Positions 1-51,350 of a stretch of DNA of 51,350 nucleotides are shown in pieces. The stretch comes from an uncultured Gammaproteobacteria bacterium. GTDB taxonomy: Bacteria; Pseudomonadota; Gammaproteobacteria; Arenicellales; JAANXG01. The position numbers and the translations under genes were made by a program. Position 1 is the stretch's first letter. Each line of letters starts with the position of its first letter. Where the stretch lies: NCBI GenBank assembly GCA_945787105.1, contig CALZGZ010000225.1, forward strand, positions 1 to 51,350. Reading direction: 5' to 3'. The notes under the pieces were generated by a model that was not told the origin of the DNA, did not search any database, and worked only from the letters and a program-made list of their open reading frames with translations.

Positions 1-2
1 AT

Positions 3-716
3 GAGGGTATCGATATCTGTGCTCAGGGACATCCACTCGAACAGCGAGTGCAAGCCGTGGAAGCGATCCAGCAGGATTCGCCGCGTCGCTATTTTTCATT
101 CAGCGCGAAGGTGATGACCCGGCTGCGAAACGTGGTCGGGAAAGACGGTTCAGATCACCGCGACCAAAATTCAAAGCCGGTGGAATCCACCCTTCAAAAT
201 TTGCACCCACAAAATTCGAAGCCGGGTAGTTGTAGTAGTAGTTATTTAAATAAAACTACTACTACAGACAAAGAAGAAAGCGTCGAAATTCCAGGCGGTG
301 AGAACGGGGATAGGCCTCTGATCTATCCGAAGCGGTTATCCGAGAACCAGCGCGCACTGGCCGATCGCTATCTCATCACCGTGAGTGACACGGAGCGCCA
401 ACCCATACTGGATGAGCTGGAAGGGCGATTGCAGTCAGAGCAGAAGGGCATGAAGCCAGTGTATGACGAACTGAGGTTTCTTCATTACCTGTGTCGTGCT
501 GCGAAAAAAGGAGACTTCGTCCCCAATCTCGGCATCAAAGTCCGTGATGCACGCATCGAGCGAGAGAAGGCCCGGTTGATGCACAGGAAGCAACAGAAAG
601 AAAGTTTGGCAGAAAAAAAACGTCGAAAGGCTCGCAGACCAATCACTCCCGGTCAAAGTCCACTTGCCGAGATACGCAAGATACTCAACATGCCGGCCTT
701 CGAAAAAAAAGACTAA
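3..716 (+). CDS. C-terminal part of a STY4528-like (PFGI-1-class ICE) replication/HTH protein, 5' truncated by the window edge
   Basis: The frame is open from position 3. It has the low-complexity SSSSY...TTTT linker followed by a helical domain (RQPILDELEGRL...LRFLHYLCRAAKKGDF) resembling the STY4528 family C-terminus. Family call from recall. Confidence 0.6.
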   Translation, partial: EGIDICAQGHPLEQRVQAVEAIQQDSPRRYFSFSAKVMTRLRNVVGKDGSDHRDQNSKPVESTLQNLHPQNSKPGSCSSSYLNKTTTTDKEESVEIPGGENGDRPLIYPKRLSENQRALADRYLITVSDTERQPILDELEGRLQSEQKGMKPVYDELRFLHYLCRAAKKGDFVPNLGIKVRDARIEREKARLMHRKQQKESLAEKKRRKARRPITPGQSPLAEIRKILNMPAFEKKD

Positions 717-744
717 GAGTCGCGCTGATGGCAGTCCTGAAAAA

Positions 745-763
745 GTGGTTACACTGTAACCAC
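745..763. promoter_or_regulatory. Perfect 9-1-9 palindrome GTGGTTACA-C-TGTAACCAC, candidate protein-binding site
   Basis: Seen directly; lies 28 bp after the rep-like gene stop. Function is inferred. Confidence 0.45.
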
Positions 764-1010
764 CCTACAAAATCCTTAGATGTAGAAATTCTGGTTTGTT
801 CTGACAGGCAGTACCCGAATGTCAAGTACTGAGATCTGGCCGTTGCTGTCGTTTGTTCAAACCACTAAGAACGGCAGGTGTGTCTATGGTGCAGTCGTCC
901 GAGGTTTTTGATATGAAAGGCAGCTCATGGCCGTCAGTACTCATTATGATCGATCTCTACAGCTTGAATCACTTGAGTGCTAGTGAGGTGGTCTATTAGG
1001 CATATCAAGA

Positions 1011-1043
1011 AATAAAAAAACCCAGCAGGTGCTGTGCTGGGGT
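1011..1043 (-). terminator. Rho-independent terminator of the CHAT cassette
   Basis: The minus strand reads CCCAGCA-CAGCACC-TGCTGGG followed by TTTTTTTATT, immediately after the stop codon at 1044-1046. Confidence 0.8.
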
Positions 1044-1517
1044 TCACCCGGCCAGTCCCGCCACTTTCGTAACCGGCTCCATGATGGCCTTGACGGCCTC
1101 GGTATCTACCTTGCCCTTGTGGATCTTGATCTTGCCCAGATCAATCTCGATATTCGAAGAAACCATAAACAAGGTCAAATTAACCATCAGGCCAACCGCA
1201 ATAATGGCGCCGACAAACAAATCGTCATCATTCTTCACCTGCGCCCACGCAACTTCAATCATCGATGCCATATCGGGATCGCTGGATAAAGCCTCGAGAA
1301 ACCGGCGAGAAAGCATAACGGAAGTTTCCGTATCTATTTTCTGATCGAGCTGATCGTCAGTAAGCGCCAGTAACGGCTGACCCAAACCACTCGCAGCGGC
1401 ACTGTTTTCGATATCGGCATAATCGACTGCGCTGAAAATCCGGTTGTGGATGTTTTCGGCCATCGCCACGGCCTGGGTGTCATCGAGGTTGTGAACAATT
1501 TCGTGCGCGGTAGCCAT
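1044..1517 (-). CDS. Small CHAT-protease partner protein (157 aa) with a hydrophobic C-terminal helix
   Basis: AAGGA RBS; starts 20 bp after the CHAT gene stop. Acidic helical N-half, then LFVGAIIAVGLMVNLTLFMVS and a beta-hairpin-like IEIDLGKIKIHK. Confidence 0.8.
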   Translation of the reverse strand: MATAHEIVHNLDDTQAVAMAENIHNRIFSAVDYADIENSAAASGLGQPLLALTDDQLDQKIDTETSVMLSRRFLEALSSDPDMASMIEVAWAQVKNDDDLFVGAIIAVGLMVNLTLFMVSSNIEIDLGKIKIHKGKVDTEAVKAIMEPVTKVAGLAG

Positions 1518-1537
1518 TCGAATTTCCTTGTAAATTA

Positions 1538-3925
1538 TTAACGCCAGTCACCCGAAAGGCTGAAGGCGGAGCATTGATGTATAGTTTCAAAACCCGAACT
1601 GCCTTGCAATTCTTTGACGGTACTTTGAAAGGCAACGGCCCTGGATTGATTCTTTCCCAACCAGTTGTGATAGAAACGTTCGAAGAAACCTGAGGCTAGT
1701 TTAGCGCTGATATACCAGTGGCTAGACAAAATACTGCTGGCGCCGGCATTGACCAACGCCCAGTCAAGGCCCAGTGCATCCCTTCCCAATCCTTCACGCG
1801 ACAAACCGCTGACACAAGCCATCATCGACACGTGACTGTCATGAAGATCGATGTCGCTATCAACCAGCTTTTGCGGTGTAAGCACCATGCCGAGATCACC
1901 GTGGGCAATGGCATTTCGATCGGGTAACCTGTTACCATCACTCAGCACCAGGCCCGATCCGGTGAAGGGATTACTGTCACCAATTTGAAAAACACCATGG
2001 CTGGAAAAATGCAATATCGCTTCGGGAAGATTGTAATCACTGAGGGTTACCAGGCTGGCCTGCCTGTCTTTCAGAACCTGAACATCGAAATATTCCGCGA
2101 GCACCTCGGCGGGACGATTTAGGTTTTTCTCGGTTTCAGCCCAATTCTCCTTTTCAGTGTCCTGAATGGTTGGCACAACAAAGACTTCGGCGTGATTAGG
2201 GTTGGACGGATCTTTTTCCAGTATATATTCGAGTTGTGCCACGTTATGAATTCGCGAGAACGAGAAGCTATCAATCAATAATCCATTCGCCAACGGAAGG
2301 TAGTGAAGGGGTAAGTTATTCAACTGTTCATCCGCGGTGTAACAGATATGATCTCCGGCCTGCAACGGTCCCTGGTGCAACAGATCATCGATCAGGCTTA
2401 CCAGCGGCGCCAGTACTTCAGGCGCATTTGGAATCTTGCGCCCACGATTCCCGGGCTGGCCCCACCGATCGGGATCGAGGTTCGCCAGCGCACTATTTAA
2501 CAGGCTTTCATCAAGCCTGGCGGGCTCGGTACTGTAGGCCTGTCCGTCTTTACACATCATCACCATGTAAATGGTGGCCTCGCCTTCGTATCGGTCGAGA
2601 TAAAAACTTAGGTAATTGAAATGGTGTTTCTGTGTGAGCGCGGGTAGTTTTGAAACCGCGCCGTAGACATCCGCATCGGGAACCGGACGGTTTTGCTTGC
2701 GAGTCAAAATATCCGCAATACCCCGGCCCTTCGATGCCTCCATCGCCTGCAGCAGCTCGAAATAACGCCCTGCCTTGAACAATCGCTCGCACATCACGTT
2801 GAACAATTGTGAATAGGTTGAAAACGCTCCGGCGCGCTCGGTCGGATTCAAAATACCCGCGCGTTGTGACTCAAGATGAGTACGCAATTCTATCAACGCG
2901 TCGGCCGCTTCCGAACTATGATCGAGGCGACTATGACACAGGTATATTCCCCAAAGCGCATCTTGCAGGAGCTCCTTGCTATTATTCTCCTTTGACCAGT
3001 TGTAAACCTTCATCAGGTCCACAAGGCTTGATTCTATCTGGCTGACAGATGGTTGGCTGAGTGCGCTTGGATGGAAAATCGAACTGGCCTCCCTGGATTT
3101 CTCTTGCATGGTCAGCTCGGTTATCGACGATCCACCCCTGGTTAACACGCCTTCACCGGTTTTGATAATTTCCAGCATCTTTTTATATTGATCGATATCA
3201 TTCGGATTTAGCGACGGGTTCCCGGCTTCATCGGCCAACAGAGTCTGCAATTTATTAAATTCTTCCTGGTGATCACCCAGAACCGATGTGTCGGTATTAC
3301 CAAGCGCATTGGCTAACGATTGTCGCAGCGAAACGGCACTGTCCGTGGATTCGATTTCGGTGACATCCCCCATGAGTTCATATATCCGGTTGAGCAATCG
3401 GTCCTTGCCAACCTGGGAACCCGGACTCCGAAAACAATCGAGATTTTCGAGCGACTCCCGGCTTTCATCGATTCGGTTCAGGTTAAACAGGGCTGTCGCC
3501 CTGGCCAGAACCAACGATGGATAGTTTTCCATTTCATCCAGAGCCGAATATATCGGCAGGTAAACATCCGCGGCCACCAGCACTTCCTGTGAACGTCCCA
3601 GGAGGTTAAGGGCATTCAAATGCTGACTCGCGAGGTTGCTCAGTGTCGTCGAAAACAATCCACCGTGATCAGCCAGACTATTATAGATTTCAGAGCCCAG
3701 CTTATGGGTTGCCTCGGCCAGACTTGCACCATATTCCGGGTTGCTGCCAACACAATACTCCATAACCATGCTGGTTATGCCCAGCACCAAGGTCGCCGGG
3801 TTCTGCCCAGCCGCCATTGCGAGCGCAGCGCTCTTGAAACTATTTTGCGGCGCGCCCTCAATCAGGTCATTAATTCGCCCGGGCGAGCCAGAACTCAAAA
3901 TTAAATATATTTCCTGCGAATTCAT
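1538..3925 (-). CDS. TPR-like helical repeat + CHAT (caspase-like, clan CD) protease, 795 aa
   Basis: Catalytic dyad motifs ILHFSSHG and VSMMACVSG. Also LNNLPLHYL, AGASSILSSHWYI, C-terminal SAFSLSGDW and MEASKGR, all typical of CHAT proteins. Confidence 0.9.
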   Translation of the reverse strand: MNSQEIYLILSSGSPGRINDLIEGAPQNSFKSAALAMAAGQNPATLVLGITSMVMEYCVGSNPEYGASLAEATHKLGSEIYNSLADHGGLFSTTLSNLASQHLNALNLLGRSQEVLVAADVYLPIYSALDEMENYPSLVLARATALFNLNRIDESRESLENLDCFRSPGSQVGKDRLLNRIYELMGDVTEIESTDSAVSLRQSLANALGNTDTSVLGDHQEEFNKLQTLLADEAGNPSLNPNDIDQYKKMLEIIKTGEGVLTRGGSSITELTMQEKSREASSIFHPSALSQPSVSQIESSLVDLMKVYNWSKENNSKELLQDALWGIYLCHSRLDHSSEAADALIELRTHLESQRAGILNPTERAGAFSTYSQLFNVMCERLFKAGRYFELLQAMEASKGRGIADILTRKQNRPVPDADVYGAVSKLPALTQKHHFNYLSFYLDRYEGEATIYMVMMCKDGQAYSTEPARLDESLLNSALANLDPDRWGQPGNRGRKIPNAPEVLAPLVSLIDDLLHQGPLQAGDHICYTADEQLNNLPLHYLPLANGLLIDSFSFSRIHNVAQLEYILEKDPSNPNHAEVFVVPTIQDTEKENWAETEKNLNRPAEVLAEYFDVQVLKDRQASLVTLSDYNLPEAILHFSSHGVFQIGDSNPFTGSGLVLSDGNRLPDRNAIAHGDLGMVLTPQKLVDSDIDLHDSHVSMMACVSGLSREGLGRDALGLDWALVNAGASSILSSHWYISAKLASGFFERFYHNWLGKNQSRAVAFQSTVKELQGSSGFETIHQCSAFSLSGDWR

Positions 3926-4009
3926 CCCTTAATCTCTTTCGATCGCCAGCAATCGGTTTAGCTAAAAAATTCCCATTGCCCCGAGTTGTACATTCTGATC
4001 GCGGCAGGT

Positions 4010-4351
4010 TTACCAGCCGCTTACATCGATGCCAGCCGAGGACGTCTGGCTTAGCATGCCGCTTCTGAACGTGTCCTGCCGGTCCTGAGACAGGCGATCA
4101 AACTGGCCCATCTGATTTTGTGCCTGGATATATTGCGTAAACATCTGCTGCTGAACCTCGGGTGGAATGTTTTTGCCATAGGTTTGCTGCATGTTGGCAA
4201 GGTTCGCGGAATAGCTGCTCATCATGCTGTTTAACTGATGCTGGTAGCCCTGCGCGGCCTTGTACCCGAAGTAGATAACCCCGATCCAGAACAAAAGGGG
4301 GCCAAGCACCCCCAGTACGATGACGATGGTAAAAATGGTTTCAAATTCCAT
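4010..4351 (-). CDS. Membrane-anchored Q/N/M/S-rich small protein (113 aa)
   Basis: Strong SD (AAGGAGGGAGG). N-terminal hydrophobic segment of about 25 aa, then a Gln-rich low-complexity tail. First gene of the minus-strand cassette. Confidence 0.8.
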   Translation of the reverse strand: MEFETIFTIVIVLGVLGPLLFWIGVIYFGYKAAQGYQHQLNSMMSSYSANLANMQQTYGKNIPPEVQQQMFTQYIQAQNQMGQFDRLSQDRQDTFRSGMLSQTSSAGIDVSGW

Positions 4352-5409
4352 AACCTCCCTCCTTGTATATGGTTTAAGCTAATTGATCTCGCTGCGCACC
4401 ATTTCCGTGACTTAGAATTCCTGTCCCGGCACGTAAATCCATGTTACTCCTATGACAAATTCAGTCAAACAAATGTATGATCTTACCCACGAATAGTAGA
4501 TACAGTTAATTGCTCGTGAGTAAGAACTGTTTTACATAAGACGTATGATATTTACATCTTGGGACTGTAGTGTATTCGATGGCGGACAATTATTACCCGA
4601 TATAAATAGTGGGTTGATATTCAATAAAGTCGGGCGTAAAAGGCATATATTAAGGGCTGTACTTGCACTTAAATTAAGTGTAATGCTCGACAACAACTTT
4701 TTGTATTTTTACTTCGTAACATGTAGATAGTCAGGCAGCAGCATAACAGACTCATCTACATACCTTTGCATATAGATGTGCTTGTAAAGTTCAGGCAGAA
4801 CAAAAGGGGAGGGAGTATGCATCATACGATTTCCGGTTCACCAATCATTATTTCGAATATTCTCTTCATATCAGCGATCCCGCTCACGCGTGTTGTTTTG
4901 CGTGACAATAGGGTTAACAACCGTGTCGGGTGCTACCTGCTAACTTTATTCAAAGCTGATTATTCATGACGTAATTTATCTTCCCTTTAAAGACTTGAGA
5001 CGGGAGGCATACAAGTCTATGTACTAATGACGAATGAGGGAAGGGTCAATAGGTTGAAAGAAGAAAAAAGTTAATATTATGAGGAGGGTCTGCGATGCGA
5101 ACATACCAAAATTTTTTCCAGTCATCAGGTTTGAACTAACCGACTGTATCAAGTTTTGGGTTAACCAACGACCCGTTGAAGACGTTTTGTTTTCACACTG
5201 ATCCTAAATATTTAAGGAAGATTTCGGGGTGATCGGGGTGATAAAATGGGCGAAACGAGTTTCAGTGGCGATGGATGTTTTGGGAAGGGCATTTATACTT
5301 CCTATATGCGTTGAAGCGGCGGATTAAAAAACATACTCCCTGCACCAAGAAGTACCAAGGCTACACACAATCAGCTGGACGACGTAATAATAATATTGGG
5401 GGCGGTGTT

Positions 5410-5535
5410 ATGGACTGGAACAATATTTTTGGACGCGGATTTTCTTTCAAACATTCAATTCTGATTTTAATGCTGGCATCGCTTAGTGCCTGCGGTAATG
5501 ATGATAACGCTGATATTCCCACCAGTAAGCATTGA
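5410..5535 (+). CDS. Putative very small lipoprotein (41-aa precursor)
   Basis: ATG at 5410 after a G-rich SD. MDWNNIFGRGFSFKHSILILMLASLSAC has a basic/hydrophobic signal with lipobox LSA-C, leaving a 14-aa mature peptide. Confidence 0.45.
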   Translation: MDWNNIFGRGFSFKHSILILMLASLSACGNDDNADIPTSKH

Positions 5536-5565
5536 AGCAATTAATTTGATGTAAGGATCGATACT

Positions 5566-6228
5566 ATGAGCAAGATGCAAAATATAATTCGGATTATTGT
5601 TACGATAGAAACCAAGATTTATCGGGACGGAATCACTCAACTACTAGATAACTATAGTGATATTGAGGTGGTTTCATCCACTTCATGTATTCAGGAAGCC
5701 GTCGAATTTTGCCGTACTGAATCGCCCCATATTCTGCTCTTGGATGCATCGTTGCCTGAAGCCCTGCCCACAGTGCGTACGCTGAAGGGTGAAACTCCGG
5801 AAATAAAAATTATTTTGCTGTCGATGAAAGCCTGCCGCGAGCAGATGATGAAGTTCGCCGACAAGGGAGTGCATGAATTTGTCGCTCGTGATGACTCGCT
5901 TGAAGATCTCAGACAATCGATTACGGCCGCCATGATGAACGGTTTCTGGTGTTCATCACGAGTGGCGCAGCTATTACTGGAGCAAAGTTCGCCTGGTCCG
6001 CAGGTCAGTGAACCGATTGCGGACTCAAGTCTTACCAGGCAACAGGTCAACGTGTTACAACTCCTGGAATCAGGAATCTCGAATAAGGAAATCGCACGCA
6101 AGTTGCATATCGAAACTGCAACCGTGAAAAATCATGTGCATCATATTCTGCAAAAGCTGCAGGTCCATACACGTGGGGAGGCTGCCGCCGTTTACCGCAG
6201 ACACTACCATGACGTCACACCGGTCTAG
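5566..6228 (+). CDS. NarL/FixJ-type response regulator (REC + LuxR HTH), atypical receiver
   Basis: PHILLLD phospho-Asp motif and C-terminal LTRQQVNVLQLLESGISNKEIARKLHIETATVKNHVHHILQKL LuxR HTH; AAGGA RBS. Confidence 0.92.
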   Translation: MSKMQNIIRIIVTIETKIYRDGITQLLDNYSDIEVVSSTSCIQEAVEFCRTESPHILLLDASLPEALPTVRTLKGETPEIKIILLSMKACREQMMKFADKGVHEFVARDDSLEDLRQSITAAMMNGFWCSSRVAQLLLEQSSPGPQVSEPIADSSLTRQQVNVLQLLESGISNKEIARKLHIETATVKNHVHHILQKLQVHTRGEAAAVYRRHYHDVTPV

Positions 6229-6775
6229 CCCTGATAAATAACTAGAAAAAGTCAGTTTTTTCTTTGTTGGTCTAGTGCCTGAGTCGAACTTGGACGAAGA
6301 TCTGTATAGTCTTTCGAGGTAAATATGTTTTCGGGTTGCTATCAACCGTCTGGTCAGAGATATTCGATGTAAGAGTCTATTGTCGTTCAACCGTGGCAGT
6401 ATTTACCCCCGTTCATTAGCAAAGATTATCCCATAATAAAATCAGCTCCAATTCGGATCTTGAGCAGCCGTGGCTGTCACCTCCCAATTAAATTTTGTCA
6501 GTCACAGTTTGGTGCAAACAGAATTTTATGCACCCGAACATAATAAGCGCTGCCCATCTTCACCGATTGTCATCGACAGGGTGCAGCTGTCATTTCACTT
6601 GTACCCTTTTATTCATCTATGAACCTTAAGGTTTAAACCAGGGTAGCCAAAGTACTCTTTATCCTTGTTTCATGCCCATCCAACTAATGGTTCAGGGGCA
6701 TTGGGCATATAAACATCTTGGTTCCCAGGCTTGTACCAAAAATAGAGCGAACGATTTATTTTGCTCAATTTACGT

Positions 6776-6803
6776 CGTCTGTAAAATTGCGTCTGTAACA
6801 TTG
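6776..6803 (+). repeat. Tandem 14-bp direct repeat CGTCTGTAA(A/C)ATTG upstream of the eCIS operon
   Basis: Seen directly (6776-6789 and 6790-6803, one mismatch); the first copy contains a TAAAAT -10-like hexamer. Confidence 0.6.
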
Positions 6804-6825
6804 TGAAAAAACAAAGGGGACGTCA

Positions 6826-7167
6826 GTGGAGCCAGCCAATTTTCTCACCATCGGACTTTCGAATCTTCTTGATGGTCTGATAACAAATGCATTCAACAAA
6901 CGTGGAAGTTTGGAAAACATAGGCCGCTACGAGAGTATTCAGAAATTCCTAAATCATAGCGCCACGGTAGACCGCACTATCATTATCATGGAACCGAAGA
7001 TTTCCGAAGACTGCCTGGATGCGTTGAGACAGTATCAAAAAGTCCGGCTGGTGTGCGTCGAGAATTCGGCGAAGAGTTTCAGCCTTTGGAAGCTGGAACC
7101 ACGACAACAAACTTTAGGTGAAATGTCGCCTGATGAATTGATTAAGACAATTTTATCTGAGGATTAA
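6826..7167 (+). CDS. Hypothetical 113-aa protein, possibly a degenerate receiver-like alpha/beta domain
   Basis: AAGGGGA SD before GTG; alternating beta/alpha pattern (TIIIME, VRLVCVE). Fold is inferred. Confidence 0.65.
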   Translation: MEPANFLTIGLSNLLDGLITNAFNKRGSLENIGRYESIQKFLNHSATVDRTIIIMEPKISEDCLDALRQYQKVRLVCVENSAKSFSLWKLEPRQQTLGEMSPDELIKTILSED

Positions 7168-7228
7168 ATGACAGCAGCAATCACGCCATCCGAGATATTA
7201 TTATCCCCCGCGGCCTCGGGAAAAGGGA

Positions 7229-7843
7229 ATGGCTGATTATCGCTCTCTTATGGCGGTTAGCGAAGCAATGGTTAAATTGCTCCAATCCAATTACAGGCCG
7301 GAGGACTTTAACAACGAGCTCGAATTCAAGGTATTCACCTCCAAAGACTTTTCAGAAAACACGATAGCGAACGGTGTTTCTATCTTCCCATACAGAGTCT
7401 ATGTCAATGGGGCAAATCGCTATCCATCCGGGGGTGTAGATATAAATGGAAGGAAAATAAAGAACAAATTGCCGGTCGAGGTTCATTGCCTGGTGACGGT
7501 ATGGGGGTTAAACGCGTCGCTGCAAAATACGCTTGTCGGTTGGGTAATGCGAGTGTTCGAGGATAATCCTGTCTTGCCGGCAAACTTGTTGAATTCGGTC
7601 GTCGCCAACGTGTTCTCTCAGGAAGAAACGGTCGAAATTACTTTTGCGGAATTATCGACTGAAGATATGTTTCGTATCTGGGATGTGCTGGGATTGAACG
7701 TATACCAGCTTTCAGTTCCTTATCTGTTACGGATCATAAACATTGATTCCATTCAACCTCCACTAACGGAAGCAGGTGACCCTGTTCAGATTCGTGATTA
7801 CACATTTGAACAGGAAGTCGTTCCAGGTGAGACGGTGTATTGA
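7229..7843 (+). CDS. eCIS cap/terminator protein, DUF4255 (Afp16/Pvc16-like)
   Basis: MADYRSLMAVSEAMVKLL, VSIFPYRVYVN, LPVEVHCLVTVW, LSTEDMFRIW and YQLSVPY match the DUF4255 pattern. Confidence 0.88.
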   Translation: MADYRSLMAVSEAMVKLLQSNYRPEDFNNELEFKVFTSKDFSENTIANGVSIFPYRVYVNGANRYPSGGVDINGRKIKNKLPVEVHCLVTVWGLNASLQNTLVGWVMRVFEDNPVLPANLLNSVVANVFSQEETVEITFAELSTEDMFRIWDVLGLNVYQLSVPYLLRIINIDSIQPPLTEAGDPVQIRDYTFEQEVVPGETVY

Positions 7844-7859
7844 ATCAGGCGAAAAAATA

Positions 7860-8729
7860 ATGCATGCACATATCGAAAACTTCACCCGATTCACCCCATT
7901 AGGTATTAAATTCTGGGATCCGGTACAGGACAAAGCTATTGAGCAAGACCTGGAAGTAACAGCCTGGCCTGCCAACAATCCGGGATCAAAGGTGCATGCC
8001 TTCAAGACTTACAGTGGCGCCTTTAGTTTCAGGAACCTGCCGGGTTTAATCGACCTGGAGTTGTCTGGTGGCACCGGAATCGAAGACTCTCCACCTGAAT
8101 TACGTCAGTATATTGTCTCGGTTTCGGACCGACAGAATCGATATCTCGACGTTAGCTTCTCGGTATCCCTACCTCTGCCATATAAGGGATTATTTTTAGC
8201 CCAGCAACCCAGCAGCCCGGTTTCGGAAACGCCCAAAGGATTTTATCTCTATTCCTCCATCACCAGGCATGTTTCCTGGCAGTACGCCGAAATTCGTGGA
8301 GAGTTGACCGACGTCACCACCGGTGAGGTCGCCTCTCACGCTCTGGTCAGAGCGTTAACGGATGACAATGAAACCTGGTTCGGTATCAGTGATTCGCAGG
8401 GGCGCTTTCTGTTGGTTCTTCCGTATCCGGGACTACCAGACGGCTTTGGCGGCTCGCCCATTGTGGGTCAAGTGCCTTTACATCTTCAAAGCTGGATCGT
8501 TGAGCTGGCAGTGGGTTACCAACCCGATGCTCTAATCGGTTTAAAAGGTACTGATATCCCCAGTTACGTTACGATACTCAGCCAGAAAAGCGCCAGTATT
8601 TTTTCAACTAATCCAGATGTATCCGGCAGTGCCGCTTCGTCACTGCCTTTAACCATTAATTTCAATCAAGCTACGATTGCCAGGACTGACGGCTTTTCGA
8701 GTTTGTATATCAACCCGTCAGCAGCTTAA
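7860..8729 (+). CDS. eCIS-associated beta-rich protein (carboxypeptidase-regulatory-like domains), possible cap adaptor
   Basis: Likely start is ATG 7860 after the cap gene. It contains EIRGEL...GISDSQGRFLLVLPYP (beta-sandwich pattern) and sits between cap and sheath. Confidence 0.6.
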   Translation: MHAHIENFTRFTPLGIKFWDPVQDKAIEQDLEVTAWPANNPGSKVHAFKTYSGAFSFRNLPGLIDLELSGGTGIEDSPPELRQYIVSVSDRQNRYLDVSFSVSLPLPYKGLFLAQQPSSPVSETPKGFYLYSSITRHVSWQYAEIRGELTDVTTGEVASHALVRALTDDNETWFGISDSQGRFLLVLPYPGLPDGFGGSPIVGQVPLHLQSWIVELAVGYQPDALIGLKGTDIPSYVTILSQKSASIFSTNPDVSGSAASSLPLTINFNQATIARTDGFSSLYINPSAA

Positions 8730-8748
8730 TACCCAAGGGAGACCTATC

Positions 8749-10650
8749 ATGCCAGAATATCTTGCCCCAGGTGTTTTCGTAGAAGAGACCAGCTTCAGGC
8801 AAAAAACGATCGAAGGTGCCAGCACGAGTACCACTGGCTTCGTCGGTCCATGCCGTTTCGGTCCGATCAGAGGTGAACCTGAATTGCTCACGGGTTTTGC
8901 CGATTTTGAGCGGATCTATGGCGGCATCGATCAGCTGGTTTTCGACGGTATCTCGGACCCAACTCACAATTATCTAGCACAAGCCGTTCGCGCATACTTC
9001 GAAGAAGGAGGACGACGCCTGTACGTTGCGCGAATTTACAATGCACCAACGTCCGGAGACGGAATTGCACGCTGGATCTCCGCCGGTTCGCCAGCAAGTT
9101 ATACGCTCGAAGCCCGCCATCCCGGAGAAGCCGGCGAATTTACCGTTAGCTTCGTTTTCAAGCTCGGCGATAACGTTTTGAAAAATGATTCTGACGATAC
9201 GGCATCTATTCCGAATCCGGCCAATAACGTGCTGCGCGGAGTGCGTGAATTCGATGTGGTGCTCGCTGGAAACCTTGCCTCCCCGGCCGGGGACGATGAA
9301 GCCCTGTACTGGATGCAAAACTATTTCGATAGCGATGCAAACGAGATCCGGCAGCGCCTGGTGGCGTCAGATAATAGCAATGTTGCGCTTTCTACAATTA
9401 GCCAGGCGAGAGTGCTGACTGTCTCGGTGATAGTTGGCCCACTGGGAAGATTCGGCTTTGAACAGAGTTGGGAGAACCTGTCGATTCATCCCGAGCACAG
9501 GAATTCGTTGAGTAATGTATTCAACAGCTCGCCTGCTGACCGTAGCGCTGAACTGTATATACCGCTGGTTTACAACACGGATCTGACAAATGGTGCTGCG
9601 CTGGCCGATGCGATGCTGGCAAATAATAGCATTGCCGGTGGCGTGACATCACCGGTAGCGACGGTTGCAGACGCGCTCACGCTGCTTGATCCCGAGCCGC
9701 TCGAAGCGGCCAGGTCATTTCGTGTAGCCCTCGATAATGGAAGCGATGGAGATCAGCCTGTAATCAGCGACTATACCGGGAGGGAAGGAACTGTGGATGG
9801 AATAAAGTCCGGGCTGCGCAGTTTCGAGGACGTAGAAGATATCTCCATCGTTGCCGCTCCTGGCTCGAGTTTCGATTATTCGGATCTCCGCGGCTCCGAT
9901 TATGCGGAAGCGATTGCCCGGCGTGTCATCAGTCATTGCGAGAAGATGCGTTACCGTATCGCAGTGCTCGATTCGATTAATGGCGACATTCTAAGCCAGG
10001 TCAGGGACTATCGCAGTATCTTCGACAGTACCCGGGCATCGCTCTACTATCCCTGGATCAAGACCTTCGATCCCCTGACCGAGCAGTTTATTCATGTCCC
10101 TCCCAGTGGTTCCATTTGCGGGGTTTACGCACGTAACGATGTAGAGCGTGGGGTTCACAAGGCGCCGGCAAACGAACCTTTGCGCATGGCCGCAGGGCTT
10201 GAATTTGTTTTGAACACCGCCGAGCAGGAAACACTCAATCCAAGAGGAATCAACTGCCTCAGGTTTTTCGAGGGCCGCGGAATACGTATCTGGGGTGCCA
10301 GAACTGCAACCAGTGATCCGGAATGGAAGTACGTTAACGTTCGTCGATATTTTGCATTCCTGGAACGTTCTATCGAAGTGAGTACGCAGTGGGCTGTGTT
10401 TGAAAATAATGGTCCTGTCCTGTGGGAGAACGTCATGCGCACCATCGAAGATTTTCTTTACAACGAGTGGCAACAAAATCACTTGCTTGGCGCCACGCCG
10501 GAGCAGGCATTTTTCGTGCGTTGTGACCGCAGCACCATGACACAAAACGACCTGGACAACGGTCGTCTGGTTTGTGTTATCGGCGTAGCACCATTGCGAC
10601 CGGCGGAATTTGTAATCTTCCGCATCGGCCAGAAGACGGCTGACAGTTAA
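8749..10650 (+). CDS. Contractile tail sheath protein 1 (Afp2/3/4-like)
   Basis: True start is MPEYLAPGVFVEE (AAGGGAG SD). Motifs YYPW, RGVHKAPAN, LNPRGINCLR, IWGART, YVNVRR, WAVFENN and APLRPAEFVIFRI. Confidence 0.97.
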   Translation: MPEYLAPGVFVEETSFRQKTIEGASTSTTGFVGPCRFGPIRGEPELLTGFADFERIYGGIDQLVFDGISDPTHNYLAQAVRAYFEEGGRRLYVARIYNAPTSGDGIARWISAGSPASYTLEARHPGEAGEFTVSFVFKLGDNVLKNDSDDTASIPNPANNVLRGVREFDVVLAGNLASPAGDDEALYWMQNYFDSDANEIRQRLVASDNSNVALSTISQARVLTVSVIVGPLGRFGFEQSWENLSIHPEHRNSLSNVFNSSPADRSAELYIPLVYNTDLTNGAALADAMLANNSIAGGVTSPVATVADALTLLDPEPLEAARSFRVALDNGSDGDQPVISDYTGREGTVDGIKSGLRSFEDVEDISIVAAPGSSFDYSDLRGSDYAEAIARRVISHCEKMRYRIAVLDSINGDILSQVRDYRSIFDSTRASLYYPWIKTFDPLTEQFIHVPPSGSICGVYARNDVERGVHKAPANEPLRMAAGLEFVLNTAEQETLNPRGINCLRFFEGRGIRIWGARTATSDPEWKYVNVRRYFAFLERSIEVSTQWAVFENNGPVLWENVMRTIEDFLYNEWQQNHLLGATPEQAFFVRCDRSTMTQNDLDNGRLVCVIGVAPLRPAEFVIFRIGQKTADS

Positions 10651-10707
10651 TCCCGAAAATGACTGTTCAATATATGAATCGATACGCATCAAACAGGAGC
10701 TAGCACT

Positions 10708-11169
10708 ATGGCGACACAGAGGGAAAGACCCTATTCGCAGTTCAACTTTGAAGTTAGTTGGCCTGGCGCAAACGACACAACGACGACCGCGGGCTTCCAG
10801 GAAGTCAGTGGATTGGGAATGGAAGTGACCGTAGCCGAGTACCGCACCGGTAACGACAAGGAAAATGAGCCCATCAAGATTTCAGGCATGTCGAAAACAC
10901 CGGACATCACCTTAAAGCGTGGGGTGCTTGGTAGCGCTGATCTTTACAGCTGGTTGGACTCGGTACGTAAGGGTAAACAGGACCAATTAAAAAACGTCAC
11001 TATCAAACTCATGAGCGAAGATCGAGAGCAGACTGCGCCCGCGCAGGAATGGAAGCTCAAAAATGCCCGCCCAATCAAGTACACGGGACCTTCGTTAAAT
11101 GCAAAAGGTACCGACCTGGCCATAGAGGAGCTTGTGTTGGCGGCTGAAAAAATGACGATGCTCACCTGA
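10708..11169 (+). CDS. Tail tube protein 1 (T4 gp19-like, Afp1-like)
   Basis: FNFEV, GFQEVSGL, EYRTG, ITLKRG, W-L-NA-P-KYTGP-LNA and AIEEL motifs; AGGAG SD. Confidence 0.95.
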   Translation: MATQRERPYSQFNFEVSWPGANDTTTTAGFQEVSGLGMEVTVAEYRTGNDKENEPIKISGMSKTPDITLKRGVLGSADLYSWLDSVRKGKQDQLKNVTIKLMSEDREQTAPAQEWKLKNARPIKYTGPSLNAKGTDLAIEELVLAAEKMTMLT

Positions 11170-11191
11170 CCGCGAGTATAGAGGCAGACCC

Positions 11192-14100
11192 ATGACCCTC
11201 GGAGCAAGCGCACAAGTCCCCGGTGTATATTTTTCGGCGGTAATTCCACGACCTGCCGATGATCTGCCGCGTATGGATGTAGCTGCCTTTGTTGGTTTTG
11301 CGGAAAGCGGACCTCTGAACCTTCCGGTCAGTGTGGGTTCGGTGGCTGAATTCAGGAATGTATTTGGCAATGATATTGATCTGGCCTGGGACAACGAATA
11401 TAATCGTTTTCAGCAATCCCTGTTGGGCGCCACGGTTGAAGCGTTTTTCAGTAATGGTGGAGAGCGTTGTGTTGTAGTTCGGGTTGCCGGTCGAGACAGT
11501 CAGAGCCCATTTGTTCTGACGAGCCGTGATTTCCCCCTCGATAGTCTGTATCAGGTTGACTCGGGCGTCGTCCAGGCCTGTCAACTCCCAGCTCGATCTC
11601 CTGGTAGCTGGAGTGACGATTTAAGAGTCGGTACCCAGCTGAATACCCGCGTCCTGCCGCTGGACCGAAGCGGTATCGCGAGCTCAGGGCTGCGTTACCT
11701 GTTTGAAAAAAAGGATAACAGTTACCGTGTGCGTGTACTCGCGCTGCCCGCATCCATTCGCCGCCACGATCTTGTGCGCCTGCATTTCGATGAGCTTCAG
11801 CTGGATGTTTATCTATTCGTATCCGAAACGGGCCAGGATGAACAGGGCTTATGGCTCGGTGCCAGCGAGACGTTCTGGTTTGAGGCAGACTCTTTGGGAG
11901 TCTTGTTATCAACGGTATCAGAGAATGAAGGCTACAGTCGCGTGGAAAGCCTGTTTGCTGGTACTACTGAATCAGGCATTACCCTGGCGCATCTCTCCAT
12001 CAATCTGCTGGTCTGGCAAAATGGCGCATTGGTTGGGCGTGTACAGGAACTGGCGTTGCACGGTGAACATTCGCGTTGCTGGCAACATCTGCCCGCGGAT
12101 GATTTGCTCTATGGCGACCTGCAGCATTTGTCCCCGGTGGACCGGGACGCCGATTTAGCCCAATTGTTTGGTGAGTCCAGTGAGCCACGTTTTCATCTTG
12201 GTGCGAGTTTCCCGAGTCTGGCGGCCATGCAAGTGCGTACCGGAACGCTGCGAACAGTGCCGCTGGGGATGTCGGCATTGGCAGATTTCTCTCAGGCCCG
12301 GCCACCCTCGCCACTTGTTGGCCCGGTTGCAATACCGGATTCGTTGCGCAATGGGCTGCAACAATTTAGCGCCGATCTGTTCATCGATCCGGATTTTCAG
12401 GATACACGTTCCGATCGTCTGGCTGCGGAAATAGAGTACAAGCATGTTCGCCGTAATGAACTGTTACGTAACGAAAGCCTGCTTGATGAAGACGGCTCAG
12501 CCCATCTCGATGCGCTCGCGCGGCTACTCGCCAAAGGAGTACACAGCCTTTATTTCGATCCGCATGTCAGCATGATCGCAGTTCCCGATGCATTACATCG
12601 CCCGTGGAGTAACGATGTGCCGGAATTCCCCCATGTTCTGGAAGCTCCGATTATTAACAGCCTGGAATACGATCCCGAGCGCAACATCATCGAAATTCTG
12701 TGGAACGCGGTTGCTGGAGCGGTGAGCTATGAACTTCATCACAGCATCGATCCCGGCAGTCCGCAAGCCGTGCCGCATAGCATTGCCGCTACGGATCGTC
12801 TGTTGCTGGAAGAGTCCGACTCCTTTGTCATGACGGAAGGGTTGATGTTTAGCGTCGAGGTAGCAGAAGGCTGTAGCAAACTTCACAGTTTTCGAATCTT
12901 CGCGAACGGTTATAGACAACGCAGCCCCTGGTCCGCGACCGTAATGCTGCACACTCCGGCGAAAGAATTTTATGACTTTGGTAGTGCGGATCCGACAGTG
13001 CTGAATTTTATTCTGGGCACGGGTAGCGTATCGGAAACAGAAATCGAACTTATCTGGTCGGCAAGGAACCCGGAAAGCGGTGCTGCTAATCTGGTCGATG
13101 CCTATGAACTGCAACGGGCTAGTGACCTGGGATTTTTTGGTGCTCAAAGCATTTTGATTGCGGCCTCGAGTAGTCTTACCCATGATGAACTTCTGGTGAG
13201 TGATGTTCCGGTCTACTACCGCATCCGTGGCATAGAGAATAGCGTACCCGGTCCCTGGTCGAATACAGTTACGGTACTTCCCCGCCAGCTCAGCAAACTG
13301 GTGCTCCAGTCTCCGGACGAGCCGGCGGTGACTGATCTGCTCGCGGTTCACTGTGCCTGCCTGCGACTCTGTGCAGTACGCAACGACGCAATCACGCTGA
13401 TGGCACTTCCCGAACAGTCGCGAACGGCGGATGCATTACGCTGTGCTCAGCTCTTGCAAAATGGTAACACCATCAGCGAAACCCTGGCGCGAAGGTTTGG
13501 CAGTGGCGAGCTGTCGGTTCCAGCCTTGAATGCAGGCGAAATGAACGCGTTGAGTTTTGGTGCCTTGTTTCACCCGTGGATTATCAACGGCAGTGTCCAT
13601 TCCGGAGTTCCCAGGGTCGCGGATGAACCGGTTCGCCGTTTGCCCGTGCTGGGTGCCATCGGCGGAACCCTGGCCGCACAGGCAAACGCGCGAGGTGCCT
13701 GGATTTCGGCAGCGAATATCGAATTTGTCGATGTGCTTGGTAGCGCACAGGATCTGAGTTCCGCGCAGTTGGCCATGTTGTTTCAGCAGCATGTAAATGC
13801 GATCCGACGTAACCCCGTGAAATTTGCGCCGGTTGCATTGGATACCCTGAGTCGATCCGGCGAGTTTCAAATACTGAGTGTGCGCCGCCTGTTTAATCTG
13901 TTGGTGAGGCTCATTCGACGCGAAGGAGTGCAGTATGTATTCGAAAACAGCGGCATCGATTTCAGAAACCGCGTTCAGCATTACTGGGACAATTTGTTGA
14001 GCGATCTGTTTCGCAGGGGCGCCCTGCAGGGCAGGTCACCCGAACAGGCCTATCGGGTTATTACAGACGAATCAGTCAATACGCCGCAACAAACGGAACG

Positions 14101-14209
14101 GGGGCGCCTGATTGTCGAGTTGCAGCTGGCGCCTTCGCGACCCTTGCGATTCATACGCGTGTCGTTGCGTCAGAACAAGTCTGAGCAGTTAGTGCTGGAG
14201 GAATTGTAA
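11192..14209 (+). CDS. Contractile sheath protein 2, enlarged (1005 aa) with Fn3-like inserts
   Basis: Sheath termini PGVYF...DVAAFVGFAESGP and LFHPW, LSVRRL, YVFEN, GRLIVELQLAPSRP; the middle is expanded. Confidence 0.9.
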   Translation: MTLGASAQVPGVYFSAVIPRPADDLPRMDVAAFVGFAESGPLNLPVSVGSVAEFRNVFGNDIDLAWDNEYNRFQQSLLGATVEAFFSNGGERCVVVRVAGRDSQSPFVLTSRDFPLDSLYQVDSGVVQACQLPARSPGSWSDDLRVGTQLNTRVLPLDRSGIASSGLRYLFEKKDNSYRVRVLALPASIRRHDLVRLHFDELQLDVYLFVSETGQDEQGLWLGASETFWFEADSLGVLLSTVSENEGYSRVESLFAGTTESGITLAHLSINLLVWQNGALVGRVQELALHGEHSRCWQHLPADDLLYGDLQHLSPVDRDADLAQLFGESSEPRFHLGASFPSLAAMQVRTGTLRTVPLGMSALADFSQARPPSPLVGPVAIPDSLRNGLQQFSADLFIDPDFQDTRSDRLAAEIEYKHVRRNELLRNESLLDEDGSAHLDALARLLAKGVHSLYFDPHVSMIAVPDALHRPWSNDVPEFPHVLEAPIINSLEYDPERNIIEILWNAVAGAVSYELHHSIDPGSPQAVPHSIAATDRLLLEESDSFVMTEGLMFSVEVAEGCSKLHSFRIFANGYRQRSPWSATVMLHTPAKEFYDFGSADPTVLNFILGTGSVSETEIELIWSARNPESGAANLVDAYELQRASDLGFFGAQSILIAASSSLTHDELLVSDVPVYYRIRGIENSVPGPWSNTVTVLPRQLSKLVLQSPDEPAVTDLLAVHCACLRLCAVRNDAITLMALPEQSRTADALRCAQLLQNGNTISETLARRFGSGELSVPALNAGEMNALSFGALFHPWIINGSVHSGVPRVADEPVRRLPVLGAIGGTLAAQANARGAWISAANIEFVDVLGSAQDLSSAQLAMLFQQHVNAIRRNPVKFAPVALDTLSRSGEFQILSVRRLFNLLVRLIRREGVQYVFENSGIDFRNRVQHYWDNLLSDLFRRGALQGRSPEQAYRVITDESVNTPQQTERGRLIVELQLAPSRPLRFIRVSLRQNKSEQLVLEEL

Positions 14210-14685
14210 TGGAATGCCCGACGAGACCCGCGCCGTTGTTTATGACCTTTAATTTCAAGGTCAATCTTTACTTGCCTGGCGCGGAAAAAAAGTCGGAACT
14301 ATGCTGCGCGGCGTTTTCAGAGTGTTCCGGGCTGGAGATGTCACTGGAGCCGAAAACCATTCGCGAAGGCGGAAACAACGCCCAGCCTATTCATTTGCTC
14401 GGCAAGGTCGGCTATGGGCAGTTGAGCCTCAAGCGAGGCATGTCGTCCGACTTCGGTTTGTGGAACTGGTTCGATAAGGTGCAGCAGGATCGCAGGCTGC
14501 GTGCAAGTGGTGACGTCATCATGCTGGCCGTGGATGGATCCGAGAATGTGAAATTCAAACTCACCGGGTGCCTGCCAGTCAAAATCAGTGCGCCCGGACT
14601 TAACGCGATCAGTGGTGGTAATGCCATCGAGGAAATGCAAATTGTTTATGAATCGCTTAGTTATGAATTACCGAAGCAGGCCTAG
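14209..14685 (+). CDS. Tail tube protein 2 (Afp5-like)
   Basis: FNFKV, AFSECSGLE, IREGG, LSLKRG, LPVKISAPGLNA and AIEEM motifs; start overlaps the sheath-2 stop. Confidence 0.93.
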   Translation: MECPTRPAPLFMTFNFKVNLYLPGAEKKSELCCAAFSECSGLEMSLEPKTIREGGNNAQPIHLLGKVGYGQLSLKRGMSSDFGLWNWFDKVQQDRRLRASGDVIMLAVDGSENVKFKLTGCLPVKISAPGLNAISGGNAIEEMQIVYESLSYELPKQA

Positions 14686-14694
14686 GGTATAGCC

Positions 14695-15351
14695 ATGCCT
14701 AAACCGGTTAGTATTGAAAAGGCCTATTTTCAGGCAATTGAATGGAACGCTGCTGGTGTCGCCGAGCCCAAGCCCAAGGGTAACAAGTTATACGTGCAAT
14801 TCAATCCGGAGACCCTGAAAGTAAATTTCGCCAACCAGGTATCCGGCCAGGACAATAACGGCGGCTCCGCTACGCAGTACGCAAGCCGGGGCACGACCAA
14901 ACTGACTCTGGAACTGTGGTTTGATGTGAGCAATCAGCCGGGGCTCGCGAAAAAACACAGCGATGTGCGCATGTACACCAAAGACATACTGGTATTTATG
15001 AACTCGACGCCAAGCAGTGATGAAAACACCACGGAGCGGCCGCCGGCGGGCTGTCGATTTCAATGGGGAACTTTCCTGTTTGACGGCACCATGGATTCCA
15101 TCAACGAAAATCTCGAATATTTCTCCGAGGATGGCGTTCCGCTGCGCGCAAGTCTGTCGGTGAGTATTACCAAGCAGGAATTGAAAATCACCATCTCGGG
15201 CAACAATGCAGACGCCAGTGGCGTCGGGGATACAGGTACCCGTTCGATGCAACTGTCGCAGCAAAACGTCCCGGTGGGGCAACAGGTTGCTCGCAATAAC
15301 GATGTCGATAATCTGCGTAATCCGGGTGAAGGCAGGTATTTACGTCTCTGA
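14695..15351 (+). CDS. CIS tube initiator (Afp7-like) with a degenerate LysM remnant
   Basis: VQFNPETL, LTLELWFD, PP-CRFQWG and FSEDGVPLRA motifs. Confidence 0.88.
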   Translation: MPKPVSIEKAYFQAIEWNAAGVAEPKPKGNKLYVQFNPETLKVNFANQVSGQDNNGGSATQYASRGTTKLTLELWFDVSNQPGLAKKHSDVRMYTKDILVFMNSTPSSDENTTERPPAGCRFQWGTFLFDGTMDSINENLEYFSEDGVPLRASLSVSITKQELKITISGNNADASGVGDTGTRSMQLSQQNVPVGQQVARNNDVDNLRNPGEGRYLRL

Positions 15352-15421
15352 GGATAGAACGAAAAGTAATGTAGCTATTTTGCCAACAGGACAAGTTAAC
15401 TGAAAAAAGGAGGGTGACTCA

Positions 15422-15592
15422 ATGCCCGTAATCATAAACGAATTCGAGGTGGTTTCTGAAAGGCCGAAAGGGGCGCCGGATTCGGCGGCTCAAACCCAGA
15501 TGATTCCGCCGCAGCCCAACAAGCTGCCTCAGGAGCTCGATGCGGTAATGCATGAACAATATGTGCGCATGCTTCGCACCAGGTCTGACTAA
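15422..15592 (+). CDS. Small eCIS protein (56 aa), Afp6/plug-like; not in the ORF track
   Basis: Strong SD AAGGAGG. Translates MPVIINEFEVVSERPKG...HEQYVRMLRTRSD and stops 2 bp before the hub gene. The N-terminus resembles the MPVxIxE start of Afp6-like proteins. Confidence 0.75.
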   Translation: MPVIINEFEVVSERPKGAPDSAAQTQMIPPQPNKLPQELDAVMHEQYVRMLRTRSD

Positions 15593-15594
15593 CT

Positions 15595-16680
15595 ATGCCA
15601 GAACTGGCCAGCACATCGGCATTTTACGCCTCGCGTCCAACGATCACGCTGGATGGCGATGACGCCCCGGCGCTGGCGCTGGGTATATTGTCGCTTGCGG
15701 TGAACGAAACGGTCGAAGGACTCTATTGCGCGGAAATCACTTTTGGCAACTGGGGTTCGATTGGCTCGCGTGCGGACTTTCTTTATTTTGACCGCGATCT
15801 GTTGGATTTCGGCAAGGAGCTTGCCATCACCATGGGCGAAGGTGAAACGGTGCAGCAAGTCTTTCGGGGAAAAATTACCGCGATCGAAGGACGCTTTCCC
15901 GACCAGAAACCACCGGAAATCCTGGTGCTTGCAGAAGACAGCTTTCAGGATCTTCGCATGGTGCGCCGCAGTCGGGATTTTGTGTCGCTGACGATCGGCG
16001 ACGTAATCGAGAGCGTTGCCGGTTATTACAACCTGACAACCGACGTCGATATCGACTCGACCCAGTTTGCCTTATTGACACAGGTTAACCAGAGCGACCT
16101 GGCATTTCTGCGTGAATGCGCACGCCTCGTGGACGCGGAGCTGTGGGTAGAGGACAACAAAATCATGGCCCGTTCCCGCAGTGCGCGTCGGCACAGTGAA
16201 ATTACTTTTACCTACGGGCAGCGATTATTTGAATTCTCCGTGATGGCCGACTTGGCACGTCAACGCACCGCGCTCGAAGTCTGTGGATGGGATGTGGCGG
16301 CAAAAGCCGCGATTGCCGAAAAAGCGGACAGCAATGCCATTCAGGGCGAGTTGGACAACGGCGAAAGCGGTGCCGGGATTTTACAACAGACATTCGGTGA
16401 GCGCGTCGAGCGCGTCGTTCATCAGGTACCGTTCAGTAACTCAGAAGCCATGACAATGGCGCAAAGTGGATTCCGCCAGATCGCGCGCCAGTTTCTCACC
16501 GGCCAGGCAATTCTCGAGGGAGACGGTCGCGTAAGGGTAGGATCTCAGCTGCGTTTTGAAGGCATAGGGTCCCTATTTACAGGGGAATATTACGTTAATC
16601 GTGTGCGTAACAGCTTTGATGCGATGGATGGATTCCGCACCTGTGTGCATGTCGAAAAACCTGGATTGGGGAGAGCATAA
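15595..16680 (+). CDS. Baseplate hub, phage late control D/gp27-like (Afp8 N-half)
   Basis: VFRGKITAIEGRFP, LAED, Q-NQSDLAFL, V-GWD and FTGEYYV motifs. Confidence 0.9.
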   Translation: MPELASTSAFYASRPTITLDGDDAPALALGILSLAVNETVEGLYCAEITFGNWGSIGSRADFLYFDRDLLDFGKELAITMGEGETVQQVFRGKITAIEGRFPDQKPPEILVLAEDSFQDLRMVRRSRDFVSLTIGDVIESVAGYYNLTTDVDIDSTQFALLTQVNQSDLAFLRECARLVDAELWVEDNKIMARSRSARRHSEITFTYGQRLFEFSVMADLARQRTALEVCGWDVAAKAAIAEKADSNAIQGELDNGESGAGILQQTFGERVERVVHQVPFSNSEAMTMAQSGFRQIARQFLTGQAILEGDGRVRVGSQLRFEGIGSLFTGEYYVNRVRNSFDAMDGFRTCVHVEKPGLGRA

Positions 16681-17397
16681 ATGTATGACGTTGCGAGCCA
16701 GTTAGACCAGCTCAATCCGCGGGCCGCGAAAGGCCTCGGTGGCCGTTTCTACGGGGTTTATTGCGCAACGGTTACCGACATTAAAGATCCGGACGGGCAG
16801 GGCCGGGTGCAAATTCAACTGCCTTGGTCGCCAGATAACGAAGGCAGCCTGTACAAGGTATGGGCGCGGCTCGCAACATTCATGGCGGGAAACAATCGAG
16901 GCAGCTGGTTTATCCCGGAAGTCGATGACGAAGTGCTGGTCAGTTTCGAAGCAGGTGATACCCGGCGACCATACGTCATCGGCAGCCTGTGGAATGGCAG
17001 CGACGCCGCGCCGGAATCGATGGATGGAGGCGGACAAAATAATATTCGCAGCATCCGTTCGCGCAATGGCGTGGTGATCAGTATCGACGACAGCAGTGGA
17101 CAGGAAAGCCTGACGCTAAAAACACCGGGCGGCCAGGAAGTGATTCTGAAAGATGGGCCGGGATCGATCGATATTCACGACAGCAACGGCAACTCGGTCA
17201 AGCTCGAAGCGAGCGGCGTCACCGTCAACGCTTCCGCCAATGTGACCGTGAATGGAAGCATGGTGAAAATCTCGGCGGGAATGGTAACCGTCGATGCGGG
17301 AATGTCCCGCTTCAGCGGGGTCGTGCAGGCGGATACGGTGATTACCAACAGCGTTATCAGCGCCTCCTACACGCCGGGAGCGGGAAACATATGGTAA
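16681..17397 (+). CDS. Spike / baseplate assembly protein V (gp5 OB fold + beta-helix; Afp8 C-half)
   Basis: YGVY-A-VTD-KDP-GQGRV, WAR and FIPEVDDEVLVSFEAGD-RRPYVIGSLW motifs; C-terminal VTV repeats ending YTPGAGNIW. Confidence 0.92.
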   Translation: MYDVASQLDQLNPRAAKGLGGRFYGVYCATVTDIKDPDGQGRVQIQLPWSPDNEGSLYKVWARLATFMAGNNRGSWFIPEVDDEVLVSFEAGDTRRPYVIGSLWNGSDAAPESMDGGGQNNIRSIRSRNGVVISIDDSSGQESLTLKTPGGQEVILKDGPGSIDIHDSNGNSVKLEASGVTVNASANVTVNGSMVKISAGMVTVDAGMSRFSGVVQADTVITNSVISASYTPGAGNIW

Positions 17398-19505
17398 GCG
17401 GCCTGCTCAAGCATGATGCCCGGTGGCTAACACCGGCTCCACTGTGGCGCGGTATCGGTGATCTTGCCGACAACGATACGCGCAAGAAGTTTAATCGCCC
17501 CACAATCCTGCGTTTCAAGAATGACAGTTTCATGGATGAGCTGTTGGCGCTGTTGAGTTACTACCCGGAAAAACTGCGGGAGTGGGAGGCGGTTCCGGAA
17601 ACCTGGCGCGAGCCGATGCGTGAACCGTCTATCTTGCGGAAACTATCCGTTCCGGAACCGATATCGTTTTTCAATACCCGACAAAAGCGAGCCATAGAAA
17701 AACGCAACCCACTGCCGCTGAATACCGATAACGATGAGGAAGATGGTCTGCTCAAGCTCTACCAGCCTTCGCAGCAACGCTTTTATCTGGTGAGTGCTTC
17801 GCTGGTTTGCCGTACGGCGGGGCTGCCGGATCGAACGGTCAGCAGGGAAAAACAGGAACAGTCTGCCTTTGTTATTCGCCGCATCGTACCGGACGATGAT
17901 GTGGTGACTTTTCGTCAAAGCGGCAGGCTGGAGGTTTCGAAGGGGGCGATCCAGGGTGCCCGCGAATACGCCTATGTGTCTACCGAAACCGGGTATCAAT
18001 GGCGGGAAATCGGCAGCGATAATGTTTTGCAATCGAACCACCTGGTTGAAAACGAAGAGCGATTGCCGATGTTCACCGTTGGCTACGAACAGCTGGATGG
18101 TTACAAGCGAAAACTGATGTCGGGGTTGTTACCGGTCGGTAAACGCGAAGCCTATGTGTCCGCGGGATCCTATGTCGAGGCGACCGACGAGCAGGACCAG
18201 AGCGCCGTGTTGAGCGAAAAGCGAGCCGCGTTTGAGAGCCTGCTAAAGCAGCAAGTGGGGGCACCATGGAGTTCTCTGCTGACACAGGCCAACAATGCAA
18301 CAATAGCGTTCACACCCGATCCAGAATTGACGCCGTCCGGCATAGAGGATGATTTTGGCGGGGCTCCCTCTGGGGGTAACGACGACAGCGTACGCACCTC
18401 GCGCGAACAGGTACAGACGATGTCCTGGTACGTGATCCTCGACCTGGCGGATTTTCTCAATCGCTACCTCAATGAGGTGTGGGTAGCGATCAGGGATACC
18501 AACCCCGCGGCACTGGGGACGAATACCCCGCAGCGCGATGTCTACGATCTTCTGCTAACTGTGCACGTCGAGGAGTCCCTTTTGGGGGGGCTTGTAGGAT
18601 CGACGTACATAGAAGATAAGGCCACGTCCTTGATCGATGCGCTGCAGCGAGTCATCAACGATCCGCAACTAGGCGTCGGGTTGGAGGCCGTTGAATCGCA
18701 GTATGTCTCCAACATTGATCTTCTCGACCCTGTTGCTGTTGCCGCCGCCGTAGAATCAGGGTGGCCGGATTTTATCTTTCCATTGGCCGATATTACGAGT
18801 CCGGGAGCGGTACTGATCGATAGCGCAGGTGTTTTTATTGATCTCGATGCCAGCCAGACCGTCGGCCTGGAGCCATACGAAATCCAGCATCTGAAGGTCG
18901 ATCGCCTGTGCGACATGATTATTGACGCGATCGCGATAAATGAAGATCTGCGGGCTCCCGAAACCCCGGTGCGACCGCCCAACGATAAACTGGATCAACG
19001 CGATGCGTTTTTCGTGGTGCGCTGTGTTTACGAAACGCCGAACTGCGGCCCTTTCCGGGAACTGCTGTTGAGTGATCCGACAAGACCCTTCGAACTGGCC
19101 TCGTTTTTCGATCCGGATGCGCCGGGACGGCCAATTCGCATACCGATGCCGCTGGATATCACGCCGGCGGGCTTACGCAAATACAGTCGCAACGCGACCT
19201 TCATGATTTCCGATTCGCTATGCGGAAAGATCAAGGGCATTCGCAAGATCACGCTCGGCGATCTGGTGTTGTCGGTCCTGCCCTGGCCGTTCCACAAGGA
19301 CTTGCCCAATATCAGCAAGCAAGGGCCCTGTAAGGATGGCGACAATCCCATCGGCATGTTCTGTTCATTGTCGATTCCCATCGTCACGTTGTGCGCGATG
19401 ATTTTGCTCATCATCATGGTGGCTCTGTTCGATCTGTTTTTCCGCTGGTTGCCATTGTTGTTCGTGTGTCTGCCGATTCCCGGCTTGAAGGGGAAAAATA
19501 AATGA
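17391..19505 (+). CDS. Uncharacterised eCIS protein (704 aa) with a Cys-rich C-terminal hydrophobic segment
   Basis: Overlaps both neighbouring genes; ends FCSLSIPIVTLCAMILLIIMVALFDLFFRWLPLLFVCLPIPGLKGKNK. Confidence 0.8.
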   Translation: MVSGLLKHDARWLTPAPLWRGIGDLADNDTRKKFNRPTILRFKNDSFMDELLALLSYYPEKLREWEAVPETWREPMREPSILRKLSVPEPISFFNTRQKRAIEKRNPLPLNTDNDEEDGLLKLYQPSQQRFYLVSASLVCRTAGLPDRTVSREKQEQSAFVIRRIVPDDDVVTFRQSGRLEVSKGAIQGAREYAYVSTETGYQWREIGSDNVLQSNHLVENEERLPMFTVGYEQLDGYKRKLMSGLLPVGKREAYVSAGSYVEATDEQDQSAVLSEKRAAFESLLKQQVGAPWSSLLTQANNATIAFTPDPELTPSGIEDDFGGAPSGGNDDSVRTSREQVQTMSWYVILDLADFLNRYLNEVWVAIRDTNPAALGTNTPQRDVYDLLLTVHVEESLLGGLVGSTYIEDKATSLIDALQRVINDPQLGVGLEAVESQYVSNIDLLDPVAVAAAVESGWPDFIFPLADITSPGAVLIDSAGVFIDLDASQTVGLEPYEIQHLKVDRLCDMIIDAIAINEDLRAPETPVRPPNDKLDQRDAFFVVRCVYETPNCGPFRELLLSDPTRPFELASFFDPDAPGRPIRIPMPLDITPAGLRKYSRNATFMISDSLCGKIKGIRKITLGDLVLSVLPWPFHKDLPNISKQGPCKDGDNPIGMFCSLSIPIVTLCAMILLIIMVALFDLFFRWLPLLFVCLPIPGLKGKNK

Positions 19506-19897
19506 TTGATGCCGGTAATATATTTGGTCGCAGCATGGCATTTCCGCCACGCCTCGATACCGAACAGCGCGTCGCCTGGTCCAGCGCCTCGGACAACATC
19601 AGGGAATCCATTCAGATTATTTTGAGCACCGAACCCGGCGAGCGGTTAATGCTTCCGACCTTCGGCGCCGGGCTGAAACGATTTTTATTCGAACCAAACA
19701 CCGTATCCACCCACCGATTGATCGAGGAGAGTATCGCGCAGGCATTACAGCGTTGGGAACCGCGCATTCAATTGAGTGGCGTAAACATTGTGATCGACGA
19801 GGGAGACCCGACGGCATGCTGGGTATTCATTCGTTATTCACTGGTGGTCAATCAGCAGCAGGATCAGATGCAGTTGCGTGTGCAACTGGGCGAATGA
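19502..19897 (+). CDS. gp25/GPW baseplate protein (Afp9-like)
   Basis: IRESIQIILSTEPGERLMLPTFGAGL-FLFEPN and WEPRI motifs. Confidence 0.95.
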   Translation: MIDAGNIFGRSMAFPPRLDTEQRVAWSSASDNIRESIQIILSTEPGERLMLPTFGAGLKRFLFEPNTVSTHRLIEESIAQALQRWEPRIQLSGVNIVIDEGDPTACWVFIRYSLVVNQQQDQMQLRVQLGE

Positions 19898-19911
19898 CAG
19901 GAGAAGCGTAA

Positions 19912-22203
19912 ATGCCATTGGACGAACCGGTTTTTGATTCGCGCACTTATAAGGAAATCCTGAACGAGGCGCTGGCCCGCGTTCCGACTCACAATCCGGA
20001 GTGGACCAATTTTAATGACAGCGATCCGGGTATTACGCTGTTGCAACTGTTTGCATTTATGACGGAATCAATCATTTACCGGGCCAACAGGATTCCGGAT
20101 CGTAATCGCAGGAAGTTTCTCAAGTTGCTGAATATCGGGCTGCGAGGTGCTGATGCCGCGGAAGGGCTGGTAAGCTTTAGCAATCCCCAGGGACCGGCAA
20201 CGGCAGTAACTATCGATAGTAATATTGGGTTGTCCGCGGGCGACATTGCCTACCGCACCAATAACGGACTCGATGTTCTTCCAGTCGACTACCGGCTTTA
20301 TTACAAGGCACCGATTGCAGAAACCCGTAAGTCGGAAATCAGGGAAATTTACGATAACCTTTACGCCAGTTTCGGCTTACCCAACACCAGCCTGGATTTT
20401 TACGAAACTCGTCAGTTCGCCTTGCCGCAAAGTGGGGCGGCACTGCCTTTACTGGATATCGCGGGGGAAACAGTCGATGGTTCTCTGTGGATTGCAATTC
20501 TAAGGCGTGGACCCGATTCGGTCGAAGCCGCCAGGGAAGCCCTCAATGGAAAAATCCTGACCCTGGGTGTTGTACCCGCGCTGTCGGAGTCTGGTAGCGT
20601 GTTATATCCGCGCAGGGTCGCGTCGATCAATGACGGACCTTCGCTGATCTTCGAAATCCCCAACGCCGAAACCAATGTCGCCCGTTACCAGCGCCTGGAA
20701 CCGCGTAATGGTCATGATCTGCTGGCTGCGCCCGGAACTGTTGAATTGACGCTGCCGAGCTTTGCGCCGGGCGATACGGACGAGGGACGCAGCAAACTTG
20801 GATACTGGGATTCCCTTGAACCGCTGGAGACGGGGGCCGGTGATTTTCCTCCCTCGCTGGAGGACACCAACGACGAAGATCGCCTGGTGACCTGGATTCG
20901 CATGCGCTCACCGGAAGCAACGACCGTGACCGAGACTCAGGAGGAGCAGATCGCGAGTCCGGAAGGCAGCAGGCAGGTCCGTAGCCCGATCAGTTGGGTC
21001 GGTATCAATGTGGCCAAAGTGCAACAGCGCTCCGAAGTAAACAACGAACAACTGCCGCGCGGTAGCGGCGAACCCGATCAAACCGCCAGGCTCAGCAATA
21101 CGCCGGTATTGGTGAACAGTGTACAACTCCATGTTAACGGAGAACTGTGGGAACGCATTGACGATCTGGATACGGCCGGACCGGAAGTGGAAATTTCAGC
21201 GCCACGGTTTTCATCGCAAAGTGCCGGTAGCGGTTTAAAGGCGCCGGTAAAAGTCAAGGTATACAGTGTCGATCGTGAATCCGGTGAAATTCGCTTTGGC
21301 AATGGATTGCGCGGTATGCGCCCGCCGAAGGGCGCTAATATTCAGGCGAGTTACGCCTACGGTGGTGGCCGCAGAGGTAGCGTCGGTATTGGTGTAATAA
21401 ACAAACACAATGCAGCGCAAACCGCATTGAAGGTCAGTAACCCGGTGCCGACCTGGGGTGGCGTCGATGCCGAATCACTGGCGCAAGCCGAAGCACGTAT
21501 GCCGTCCGTGGTTCGGCATCGCAATCGACTGGTTACCCTGGCGGATTACCGTGAAATTGTAGAAAACGCTCCAGGTGTCAATCTCGGGCGAGTGGAAGTG
21601 CTGCCCATCGTTCATCCCCGGCAACCGTTGCAGGACTCTCACGGGGTCGTAACCCTGATGGTCATCCCGGCTCAAGACCCACTGCATCCCGATGCGCCAC
21701 AGCCAGACAATGTATTTCTGAAAACCTTGTGTTCTTACCTCGAGCCGCGCCGCGTGCTTACGACCGAGCTGCATATCATCGGTCCTCAATATAAAAACCT
21801 GTGGGTATCCCTGAGCGTGGAAGTTATCCCCGGCTTCGATACGGCTCCCGTGGTAGAGGCAGTGCGTAAAGCAGTGATGGAGTTTCTCTCTCCCTTGCGC
21901 GGCGGCTTCAATGCCAGGGGCTGGCCGCTGAACAAGGCGGTCGAGGCCGGCGAGATTTCAGCCTTTGCCTCGCGCGTCGAAGGCGTGGCCAAAATCAACG
22001 AAATCCACATCGGTGACAGCAGCGGCACGCTCGCCATCGGTTTTTCCGTGCTCGGCCTGGAACTGCCGCGCCTGGCCGGGCTGTCTGTGGTTACCGGCGT
22101 TGCCCCTCTGATCGAAGAAATCCAGGCCAGCGAGCCTGCCGATCCCGATGCATCCGACGGCGTACAGATCATACCGGTACCCGTGGTTCCCGAAGAGTGT
22201 TAG
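19912..22203 (+). CDS. Baseplate J/gp6-like wedge protein (Afp11-like)
   Basis: PEWTNFNDSDPGITLLQLFA, GEIRFGNG-RG-RPP, GGVDAES, RLVT-DY and LEPRRVLTTEL motifs. Confidence 0.93.
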   Translation: MPLDEPVFDSRTYKEILNEALARVPTHNPEWTNFNDSDPGITLLQLFAFMTESIIYRANRIPDRNRRKFLKLLNIGLRGADAAEGLVSFSNPQGPATAVTIDSNIGLSAGDIAYRTNNGLDVLPVDYRLYYKAPIAETRKSEIREIYDNLYASFGLPNTSLDFYETRQFALPQSGAALPLLDIAGETVDGSLWIAILRRGPDSVEAAREALNGKILTLGVVPALSESGSVLYPRRVASINDGPSLIFEIPNAETNVARYQRLEPRNGHDLLAAPGTVELTLPSFAPGDTDEGRSKLGYWDSLEPLETGAGDFPPSLEDTNDEDRLVTWIRMRSPEATTVTETQEEQIASPEGSRQVRSPISWVGINVAKVQQRSEVNNEQLPRGSGEPDQTARLSNTPVLVNSVQLHVNGELWERIDDLDTAGPEVEISAPRFSSQSAGSGLKAPVKVKVYSVDRESGEIRFGNGLRGMRPPKGANIQASYAYGGGRRGSVGIGVINKHNAAQTALKVSNPVPTWGGVDAESLAQAEARMPSVVRHRNRLVTLADYREIVENAPGVNLGRVEVLPIVHPRQPLQDSHGVVTLMVIPAQDPLHPDAPQPDNVFLKTLCSYLEPRRVLTTELHIIGPQYKNLWVSLSVEVIPGFDTAPVVEAVRKAVMEFLSPLRGGFNARGWPLNKAVEAGEISAFASRVEGVAKINEIHIGDSSGTLAIGFSVLGLELPRLAGLSVVTGVAPLIEEIQASEPADPDASDGVQIIPVPVVPEEC

Positions 22204-22206
22204 CAC

Positions 22207-25200
22207 ATGGATATCAACGGAACCCGCTATCACATACTTAACGGTCGCGACGACTGGGAGGCGCTGTTGCTCGAACAGCGTGTACGCGAGCTATTATGGG
22301 ATCGCGAACAAAATTACCTGAGCCTGCTGCCGGAAATTTTGCAGGTTCCCACTTCCGCCAGCAGTCAACGGTTAACCGAAACGGATTGCCGTGGCGCTGC
22401 GCAGGATCGATTCGGCAATTTCTTCTGGATCGCTGATAAAGGTGACGCTACGCCCGAGCACCCGTTACAGCCGGGTCAAAGTATTCGTATTCTGCCGGTT
22501 GCGGAACAGGAGAGCGGCGAGTACTGGTCGCTTGAACTGCTACAGCCAGGCGAAAAAGAGATATCCGACCATGAGCAGGATTTTATTGCAAAACCGGCTG
22601 CCAGGGAGCCCGTCATTGCGCAACTCAGCGGACTCACGATTACCCGGGAGCATTACCTGGTCGTCGGTACACTGAACCCCGGGGGGCTACTGGTTTTCGA
22701 TCTGCACGCGGGTGGGCCACCGTCGATTTTTATCTGGCCCGAAGCTGTGGATTTTCAACCTCTGGATATGGCGCCTGCCAAGGATGGCGGATTGTGGATT
22801 CTGGATCGCGATTCGGCCGCCGGTACTGGGCGCGCCTGGCGGCTTGACCGGCACATGCGCGTCATCAACATGGGTGCGCCGCTGAGCATTCCCGACGAAG
22901 AGGATGACCTTGTTTTTGCGCAATGCGAACCGGCGACCTCCGACGATGAAACGCCTGTACCTGTGCCAGTTAACCAGGTGCGCGCAGACTATGCGCTAAC
23001 CCTGATTGCGGAGCAGCCAAAAGCGCTCATCGGGCTTGAGGATGATTCATTGCTGGTGTTGGCCAAAGCGAGTGACGGCCCGCATTCATTGATAGAACGC
23101 TACGTCGATGCAAATCTGCAGGAAAGTTTCGCACTGGCTGGCGGAATCATCGAGGATATTTTTCCGGATGCTGTAATAACGGGCCATGATTTTGCCTTTG
23201 TCTCGCGTCAACCGGGTATTCAGGAACTGTTTCTGGGTGACCTGTCGGTGGTTTTGACCGGAGGCGATCAGGCGGTCAGTTTCGTGCTATCCGTCACGTC
23301 ACAGGGCATGCAATTGAAACCTCGGGCTGTCTTTATTCCCCTGCGCCGTTTCACCGGCAAGGCCCTGGTGAGCGGGGACAAAGGAATTTATTACGATCTC
23401 GACGAGCGCTGGTACCTGCTGACGGAGCAACCGCGGCGCCGGTTTGCAGACGCGGGCAGCCTGCAACTGCGCTTTGATGGCAAGCAAGCGGAGTGCCGCT
23501 GGCACCGTATCGTATTCGATGGCTGTATACCCGATGGCACGCGTGTGGAGGTTGCATCGCGCAGCGCCGACGATGAAGCCGAATTGCAATTCGAGCAGTG
23601 GTACGTGGAAGCAGATCCTTACCGGCGAGCCAACGGCAGCGAGTTTCCCTATTACGAGAATGGCGTATACAACACCGACGAGACACCGGGTGCAGGCAGC
23701 TGGGAGTGGCTATTCCACCATGCAAGCGGAAGGTTTGTCGAGTTACGCATCACATTTATCGGTAACAGGCGACTAAGCCCCAAATTGCGCAGTCTACGTG
23801 TTTATTACCCCAGGTTTTCCTATCGCGACCGATACCTGCCCGATCTATACGCCGAACAGGATGCGCAGGCGGGATTCCTCGAACGCTACCTTGCCAATGT
23901 GGAAGGCCTTTTTTCCTTTACTGAAACGCTGGTTGCCGATGCGCAGTTATTGTTCGATACGCGTACAACCCCCGATGAATACCTGGACTGGCTGGCGGGA
24001 TGGCTTGGCGGAATTATCGATCGTGATTGGGAGCCGATGCGCAAGAGACTATTTATCGACAACGCCGAATTGCTCTATCGCTGGCGAGGCACCCGTATCG
24101 GCATCCGCACCGCCTTGCGCCTGGCCATCGATGAGTGCCCGGGCGACAATATTTTCGAAGATCTTTTGCAGGAGCGATACAGCGAACCGGTTGGTGTTGG
24201 CGGTAGTAATGTGCGTATCGTGGAGCGCTTCACCCAGCGCCAGTTGCCTCGAGTCGCAACGGATACCGACAGCAACGATTCCTCTGTGCTGGCGACTACC
24301 AACATCTCGCAATCACTATCCGAACTCGGCGACAGCTATGGCCTCAGCCAGCGCTACCGCGAATTTCTTTATTGGAAATATCTGGCTGAAGCGGGAGATT
24401 CAGAATCGGCGCTGGAAATATTAAATACACGCTGGGTGCCTGCAATTCCCTACGTCTCATTTAACGATATAGCCTTCAGCCCCGAGCGCCCGCAGGCAAG
24501 CGCAGAATTGACGGACTGGACGCAGTTCGTACGGCGTGAACTGGCGCGCAGTACGCAATGGAGTCCTATGCAAGGCGGATTTGCCCTGCATGTCCGTTAC
24601 CAGGAGTGGTTACGTAAGCGTTACGCCGGCCTTGCCGGTAGTGGCGAAGCAATTGCTACACTGAATTTTGCCTGGCAGAACGACTACGAGGGTTTTGAGG
24701 CGATTCGATTTTCAGCCGTTCTGCCCGAGCAAGAAGCCAAAGCAGCGGACTGGCTTGCATTTACACAGGAAGGCATCGGTTTTACCTACAGCCCGGTCAA
24801 CGATGGCGAGACGGCCTACTATCGTGAATTCCTTGGGCGCCGTTATTCCCAGGTACGGCATCTGAACGAAGCACACGGTCTCGCCGGCGGCGAGCAATGG
24901 GCGGAGTTCGACGCTATTAACCTGCCGGCGGAAGATACGCTACCTGAAAATGTACGGGCCTTGTCGGACTGGATTACCTTCGTATCCCTGACCTTACCGA
25001 TGCGCAACAACGCGCACAAATTTACCGTGCTGGTACCAACCACACCGGGAGAGCTTCCTCAACAAAGGGAACAGCGCAAGTCCCGGGCCGAAAAAGTTAT
25101 CCGAATTGAAAAACCTGCACATACCGACTTTGACGTGAAGCTCTTCTGGGCCTTGTTCCAGGTAGGAACGGCGCGACTTGGCACGGACACGCTTGTTGGA

Positions 25201-25329
25201 GACGGGGCGCGTTTCGTCGGTGTGGTGCTAGGCGGTACTTACCTCGGGCAGGGCTATGTACAGAGCGCGCATCCCCGTGATGTGCAAGACAGACAATTAA
25301 TAGGCCGCGACCGACTGCAGGCAGGCTGA
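22207..25329 (+). CDS. Tail protein I-like baseplate wedge protein (Afp12-like), 1040 aa, with an N-terminal beta-rich region and internal repeats
   Basis: RYLPDLY, FLERYL, YLDWLAGWLG, LYRWRGT and EKPAHT motifs. Confidence 0.85.
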   Translation: MDINGTRYHILNGRDDWEALLLEQRVRELLWDREQNYLSLLPEILQVPTSASSQRLTETDCRGAAQDRFGNFFWIADKGDATPEHPLQPGQSIRILPVAEQESGEYWSLELLQPGEKEISDHEQDFIAKPAAREPVIAQLSGLTITREHYLVVGTLNPGGLLVFDLHAGGPPSIFIWPEAVDFQPLDMAPAKDGGLWILDRDSAAGTGRAWRLDRHMRVINMGAPLSIPDEEDDLVFAQCEPATSDDETPVPVPVNQVRADYALTLIAEQPKALIGLEDDSLLVLAKASDGPHSLIERYVDANLQESFALAGGIIEDIFPDAVITGHDFAFVSRQPGIQELFLGDLSVVLTGGDQAVSFVLSVTSQGMQLKPRAVFIPLRRFTGKALVSGDKGIYYDLDERWYLLTEQPRRRFADAGSLQLRFDGKQAECRWHRIVFDGCIPDGTRVEVASRSADDEAELQFEQWYVEADPYRRANGSEFPYYENGVYNTDETPGAGSWEWLFHHASGRFVELRITFIGNRRLSPKLRSLRVYYPRFSYRDRYLPDLYAEQDAQAGFLERYLANVEGLFSFTETLVADAQLLFDTRTTPDEYLDWLAGWLGGIIDRDWEPMRKRLFIDNAELLYRWRGTRIGIRTALRLAIDECPGDNIFEDLLQERYSEPVGVGGSNVRIVERFTQRQLPRVATDTDSNDSSVLATTNISQSLSELGDSYGLSQRYREFLYWKYLAEAGDSESALEILNTRWVPAIPYVSFNDIAFSPERPQASAELTDWTQFVRRELARSTQWSPMQGGFALHVRYQEWLRKRYAGLAGSGEAIATLNFAWQNDYEGFEAIRFSAVLPEQEAKAADWLAFTQEGIGFTYSPVNDGETAYYREFLGRRYSQVRHLNEAHGLAGGEQWAEFDAINLPAEDTLPENVRALSDWITFVSLTLPMRNNAHKFTVLVPTTPGELPQQREQRKSRAEKVIRIEKPAHTDFDVKLFWALFQVGTARLGTDTLVGDGARFVGVVLGGTYLGQGYVQSAHPRDVQDRQLIGRDRLQAG
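24355..24984 (+). repeat. Three degenerate copies of a 55-60 aa coding motif Y-E[FW]L-[KR]Y...LN-xW...F-xI...P...DW-xF
   Basis: Seen in translation: YREFLYWKY..LNTRW..DWTQFV; YQEWLRKRY..LNFAW..DWLAFT; YREFLGRRY..LNEAH..DWITFV. Confidence 0.75.
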
Positions 25330-25345
25330 ACTATCGGCTTAACGA

Positions 25346-26977
25346 ATGGAGACAGGCGACATGAGTGAATTTCAACCCATTTATCCGGAAACTATCAATC
25401 TGGACCCCTACAAGCGGGTCAAGTATTCCAACGGCCTGGTACTCGGCAAGGATGAGTTCGATCAGGAGCAGTTGTACCTGCTGGAAAAAAATCATTTGCA
25501 TCATCGCGGGCTGCACGGCTACGGCACCGTGTGCGGCCTGAATGTCAGCGTGATCCCGGACGGCACTAACTGGGAGATTCAGGTCAGCCCGGGTATCGCC
25601 GTCGACACCGGCGGTCGCGATGTGCGCGTGCCGCAAGCCCAGTGCGCCGATGTTGGCACCTGGCTGTTTCGCAACACCGATATCATCAACGACTACTTGG
25701 TAGAAAATTCGATACCCGCCTCAACCGTGCCGATCGAACTGCCGTTGCACCTGGTGTTGTGCTACGACAGTTGCGATACCGATTTTGTCCCCGTGCCGAG
25801 CGGACCCTGCCAAAGCCTGGATAAAAGCACGGTACCGTCACGCACCGCGGACGATTTTAAATTGCGCCTGTTGCTGGAACCGCCTGAGCAAACGGAACAC
25901 GATGCACTGGCATTCCTGATGAGTTTGCTGGACGCCATCGAAGTCTCCGACGCACCCGGTGGACTCACCGTGGAAGAGATCGAAGAGATCGTCAGGGCCT
26001 TTGAACCACCCGGCGATTCACTGCACATGAATGCGGCCGATGCAGCTGACATAATCGCTGCGGCGCTGAGGGTGTGGGTAACGGAAGTCAGGCCCGGTTT
26101 GTTGCCGGACGGCCGCAATTGCGTCAACGGACCACCCCTGAAAACTTGCATGCTGCTGGGGCGAGTCGATCTGAATATCGAGCTGGCGAGTGAAACGGAA
26201 CTGGGTTTCATGCTTTTCAGCCCATCCATTCCCGACCCCACGCTCGATCCCTCCGTGGATCAGAGTAACCGCCCCCTGTTAATCCAGACCCGCGCTTTAC
26301 AGGAGTTTGTCAGCTTGCGACTGGCCGCGTTGCAGGCCAGCGACACGGTGATGCCTTCCGCGGGGCTCGATCCGCTTACCCTGGTGCACATCGGTGACGC
26401 GGAAACCATCACCGGGCAAAAAACGTTTAGCCAGCCATTGCTGTTCGAGGACAGCGGGGTGATGGAAAAAACCATCAACCTGCCGGCGGTCTCTGCCCAT
26501 CACGGCACGGGCGCTGCCAAGGGACTGTTTGCCAGTTTATTGCCTTCGCTGCATTTCATGACATCCGGTAGTAATGCATTTGGCGGTGAAGCCCTGTTTG
26601 CCATTCCTATCCCCGATGACATCGATTATGACAGCCGGTTTCGGGTGCGTCTGCACTGGGGTTTTTCGGGCAACCCGCAACCCGCGGATATCGAGTTTAA
26701 CTGGCAGGTGGGGGGCGTCTTTTTTGAGCCGGGTGACAGTGCGGCGGGTGCCACGGTCGAGTCCGTTGACCACACATCGAGCGAGGAAGATGTGCGCCGT
26801 AACGACGTGCTCGTCACGGAGTTTTTCGAGCTGGATCCCGATGTCGAGTTACGTCCGGAACATACCTATGGCATGTTGACTATTCGCATCGAAGACCCGG
26901 GTGACGTCATTTCCCAGGTTTACCTGCTCAATGTCGAGATCCGCTACATGGCCAATCGACTGGGGAGGGACGTCTGA
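25346..26977 (+). CDS. Tail fibre-like protein 1 (Afp13-like baseplate-attachment N-terminus)
   Basis: RVKYSNGLVLG-DEF-QEQ-Y...HGYGTVCGL and V-PG-AVD-GR motifs; fibre shaft-like LVHIGDAETITGQKTF. The start may be 25361. Confidence 0.7.
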   Translation: METGDMSEFQPIYPETINLDPYKRVKYSNGLVLGKDEFDQEQLYLLEKNHLHHRGLHGYGTVCGLNVSVIPDGTNWEIQVSPGIAVDTGGRDVRVPQAQCADVGTWLFRNTDIINDYLVENSIPASTVPIELPLHLVLCYDSCDTDFVPVPSGPCQSLDKSTVPSRTADDFKLRLLLEPPEQTEHDALAFLMSLLDAIEVSDAPGGLTVEEIEEIVRAFEPPGDSLHMNAADAADIIAAALRVWVTEVRPGLLPDGRNCVNGPPLKTCMLLGRVDLNIELASETELGFMLFSPSIPDPTLDPSVDQSNRPLLIQTRALQEFVSLRLAALQASDTVMPSAGLDPLTLVHIGDAETITGQKTFSQPLLFEDSGVMEKTINLPAVSAHHGTGAAKGLFASLLPSLHFMTSGSNAFGGEALFAIPIPDDIDYDSRFRVRLHWGFSGNPQPADIEFNWQVGGVFFEPGDSAAGATVESVDHTSSEEDVRRNDVLVTEFFELDPDVELRPEHTYGMLTIRIEDPGDVISQVYLLNVEIRYMANRLGRDV

Positions 26978-29613
26978 TGAGTATTAGGGACCTGCAGGAA
27001 GCGGTGCTGGATCAGGGAATTCGTCATACCAACTTTTTCGAGGGACGCCTGCTTACCGGGGATGATTTACGCAACCAGCGAGAAGCCAATCGCGAGATCG
27101 ATCGACGCCTGGCGAAAGCCCTGGGACCGGGAATTATCGAGGGTCTTGAAGTTGAATTTCTACCTGAGATTTCCTCTGCATCGGAACCGAAGATAAGCGT
27201 CAGCAAAGGATTGGCGATAAACAAAAATGGCGATGTTTTCGGACTGCCGGACAACGATATTACGCTGCAACTGGTGCGGTCCCTGAAAACCCCCGTTTTC
27301 GATAAATCTGATTTTTATCTCTGCGCCGGACCGCCCGGAGAACAGCAGTTGCCCAGCGGGGCGGGTATTTATATGTTGGTCATGTACCCGGTCGCAGGGT
27401 ATACCGAAAAAGCTCCGAAAAGCGGTCTCGGAGATAGCGGAATCGCCAGAGGCTGCGGCAATAAGTATATCCAGGAAGGCGTGGAGTTCCGTCTCGTCCA
27501 GGTCGACCGAGCCTACATACTCGAACATTTAAAGGATAAACCTCAACTGGTGAGTTTGCTCGATAGTGAGTTGCTCGACGAAAACAATCCGATCGCGGCG
27601 ATGGATCTGCAAAAACAGTCACGGCTGCGTAACCTGCTGGCCAGTTTGTTCCTGGGAAGTATCGATGCACGGGAAATTTTAAAACCTTCGCTGACCGGAT
27701 CCGCTGGTATGTACTGGCAAGGAGATAGCCCGTTCGTGCGTTCGCTGTATGACCTGGAATTACAGGAGTCCTGTGACGTTCCGCTCGGCCTGATCTTCTG
27801 GACGCTGGAGGGCGTTTCTTTCATCGATAGCTGGACCGTTCGTCGTCCCATCGTCAATCACTGGCTGGCGGATCATGAATTCGACATCAATAACTTATTG
27901 TCGATATGGCAGTTCGAGCAACAGCTTTTATCCGCGAGTAACCTGGAAAGCCTGAAGCTTCGCGATTATTACCTGTTCATACCCGCCATGTTCAGGTTGC
28001 CGGTGCACGAACCGGACTTGAACTCCGACAATGGTGTCGATATTCGACAGTTTCTCGGCAATTGGGATAGCAGACTGCCGGAGTACGTCAGTAGTGAGGA
28101 ACTACCCAATCTGCTGAATCATGCGATCCGATATCCATCGCTTGCGCGAGAAAATCTGGATGCTATTCAGACCGTTTATGTCAAGGATAACCTTCAAGCT
28201 GTCCGGGATGGCAACGAGAATCAACTCTACGCGTATTTCGTTCATCGGCAAACCGCCAGTCAATTCTGTTTCAGAGCATATTTTCCCGACGATAATATCC
28301 TTCTCGAAGCAGAAGGATTTATTGCCCAGTTCAAGGAAGCCGCACGCGTATACCAGGAATTTCAACATTTGGTATTTCTAAGAGGTCTGAACGCAGACGA
28401 AGATATTCGACGGCAGGATGTATTAGGCTTGCAGGTCATTGACGCCGTGGTCGCAGAATTTTCCGCGGCCGTGCATACCCTGGAAAGCGGTTGTGTCTCC
28501 AATCACGCGTTGTACTCGATGCTCAATCTGTTGGCGCATCGCCAGGCAGGTTTTTCCGAATTTTGGCAGGAACTATTGGACCTGCCGCCGATCGATGCCT
28601 ACGCAAGCCCAGTTCGCGGGGTGCTCGATGAGGTTGACGATTTGATCAACCTCGAGAGCGTGTCGGGTTTTAGGGGGCTACTGAGTGCATTACTCGATCA
28701 CGATATTGTTTCGGCCTACCTCACTCAGCAAAGAATATTGCAGACATTCGTGTTGAACCTGGATACCGGGATATCCGGCGCGCTGCTGTTGACCTATACC
28801 CAGCCGCCGGTCAACCAGCCCGAAGAGGGCGGCGAAGCGCCGCTCTTAGTCCCGGGCGAATATGTATTTGGATTTAACCTGAATTCGCGTACCACCGGTC
28901 CGGGTAGTTTTAGGTTTAGTGTCGACCTCGAGCAATTCGGCTGGGAATATGAACTGCTGGACGAGGATAACAATGTTCAGCCGCTGCCGTATGATTTTGA
29001 ACTCCAGGGTGCCGAGGATCCAGCAGGTATAGACACACTATTCAAGGTTAGGGTCAATGTGCCAGCCGGAGGCGAGCCTGATGCGTTGCTGACGGTCAGG
29101 GCGGAAGAGTGGCCAGCTGGAGGCTCGGTAACTCCCAGAAGTACGAGCTTGACCTTGCAGCAAGGTGGATTGATTCCGTTTCCCGATGACAGGTTCTTGT
29201 TATGGTTGTTTTCGTTTGGCAGCGGAGGCAGTGCGGCAACCCCGTTCCAGGGGGGTATTGCCATACCGCGAGTGCCTGAGCTACCTGCTGTATTTACGGC
29301 AATTGGTTTTCTGATTCAGCTAGATCCTGAGCAATTGGGAGAAATAACGGAAGCGAACCTTCGCCTATCGGTTGGGATAGCAGACCAAAGCAGTTGGGAA
29401 ATTCTCCAACTCAGCGGTAGCGCACCGGCTACCCCAACAATTCGAGATATCACGCTTACGCCAACCGATACCGAGGTGGTGGTAACGCTGACCATGCGCC
29501 CGGGAAGTTTGGCCTCCGGGAATACGGATTTGGTTCTGCAATTAGACTCTACCGGAACTCTGGAACCACCATTCTCTTCCACATTCAGGTTGCCGGTGTT
29601 TATCGAAGGCTAA
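26977..29613 (+). CDS. Tail fibre-like protein 2 (Afp13-like N-terminus) with probable C-terminal Ig-like domains
   Basis: TNFFEGRLLT-DDL...LGPGIIEGL and V-KGLAINKNG motifs; beta-rich C-terminal 280 aa. Confidence 0.68.
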   Translation: MSIRDLQEAVLDQGIRHTNFFEGRLLTGDDLRNQREANREIDRRLAKALGPGIIEGLEVEFLPEISSASEPKISVSKGLAINKNGDVFGLPDNDITLQLVRSLKTPVFDKSDFYLCAGPPGEQQLPSGAGIYMLVMYPVAGYTEKAPKSGLGDSGIARGCGNKYIQEGVEFRLVQVDRAYILEHLKDKPQLVSLLDSELLDENNPIAAMDLQKQSRLRNLLASLFLGSIDAREILKPSLTGSAGMYWQGDSPFVRSLYDLELQESCDVPLGLIFWTLEGVSFIDSWTVRRPIVNHWLADHEFDINNLLSIWQFEQQLLSASNLESLKLRDYYLFIPAMFRLPVHEPDLNSDNGVDIRQFLGNWDSRLPEYVSSEELPNLLNHAIRYPSLARENLDAIQTVYVKDNLQAVRDGNENQLYAYFVHRQTASQFCFRAYFPDDNILLEAEGFIAQFKEAARVYQEFQHLVFLRGLNADEDIRRQDVLGLQVIDAVVAEFSAAVHTLESGCVSNHALYSMLNLLAHRQAGFSEFWQELLDLPPIDAYASPVRGVLDEVDDLINLESVSGFRGLLSALLDHDIVSAYLTQQRILQTFVLNLDTGISGALLLTYTQPPVNQPEEGGEAPLLVPGEYVFGFNLNSRTTGPGSFRFSVDLEQFGWEYELLDEDNNVQPLPYDFELQGAEDPAGIDTLFKVRVNVPAGGEPDALLTVRAEEWPAGGSVTPRSTSLTLQQGGLIPFPDDRFLLWLFSFGSGGSAATPFQGGIAIPRVPELPAVFTAIGFLIQLDPEQLGEITEANLRLSVGIADQSSWEILQLSGSAPATPTIRDITLTPTDTEVVVTLTMRPGSLASGNTDLVLQLDSTGTLEPPFSSTFRLPVFIEG

Positions 29614-29678
29614 TAGTGCTAATGCGGAATTCAATCAGTATTTTTAAATAAACAAGTGGCAAATCGGGGACAGTTATC

Positions 29679-31952
29679 ATGAATACGACAGATAAAAAAG
29701 AGGCTCGAGGAAGAATTGAACGCTGGACCTTAGCTGTCGGCGTTGCGTTATTACTATCGAGCGCCAATGCTTTCGCCGTCAGCGATATGTGCATTGACGA
29801 GAACGATGGAGTTACCGGACCACCCAGATTAACGGATGGTGACGTCGCCGGGGACGTCGGTTATACGAGAGGGACGCGAGTGGATTTCGGTAACACCAAC
29901 GGTGGTACCGAACATGCAGGATTTTTACGGGTCGTGGAACAGCGCGATGCAGACTTCGTGTGGGTCGGACTCGAGATTGATCGACTTGCGTCTACCGTGT
30001 ATTCGGACGATACGATTATTCTCGGTTTTTCAAATGATGATGGCGTCGAAAGCGTCGAAGATGATGTCGATGTTATGTTGATAATTCGGCCGTTCGGCCT
30101 GCCACCGCACTCGCTTGATGTCCCGACTGACATCGCGATGCGCACACGTGATGCAGGTAGCACCACCTGGACAACTGTCCCTACACCAGGTTGGGTCAAA
30201 ACGAATATTCGAAGGAAATTCGAAACCGGCGCTGATAAATGGATGCTTGAATTAATGGTACCCAAGTTAGCATCGGCAGCCGGCGTGCCAGCGACCGGAA
30301 TCTATTTTGGAGAACCTATCAGCGCATCGAATCCAAATTCGACGCTTAAGGTGTACGTCAATGTTTTACGTTCACTGGATTCTATTCCCTTGGGCAGTCC
30401 CTATGCGATTACCGAGGCATCCTGGCCCGCCGGTGTGTATTTGCAAGATATTACTGTTCTCGGCGATCCGCTTTTTTTCGATCTGAGTAGTGATTTTTAC
30501 GATGTGTTGCCCCCGGTAAACCTGTGGGCGGATGTCTCCCTGGGCGACAGATCTGAATGTGAGGGAATCTCACTTGCCTGGAATGATATTGGCGCCACGC
30601 CCGACCCGAAAAATAAGATCTTGTTGGATGGAGAGAATACGTTTTTTGCCGATCCAGTTCACGACCCTGACTCGAGCGGTGGTCCCATCAAAGTTACTTA
30701 CAAAGTGGCGAGGTGGGGGATTCCCCCGGAGGATACAGAAGCGGAAGATCCCGGCTGCGCAATTGGAATGTCAGATTCATTGTGTTGGAGAACAATTGGC
30801 ACTTCGTCGCCCGATACTGCCAGGTTGCCAGATGCCCCCGGATCCGAGACGAAGTTTACAGTGACATGGGAACTGTTGGATGGCGATAGAGCGGCTTACT
30901 CCGCAGAAAGACATCAGTGTATAGCTGCAACCATGTCAAGTACCACCCCGGGTGTGGTATTCAAAAACGACAGCGTACGCCGGAATATGAACTTTGGTCC
31001 CGCGTCGATCTTCGAACAGTCCGCATCAATCAGTGGGAAAGGCTATGGTCCTGCGACCGAAGCGAATGGCAGGCACCGTTTCATCGTGGCAACGAAATCG
31101 AAACTCGAACGATATCAAAAAAAAGGTGGTGGTTTTGTCGATAAAGATGAATTGGAGAAAACCCAGTCGCTAAGTAGTGTCTACAGCGGCACAAATTTAA
31201 GTTATGTCGCTGCTCCCATCATGCAATTGCCAGGCAACATCTCAACAAAGAATGAAGTGGAGGCGATGACCTGGACGGCCAATGGTTATCGATTAAAATC
31301 GAAATCGTTGCAGCTCGGCGAAAGGCAGTATCGATTTGCTGATTATGTGGGAGGCTTCGGTTATGTCATCAGTCACGATAGTCTCGCTGCCGAGTGGTCG
31401 AGCCGTTTCTCGGGTGAATCCCTGGTTGCAACCGCGGATCCTAATATTTTCGTTACCGATATTCCTCCCGGAGGGGAATCCGTTGTTCATACCACTATCG
31501 AAGCCGAGGACCATTTGTGGGCTGTCAACCTCCGCGCAGGTAATGCAGACCCGGCGGGTTCTTACGGCAACGCTTATGATTCCGACACAAGCCTCCAGCT
31601 GGGCCTGGAGTATATCTTCAATTCGAATTACTCCGTTGAAGGGATTCTCGGATTCCAGAATTTTTCAGGTAAAGGTTCCGCGCCTGACGAGGAGGTAACG
31701 CAGATTGCCATAAATGGTCGTTATTACTTTAACACCACCAGCCCGAGATATTATTTGACCGCAGGTTTGGGATACTACGACATGGATGTGCAGGGTTCTG
31801 CCATGGGACTGAATGCGGGCGTGGGTCTGGATTACCAGTTAAGCCGGCGTTTGTCGTTGGAGGCGGCCTACAACTATCACGATCTCGACGAAAGTAACCC
31901 CAGCCCGATTTACTCAACCCTGCAGATAGGGTTGCGGTATCTGGTTCGGTAG
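29679..31952 (+). CDS. Sec-exported protein with a large N-terminal passenger and a C-terminal OmpA-like outer-membrane beta-barrel
   Basis: Signal peptide ending ANAFA. Alternating barrel strands from about 31512: WAVNLRAG, LQLGLEY, YSVEGILG, AINGRYYF, YLTAGLGYY, GLNAGVGLDY, LSLEAAYNY, LQIGLRY. Confidence 0.82.
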   Translation: MNTTDKKEARGRIERWTLAVGVALLLSSANAFAVSDMCIDENDGVTGPPRLTDGDVAGDVGYTRGTRVDFGNTNGGTEHAGFLRVVEQRDADFVWVGLEIDRLASTVYSDDTIILGFSNDDGVESVEDDVDVMLIIRPFGLPPHSLDVPTDIAMRTRDAGSTTWTTVPTPGWVKTNIRRKFETGADKWMLELMVPKLASAAGVPATGIYFGEPISASNPNSTLKVYVNVLRSLDSIPLGSPYAITEASWPAGVYLQDITVLGDPLFFDLSSDFYDVLPPVNLWADVSLGDRSECEGISLAWNDIGATPDPKNKILLDGENTFFADPVHDPDSSGGPIKVTYKVARWGIPPEDTEAEDPGCAIGMSDSLCWRTIGTSSPDTARLPDAPGSETKFTVTWELLDGDRAAYSAERHQCIAATMSSTTPGVVFKNDSVRRNMNFGPASIFEQSASISGKGYGPATEANGRHRFIVATKSKLERYQKKGGGFVDKDELEKTQSLSSVYSGTNLSYVAAPIMQLPGNISTKNEVEAMTWTANGYRLKSKSLQLGERQYRFADYVGGFGYVISHDSLAAEWSSRFSGESLVATADPNIFVTDIPPGGESVVHTTIEAEDHLWAVNLRAGNADPAGSYGNAYDSDTSLQLGLEYIFNSNYSVEGILGFQNFSGKGSAPDEEVTQIAINGRYYFNTTSPRYYLTAGLGYYDMDVQGSAMGLNAGVGLDYQLSRRLSLEAAYNYHDLDESNPSPIYSTLQIGLRYLVR

Positions 31953-31979
31953 GTATGTATTGATTGAACAAGGAGGGTA

Positions 31980-34100
31980 ATGCGAGTGTTTGATCAGGCG
32001 GATTTATCGATTGGAAAAATTCGCTCGTCTTCGAGTGGCGCGGATAGTTCCGCCCTGCGCATGGCGGTTACCTCGTTTATCCAGCATGCCGATTTGCATC
32101 CGACAGACTTGCCGTCGAGCGTCATCCTGGTGATCAGGCAACTTTCCGATCCGCTGCCCGGCAGTGTTCCCGATCAAATACAGGGACGCCTGCGACATGC
32201 GCAGTGGGAAGCTGCGGTACGCGATCAGATCAGCGTTTGTTACCACGCCGCGCAGCGTCCCGTCAAAGGCATTGTCAATGCCGATGCAGATGCGGTGTTG
32301 TTCGCGGATTATGGAGAACTGATCGCCTGCCTGTCATTGGATATCGTAAGCAAAGCGGTGGATGGCCGCTGGTGGTGGCGACAAGTCATGCAGCAGTTTA
32401 TGCGGCAAAACGTCGATACAAAAAAACTTGCGGAAATCTGGAAACAGTCAATCCCGACTTTACCGGCGACGATTTCGTATTTACTGCAATGGGGCAATGC
32501 CGGGGCGGTTATCTCCAGCCTGGATAAAGGTGATGCCGACATCTTGACCGAGTCGTTGGCGCAGGTTCATTCACTCGATCTGTTGCAGCACGAATTGGCG
32601 AACAAGCACGGTCCGCGGCAAAGTGGTTTCGCAGATCCATTGTCGGATCAGGAAACCTGGCAGCAATCGAGCGCCGACCAATTCGATCATGCGTCGGAAA
32701 AAGCGGGTTTTCGGAGTCTGACGTCGTTGTGGAAAGAACAACTTTCCGCGACGCCCGTGCCGGTGAATTTACCCACCGAACAGCTACGGCTCCTGTTTCT
32801 AGGTGCTGTTCTGCATCGCTCGCCCTGGCGCGCCAAACACCGGCAATGGCAGCGTGAGCTGGTTTCTGCGGAGGCCGATACCGGAGATCAGACCGCTAGA
32901 GGCGGCTCCGCCCGGCAATCGATGCCTCGTAATCAAGGCTTAAGCGACGCAAAAGCCTCGCTTGCAACTCAATCGGAGGTCACAACGAGACGCGCAACAC
33001 GCCTACGCTCGGTTCAGAATCGCAGCGTTACCCCGAGCGATTCGCCAGCGCCAGTCCGTGCTGACAGACCGGGTGAATTCGATGACGGAGATTCGATGCA
33101 GCCGGACAAACATTCTGCGAGAACTTCTCAGCCGACATCCCACTCCGAGCAGATGGTTGAGAATACACAGCCGCAACAAGACATTGAAAACAGTATTTCT
33201 GCGTCGACGGATGATAATGTTGAACGCGAAACTGGCAGCGTCGATCGGGTAGACGCGCCGCCGGCGCAAGCTAGCGCCGTTCAACAAAGTATTGGCGAAA
33301 GTTCGCAAGCGGAAGTCACCACGGATCTGGGCGGCGCTCTATACCTTCTCAACCTGTGTGCCTGGCTCGACATTCCCGATTGTTTTGTCAATGCCTGGCC
33401 TGATGCAGCGCCGCCCAGTGCCTGGGCTGTCATGGAAGCGTTAACGCTGGCGCTGTTGGGTGATGCCGGACGGGAATACGAAGACGATGCCTTGTGGCCG
33501 CTACTGGCTGAACTGGATGGTCGCGAACCGGGGATGCCGCTGGGATGCGGAATGGTTTTTCCCGAGCGATTCAGCTTACCGCTCGAATGGTTGAATATCC
33601 TGAAAAAATCGGGTGATGCAATGCACTCGAGCAGCTGTTACTCGATCTCGGAAAACCGCTTGCTTTTGTGGTGTGAGGAGTTCCTGCTGGGATCCGAACC
33701 TTTGCAAGCGGAGGTCGAGGCCGGCGTTCAGGCGCAGGGCTTGCTCGATCGGTATCCACTAATCAAAACAGCCAAACTGCAACACGCTCTATTGCCGGAT
33801 TTCCTTGACCCGAAACCCACGGAGCCAATGACGGCATCTACAATAGCGGGCTTTATCGAGTGGTTTCACGACGTGTTCCCGTTCCTCCGCCTGGTGTTGA
33901 TGCGTCAGTGCGGATTCGATGATCCGGATGATCTTGGAGGGTTGCTTCGCTGTCGGGGCCGTGTGCAATTGACGCGGACGCACCTGGATTTTCATGCGCC
34001 GATGGAATTTATCTCGATGCCGGTTCGCGAGGCTGGACTTGACCAGGACCCGGGATGGTGCCCGCTGGTGGGCCGCGTGGTGCAATTTCACTTTCATTGA
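31980..34100 (+). CDS. CIS tape-measure-like protein (Afp14-like)
   Basis: C-terminal GGALYLLN...THLD...REAGLDQDPGWCPLVGRVVQFHF motif, a disordered middle, and its position just before the ATPase; AAGGAGG SD. Confidence 0.72.
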   Translation: MRVFDQADLSIGKIRSSSSGADSSALRMAVTSFIQHADLHPTDLPSSVILVIRQLSDPLPGSVPDQIQGRLRHAQWEAAVRDQISVCYHAAQRPVKGIVNADADAVLFADYGELIACLSLDIVSKAVDGRWWWRQVMQQFMRQNVDTKKLAEIWKQSIPTLPATISYLLQWGNAGAVISSLDKGDADILTESLAQVHSLDLLQHELANKHGPRQSGFADPLSDQETWQQSSADQFDHASEKAGFRSLTSLWKEQLSATPVPVNLPTEQLRLLFLGAVLHRSPWRAKHRQWQRELVSAEADTGDQTARGGSARQSMPRNQGLSDAKASLATQSEVTTRRATRLRSVQNRSVTPSDSPAPVRADRPGEFDDGDSMQPDKHSARTSQPTSHSEQMVENTQPQQDIENSISASTDDNVERETGSVDRVDAPPAQASAVQQSIGESSQAEVTTDLGGALYLLNLCAWLDIPDCFVNAWPDAAPPSAWAVMEALTLALLGDAGREYEDDALWPLLAELDGREPGMPLGCGMVFPERFSLPLEWLNILKKSGDAMHSSSCYSISENRLLLWCEEFLLGSEPLQAEVEAGVQAQGLLDRYPLIKTAKLQHALLPDFLDPKPTEPMTASTIAGFIEWFHDVFPFLRLVLMRQCGFDDPDDLGGLLRCRGRVQLTRTHLDFHAPMEFISMPVREAGLDQDPGWCPLVGRVVQFHFH

Positions 34101-34114
34101 AGAGATGATGGTTT

Positions 34115-36247
34115 ATGTCTAATTCGAAAGCGGACAAGCAGGTATTCGGTCACGTACCGCGAAACCCCGGCGGTCATTTTGTAGTCTGTATTTATGCCGC
34201 CGTTTACCGGCTGTTGTACCAGGTATACAGACTGGGAGATGTGGGTGGCCTGACCCTGGAAGAAAGCCTGGAGCGCTACCCGTTTCTTGCCGATTATTTC
34301 AATGAGATGCGCAGCCACATGCCTGAGGAAATATCCTGGGAAGAGGGTGCGCGCTGGTGGCGAGAGCAATTGGAAAGCTGGGAATCGGAGTGCGAGCAGC
34401 ATCTGCCCCTGCGCGATCTGGCGGTGCAGGCCCGGCTCGGTTACGCCAGTCGTATGGCATTTATGCTGGTTGGCCTGGTGGAAGAGGACTCCCGCTTCGG
34501 TACCTTGTTCGCCGAATTGCAGTCGCCGTTGACGCAACGCCGGCCGACACTGGAACTGGTCGGACAAATGATGATGGATGAGGTGTTCGTCGGTGAGACG
34601 GATCCCTGGACGATTTGCCGGCCTTTGCTGGACATCGGCGTGCTGGAAGCACAGAACACCAATGTTGCCCGGTCCGAGTGGGCTCTTCGTGTGCCGCCGT
34701 TGCTGTGGGACGCTGCCCGGGGCCAGGTATACGCGGAAGATAAACATCATTTCGAATATGTACCGGCGGCCGCGACGCTAAGCTTCGATCGACTGGTTGT
34801 TGAAGATTCGACCCGACAAAAACTGAAAAAGATCCCGGAGCTGCTGCAAACGGGGATTGCCCGACTCGTTGTGGTGCGCGCCATCCAGGGCGCCAATAGC
34901 AAGGATCTGCTGTCAGTGCTGGCGAGTCAATTGCAGTGCGGAATCGTTTATATCGACCCGGAAGCGATGGACGATGAATTTACGCCTACCATTGGACCGC
35001 TATGCGTCATGGCCAGGGCCATGCCGGTATTCACTTATGACCTGGGGCCGGGAGAAACGGTGAATCTACCCAGGCTGCCTGGTTACAGCGGCCCTATCGG
35101 CTGCCTCATGGGCCTCGAAGGTGGATTGCATAACGAAGCCGATGATAAAGCCATCACGTTATCGATGTCGTCACCGGGGATCGAATTGCGCAAACAGCAC
35201 TGGCGCGAGGCTTTCAATGGACAGGACGTGGAATCGATAGACAAGATTGCCGAAAGTTTTCGGCTCCCTGGCGCATACATTCAACAGACCGCTCGTATGG
35301 CGATCGCTCACGGCGGCCTCAACGGCCATGCCGCGATAACTCTGGAAGACGTCGCCGAAGCCAGTCGCACGCTTAATCGACAGCTACTCGATAGTCTCGC
35401 CAGCCATCTGCCGGCCAGCGGTAACTGGCAAAACATCATTGCCGGCGAAAGCACTTTGCAACGCCTCGAGGAATTGTACCGGCGCTGCCGCAACCGCGAG
35501 CGATTGGTCGGGTTTCTGGGGCCGGGTTTTGGAGAAAATTGCAATTGCGGTGTGCGAGCGTTGATGACTGGTGCTAGCGGCACGGGTAAAACCCTGGCGG
35601 CAAAGATTATCGCCGCGGAACTGGGCATGGATCTCTACCGCGTCGATCTTGCCGCCATTGTAAACAAATACATCGGTGAGACCGAAAAGAACCTGCACCG
35701 TATATTGTCCCGTGCCGAAGCACTGGATGTTGTCTTGCTTCTGGACGAGGGAGATGCGTTGCTGGGCAGTCGTACAGACGTCAAATCCGCTAACGATCGA
35801 TACGCCAATCTGGAAACCAATTACCTGTTGCAACGCCTGGAGAATTACCAGGGCATTGTATTGATTACCACCAATCTTGTACAAAACATCGATCGCGCTT
35901 TTCAGCGACGCATGGATGTGGTGATTCCTTTCTTTTCGCCGCAGCTCGATGAGCGTCTGAAAATATTGCAATTACACTTGCCCGAAGATCACGCGATCGA
36001 ATTGCGATTGCTGGAAGTGACGGCTGCCCACTGCAAGTTGAACGGTGGCCAATTGCGCAATGCAGCCATGCATGCGACGCTGAATGCACTGGATAGTGAT
36101 CAACCCGTCTTGTGGGCGAGCCTTGAAGAAGGCCTGCGCAGTGAGTATCGCAAGGCAGGCAGTACCTTTCCGCTGGATAGTGTACTCAACCGGCAGCTGC
36201 GTGATGTCGACATGGATCGATTTGTGGGTGCCCTCGGCGGTAGCTGA
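34115..36247 (+). CDS. eCIS AAA+ ATPase (Afp15/Pvc15-like)
   Basis: Walker A GASGTGKT, Walker B LLLDEGD, KYIGETEKNL, DRYANLE and AFQRR. The first AAA module is degenerate. Confidence 0.95.
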   Translation: MSNSKADKQVFGHVPRNPGGHFVVCIYAAVYRLLYQVYRLGDVGGLTLEESLERYPFLADYFNEMRSHMPEEISWEEGARWWREQLESWESECEQHLPLRDLAVQARLGYASRMAFMLVGLVEEDSRFGTLFAELQSPLTQRRPTLELVGQMMMDEVFVGETDPWTICRPLLDIGVLEAQNTNVARSEWALRVPPLLWDAARGQVYAEDKHHFEYVPAAATLSFDRLVVEDSTRQKLKKIPELLQTGIARLVVVRAIQGANSKDLLSVLASQLQCGIVYIDPEAMDDEFTPTIGPLCVMARAMPVFTYDLGPGETVNLPRLPGYSGPIGCLMGLEGGLHNEADDKAITLSMSSPGIELRKQHWREAFNGQDVESIDKIAESFRLPGAYIQQTARMAIAHGGLNGHAAITLEDVAEASRTLNRQLLDSLASHLPASGNWQNIIAGESTLQRLEELYRRCRNRERLVGFLGPGFGENCNCGVRALMTGASGTGKTLAAKIIAAELGMDLYRVDLAAIVNKYIGETEKNLHRILSRAEALDVVLLLDEGDALLGSRTDVKSANDRYANLETNYLLQRLENYQGIVLITTNLVQNIDRAFQRRMDVVIPFFSPQLDERLKILQLHLPEDHAIELRLLEVTAAHCKLNGGQLRNAAMHATLNALDSDQPVLWASLEEGLRSEYRKAGSTFPLDSVLNRQLRDVDMDRFVGALGGS

Positions 36248-36252
36248 GCGTC

Positions 36253-39200
36253 ATGGCAGAGCTGCAATTTAAACGTAAGCGTAAACCGGACAAGCAACGG
36301 CGCTCGCGGACGATTGCGGCCATAACCCCGTCCGCCGTCACCAGCTTAAATAGTAGTACCACTCAACAGAACCTTGCCACGTCATACCGAAGCGGGCCTT
36401 ATTACAATCTTGGCGCACGCGCGATGACCTCGGGCAATCTTGCGCTGGCGCAGGACACCGAGCTGCAGTATGAGGAACTAAGCGAGCCGGCCGAAGCGCT
36501 GGAGTACCGTCTGCAAAACAGCGCCGAGGGCGACAGGCTGCGGGGTGGGCAACGCGATGAACTGGAACGTCGTTTCGGGCGTCCTCTCGGTCACATCCAG
36601 CTGCACCAGGGGCCGATCGCCAACAAACTGACCAGCGAGCTCGGCACTCGTGCGTTTGCCTGGCGCCAGCACATTTGGCTGGGTGAAGGTGAAGACAGCA
36701 AGGACACGCGGTTGCTGGCGCACGAAATCACCCATGTGGTGCAGCAGGGATACGCACCGCAAGCACCCGATCGCTTACCGATAGGTTTTTCCGCACCCGC
36801 CAACGATCCTTTCAACACAAGCCCCATGAACCGGGCTCCCGATCCACCAATTGCCGACTCCGGTGTAGCAGAGTCCGGCGCGACGCAAGCGGTGCATCCA
36901 GCGGTCGCATCAACCCCAGCGGCTCCGGTAGCGGCGGTACAGGGTTTTGATCTGCTGGATGCCGCGGCCGACATCGGTGGCGCGATTTACGATACGGCGG
37001 GCGATGCCGTCGAATTCGTCGGAGAGGTCGCTGAAGACATCGCCGACTGGGGCATTGACAGAGTCAAGGGTCTGCTGCGGGAAGTAATACCGGATTTTCT
37101 GCGTTTTTTTGAAAACGGCGGCATTACCGGCTTCATCAACGATATCGTCACGCGGGGGCTTGAGTCTCTGTTTACCGGCGTGCTGCGCACAATCAAGGAT
37201 GTTATCAACGTTGACGGCTTCGGCGCCGGCTTTACCGAGGCCGTGGCCTGGTTCGAAGCCATCGGCAGCGAAATGTCCGCCAATACCTGTGACGCGGTTC
37301 TGGGTCTCGCGAGCAATATCAGAGAGTTTTTCTCCGAAACATTCGGGCCGATCGTCAATGACATCAGCAATATCGCCTGTACAGTAAAGGGCTTCATCAG
37401 CGGCGCCGTGGACTCGCTGGTGATGCCGATCTGGGATTTCCTCAGGGAGATCGGCGGCGAGGTCTGGCAGGCCTTGCAGGCTGTGATCAGTGATATTGGC
37501 GACTTGATCGGCGACGCCAAGGAACTGCTCGGCCGGGCCTGGGATACGGCCAAAAGCTGGTTTGGTATCGAGGCCGAAGAGGGTGAAAGCGAGGGCGGCG
37601 GTATCTGGAACTGGGTCAAGGGCATAGCCGAGGATATCGGCCGCGGCATTTCGGACCTGGTGCAGCCGATTCTGGGCCCGATGCGCGATGTCGCCGGCGT
37701 GCTGTTGCTATTCGTGCCCGGTGGCCAGATTGTGGCGGTGATGCTGTTATGGCCGCGCCTGCGGCAGGCTTTCGACTGGATAAGCGGAGTCTGGGAAGAT
37801 CTCAACCTGATTGCTCGAATGCGCGAGTTCCTGGTGAATACCGTTTTTCCGTTCATGGAGGAAGTCGCGCTCGGCATGGCGCAGTCGATGCTCATCTTCG
37901 CGGAATTGCTGGTCAATGGCATGAGTAGCTTTGTCGGTTTCGTGCAGCGTATCGTCTCCGGCATCCCCGATATTTTAATGCCGTTCCGGCCGATAGTTAA
38001 TTTTTTCCTCGGTCTGGGACAAAAGATGCTGGGTTTCGCCCGTACCGGTATTCGCTATGTTTCGCGCCACCTGCGATCGATACTGCGCAGGTTGCTCGAG
38101 TTGCTGCAAATCCTGGGCCGCGTTCTGATGCGCTTGATTTCGATTGTTGTCAATCCCTTCGGCCTGGTGGGTTTCCTGGTAGGCACATTGTGGCAATTAC
38201 TGCCGGATTGCCTGAAAGCCCCGCTGATTAATTTCATTCTCGATATCATGATCGGTTTCGTGCGTCTGTTCCCGAACTCGGTCATGCTCGGGGTGTTGTG
38301 GCCGCTAGTGCAGAATGCGATCCTCGGTTTTCTGGAAACCGTGCGCGCACTGGAACTGAAACCCAAGGTCAGCCTTTCCAACAAGGTAGCCAATATTATC
38401 GCCGGTGGCAGCATCACGTTTATTATCGGGTATTTTCGCGGCATCATCGTCGGGTTGTGGAACACCATAGCCGGGCCGTTCCAGGCGATTGCCGCGGTAT
38501 TCGAATTGCCCGGCCAGATCCGGGAATTTCTCGGCAACCTCGGCATCAGTTTTTGCGAATTGATCAACCAGATTCGCTGCTTTGCCGGGCAGCTGGTCGG
38601 CCAGGTGTTCGGCAGCGTCGACAGTGTGATCGACGCAATCCGCGAATTTCTTTCCGACCCCGCGCGTATCCTGTCGTTGATCCAATGTGCGTTTCAGGCG
38701 CTGTCATCCGGTGCCAGTAAACTGGGGTCGCAGCTGGCCAAGCACATGATCAAGGTGTTTCAAGGCCCGGATGAGGAAATCGGCAACCAGCTCGGCCAGG
38801 TCACGGCCCAGGTGTTGATCCAGGTAGGCCTCGCCATTTTCACCGCCGGTGCCGGTAATGCCGTAGTTACTGGCACCGGCATTATTTCCAGAATCGCGAA
38901 TGTCCTGCGCACCGTGGGTCGGGCGATTCGGGGCATGATGCGCATGCTGCGCGGCTTGCTGGGACGACTTGTCCGCTTCCTGCGGGGAATCGCTTCTCGT
39001 TTCGGGCAGTCGGTGGCGCGCGGTGGTCGCAGCGTACTCGGCCGGCTGGGTGGATTCTTCCGACGCTTCACCCGCTGGTTGGCGCGAATCGGGCGACGCA
39101 TGTTCCGTGGGATACGACGCCGTTTCCGGTTATCTGCTGGGCAACGCATGCGCTGGAGGCTGTTCAATCAGGCGGTTAGCAACATGTTCAGAAGCCACCC

Positions 39201-40266
39201 AAGGGGTGTGCGCAAAGCAACATTGCGCAGAGAATATGCTGCGGTAAGGGCCCGATTTAGGGATGTCGCGAAATGGCCCGCCTTTATAACCAAACAGGGA
39301 CCCTCTTTCCGAGTATGGGCGAGAAGAGTTAAAAGCTTCAGGCCGCGACGAGCCGGCAGTCTGGTTAAGCGCGACGTCTTGATGGATGCGCGCTCGCGCG
39401 AAATCGCGGGTGCGCGGGCAGTCAGGCGGGAAGTACGGCAATTGAAACGCCGCGAGACCTATATCAGTACTCGCGAAGTCACTTCCGCGATCAACCCGAT
39501 CGATCGCGAATACGAACTGGAAACGCTGCGCACGAGACCGGTTAATGCCGAGCAGAGCTTCGACGTGACCATTCAGGCAACCAGGGACGAAACAATTCCG
39601 CAAAAATGGCCCCGTCGAAACGAAATTGTCAGACACACCGCCGGGCGCTCTGCCATTGCAGTAATTATGGAGGCTAAACGCATGACCTCGGCCTCGCCGT
39701 ATTCTGACAATGTCTACAATATCAAACAACATCGTCGCGGCAATGTGCGAAGCACAACCGGAAATTCGCTGTACATCAGGGGGCATATCATTCATGGATC
39801 GTTTGCTCACGGTGGTGCTAGCAACCTTACGCCTCTTACCCGAATTGCCAACAGCCGTATGCGAAGGACCGGTGAGCGAGCCGCTCTTTCCTCTATCAGG
39901 GAGCAGCGTCGTGATCGTCGAAGTCGCAACAAGGAACGAAAAGCTCGCGCGGTGCCCATTCGGTACGAAGTAACAACCAATAATCCCGGGAGCGGTACTC
40001 CTCCCAAGCGATTTATCGCGGGAAGCTGGCGCGGCTGTGGCTACGCAAGCGAAACTTCCCTGGTTTCCAAGGTCGTCATGAAGGTCTACAAGGCTAGATA
40101 TACAAATGACAGCTGGGACAACCGGGGTCAGCAAATTGGTGAAACTCATAACGTGGAGAATGTGCCTTATACCGGACACCACACCATGCACCAGGGACCA
40201 AAAGGACGAGGTTACCCGATTGGCTGGAAGGAGGCGGGCGGAAGCCCGAAAGACTGTGATGAGTAA
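36253..40266 (+). CDS. DUF4157 (eCIS core domain) polymorphic effector with a C-terminal DNA/RNA non-specific endonuclease-like tip
   Basis: RAFA...HIWLG...LLAHEITHVVQQ at about 36650-36747; long amphipathic helical region; tip YIRGHII...NLTPL...ANSRM. Confidence 0.85.
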   Translation: MAELQFKRKRKPDKQRRSRTIAAITPSAVTSLNSSTTQQNLATSYRSGPYYNLGARAMTSGNLALAQDTELQYEELSEPAEALEYRLQNSAEGDRLRGGQRDELERRFGRPLGHIQLHQGPIANKLTSELGTRAFAWRQHIWLGEGEDSKDTRLLAHEITHVVQQGYAPQAPDRLPIGFSAPANDPFNTSPMNRAPDPPIADSGVAESGATQAVHPAVASTPAAPVAAVQGFDLLDAAADIGGAIYDTAGDAVEFVGEVAEDIADWGIDRVKGLLREVIPDFLRFFENGGITGFINDIVTRGLESLFTGVLRTIKDVINVDGFGAGFTEAVAWFEAIGSEMSANTCDAVLGLASNIREFFSETFGPIVNDISNIACTVKGFISGAVDSLVMPIWDFLREIGGEVWQALQAVISDIGDLIGDAKELLGRAWDTAKSWFGIEAEEGESEGGGIWNWVKGIAEDIGRGISDLVQPILGPMRDVAGVLLLFVPGGQIVAVMLLWPRLRQAFDWISGVWEDLNLIARMREFLVNTVFPFMEEVALGMAQSMLIFAELLVNGMSSFVGFVQRIVSGIPDILMPFRPIVNFFLGLGQKMLGFARTGIRYVSRHLRSILRRLLELLQILGRVLMRLISIVVNPFGLVGFLVGTLWQLLPDCLKAPLINFILDIMIGFVRLFPNSVMLGVLWPLVQNAILGFLETVRALELKPKVSLSNKVANIIAGGSITFIIGYFRGIIVGLWNTIAGPFQAIAAVFELPGQIREFLGNLGISFCELINQIRCFAGQLVGQVFGSVDSVIDAIREFLSDPARILSLIQCAFQALSSGASKLGSQLAKHMIKVFQGPDEEIGNQLGQVTAQVLIQVGLAIFTAGAGNAVVTGTGIISRIANVLRTVGRAIRGMMRMLRGLLGRLVRFLRGIASRFGQSVARGGRSVLGRLGGFFRRFTRWLARIGRRMFRGIRRRFRLSAGQRMRWRLFNQAVSNMFRSHPRGVRKATLRREYAAVRARFRDVAKWPAFITKQGPSFRVWARRVKSFRPRRAGSLVKRDVLMDARSREIAGARAVRREVRQLKRRETYISTREVTSAINPIDREYELETLRTRPVNAEQSFDVTIQATRDETIPQKWPRRNEIVRHTAGRSAIAVIMEAKRMTSASPYSDNVYNIKQHRRGNVRSTTGNSLYIRGHIIHGSFAHGGASNLTPLTRIANSRMRRTGERAALSSIREQRRDRRSRNKERKARAVPIRYEVTTNNPGSGTPPKRFIAGSWRGCGYASETSLVSKVVMKVYKARYTNDSWDNRGQQIGETHNVENVPYTGHHTMHQGPKGRGYPIGWKEAGGSPKDCDE

Positions 40267-40271
40267 TTTGC

Positions 40272-43200
40272 ATGCACGCACTTAAACCCATAGATAAGAA
40301 AAAGAAGAAACCGGAGTCTTCCGGCAAAGTCTCTGCAGGCCATTACACGACCGGCAAAAAAAGTGCGGCGATCGGTGCCTCGGCTTTAAATAGAAAGACC
40401 GTTACCCTGGGCGCGGCTGTCCAGACCAAAGTCACCGTGGGCAAGGCGGGGGACCAGTACGAACGCGAAGCGGATTCGGTTGCCGACAAAGTGAGTAGCG
40501 GACAGAGCGCCGGGACAGTATCGCGCATACCGGCCGGAGGGCTTGGCGCTCAAAGAGCGGATGAAGAGCCTGCGCAAGCGAAGTTTGTTCAAAAGGAAAG
40601 CGAGGAAGGAGAAGAAAGCTCTTCACAGATGAGCGAGGACCTTCAGGAAAAATGTGACGGCTGTGAGGGCGAGGATACGGCTCAAGCGAAATCCGAACCG
40701 GGTGAATCCGAAGCAAAAAATGACATCGCAACTGAAGCCGATGAAGCCGTTCCGGCAAAGGGTGATAACCGCGCGAATGAGGTTAGTGTTCAAACGAAAA
40801 CCGACCAAACTGAGCAAACTGAGTCCAAAACTGAAAATGGACCCGCGGCTCAGGCCGACGAAGAGGTACAGGAAAAATGCGCCAGTTGCGAGACGGAGGA
40901 ACAAGACCAGTTAAAGCAACGGAGTGAAGAGGGTGATCAAGAGTCCGATTCCGTGCAGGCTAAGAGTGAACAACCTGATTCCGTAGTTCCTGACAATGCT
41001 CAAACAGACGTTGTGCAGCGTGACGCGGAAGATATGAATCAGGAAGAAGAGTCTGGAGATGATCGAGAGGAAGCCATAGCGACGGAAGATGATCCCGACT
41101 CTCCGGATTGCGACGAAGGACCAACCGATTCCTCTGAGGACGAGTCGGAAGAATCCGGGTCGGAAAGTGGGGAAGATCAAACGGGGGGCGGAACGGAGGC
41201 TGGTGGCGGTACTGGCGCGGAAGACTGTGGCGCCGAGGAATCCGGATCAAGCGACGAAGAACCTGAGGGCGGTCCGAGCACCGACCCCAACGCGGAGCAA
41301 TCCTGCGGTGGCGATGAAGGTGGCGCCGAAGAGCAAGGCGAATCCGAAGGCGAATCGGGTACCGAAGGTGGCGAACAGGGGATACCGGAAATAAACCCCG
41401 ATGCGGGACCGGCATGCTCCGACGAGGTCGCGGAACCGGAGGACACCAGCGGTGAAATTACCCAGGAAGATGTAGCCGCGAGCGAGAGCGGTGGAGGAGG
41501 AAGCGGTGAGGGAAGCAGTGGCGCTGAGGCCGGAGGTGGACAACAGGCAGACTGTCAGCTCGCAGAGGAACAACCGACAGCAGACGCTGGCGCTGAAGAA
41601 TCCGCAGGCACCGCACAATTAATGGACGACGAGCCCGCTAGCGTCCAGGCCGAAAGTGAGGAATCCGAAAGTAGCGCCGACGAAGGCGAGGCCCAGACTT
41701 CTGCCGCTTCGGTGTCGAGCCGTAGCGGCGGTAGCGAGCAAAGCGATTGCTCCGCCGCGGAGAGTGAAGCCACTGCGCAGATGAAGGCTAGTGCCGAGTC
41801 GCGCCAGGCGGATAGAAGCGATATTGCCGCCGCTGCAATTCGCAACCGCGGCGCCGGCGAAGCGCTGCAACCGGTTTTAAAGTCGAAGCTCGAGAACAGC
41901 CTGCAGGCGGACCTCGGGTCGGTGCGCGTTCACTCCGACGGCCAGGCGCAACTGGCGAACAGGGGGCTCAGGGCGAAGGCCTTCACCCACAAAAATCACA
42001 TCTGGCTGGGTGCCGGTCACTCCCAGTCCGACGAGAAATTGATGGCCCACGAAGTTACCCATACGGTGCAACAGGGTGCCGTTCAACAGGCCCCGGAGAT
42101 GGCTGCGGAGCGCTGCGAAAACGACCAGGACCGACAGGACGCGCAAACGGCGCCGGACAGCAACAAACCGGATAGCGCCGAGAAACAGGACCAGGCACCC
42201 GACGCAGAATCGGTGCAGCTCAGCCCGCTATCCGAAGAGCTGGAGCGCATATGGATCGATGAAGGCAAGGGTCCGTTCTTTGCCCGGTTGCGACGCTTGA
42301 ACGTCAGCGATGCCGACGTCAACAGCTTTGTCGGCACTTCGTTGGGAGGTGACGATCTGTGGTTGGCGCGTAATATTCTCGCGTATGGAGCCGAGGCAAA
42401 CTGGCCGATTCACCTGCGCGTCCAGCGGGAAATGAAGAACTGGGCCGACAGCGGCGGCAAGGCCGCGGTGTTCAATATTCTGCGCCGGGCCAATGGCAGC
42501 CAGGCCGATAATCTGCAATTGCAGTTAACGCTGTTCACAGAGTTCGCGACGCGACCCGATGATTTCTGGTTGAGTACCAACCTGCTGGCCTATGGCCGCG
42601 AATCCGAATGGCCGATTCATTTGCGGGTACAACGTGAAATGAAGGGCTGGGCGGACAGCGGCGGTAAGGCCGCGGTATTCAATATTCTGCGCCAGACCGG
42701 TGGCGGCGAAGCAGGCAACATAAGCTTGCGCGATACATTGAACCGTTTGTTTTTGGCACGACCGGACGACCACTGGTTGAGCACCAATTTAATGCTTCAC
42801 GGCAGGGAATCCGAATGGCCGATTCACTTACGGGTCGAACGGGAAATGAAAGGCTGGGCAGACACCGGTGGTAAAGCGGCCGTGTTCGAAATCTTGCGCG
42901 CCGCGAATGGTGCCGAGTCGGTTAACCTGCAGCTAAATTTGACGCTGAACGGCCTGTTTCTCACCCAGCCGAACGATCATTGGTTGAGCTTAACGCTGAT
43001 GATATATGGTCCCGAAGCGTCCTGGCCATTGGAAATAACCCTGGAATGGAAGCTGCGCAGTGGTGATAAACCGGGCTTTTACGCCGAACTCGATATGCTG
43101 GCTGCGTCGCGTGCCGGCGATGCAACGCTGCGAGGCGCCTTCAACAGTTTCGTCGCTAGTGCCTTGATTACATGGGCCGAGGCATTTCGCGCCGCCGCCA

Positions 43201-45593
43201 TACTCGAACTGGGCCCGGTCCGATCCTGGCCTACCGTGGTCAGAAATTTTTCCGACGGCCTGGATTCGGGCGACTTTTCGCTGACGGCAATACCGCCCGT
43301 GGGTGCGGAAAATCTGCGTCAGTTTTGTATTCGACAGGCAGGTGCGGCCGCCGAGGGCAGTGCTTTACCGGCCACCTATCGCTCCCGATTCAATGCCCTG
43401 TGGGATGCGGCGGCCTACTCGTCCTTTACCACCGACTTCAATCCGAGGCTCGACAGCAAGGGTCCGCGTAATCGCCGCGCCCGGGAAGTATTCAAGGCGT
43501 TGTATGCCGATGCGGCTGTCAGGGTGGGTTATGATTCGGATACGCCGTCAGGTTTCCGTCAATTGTGCGACACGTTGATGGGGCCGGAGGGAACCAATAT
43601 TATCGCCTCACCACGGCTGCAACGGCTGCGCACCCAGCTAAATCCTCCACCGGTTACCGCTTCGGGCACCGGTGATGCCGCCTATACCGGTTTGATTGGC
43701 CTGGTTTTGCCGGCTGCCCAGGCCCTGGACAGCGCGGACCGGCGCTACATTACCAGAAGTCATAGCTGGCGGCTGGCGGTGGACGCCAAGGTAGCAGGAA
43801 CTTCGGATGCCGTGACCGATGCTTTACGCGCCGATCTGTGGACCGTCGTGACCACCAGCCGGGCGCCCGCGGTACCGACCGCTACGCCTTCGCCGGCGCC
43901 TGTGACATCCGCCACTTCGGTGCCGGCGCCGACTCTGAGCCCGTCGCAGCGTTCTTGGATATCGGGGATCACCATGGTTCCACCGACATCTCCTGTCAAC
44001 GCCGAAAACGCCGAAGAAACGCTGGCCTTTCAGGTGCGCAGCGCCACCCGAAACCCGGGACTGACTGTGCGCAGGCACATGCAGGTCGAACCGGCCAGCT
44101 ACGTCATCAGCGGCCAGAACGACGAAACGCCGTGGCCGCGGGGAAGGCGTTCGCTGCCCCATAGCGCGGAAATCGACCCCGACGGCGGCACTACGGGCAG
44201 TCGAACCTTTACCGCGAGGCTGAACATGCCACCAGTCAGTTCCACGGATTTTCCCGAGGTTACAAGGACGGTCACGGTAAACGATAAGCGGCTCGACTGG
44301 TTTAAAAACGATATCGATATAGGCGCAGACTACAATGATGAAAATGAAGTTGACGCGATACCCTACAGTGGCTCGGTCCGCTATTTCGGTGGCCAGTTGC
44401 CGATAACGGTAAGGCCCAATCTCTCGCGGGCCAACCCGGGAATCGAATTGTTTATGGAAGGAACCATCAAAAAAGGAACCAATACGGTAAAAACCTTCAA
44501 CCGCACACCGTTCGGACGCAGCGACACCCAGCGCGAGCTGGGATTTCATATCGAACGGGAAGCCACGACGCCGCCACCGACGGAAGCGATGGAAATAGAA
44601 GTCAAATTCTATAAATCCAGTGGACCCGCGATCAAGACGGTGACACATCCCTTCACCGTCCAGCCGAGTATCTCGCGCTCGCTGACCGCGGATGCCAATC
44701 TTCTGACCGCCGATACCAATCGGTTAAAGCGGTCTAAAAACTCCGCGGGAAGCCTGCTGTATTATATGACGCACAATTTCCCGCCCGGCTCGCCCGAGTA
44801 TCGGGTCGGCAACGCGGTTGCCAGGGGAGCCATCCAGGTGGAGGCGGTAATTGTGCGCTCGGATTCCGCCTCCTGGCTGGCAATGCATGGAGGCAATCCC
44901 GCGACCCAGGTAGCCTATGCCTGCGGCAACCTGAGTAACCCGCGGGTATTGCGCGGGGCTCCCGGTGCTGCCGGTTGGCGCTGGAGCAGATTTCCCAATC
45001 ATGTATTCTTGAATTTGACGCCACGGGTCAATGCACCCGGTAACAAACGCCCGAACTCTCAGATGGCGAGCCTGCTCGCACACGAAGGCATTCATGCCCT
45101 CGATCGCGTAGAGCCCGGAGACTTTGGACGCTACGCGACCGAGTTTCGGGCTTACTGGGTCGGCGGATTGGGACGCGGCTTGTCGACCGCGCCGGATCCC
45201 ACGATGAGTGGCAGAGGCCCCAAGTCGCCACGGGCTCGGGAAATCTTCGAATTTATTTACAACCATCCGCTGTATTCGAGCTTTACCCGTGATAATTACG
45301 ACAGAAATATTAATCATTTTCGCGAACGCGTAAACAACATGCTGGTTCCCGATGGCATCAACCTGGTGTTGTCGACAAAACTGCAAGCATTGCGCAGCGA
45401 AATCGAAAGCTATAGCGGACCGGCGACTTTTTTCACCAAGCGCGTGGCTATTCTGACGAGATACGCAGCCTGTTCCCCCGACGAGAAACTTGAGGTCAGA
45501 AATAACAGGGCCTGGCGGGACCTGGTCGAGCAAATATTCACCCTGACGGCGCATCGAGTCATAATTAAAATCGATCTCAAAATTCATATTTAG
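40272..45593 (+). CDS. DUF4157 effector with an acidic N-terminus, 69-aa repeats and a C-terminal HExxH metallopeptidase-like domain
   Basis: QTKVTVG-AGDQYEREADSVADKV; AKAFTH...LMAHEVTHTVQQ; a second motif LLAHEGIH...TEFRAY. Confidence 0.85.
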   Translation: MHALKPIDKKKKKPESSGKVSAGHYTTGKKSAAIGASALNRKTVTLGAAVQTKVTVGKAGDQYEREADSVADKVSSGQSAGTVSRIPAGGLGAQRADEEPAQAKFVQKESEEGEESSSQMSEDLQEKCDGCEGEDTAQAKSEPGESEAKNDIATEADEAVPAKGDNRANEVSVQTKTDQTEQTESKTENGPAAQADEEVQEKCASCETEEQDQLKQRSEEGDQESDSVQAKSEQPDSVVPDNAQTDVVQRDAEDMNQEEESGDDREEAIATEDDPDSPDCDEGPTDSSEDESEESGSESGEDQTGGGTEAGGGTGAEDCGAEESGSSDEEPEGGPSTDPNAEQSCGGDEGGAEEQGESEGESGTEGGEQGIPEINPDAGPACSDEVAEPEDTSGEITQEDVAASESGGGGSGEGSSGAEAGGGQQADCQLAEEQPTADAGAEESAGTAQLMDDEPASVQAESEESESSADEGEAQTSAASVSSRSGGSEQSDCSAAESEATAQMKASAESRQADRSDIAAAAIRNRGAGEALQPVLKSKLENSLQADLGSVRVHSDGQAQLANRGLRAKAFTHKNHIWLGAGHSQSDEKLMAHEVTHTVQQGAVQQAPEMAAERCENDQDRQDAQTAPDSNKPDSAEKQDQAPDAESVQLSPLSEELERIWIDEGKGPFFARLRRLNVSDADVNSFVGTSLGGDDLWLARNILAYGAEANWPIHLRVQREMKNWADSGGKAAVFNILRRANGSQADNLQLQLTLFTEFATRPDDFWLSTNLLAYGRESEWPIHLRVQREMKGWADSGGKAAVFNILRQTGGGEAGNISLRDTLNRLFLARPDDHWLSTNLMLHGRESEWPIHLRVEREMKGWADTGGKAAVFEILRAANGAESVNLQLNLTLNGLFLTQPNDHWLSLTLMIYGPEASWPLEITLEWKLRSGDKPGFYAELDMLAASRAGDATLRGAFNSFVASALITWAEAFRAAAILELGPVRSWPTVVRNFSDGLDSGDFSLTAIPPVGAENLRQFCIRQAGAAAEGSALPATYRSRFNALWDAAAYSSFTTDFNPRLDSKGPRNRRAREVFKALYADAAVRVGYDSDTPSGFRQLCDTLMGPEGTNIIASPRLQRLRTQLNPPPVTASGTGDAAYTGLIGLVLPAAQALDSADRRYITRSHSWRLAVDAKVAGTSDAVTDALRADLWTVVTTSRAPAVPTATPSPAPVTSATSVPAPTLSPSQRSWISGITMVPPTSPVNAENAEETLAFQVRSATRNPGLTVRRHMQVEPASYVISGQNDETPWPRGRRSLPHSAEIDPDGGTTGSRTFTARLNMPPVSSTDFPEVTRTVTVNDKRLDWFKNDIDIGADYNDENEVDAIPYSGSVRYFGGQLPITVRPNLSRANPGIELFMEGTIKKGTNTVKTFNRTPFGRSDTQRELGFHIEREATTPPPTEAMEIEVKFYKSSGPAIKTVTHPFTVQPSISRSLTADANLLTADTNRLKRSKNSAGSLLYYMTHNFPPGSPEYRVGNAVARGAIQVEAVIVRSDSASWLAMHGGNPATQVAYACGNLSNPRVLRGAPGAAGWRWSRFPNHVFLNLTPRVNAPGNKRPNSQMASLLAHEGIHALDRVEPGDFGRYATEFRAYWVGGLGRGLSTAPDPTMSGRGPKSPRAREIFEFIYNHPLYSSFTRDNYDRNINHFRERVNNMLVPDGINLVLSTKLQALRSEIESYSGPATFFTKRVAILTRYAACSPDEKLEVRNNRAWRDLVEQIFTLTAHRVIIKIDLKIHI
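42402..43028 (+). repeat. 207-bp (69-aa) tandem coding repeat, three full units plus degenerate flanking units
   Basis: The Trp-Pro codons TGGCC start at 42402, 42609, 42816 and 43023. Unit: WPIHLRVxREMKxWADxGGKAAVFxILR...DxWLSxxLxxxGxE. Confidence 0.92.
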
Positions 45594-45602
45594 GATCATG
45601 GT

Positions 45603-46139
45603 ATGCAGAATGCTGCGAATAAATATTTTCGAATGGAGGTAACCATGATAAACAAGCCGTTGCCTGCGTCGCTTCAGAGATATATTGCCGTGGATGAATC
45701 GGTGGCTTTCGATGTGTTCGCCGATGCGGAGCCCGTGGATGTTTATTCGGATGAAAGTATTCTGTTGTTCGTACAGGAAACGCCGGATGTAACCATCCGC
45801 GTCAGTGCGGGTGAGACACTGTCGCTAAAAGGCTGGCGGGAGGATGCAAAACTTCATCGAGATGTGAAATTCGAGGACGAGCAGCCGGTGGTGCTGTCGG
45901 AACTACCTGGCAAACGCCAGGCGGTGTCTTACACGCGGCTCGGGGCCGAAGGATTTTATGCCGGGGACGACGGTAAGCTCGATGTGTTTGGTTCCGAGAC
46001 TGTTCGTCTGTGGGACGTCTGCCAGGAAGTACGTTTTGGAGAAAAAAACGTTTTGCAAAACTGGATCGTGCACGAGTCGAAGCGTGAGGAATATTTGCAG
46101 CTTGAGTCTCAGTTCTTTAATTCGCTGAGACTGGTTTGA
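45603..46139 (+). CDS. Hypothetical acidic protein, candidate immunity/chaperone (PsbP/DcrB-like C-terminal pattern)
   Basis: Starts 9 bp after the effector. C-terminal EEYLQLESQFFNSLRLV resembles Mog1p/PsbP-fold ends. Alternative start at 45646 (GGAGG SD). Confidence 0.55.
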   Translation: MQNAANKYFRMEVTMINKPLPASLQRYIAVDESVAFDVFADAEPVDVYSDESILLFVQETPDVTIRVSAGETLSLKGWREDAKLHRDVKFEDEQPVVLSELPGKRQAVSYTRLGAEGFYAGDDGKLDVFGSETVRLWDVCQEVRFGEKNVLQNWIVHESKREEYLQLESQFFNSLRLV

Positions 46140-46221
46140 ACGAGATACTGATGTCAGTATCCAGTCCCCTTTCAATTGGGGATGCAGTTAAAAATTTATT
46201 AGAACTTTAAAGGAGATAGCT

Positions 46222-46800
46222 ATGAGATCACTGGGAAAAATTTTCGCTTTTACTGTAGTGATTGCACTGGTCGGCGCGGTATTTTATTTCATATACCAGG
46301 GGGCACTGGTCACCTGGCAGTTTGTCGATGTGCTGGAACCCGCCACCAAGGTTGTGCTACTTACTTCAGCCATTACCGCCGTGGTGGTAGCGTTTATCAT
46401 CGTTTACGGCCTGCGCTCTTCCGCTGCAATAAACCAGAAAGCAGCGCTGTCCGAACGGCGATACGAGTTGTACGTCAATATGATCGCCAGTCTTCGTGGG
46501 CTACTCGATGAAAATGGTTCTCCGACTCAGAAGAACGAGCTAAGCGATTTCCTGAAAGCCTGCAATGCGGAATTCCTGATGCTTGCGAGCGGTTCTACTG
46601 TAAAGGCGTATCTGGCCTTGCAACAAGTGATGGATGCCGAAGACAGGCGTTTGCCCTTGAATTGTCTGGAGGTAATGTGGAAAAAGATGCGCAAGGATCT
46701 AGGCGTTGACGACAATTTCGAGATATTCAATCCCGAAGAACTAACAGGCTTGTTGCCCGACGCCACGAGCCTCAAACTGCATCGGCATGCAGAGGCCTGA
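46222..46800 (+). CDS. Membrane protein with two N-terminal TM helices (192 aa)
   Basis: AAGGAG SD; hydrophobic segments IFAFTVVIALVGAVFYFIY and VVLLTSAITAVVVAFIIVYGL. Confidence 0.8.
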   Translation: MRSLGKIFAFTVVIALVGAVFYFIYQGALVTWQFVDVLEPATKVVLLTSAITAVVVAFIIVYGLRSSAAINQKAALSERRYELYVNMIASLRGLLDENGSPTQKNELSDFLKACNAEFLMLASGSTVKAYLALQQVMDAEDRRLPLNCLEVMWKKMRKDLGVDDNFEIFNPEELTGLLPDATSLKLHRHAEA

Positions 46801-46806
46801 GAGTAA

Positions 46807-49134
46807 ATGACGTCGGTAGAAAGTGCCTGCATGTTGACGCTGGGAATATATAGCGATGGTGAGCATGAAGCCCTGTTGGCTTCTGTAAAGGAATTGCGAA
46901 ATTTTGCCGATGATATCGAGATAATTTTGCTCGGCAGCCAGGCGCTCCCGGACTCCAGTCGTTTTCAGGTTTTGGCCGAGTTGCCGCAATTGCTGATTGG
47001 CCAAAACGATGGAGCTCCGGCAGCATTCAATCGACTCGCCGGATATCGCGAACAGGGCGATATCCTGTTCCTCGAGGCCGGAACTATTCTGGTAGATGAA
47101 TGCCTGGCACGATTACGACAGGCCATCGCCGCTAGTGTCGGGGCGGCACTGGCGGGACCGAGTACCAATCGTGTATGGAACGAACAGTGCCTAGCGGAAG
47201 CGCCGCATCCGGGAGCATCGACTTCGAGACTCAACGTCTTTGCCAGGACTCTCGAAAAACGCTATGGCGATGCGAACGTATCTTTGGCCCCGCTGTATTC
47301 ACTGTCCGATTTCTGCCTACTGGTAAAACGAGAGGTGATCGAGACTATTGGGGGAGCGGACGAGTCCTACGCCAAGGGGCCGTGCTGGGAAATGGATTAC
47401 AATATTCGCGCTGCCCGCTCTGGATTCGAGGGTGCCTGGGTCAAGGCTGCCTATGCCCACCGGCGTTCGGAATCCAGAATCCGAGCCCGCAATGAAGCAG
47501 CTCTGTTTCAGCGCAACAAGCAACTTTACCAGAGAAAATTCTGTGCGCGACAACAACATGGCGGTCACGCTGTTTTCCGTAATCATTGTCGCGGGGATAG
47601 CTGCCCCAATTTCGCCCATCCTCGTCCGCATGACCAACATGGGCCGTTGCCCGTTGATAAAACGATAGCTGTGCCACAATCCGCAGATTCACCTCTGATC
47701 TCCTGTATTATGCCGACACGTAACCGGCAGAAATTTGTTGGCAGCGCAATCGCTAACTTTCTGGCACAAGATTACTTGTACAAGGAACTGATTGTCGTCG
47801 ATGACGGTGATGAAGCGGTGCGGGACCTGGTGTCCGATCATCCGCAAGTTCGCTATTTCCGGTTAGAGGGAACTCATTCCACAGGTTACAAGCGGAATTT
47901 CGCCAACAAACAGGCCATTGGACAGTTGATTGCCCACTGGGATGACGACGACTGTTATCCCCGCTGGCGTCTATCGACCCAACAACGCGTTTTCGAAAAT
48001 TCCCGAGTGCAACTCGCTGGAACCAGCTGTTTATATTTTGTGGATCTACAGAAAGACGATATCTGGCTGTATAGCTATCTCGGTACAGCAGGCACCTGGG
48101 TCTCGGGTAATTCCATGATGTATCGCAAGGATTTCTGGCAGCGGCACCGGTTCGAGAATATTCGTATAGGCGAAGATTCACGTTTTTGTCTGCGCGCCAA
48201 TGGATCAATTCACGATATGAAAGATCCGATGCTGGGTATTGCTACTATTCACGACGGCAATACCTCCAAGCGCCAAACCGCCAGCCGTGCCTGGCGCAAG
48301 GTAGATTCAGATGCGGTTCGAATTCAGCTGGATCAGCATTTTGCTCGGGAAGTAAATGCCTCTGAAAAGGTTTCAGTCAGCAAGCCTCTCGTCTCCTGCA
48401 TTATGCCTACCTATAATCGCCGGGCTTTTATCCCAATGGCGCTGGATAATTTTTTAAGCCAGGATTATCCGGTGAAGGAATTGATAGTCGTCGATGACGG
48501 CACGGAAAATGTCGCCGACCTTTTTGAAGACTTGGACCAGGTAAAGTACATACGCATTCCCCGAAAAATTTCGATCGGCGAAAAACGCAATATTGCTGTC
48601 GAAGCAGCGGCTGGTGAATATATCGCTCACTGGGATGACGACGACTGGTATGCAGCTGACAGATTGTCACACCAGATGCAACCTCTATTGGATAATAGAT
48701 GTGATATTAACGGCCTGGAAAATACTGTCCTGCTAACTCTGGACCGGCTGGAATTCTGGGGCACTAACGAGAAGCTGCGCAAGCGCATGTTTGTCGGTGA
48801 TGTGATTGGTGGAACGCTAGTTTACCGCAGGACATTCTGGACCAAAGGCGCTCGCTACCCTTTGACTAACCTGGCAGAAGACGCCGCATTCCTAAAAGAT
48901 GTGCTGGCAATGAATGGTCGTTTAATGAATTTGGAGAACAACAATAGGTTTATTTATGTTCGACATAAAACTAATACCTGGGAATTTAAAATTGGAGAAT
49001 TCATCGATCGAAACGGGTGGTTTCGAATCGAGTCACCAGAGTTGCATCATGTTCTTCAAAAATACAGGAAGCTAATGGCTGACGGGAATCAGCGTACTAT
49101 GATTGAATCAAATGGATCAGTTCATGTTCCTTGA
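46807..49134 (+). CDS. Triple-domain GT2 family glycosyltransferase (775 aa)
   Basis: Two copies of SCIMPT-NR...ELIVVDDG...G-KRN...IAHWDDDD, plus an N-terminal GT2-like domain (ILFLEAG, FCLLVKREV...IGGADE, EMDY). Confidence 0.9.
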   Translation: MTSVESACMLTLGIYSDGEHEALLASVKELRNFADDIEIILLGSQALPDSSRFQVLAELPQLLIGQNDGAPAAFNRLAGYREQGDILFLEAGTILVDECLARLRQAIAASVGAALAGPSTNRVWNEQCLAEAPHPGASTSRLNVFARTLEKRYGDANVSLAPLYSLSDFCLLVKREVIETIGGADESYAKGPCWEMDYNIRAARSGFEGAWVKAAYAHRRSESRIRARNEAALFQRNKQLYQRKFCARQQHGGHAVFRNHCRGDSCPNFAHPRPHDQHGPLPVDKTIAVPQSADSPLISCIMPTRNRQKFVGSAIANFLAQDYLYKELIVVDDGDEAVRDLVSDHPQVRYFRLEGTHSTGYKRNFANKQAIGQLIAHWDDDDCYPRWRLSTQQRVFENSRVQLAGTSCLYFVDLQKDDIWLYSYLGTAGTWVSGNSMMYRKDFWQRHRFENIRIGEDSRFCLRANGSIHDMKDPMLGIATIHDGNTSKRQTASRAWRKVDSDAVRIQLDQHFAREVNASEKVSVSKPLVSCIMPTYNRRAFIPMALDNFLSQDYPVKELIVVDDGTENVADLFEDLDQVKYIRIPRKISIGEKRNIAVEAAAGEYIAHWDDDDWYAADRLSHQMQPLLDNRCDINGLENTVLLTLDRLEFWGTNEKLRKRMFVGDVIGGTLVYRRTFWTKGARYPLTNLAEDAAFLKDVLAMNGRLMNLENNNRFIYVRHKTNTWEFKIGEFIDRNGWFRIESPELHHVLQKYRKLMADGNQRTMIESNGSVHVP

Positions 49135-49289
49135 ATATTGATCCCGCCGGTCATCCAGACGATTTTGATTTTAGGGAAAGCGAAAATAAATTGGTGCATT
49201 GAATCTCCGTAGTGGACTATTCGCTGAAAATTCACTGTTAATAACTTACGGACAGCAAAACACTAGGTCTAACTATATGATATTTATAT

Positions 49290-49339
49290 TGTTGAATTGC
49301 ATCCAAATTTGACCTTGAATTTGCATCGGATATTGACCC
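49290..49339. mobile_element. IS21-family-like terminal remnant (TG end with two internal direct repeats)
   Basis: TGTTGAATTGCATCCAAATTTGACC followed by TTGAATTTGCATCGGATATTGACCC, resembling IS21 end architecture; no istA/istB seen. Confidence 0.5.
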
Positions 49340-49423
49340 GGATTGCTTCGCTAAATCATTACTGTACCAGTGCTCCAATCAGATAAGGTGGGTCAAAGCA
49401 TAGTGCAAAAATAGCTCCAATTT

Positions 49424-49469
49424 GGGGTGCTGGGGACATCCCCGCCAGAATTCGCACAGCACGCTGTAA
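49424..49469 (+). mobile_element. Tn3-family (Tn4651/Tn4652-like) 46-bp terminal inverted repeat
   Basis: GGGGTGCTGG...GCTGTAA is 46 bp and lies just upstream of a Tn3 transposase fragment. Similarity to Tn4651-type IRs is from recall. Confidence 0.5.
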
Positions 49470-49561
49470 CCCGCGGCTGCCGGGGCCTCCAGAGGTGCAT
49501 TGGTTTTCCTAAGTGGGCTGGATTGACTATTTATTGCACATATTAGGCTACTATTAGCCAT

Positions 49562-49843
49562 TTGGGGTCCCAAATTAGCGAAAGCAGCAAGCGCCTCTCC
49601 ATTTTACTTGATTCTGAGATTAATGATTTTTATAGCCCTCCCAAGCTAACGCCTGAGCAAAGACGTCTTTACTTTTCGCTGAATGATGTAGAGCTAGAGA
49701 TGTTTCGCACATTAAAAGACCGCTACAGCAGCGTCTATTTTGTGCTGTTACTGGGCTATTTCAAAATCAAACCCGTTGTTCTCAATTTTTTTTTCGCAAG
49801 TGAGGGACGACTTCAGATTCGTTGCGTCGGAATATTATCCTAG
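49562..49843 (+). pseudogene. Tn3-family transposase N-terminal (DUF4158-like) fragment
   Basis: KRLSILLDSEINDFYSPPKLT-EQRRLYFSL...LLGYFKIKP. The sequence degenerates at a T9 run (49786-49794) and is cut off at CTAG 49840-49843. Confidence 0.75.
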
Positions 49844-50183
49844 GGAATCTCTGATTTATTAATCATTTCGTTCATAATACAATTTATCGAATCACACGTG
49901 CTAGAGGATAATGGAATACGCCAAAAGACCCTTGCCGATGAAGGCTTCGAACGTTTTCGCAAACCCACTCGTCGAGATCAGTTTCTCGCTGAAATGGAAG
50001 CCGTAATCGCCTGGTCAGAGCTGTGCAACGTCATCAAGCCATTTTATCCCCAATCCAAAGGGGCTGGTCGTCCGCCGGTCGGGCTAGAACGGATGCTGCG
50101 CATTCATTTTTTACAACATTGGTTTAACCTCTCCGACCCTGCGGCTGAAGAAGCGCTGTATGACTCACGCGCCATGCGCCGCA
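49844..50183 (+). pseudogene. Truncated IS5-family element (left end plus transposase N-terminus)
   Basis: Begins right after CTAG. Encodes RKPTRRDQFLAEME...GRPPVGLERMLRIHFLQHWFNLSDPAAEEALYDSRAMRR. The expected start codon appears as ATA and the DDE domain is absent. Confidence 0.8.
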
Positions 50184-50258
50184 GTAGAAAACTGTTGGGG
50201 CGCCCTATGCTTGACTTAAGCACCATGGATAGATGCTCGCACACAGGGAGAGAAGCAC

Positions 50259-50498
50259 ATGCAAGACTTCATCAGCACAACAGCTAGCCTCACCACCTCA
50301 GTTGATATCATAGATGCGATTACCTACATTGCACCCGACGAGGAAGAAGCGGTGAGGATTTGGGACGAGTCCACCCGTCAAGAAGTAATCGCAATTTGGC
50401 TGCTCGTGATGCGAGATGGCGAAATTTCCAGCGATAATTGTTTCTGGGGTGCGTTAGGCACATGTTGGGGCGATGAAATAGAGGCTATTGATAATTAA
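50259..50498 (+). CDS. YccJ-like small acidic protein
   Basis: ASLTTSVDIIDAI..IAPDEEEAVRIWDE...FWG parallels the YccJ pattern (recalled); GGGAG SD. Confidence 0.5.
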   Translation: MQDFISTTASLTTSVDIIDAITYIAPDEEEAVRIWDESTRQEVIAIWLLVMRDGEISSDNCFWGALGTCWGDEIEAIDN

Positions 50499-50574
50499 CT
50501 CTCATCGGGAGCACTATATACAATTTACGAAATAATTGGGGAATGCTAGCGGCATGCCATAGTGCACAGGGACA

Positions 50575-51276
50575 TTATATCCGCAGCATCACTTCACCCG
50601 ATTTTCTCTCAATTAAAACCTGTGCCGCCTCCGTTCGGTAGGTCAGATAACATAGTTGTCGTGGACTGGTTAATACGTGCGAATTAAAGACAGCATAATT
50701 TAATCCTTTACAACGTGCAGAGCGGCTAATCAAACCAGGATGACCATCGTGATTCATTCGTGCACCTATCTGATGAGTAAGGTGATAACTGCTTGAATCG
50801 ATCAGCACCGGGAACTCATCAATTTTTGAAATAAAGTCGAGTAGGGCGACATCACAGCGTACTAAATAAACTTTCCGTTCAATTACGACACCGTCGATAT
50901 TCTGCCAATCGACATCCTCAAGAAAACCCCTGCGCCAATGATGGACGGTCTCATAGATGCTTGTTACCAGTGAATCTGCGCCATACCAAACACCGAAAGA
51001 GCCATCACAATACCGTGTCATCGACCAATGCTCGAAGGGATATTTGATGGCTTCATTGTAGGCTGCTTCTTCAAATGGCCGATCAATCACCGGCTGATCC
51101 GAAAGATAGGTGTGGGGTTTTGTGGCCATCTCAAGATCGGTCGCTGCCTGCCATCCTTCTGGGGTGTCGGTCAGGTCGTCGTAAAGATTCTGGGACTCCC
51201 ACAGTGACACGATGTTGCGGTGCATGTCATCATGAAAATCAGTAATCGTCAGCCCATTAAATAAGTCTTCGATCAT
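50575..51276 (-). CDS. RES-domain NAD+-phosphorylase-type toxin
   Basis: HRNI, TRYCDGSFGVWYG...SIYETVHH and GLISRSAR...NYAVFN (R, E, S residues); ATGA overlap with the upstream antitoxin. Confidence 0.88.
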   Translation of the reverse strand: MIEDLFNGLTITDFHDDMHRNIVSLWESQNLYDDLTDTPEGWQAATDLEMATKPHTYLSDQPVIDRPFEEAAYNEAIKYPFEHWSMTRYCDGSFGVWYGADSLVTSIYETVHHWRRGFLEDVDWQNIDGVVIERKVYLVRCDVALLDFISKIDEFPVLIDSSSYHLTHQIGARMNHDGHPGLISRSARCKGLNYAVFNSHVLTSPRQLCYLTYRTEAAQVLIERKSGEVMLRI

Positions 51277-51350
51277 TGGCCTCTAGCTTTATCCAGATAG
51301 GAACGTACCATCAACAAACCCGGGAACCCCCATTGCTTAATCGCTTCAGC
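51273..51350 (-). CDS. C-terminus of an Xre/MbcA/ParS-type antitoxin (truncated by the window edge)
   Basis: Minus-strand frame AEAIKQWGFPGLLMVRSYLDKARGQ-stop; its stop overlaps the RES start codon. Confidence 0.8.
   Translation of the reverse strand, partial: AEAIKQWGFPGLLMVRSYLDKARGQ

Follow-up and report, generated by a model that had tools for sequence, protein, structure and literature searches.

A candidate protease-gated cell-death cassette built around a CHAT protease and its small partner in an uncultured gammaproteobacterium

What does a caspase-like protease do when it is encoded between two small genes that lack a named family? In bacterial immunity, the release of death effectors by proteases is becoming recognised as a central principle that parallels caspase-gasdermin signalling. 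The locus that raises the question lies in a 51,350-nucleotide stretch of DNA from an uncultured Gammaproteobacteria bacterium, referred to below as the window, for which an undescribed sensor-protease-effector defence or programmed-death system had been proposed.

Layout of the cassette and its protease

The ORF list for the window places three genes, A, B and C, in an operon on the minus strand (4351..1044). The intergenic gaps are 84 nt (A/B) and 20 nt (B/C), and a purine-rich ribosome-binding site stands ahead of every start codon (AGGAGGGAGG for A, a strong one, AAGGG for B and AAGGAAA for C), in agreement with the tight minus-strand operon of the original prediction. The features of the cassette are as follows.

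4468..4441, minus strand: promoter-like site TTGACT-16-TAACAT, ~90 nt upstream of A, from a consensus scan alone
4351..4010, minus strand: gene A, ORF of 113 aa; protein (4010..4351) with an N-terminal TM helix at ~residues 5-30, a Gln-rich helical tail and a conserved C-terminal AGID..SW motif
3925..1538, minus strand: gene B, ORF of 795 aa
2624..3925, minus strand: B residues 1-434, N-terminal helical-repeat (TPR-like) domain, from the AF2 model and Foldseek
1538..2617, minus strand: B residues 437-795, CHAT (caspase-like) protease domain, from Pfam PF12770 and fold
1997-1999 and 1814-1816, minus strand: codons of His643 and Cys704, respectively, both checked
1517..1044, minus strand: gene C, ORF of 157 aa
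1200..1232, minus strand: acidic loop, C residues 96-106 (NDDDLFVGAII), a loop in the AF2 model, translation checked; proposed cleavage or pseudosubstrate segment
1041..1021, minus strand: intrinsic-terminator-like hairpin with a GC stem followed by the T-run TTTTTTTATT, 3 nt past the stop of C

Scans of the 4.9-kb region counted 7 promoter-like sites where shuffled sequence gives 7.0 on average and 9 terminator-like sites where it gives 5.1, which is not above the shuffles, and we therefore place weight only on where the sites lie. The position of the hairpin and T-run directly after C supports the terminator that had been assigned to the operon; the site counts do not. DNA similarity to the relative L007 spans window positions 1058-4374 only, which marks the A-B-C trio as a discrete unit. 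The sequencing runs listed for this DNA include no RNA run and just two DNA runs, with shares of 0.05-0.06, and they bear on neither expression nor habitat.

On the evidence of conservation, B is a catalytically intact CHAT protease, its activity being predicted. Residues 515-792 match the Pfam CHAT family (PF12770; E 8e-24, 85 bits against a cut-off of 24), as do all 20 of 20 B homologues, and the SHG and MAC motifs earlier picked out as an intact His/Cys dyad correspond to His643 and Cys704, both invariant across 20 aligned homologues. In the AF2 model (pLDDT 84) residues 3-434 are all helical. Foldseek gives type III-E TPR-CHAT (Csx29) as the best match of the model (E 8.5e-13 to 1e-9, TM (target) ≤ 0.54), followed by separase and DdvA, with SAVED-CHAT and LGN TPR as further matches. 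The label TPR given to this protein is thus borne out by fold, although Pfam yields a weak TPR_19 match in just one of 20 homologues and none above noise. A profile of 20 B sequences retrieved no PDB chain at E ≤ 0.01, and B has no family in NCBIfam and none in PADLOC-DB v2.0.0 at E ≤ 0.01.

A conserved protease-partner pair and an optional membrane peptide

The cassette had been read as a three-part unit, and it is on gene A that this reading fails. A lies upstream of B in only 7 of 41 testable loci, comprising close relatives plus two minor groups, while elsewhere its position is occupied by a DUF1232-like protein (U) or by nothing. Its 11 homologues are 113-118 aa long and 58-100% identical, and it has no family in Pfam or NCBIfam and none in PADLOC at E ≤ 0.01. 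A is a lineage-specific accessory. We considered and rejected A as a truncated form of U (hhalign probability ≤ 1%); comparisons of A with C and of C with U gave probabilities equally within 1%, leaving three unrelated proteins. U was found neither in the window nor in the whole genome, and a literature search turned up no paper joining the CHAT domain with DUF1232.

The part of the unit that stands is the pair B-C, which is conserved across phyla and which we take as the core of the cassette. After de-duplication, 25 of the 40 testable loci (26 with L026) have C as the gene immediately downstream of B, and they belong to Pseudomonadota, Bacteroidota, Cyanobacteriota, Acidobacteriota, Nitrospirota and others; the phylogeny behind the B distribution is a quick tree. 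On a Rhizobium plasmid, a B homologue of 25% identity is followed by an overlapping gene that matches the C profile (E 7.7e-6); tblastn against plasmids gave no match for C and, for B, only this relative. The identity matrices of B and C are correlated over 15 loci (r 0.906), a value reached by none of 2000 Mantel permutations. C is absent from 14 of the 40 testable loci, which implies that B can function with other partners, and its position is elsewhere taken by a small 2-3-TM protein of ~131 aa or, in L013, by a TIR protein. The optional parts exchanged among lineages are A, U, a 3-TM protein, a TIR protein and a second CHAT protein, and they offer a view of how modules of this kind are rebuilt.

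Structure prediction of the protease with partner C, which had been proposed as a check, gave ipSAE values of 0.73, 0.75 and 0.75, against 0.00 for the best of three controls. Among solved complexes, 58 of 80 attain this mark, and among mismatched pairs 2 of 110 do, a calibration that applies only roughly to B-C since custom alignments were used for its prediction. At least 95% of contacts were common to the runs, with partner pLDDT of at least 82. The predicted interface joins B 642-645 and 702-705, which hold the dyad, with C 95-105 and 107-113 in about 100 contacts including the C N-terminal domain, a listing of residues that does not specify which C residue faces Cys704. The complex points to Cys704 and C 96-100 as candidate mechanism residues.

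The C model (pLDDT 84.9) comprises an N-terminal helical domain (4-95), a loop (96-106), a Gly-centred hydrophobic helix (108-119), a beta-hairpin (123-134) and a C-terminal helix. Across 130 sequences, position 96 is D, N or E and position 98 D or E in most, while G109 is kept in 120 and the helix is rich in A, S, T and G. The hydrophobic helix (Kyte-Doolittle 2.38, residues ~101-121) measures ~20 residues by hydropathy and 12 by DSSP, and is packed inside the globular fold in the model. Of the two small flanking genes originally called membrane-type, A therefore earns the description through a strong TM helix (Kyte-Doolittle 2.55 over 19 residues), whereas in C, with its helix buried, the membrane-type nature is only latent; insertion of this short helix into a membrane is a conjecture that the model itself, with the helix buried, does not depict.

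The C family numbers 297 cluster representatives and is without a name in Pfam (20 members searched), PADLOC and NCBIfam, although Evans et al. and Kaur et al. might include it in their supplementary tables. Fold searches with the C model yielded no match, with a best Foldseek E of 0.42 and a best VIA-align wide Z of 3.8, which does not by itself establish a new fold. We scanned 12 C-family proteins, nine with extensions and three ordinary, and identified three fusions to EAD11 (P0105, P0161 and P0182), one to EAD1 (P0150) and two to CHAT. Fusions also occur at B-related loci, as C-CHAT in L017 and L022 and as C-EAD11 in L032. Judged from these fusions, C appears to behave as an effector module.

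A proposed mechanism and its relation to known systems

We read the cassette, with a confidence that falls somewhat short of even, as a protease-gated cell-death or defence module with B-C at its core, in which B would cut C to release a membrane-active fragment; cleavage, membrane action, cell death and the defence role are all steps that we infer. B would be a cytoplasmic protease holding C as a latent complex, with the N-terminal helical domain and hydrophobic helix of C packed against it and the acidic loop (95-105) seated in the His643/Cys704 catalytic cleft. On a trigger, B would cut C in or near this loop and free a C-terminal fragment of ~55 residues carrying the Gly-centred hydrophobic helix, the hairpin and the last helix, which might insert or assemble in the inner membrane and so kill or arrest the cell. 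A would serve as a membrane-anchored accessory, its tail probably cytoplasmic, with tether, co-sensor and second substrate as candidate roles. No sensor or trigger is evident in the cassette. The logic would be that shown for the gasdermins and for EACC1, a small partner of caspase-like proteases whose reported cleavage site is modelled within the active cleft and whose C-terminal fragment is reported to permeabilise liposomes (10.1101/2025.11.14.688446).

This reading draws on the intact dyad and Csx29-like fold of B; on the synteny, co-divergence and predicted complex of B and C, with the dyad and the C loop in the interface; on the acidity of the loop at positions 96 and 98, its place between helical domain and hydrophobic helix and the conserved G109; and on the C fusions, the small TM or TIR proteins that substitute for C and the EACC1 precedent. 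The same synteny, co-divergence and fusions, with a complex that passes its controls, lend support to the protease-plus-partner logic of the original prediction. Known defence genes (PADLOC, E 1e-8) flank 7 of 42 related loci, a rate that stands without a control set; Pycsar adjoins the close relative L038, and AbiE is found in L031. Against the module stand the other 35 loci, which have no PADLOC neighbour, and the lack of a PADLOC match for B or C; in addition, a loop modelled in the active site would fit a pseudosubstrate inhibitor equally well.

The two-gene conflict system EACC1-caspase, described as System 4 by Kaur et al. 2020 (PMC7159879) and studied for its mechanism by Evans et al. 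2025 (10.1101/2025.11.14.688446), is a close counterpart. Both systems set a small non-enzymatic partner beside a caspase-superfamily protease, and in both the partner carries a single conserved hydrophobic helix that is centred on Gly and flanked by alpha and beta elements (PMC7159879), a loop modelled in the protease cleft and a proposed release of a membrane-active C-terminal fragment. Occasional EAD fusion is also shared, of EACC1 to EAD1 and EAD2 and of C to EAD1 and EAD11. However, none of 20 C members matches PF19953 at E ≤ 1; C is 157 aa with a 95-residue helical N-domain, whereas the two reported EACC1 fragments of 5.7 and 7.1 kDa together correspond arithmetically to roughly 115 aa; the EACC1 gene lies 5′ of its protease and C lies 3′ of B; and the EACC1 protease has an N-terminal caspase followed by variable C-terminal sensors, while B has a TPR-like domain and then a C-terminal CHAT. 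Searches for EACC1 sequences in 301, 251 and 201 genomes, including the window's own phylum, gave no match above cut-off, and PF19953 was not found in the source genome (G000).

Type III-E Craspase shares with B the helical-repeat and CHAT architecture of its TPR-CHAT protease Csx29, the best structural match of B, and Csx29 cuts a small neighbour, Csx30, to release a toxic part, as we propose for B and C. No Cas7-11/gRAMP, Csx30/31 or other Cas family is present among the window ORFs scanned, and the B profile has no sequence-level match to any PDB chain. We therefore reject membership, the Cas genes being missing and sequence relatedness to solved Csx29 absent; crRNA-guided RNA binding by a neighbouring effector is excluded as the trigger. 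Bacterial gasdermins resemble the proposed mechanism in that a caspase-like or CHAT protease would strip an inhibitory segment from a neighbour and thereby let it permeabilise the membrane, but A and C have no gasdermin Pfam match, no gasdermin is among the fold matches listed for the C model, and both partners are far smaller; on these Pfam results and the listed C fold matches, membership is judged improbable. As had been predicted, neither neighbour looks like a gasdermin or Csx30: A and C are without a Pfam match and the PDB structures of Csx30 are not among the C fold matches listed. In type IV Thoeris a caspase-like protease likewise acts in abortive infection, and a TIR protein replaces C in L013; the Thoeris protease (10.1101/2024.10.24.620036) has, however, an N-terminal caspase, a C-terminal ligand-binding domain and indiscriminate cleavage. 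Membership was rejected, as the window lacks a TIR gene and B has its domains in the opposite order.

We regard the cassette as an unnamed variant of a type of suicide or defence module already known from bacteria. The description of the system as undescribed holds in that B and C have no PADLOC or NCBIfam family, but not for its principle, since protease-gated small pore-forming partners (EACC1, Pepco and gasdermin) have been published (10.1101/2025.11.14.688446). What the cassette adds is a free-standing, CRISPR-independent protease of Csx29/separase architecture and an unnamed partner family (297 cluster representatives) that lacks a known fold and offers a candidate cleavage loop.

Separase and securin suggest a different role for C. 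Securin inhibits separase as a pseudosubstrate. Separase shares with B a fold of helical repeats plus a caspase-like protease, and C, like securin a small partner, is predicted to lie over its protease and to place one segment in the active site; the separase pair is a eukaryotic cell-cycle system without sequence similarity to B or C, and securin is an inhibitor and not a membrane effector. C could be a securin-like pseudosubstrate inhibitor or chaperone whose loop keeps B off; its loss or displacement would leave B free to cleave proteins of the cell or of phage, as the executioner-type proteases of type IV Thoeris and PCaspase do. The fold of B also matches separase, and the broad predicted interface of ~100 contacts, C N-domain included, would suit a subunit with a stable regulatory role. 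Caspase-like proteases that act in defence without an effector, moreover, exist (10.1101/2025.11.14.688446; 10.1101/2024.10.24.620036). We nevertheless think this role for C unlikely: the fusions of C to EAD1 and EAD11 match the published pattern for effector or signalling modules (PMC8195603), the conserved Gly-centred hydrophobic helix and hairpin have no obvious place in an inhibitor, and the proteins that substitute for C, small multi-TM or TIR proteins, are effector-like.

The adjoining injection system locus

The neighbours of the cassette are an island gene and the following two features.

5566..6228, plus strand: LuxR-type response regulator (REC + GerE), from Pfam; divergent, between the cassette and the eCIS locus
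7229..45593, plus strand: complete extracellular contractile injection system (eCIS) locus

The eCIS components are Pvc16_N, sheath, gp19 tubes, CIS_tube, Phage_base_V, gp25, Baseplate_J, an AAA ATPase and two eCIS_core proteins. This locus, which the original prediction did not mention, recurs beside a distant B homologue. A literature search found no paper joining a contractile injection system with a CHAT domain, and only a meeting report for contractile injection combined with caspase-like proteins and cell death.

The layout of the window (sheath, Pvc16 and further genes, LuxR and, divergently, a partner gene with B) is also present in L042 and L041/L048, where B is ~40%, LuxR 32%, Pvc16 43% and sheath 44-57% identical to the window. 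Recurrence beside the eCIS suggests a role other than phage defence in the source genome, and raises the separate and more surprising possibility that the module governs particle release. In such a role a protease-triggered membrane lesion would lyse the producer, or checkpoint its death, and so release particles, possibly under the shared LuxR-type regulator. The particles of eCIS leave the cell through suicidal lysis (review PMC10598620), and no lysis gene was identified among window ORFs of at least 120 aa, a scan below whose limit holin-sized ORFs of < 120 aa would fall. Of 30 B-bearing genomes, 14 encode Pvc16_N, against 20/400, 3/40, 5/40 and 13/40 in the comparison sets, although taxonomy and genome size are confounders of this excess at genome level. 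In L007, L037 and L038, the closest relatives (65-66% identity), the nearest 6 kb contain no eCIS gene, and DNA similarity ends at the cassette borders. None of 20 eCIS-bearing genomes of the phylum sample carries B. In the genomes that allowed the check, B and Pvc16 are encoded on separate contigs or, in L021, ~400-500 kb apart on one chromosome by coordinate reading. The distant eCIS-adjacent lineage, furthermore, carries U-B-D-CHAT2 and not A-B-C. Service to the eCIS is thus quite improbable, and the specific form of it in which the cassette is a suicide switch, B turning its partner into a lesion that lyses a subset of producers under co-regulation by the LuxR-type regulator, is a shade less probable again. 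If true, it would be the first protease-gated, holin-independent eCIS release and would tie regulated death of the caspase-like kind to altruistic weapon release.

Non-lethal regulated proteolysis or signalling, as in the CHAT anti-sigma factor DdvA or HetF-type developmental proteases, would make A and C membrane-associated transducers or substrates; DdvA, a transmembrane CHAT protein (PMC11506125), is among the structural matches of B, A would be a membrane anchor and a response regulator gene adjoins, but we hold this to be highly doubtful, since B has neither a sigma nor an anti-sigma gene next to it in the window or scanned flanks, the regulator travels with the eCIS and not with B, and the patchy cross-phylum spread of B, together with its rarity (0 of 400 other genomes of the phylum sample), better fits mobile conflict genes.

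Organization of the cassette and its protease

The cassette comprises three ORFs in the order A, B, C, of which B encodes the CHAT protease and C its small partner.

Genes of the cassette
4351..4010, minus strand: gene A, ORF of 113 amino acids
3925..1538, minus strand: gene B, ORF of 795 amino acids
1517..1044, minus strand: gene C, ORF of 157 amino acids

The genes are separated by gaps of 84 nt (A-B) and 20 nt (B-C), and a purine-rich ribosome-binding site lies ahead of each. Sequence scans placed a sigma-70-like promoter site ~90 nt 5′ of A and, starting 3 nt past the C stop codon, a GC hairpin plus T-run, although scan totals for promoters and terminators were not above those of shuffled sequence and the positions alone are therefore informative. 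The three-gene minus-strand operon of the original prediction is borne out. Alignment of the window with the relative locus L007 (blastn) covered window positions 1058-4374 and nothing outside, indicating that the trio is a discrete, transferable unit. To its left lies a fragment weakly resembling an STY4528-type island replication protein (NCBIfam, E 0.0096, below the cut-off), and to its right, on the opposite strand, a LuxR-type response regulator followed by a complete extracellular contractile injection system (eCIS) locus. The 1.2 kb between cassette and regulator (4352-5565) is AT-rich (GC 0.38-0.42 versus ~0.50 nearby) and contains no ORF longer than 90 amino acids. This is the position occupied in the closest relatives by a gene for a DUF1232-like protein, here termed U, of which no remnant was detected in the interval.

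Pfam CHAT matches residues 515-792 of B (E 8e-24), and no PADLOC or NCBIfam profile matched the protein. Database searching with B identified 42 more family members beyond the window protein (36-67% identity), mostly full length and nearly all ~795 amino acids. The SHG and MAC motifs proposed as a catalytic dyad correspond to His643 and Cys704, both invariant in an alignment of 20 of the 43 family members. In the AF2 model of B (pLDDT 84.1) residues 3-434 are all helical and 437-795 alpha/beta. The top Foldseek match was the type III-E TPR-CHAT protein Csx29 (E 8.5e-13, TM up to 0.54). Separase ranked next, then DdvA (an anti-sigma factor) and SAVED-CHAT. Pfam TPR models gave one weak match and otherwise none against 20 B homologues, and the B sequence profile matched no PDB chain. 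The name TPR-CHAT is thus correct for the architecture of B, with its helical N-terminal domain, but not as a statement of family membership.

Distribution of the protease family and its neighbours

The B family is rare, with 31 loci in a genome collection of 185,579 species and 33 in metagenomes; searches of 40 relatives and of 400 further genomes from the window's phylum gave no full-length match. One record (L035) is titled Mycobacterium sp. KBS0706, yet a 'phylum' sample centred there returned the same matches as the window's phylum, so that the genus name seems ill-suited to its placement. A quick maximum-likelihood tree of 33 B sequences, which excluded partial B loci and three loci whose B does not form one continuous ORF (L027, L041 and L054), placed C on the deepest branches with losses in two clades. 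In L019 (G345 contig C6 124469-126810) the B homologue is probably a pseudogene, with its coding sequence divided among three reading frames; this locus and L014 carry a papain-like (Peptidase_C1) gene convergent to the B homologue.

Neighbours were counted from the ORF sets of 69 loci (L001-L069) and iterated profile searches, after removal of the duplicates L048, L058 and L060; L054, near-identical to L027, was retained. C lay directly 3′ of B in 25 of the 40 loci testable downstream, meaning that the 3′ end of B is complete and followed by 450 nt or more; L026, whose C escaped the distance rule, brings the count to 26. Upstream of B, A was present in 7/41 testable loci, while U (~210 amino acids) adjoined B in 15/41 and occurred anywhere in the locus in 22; 15 of the 41 had neither. 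Of the trio proposed as a unit, the B-C pair is therefore conserved but A is only a local accessory. Complete A-B-C arrangements testable on both sides were confined to the window, L007, L037 and the L027 group.

A has one strong transmembrane helix, and its 11 homologues are 113-118 amino acids long. U carries a DUF1232 motif (PF06803; L023 matches at E 2e-8, L011 and L048 less strongly), and was not found in the window or its whole genome. U is divergent and upstream of A in L007, L037 and L038, the closest relatives, while in L006 it takes the place of A. Comparison by hhalign showed no relationship among A, U and C. One clade lacking C has B followed by a conserved ~131-amino acid protein with 2-3 transmembrane helices and then a second CHAT protein of 1006-1023 amino acids; in L013 the gene after B encodes a TIR protein.

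Many related loci contain a further, larger CHAT protein (L011 7823-10804, L017 6621-8846, L022 8222-10498, L042 9064-12135). Its N-terminus is the U domain in L011 and the C domain in L017 and L022, so the small partners are also found as cis fusions with a protease, which hints at protease cascades. A 25%-identical B relative with an overlapping C-like gene lies on a conjugative Rhizobium plasmid (L072, NZ_CP016290.1 12575-26089) beside PLD-like, S1/P1 and NucA-type nuclease genes, giving the region the look of a conflict island.

Predicted pairing of B with C and a proposed mode of action

Pairwise identities of B and C correlate across 15 loci (r 0.906, reached by 0/2000 permutations), which shows co-inheritance, although linkage alone would give the same result. 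Complex prediction for B with C scored 0.73, 0.75 and 0.75 versus 0.00 for the best control, a mark reached by 58/80 solved complexes and 2/110 mismatched pairs; this calibration is approximate only, as custom alignments were used. Runs shared at least 95% of contacts, with a partner pLDDT of at least 82. The confident interface comprises residues 490-496, 586-601, 642-645, 668-676, 702-705 and 738-744 of B and 12-14, 24-29, 54-64, 95-105 and 107-113 of C, and thus includes both the catalytic residues of B and the acidic loop of C, the output being interface residues rather than the pairing of any C residue with Cys704. This predicted complex supports binding between B and C.

A profile built from 20 of the 31 C matches recovered 297 cluster representatives (E ≤ 0.001) among 1.84 billion, nearly all stand-alone proteins of ~160 amino acids. 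Twelve were scanned for domains, nine of at least 189 amino acids and three of ordinary length, revealing EAD11 in three, EAD1 in one and CHAT in two. Among the loci, L017 and L022 carry C-CHAT fusions and L032 a C-EAD11 fusion. In the AF2 model of C (pLDDT 84.9, pTM 0.82) a helical domain spans residues 4-95 and is joined by a loop (96-106) to a helix at 108-119, ahead of a hairpin at 123-134 and a C-terminal helix; the model matched no PDB fold. Conservation across 130 sequences is strong at D13, R71, L74, A78, G109 and K134, and acidic residues predominate at positions 96 and 98.

The EACC1 report describes a small partner whose loop is modelled in the caspase cleft and which is cleaved, yielding a toxic C-terminal fragment that causes liposome leakage (10.1101/2025.11.14.688446). 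C is predicted to share this set of traits, but is larger and fails the EACC1 profile (no Pfam model, EACC1 included, matched 20 C members at E ≤ 1), and both the gene order and the protease domain order are reversed. B-C thus appears to work like EACC1-caspase without being a member of that family. C may accordingly be a cleavage-activated membrane effector, a reading we favour tentatively. The main alternative takes the same loop to be a securin-like pseudosubstrate and C to be a regulator, which we consider rather unlikely. Protease-gated small-partner systems are already published as a kind and B-C is a variant of these; of the undescribed sensor-protease-effector defence or programmed-death system first envisaged, what stands is the conserved B-C core, A being a local accessory and the kind not new. 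The B-C module offers a specific, testable mechanism, with C as the putative effector.

Defence-type neighbours and the eCIS locus

Of 177 candidate ORFs in the flanks, 120 (42 loci) were scanned with PADLOC; the rest had been covered by previous scans, overlapped known genes or were omitted to keep the set within a size limit. Defence-type neighbours occurred at 7 of the 42 loci, as a raw count.

Defence-type neighbours identified by PADLOC
L038 (close relative): Pycsar cyclase and TIR
L031: AbiEi/AbiEii
L021: phospholipase effector
L059: methyltransferase
L030: mad2
L018: PDC-M45B
L067: QatA-like ATPase

Two other matches were generic (a sigma-54 activator and an ankyrin), and Pfam identified an OLD-type TOPRIM protein in the flank of L012. 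The flanking genes are only suggestive of a defence role for the cassette.

When the other window proteins were compared with all loci (tblastn), matches were restricted to L042 and L041/L048. In L042 (1-4607) and L048 (1-4606) a sheath gene, Pvc16 and a LuxR-type regulator lie upstream of and divergent from U-B, and the eCIS-regulator-cassette layout of L042 and L041/L048 is that of the window (5566-45593). B in these loci is ~40% identical to window B and of a distant lineage; the linkage was not found in the closest relatives. The eCIS marker domain Pvc16_N is present somewhere in 14/30 B-bearing genomes, compared with 20/400 in the window's phylum, 3/40 and 5/40 in two families and 13/40 in a cyanobacterial order; an interim Fisher test (10/20 versus 20/400) gave p 8e-8, ignoring taxonomy and genome size. 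Where checkable B and Pvc16 are on separate contigs, and in L021, by our reading of the coordinates, they are ~400-500 kb apart on the same chromosome. None of 20 sampled eCIS-bearing genomes contained B. The cassette has an unexplained tie to the eCIS locus. Particles of eCIS are freed by lysis of the producer cell (PMC10598620); our search found no literature connecting CHAT proteases with eCIS. A role of the cassette in eCIS release is the boldest reading and seems unlikely.

Within the eCIS locus, a 757-amino acid protein (29679-31952) ends in an OMP_b-brl beta-barrel domain (E 1e-12), unusual among eCIS genes. The end of the locus (36253-45593) encodes two proteins of 1337 and 1773 amino acids, each with eCIS_core (PF13699) and no Pfam family in the remainder at E ≤ 1e-5, which are probably payloads or effectors. 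Past the locus (49898-51276) come a fragment of a DUF772 transposase and, on the minus strand, a protein with a RES domain, the toxin domain of RES-Xre pairs. Together with the STY4528-like fragment (3-716) they point to a mobile island.
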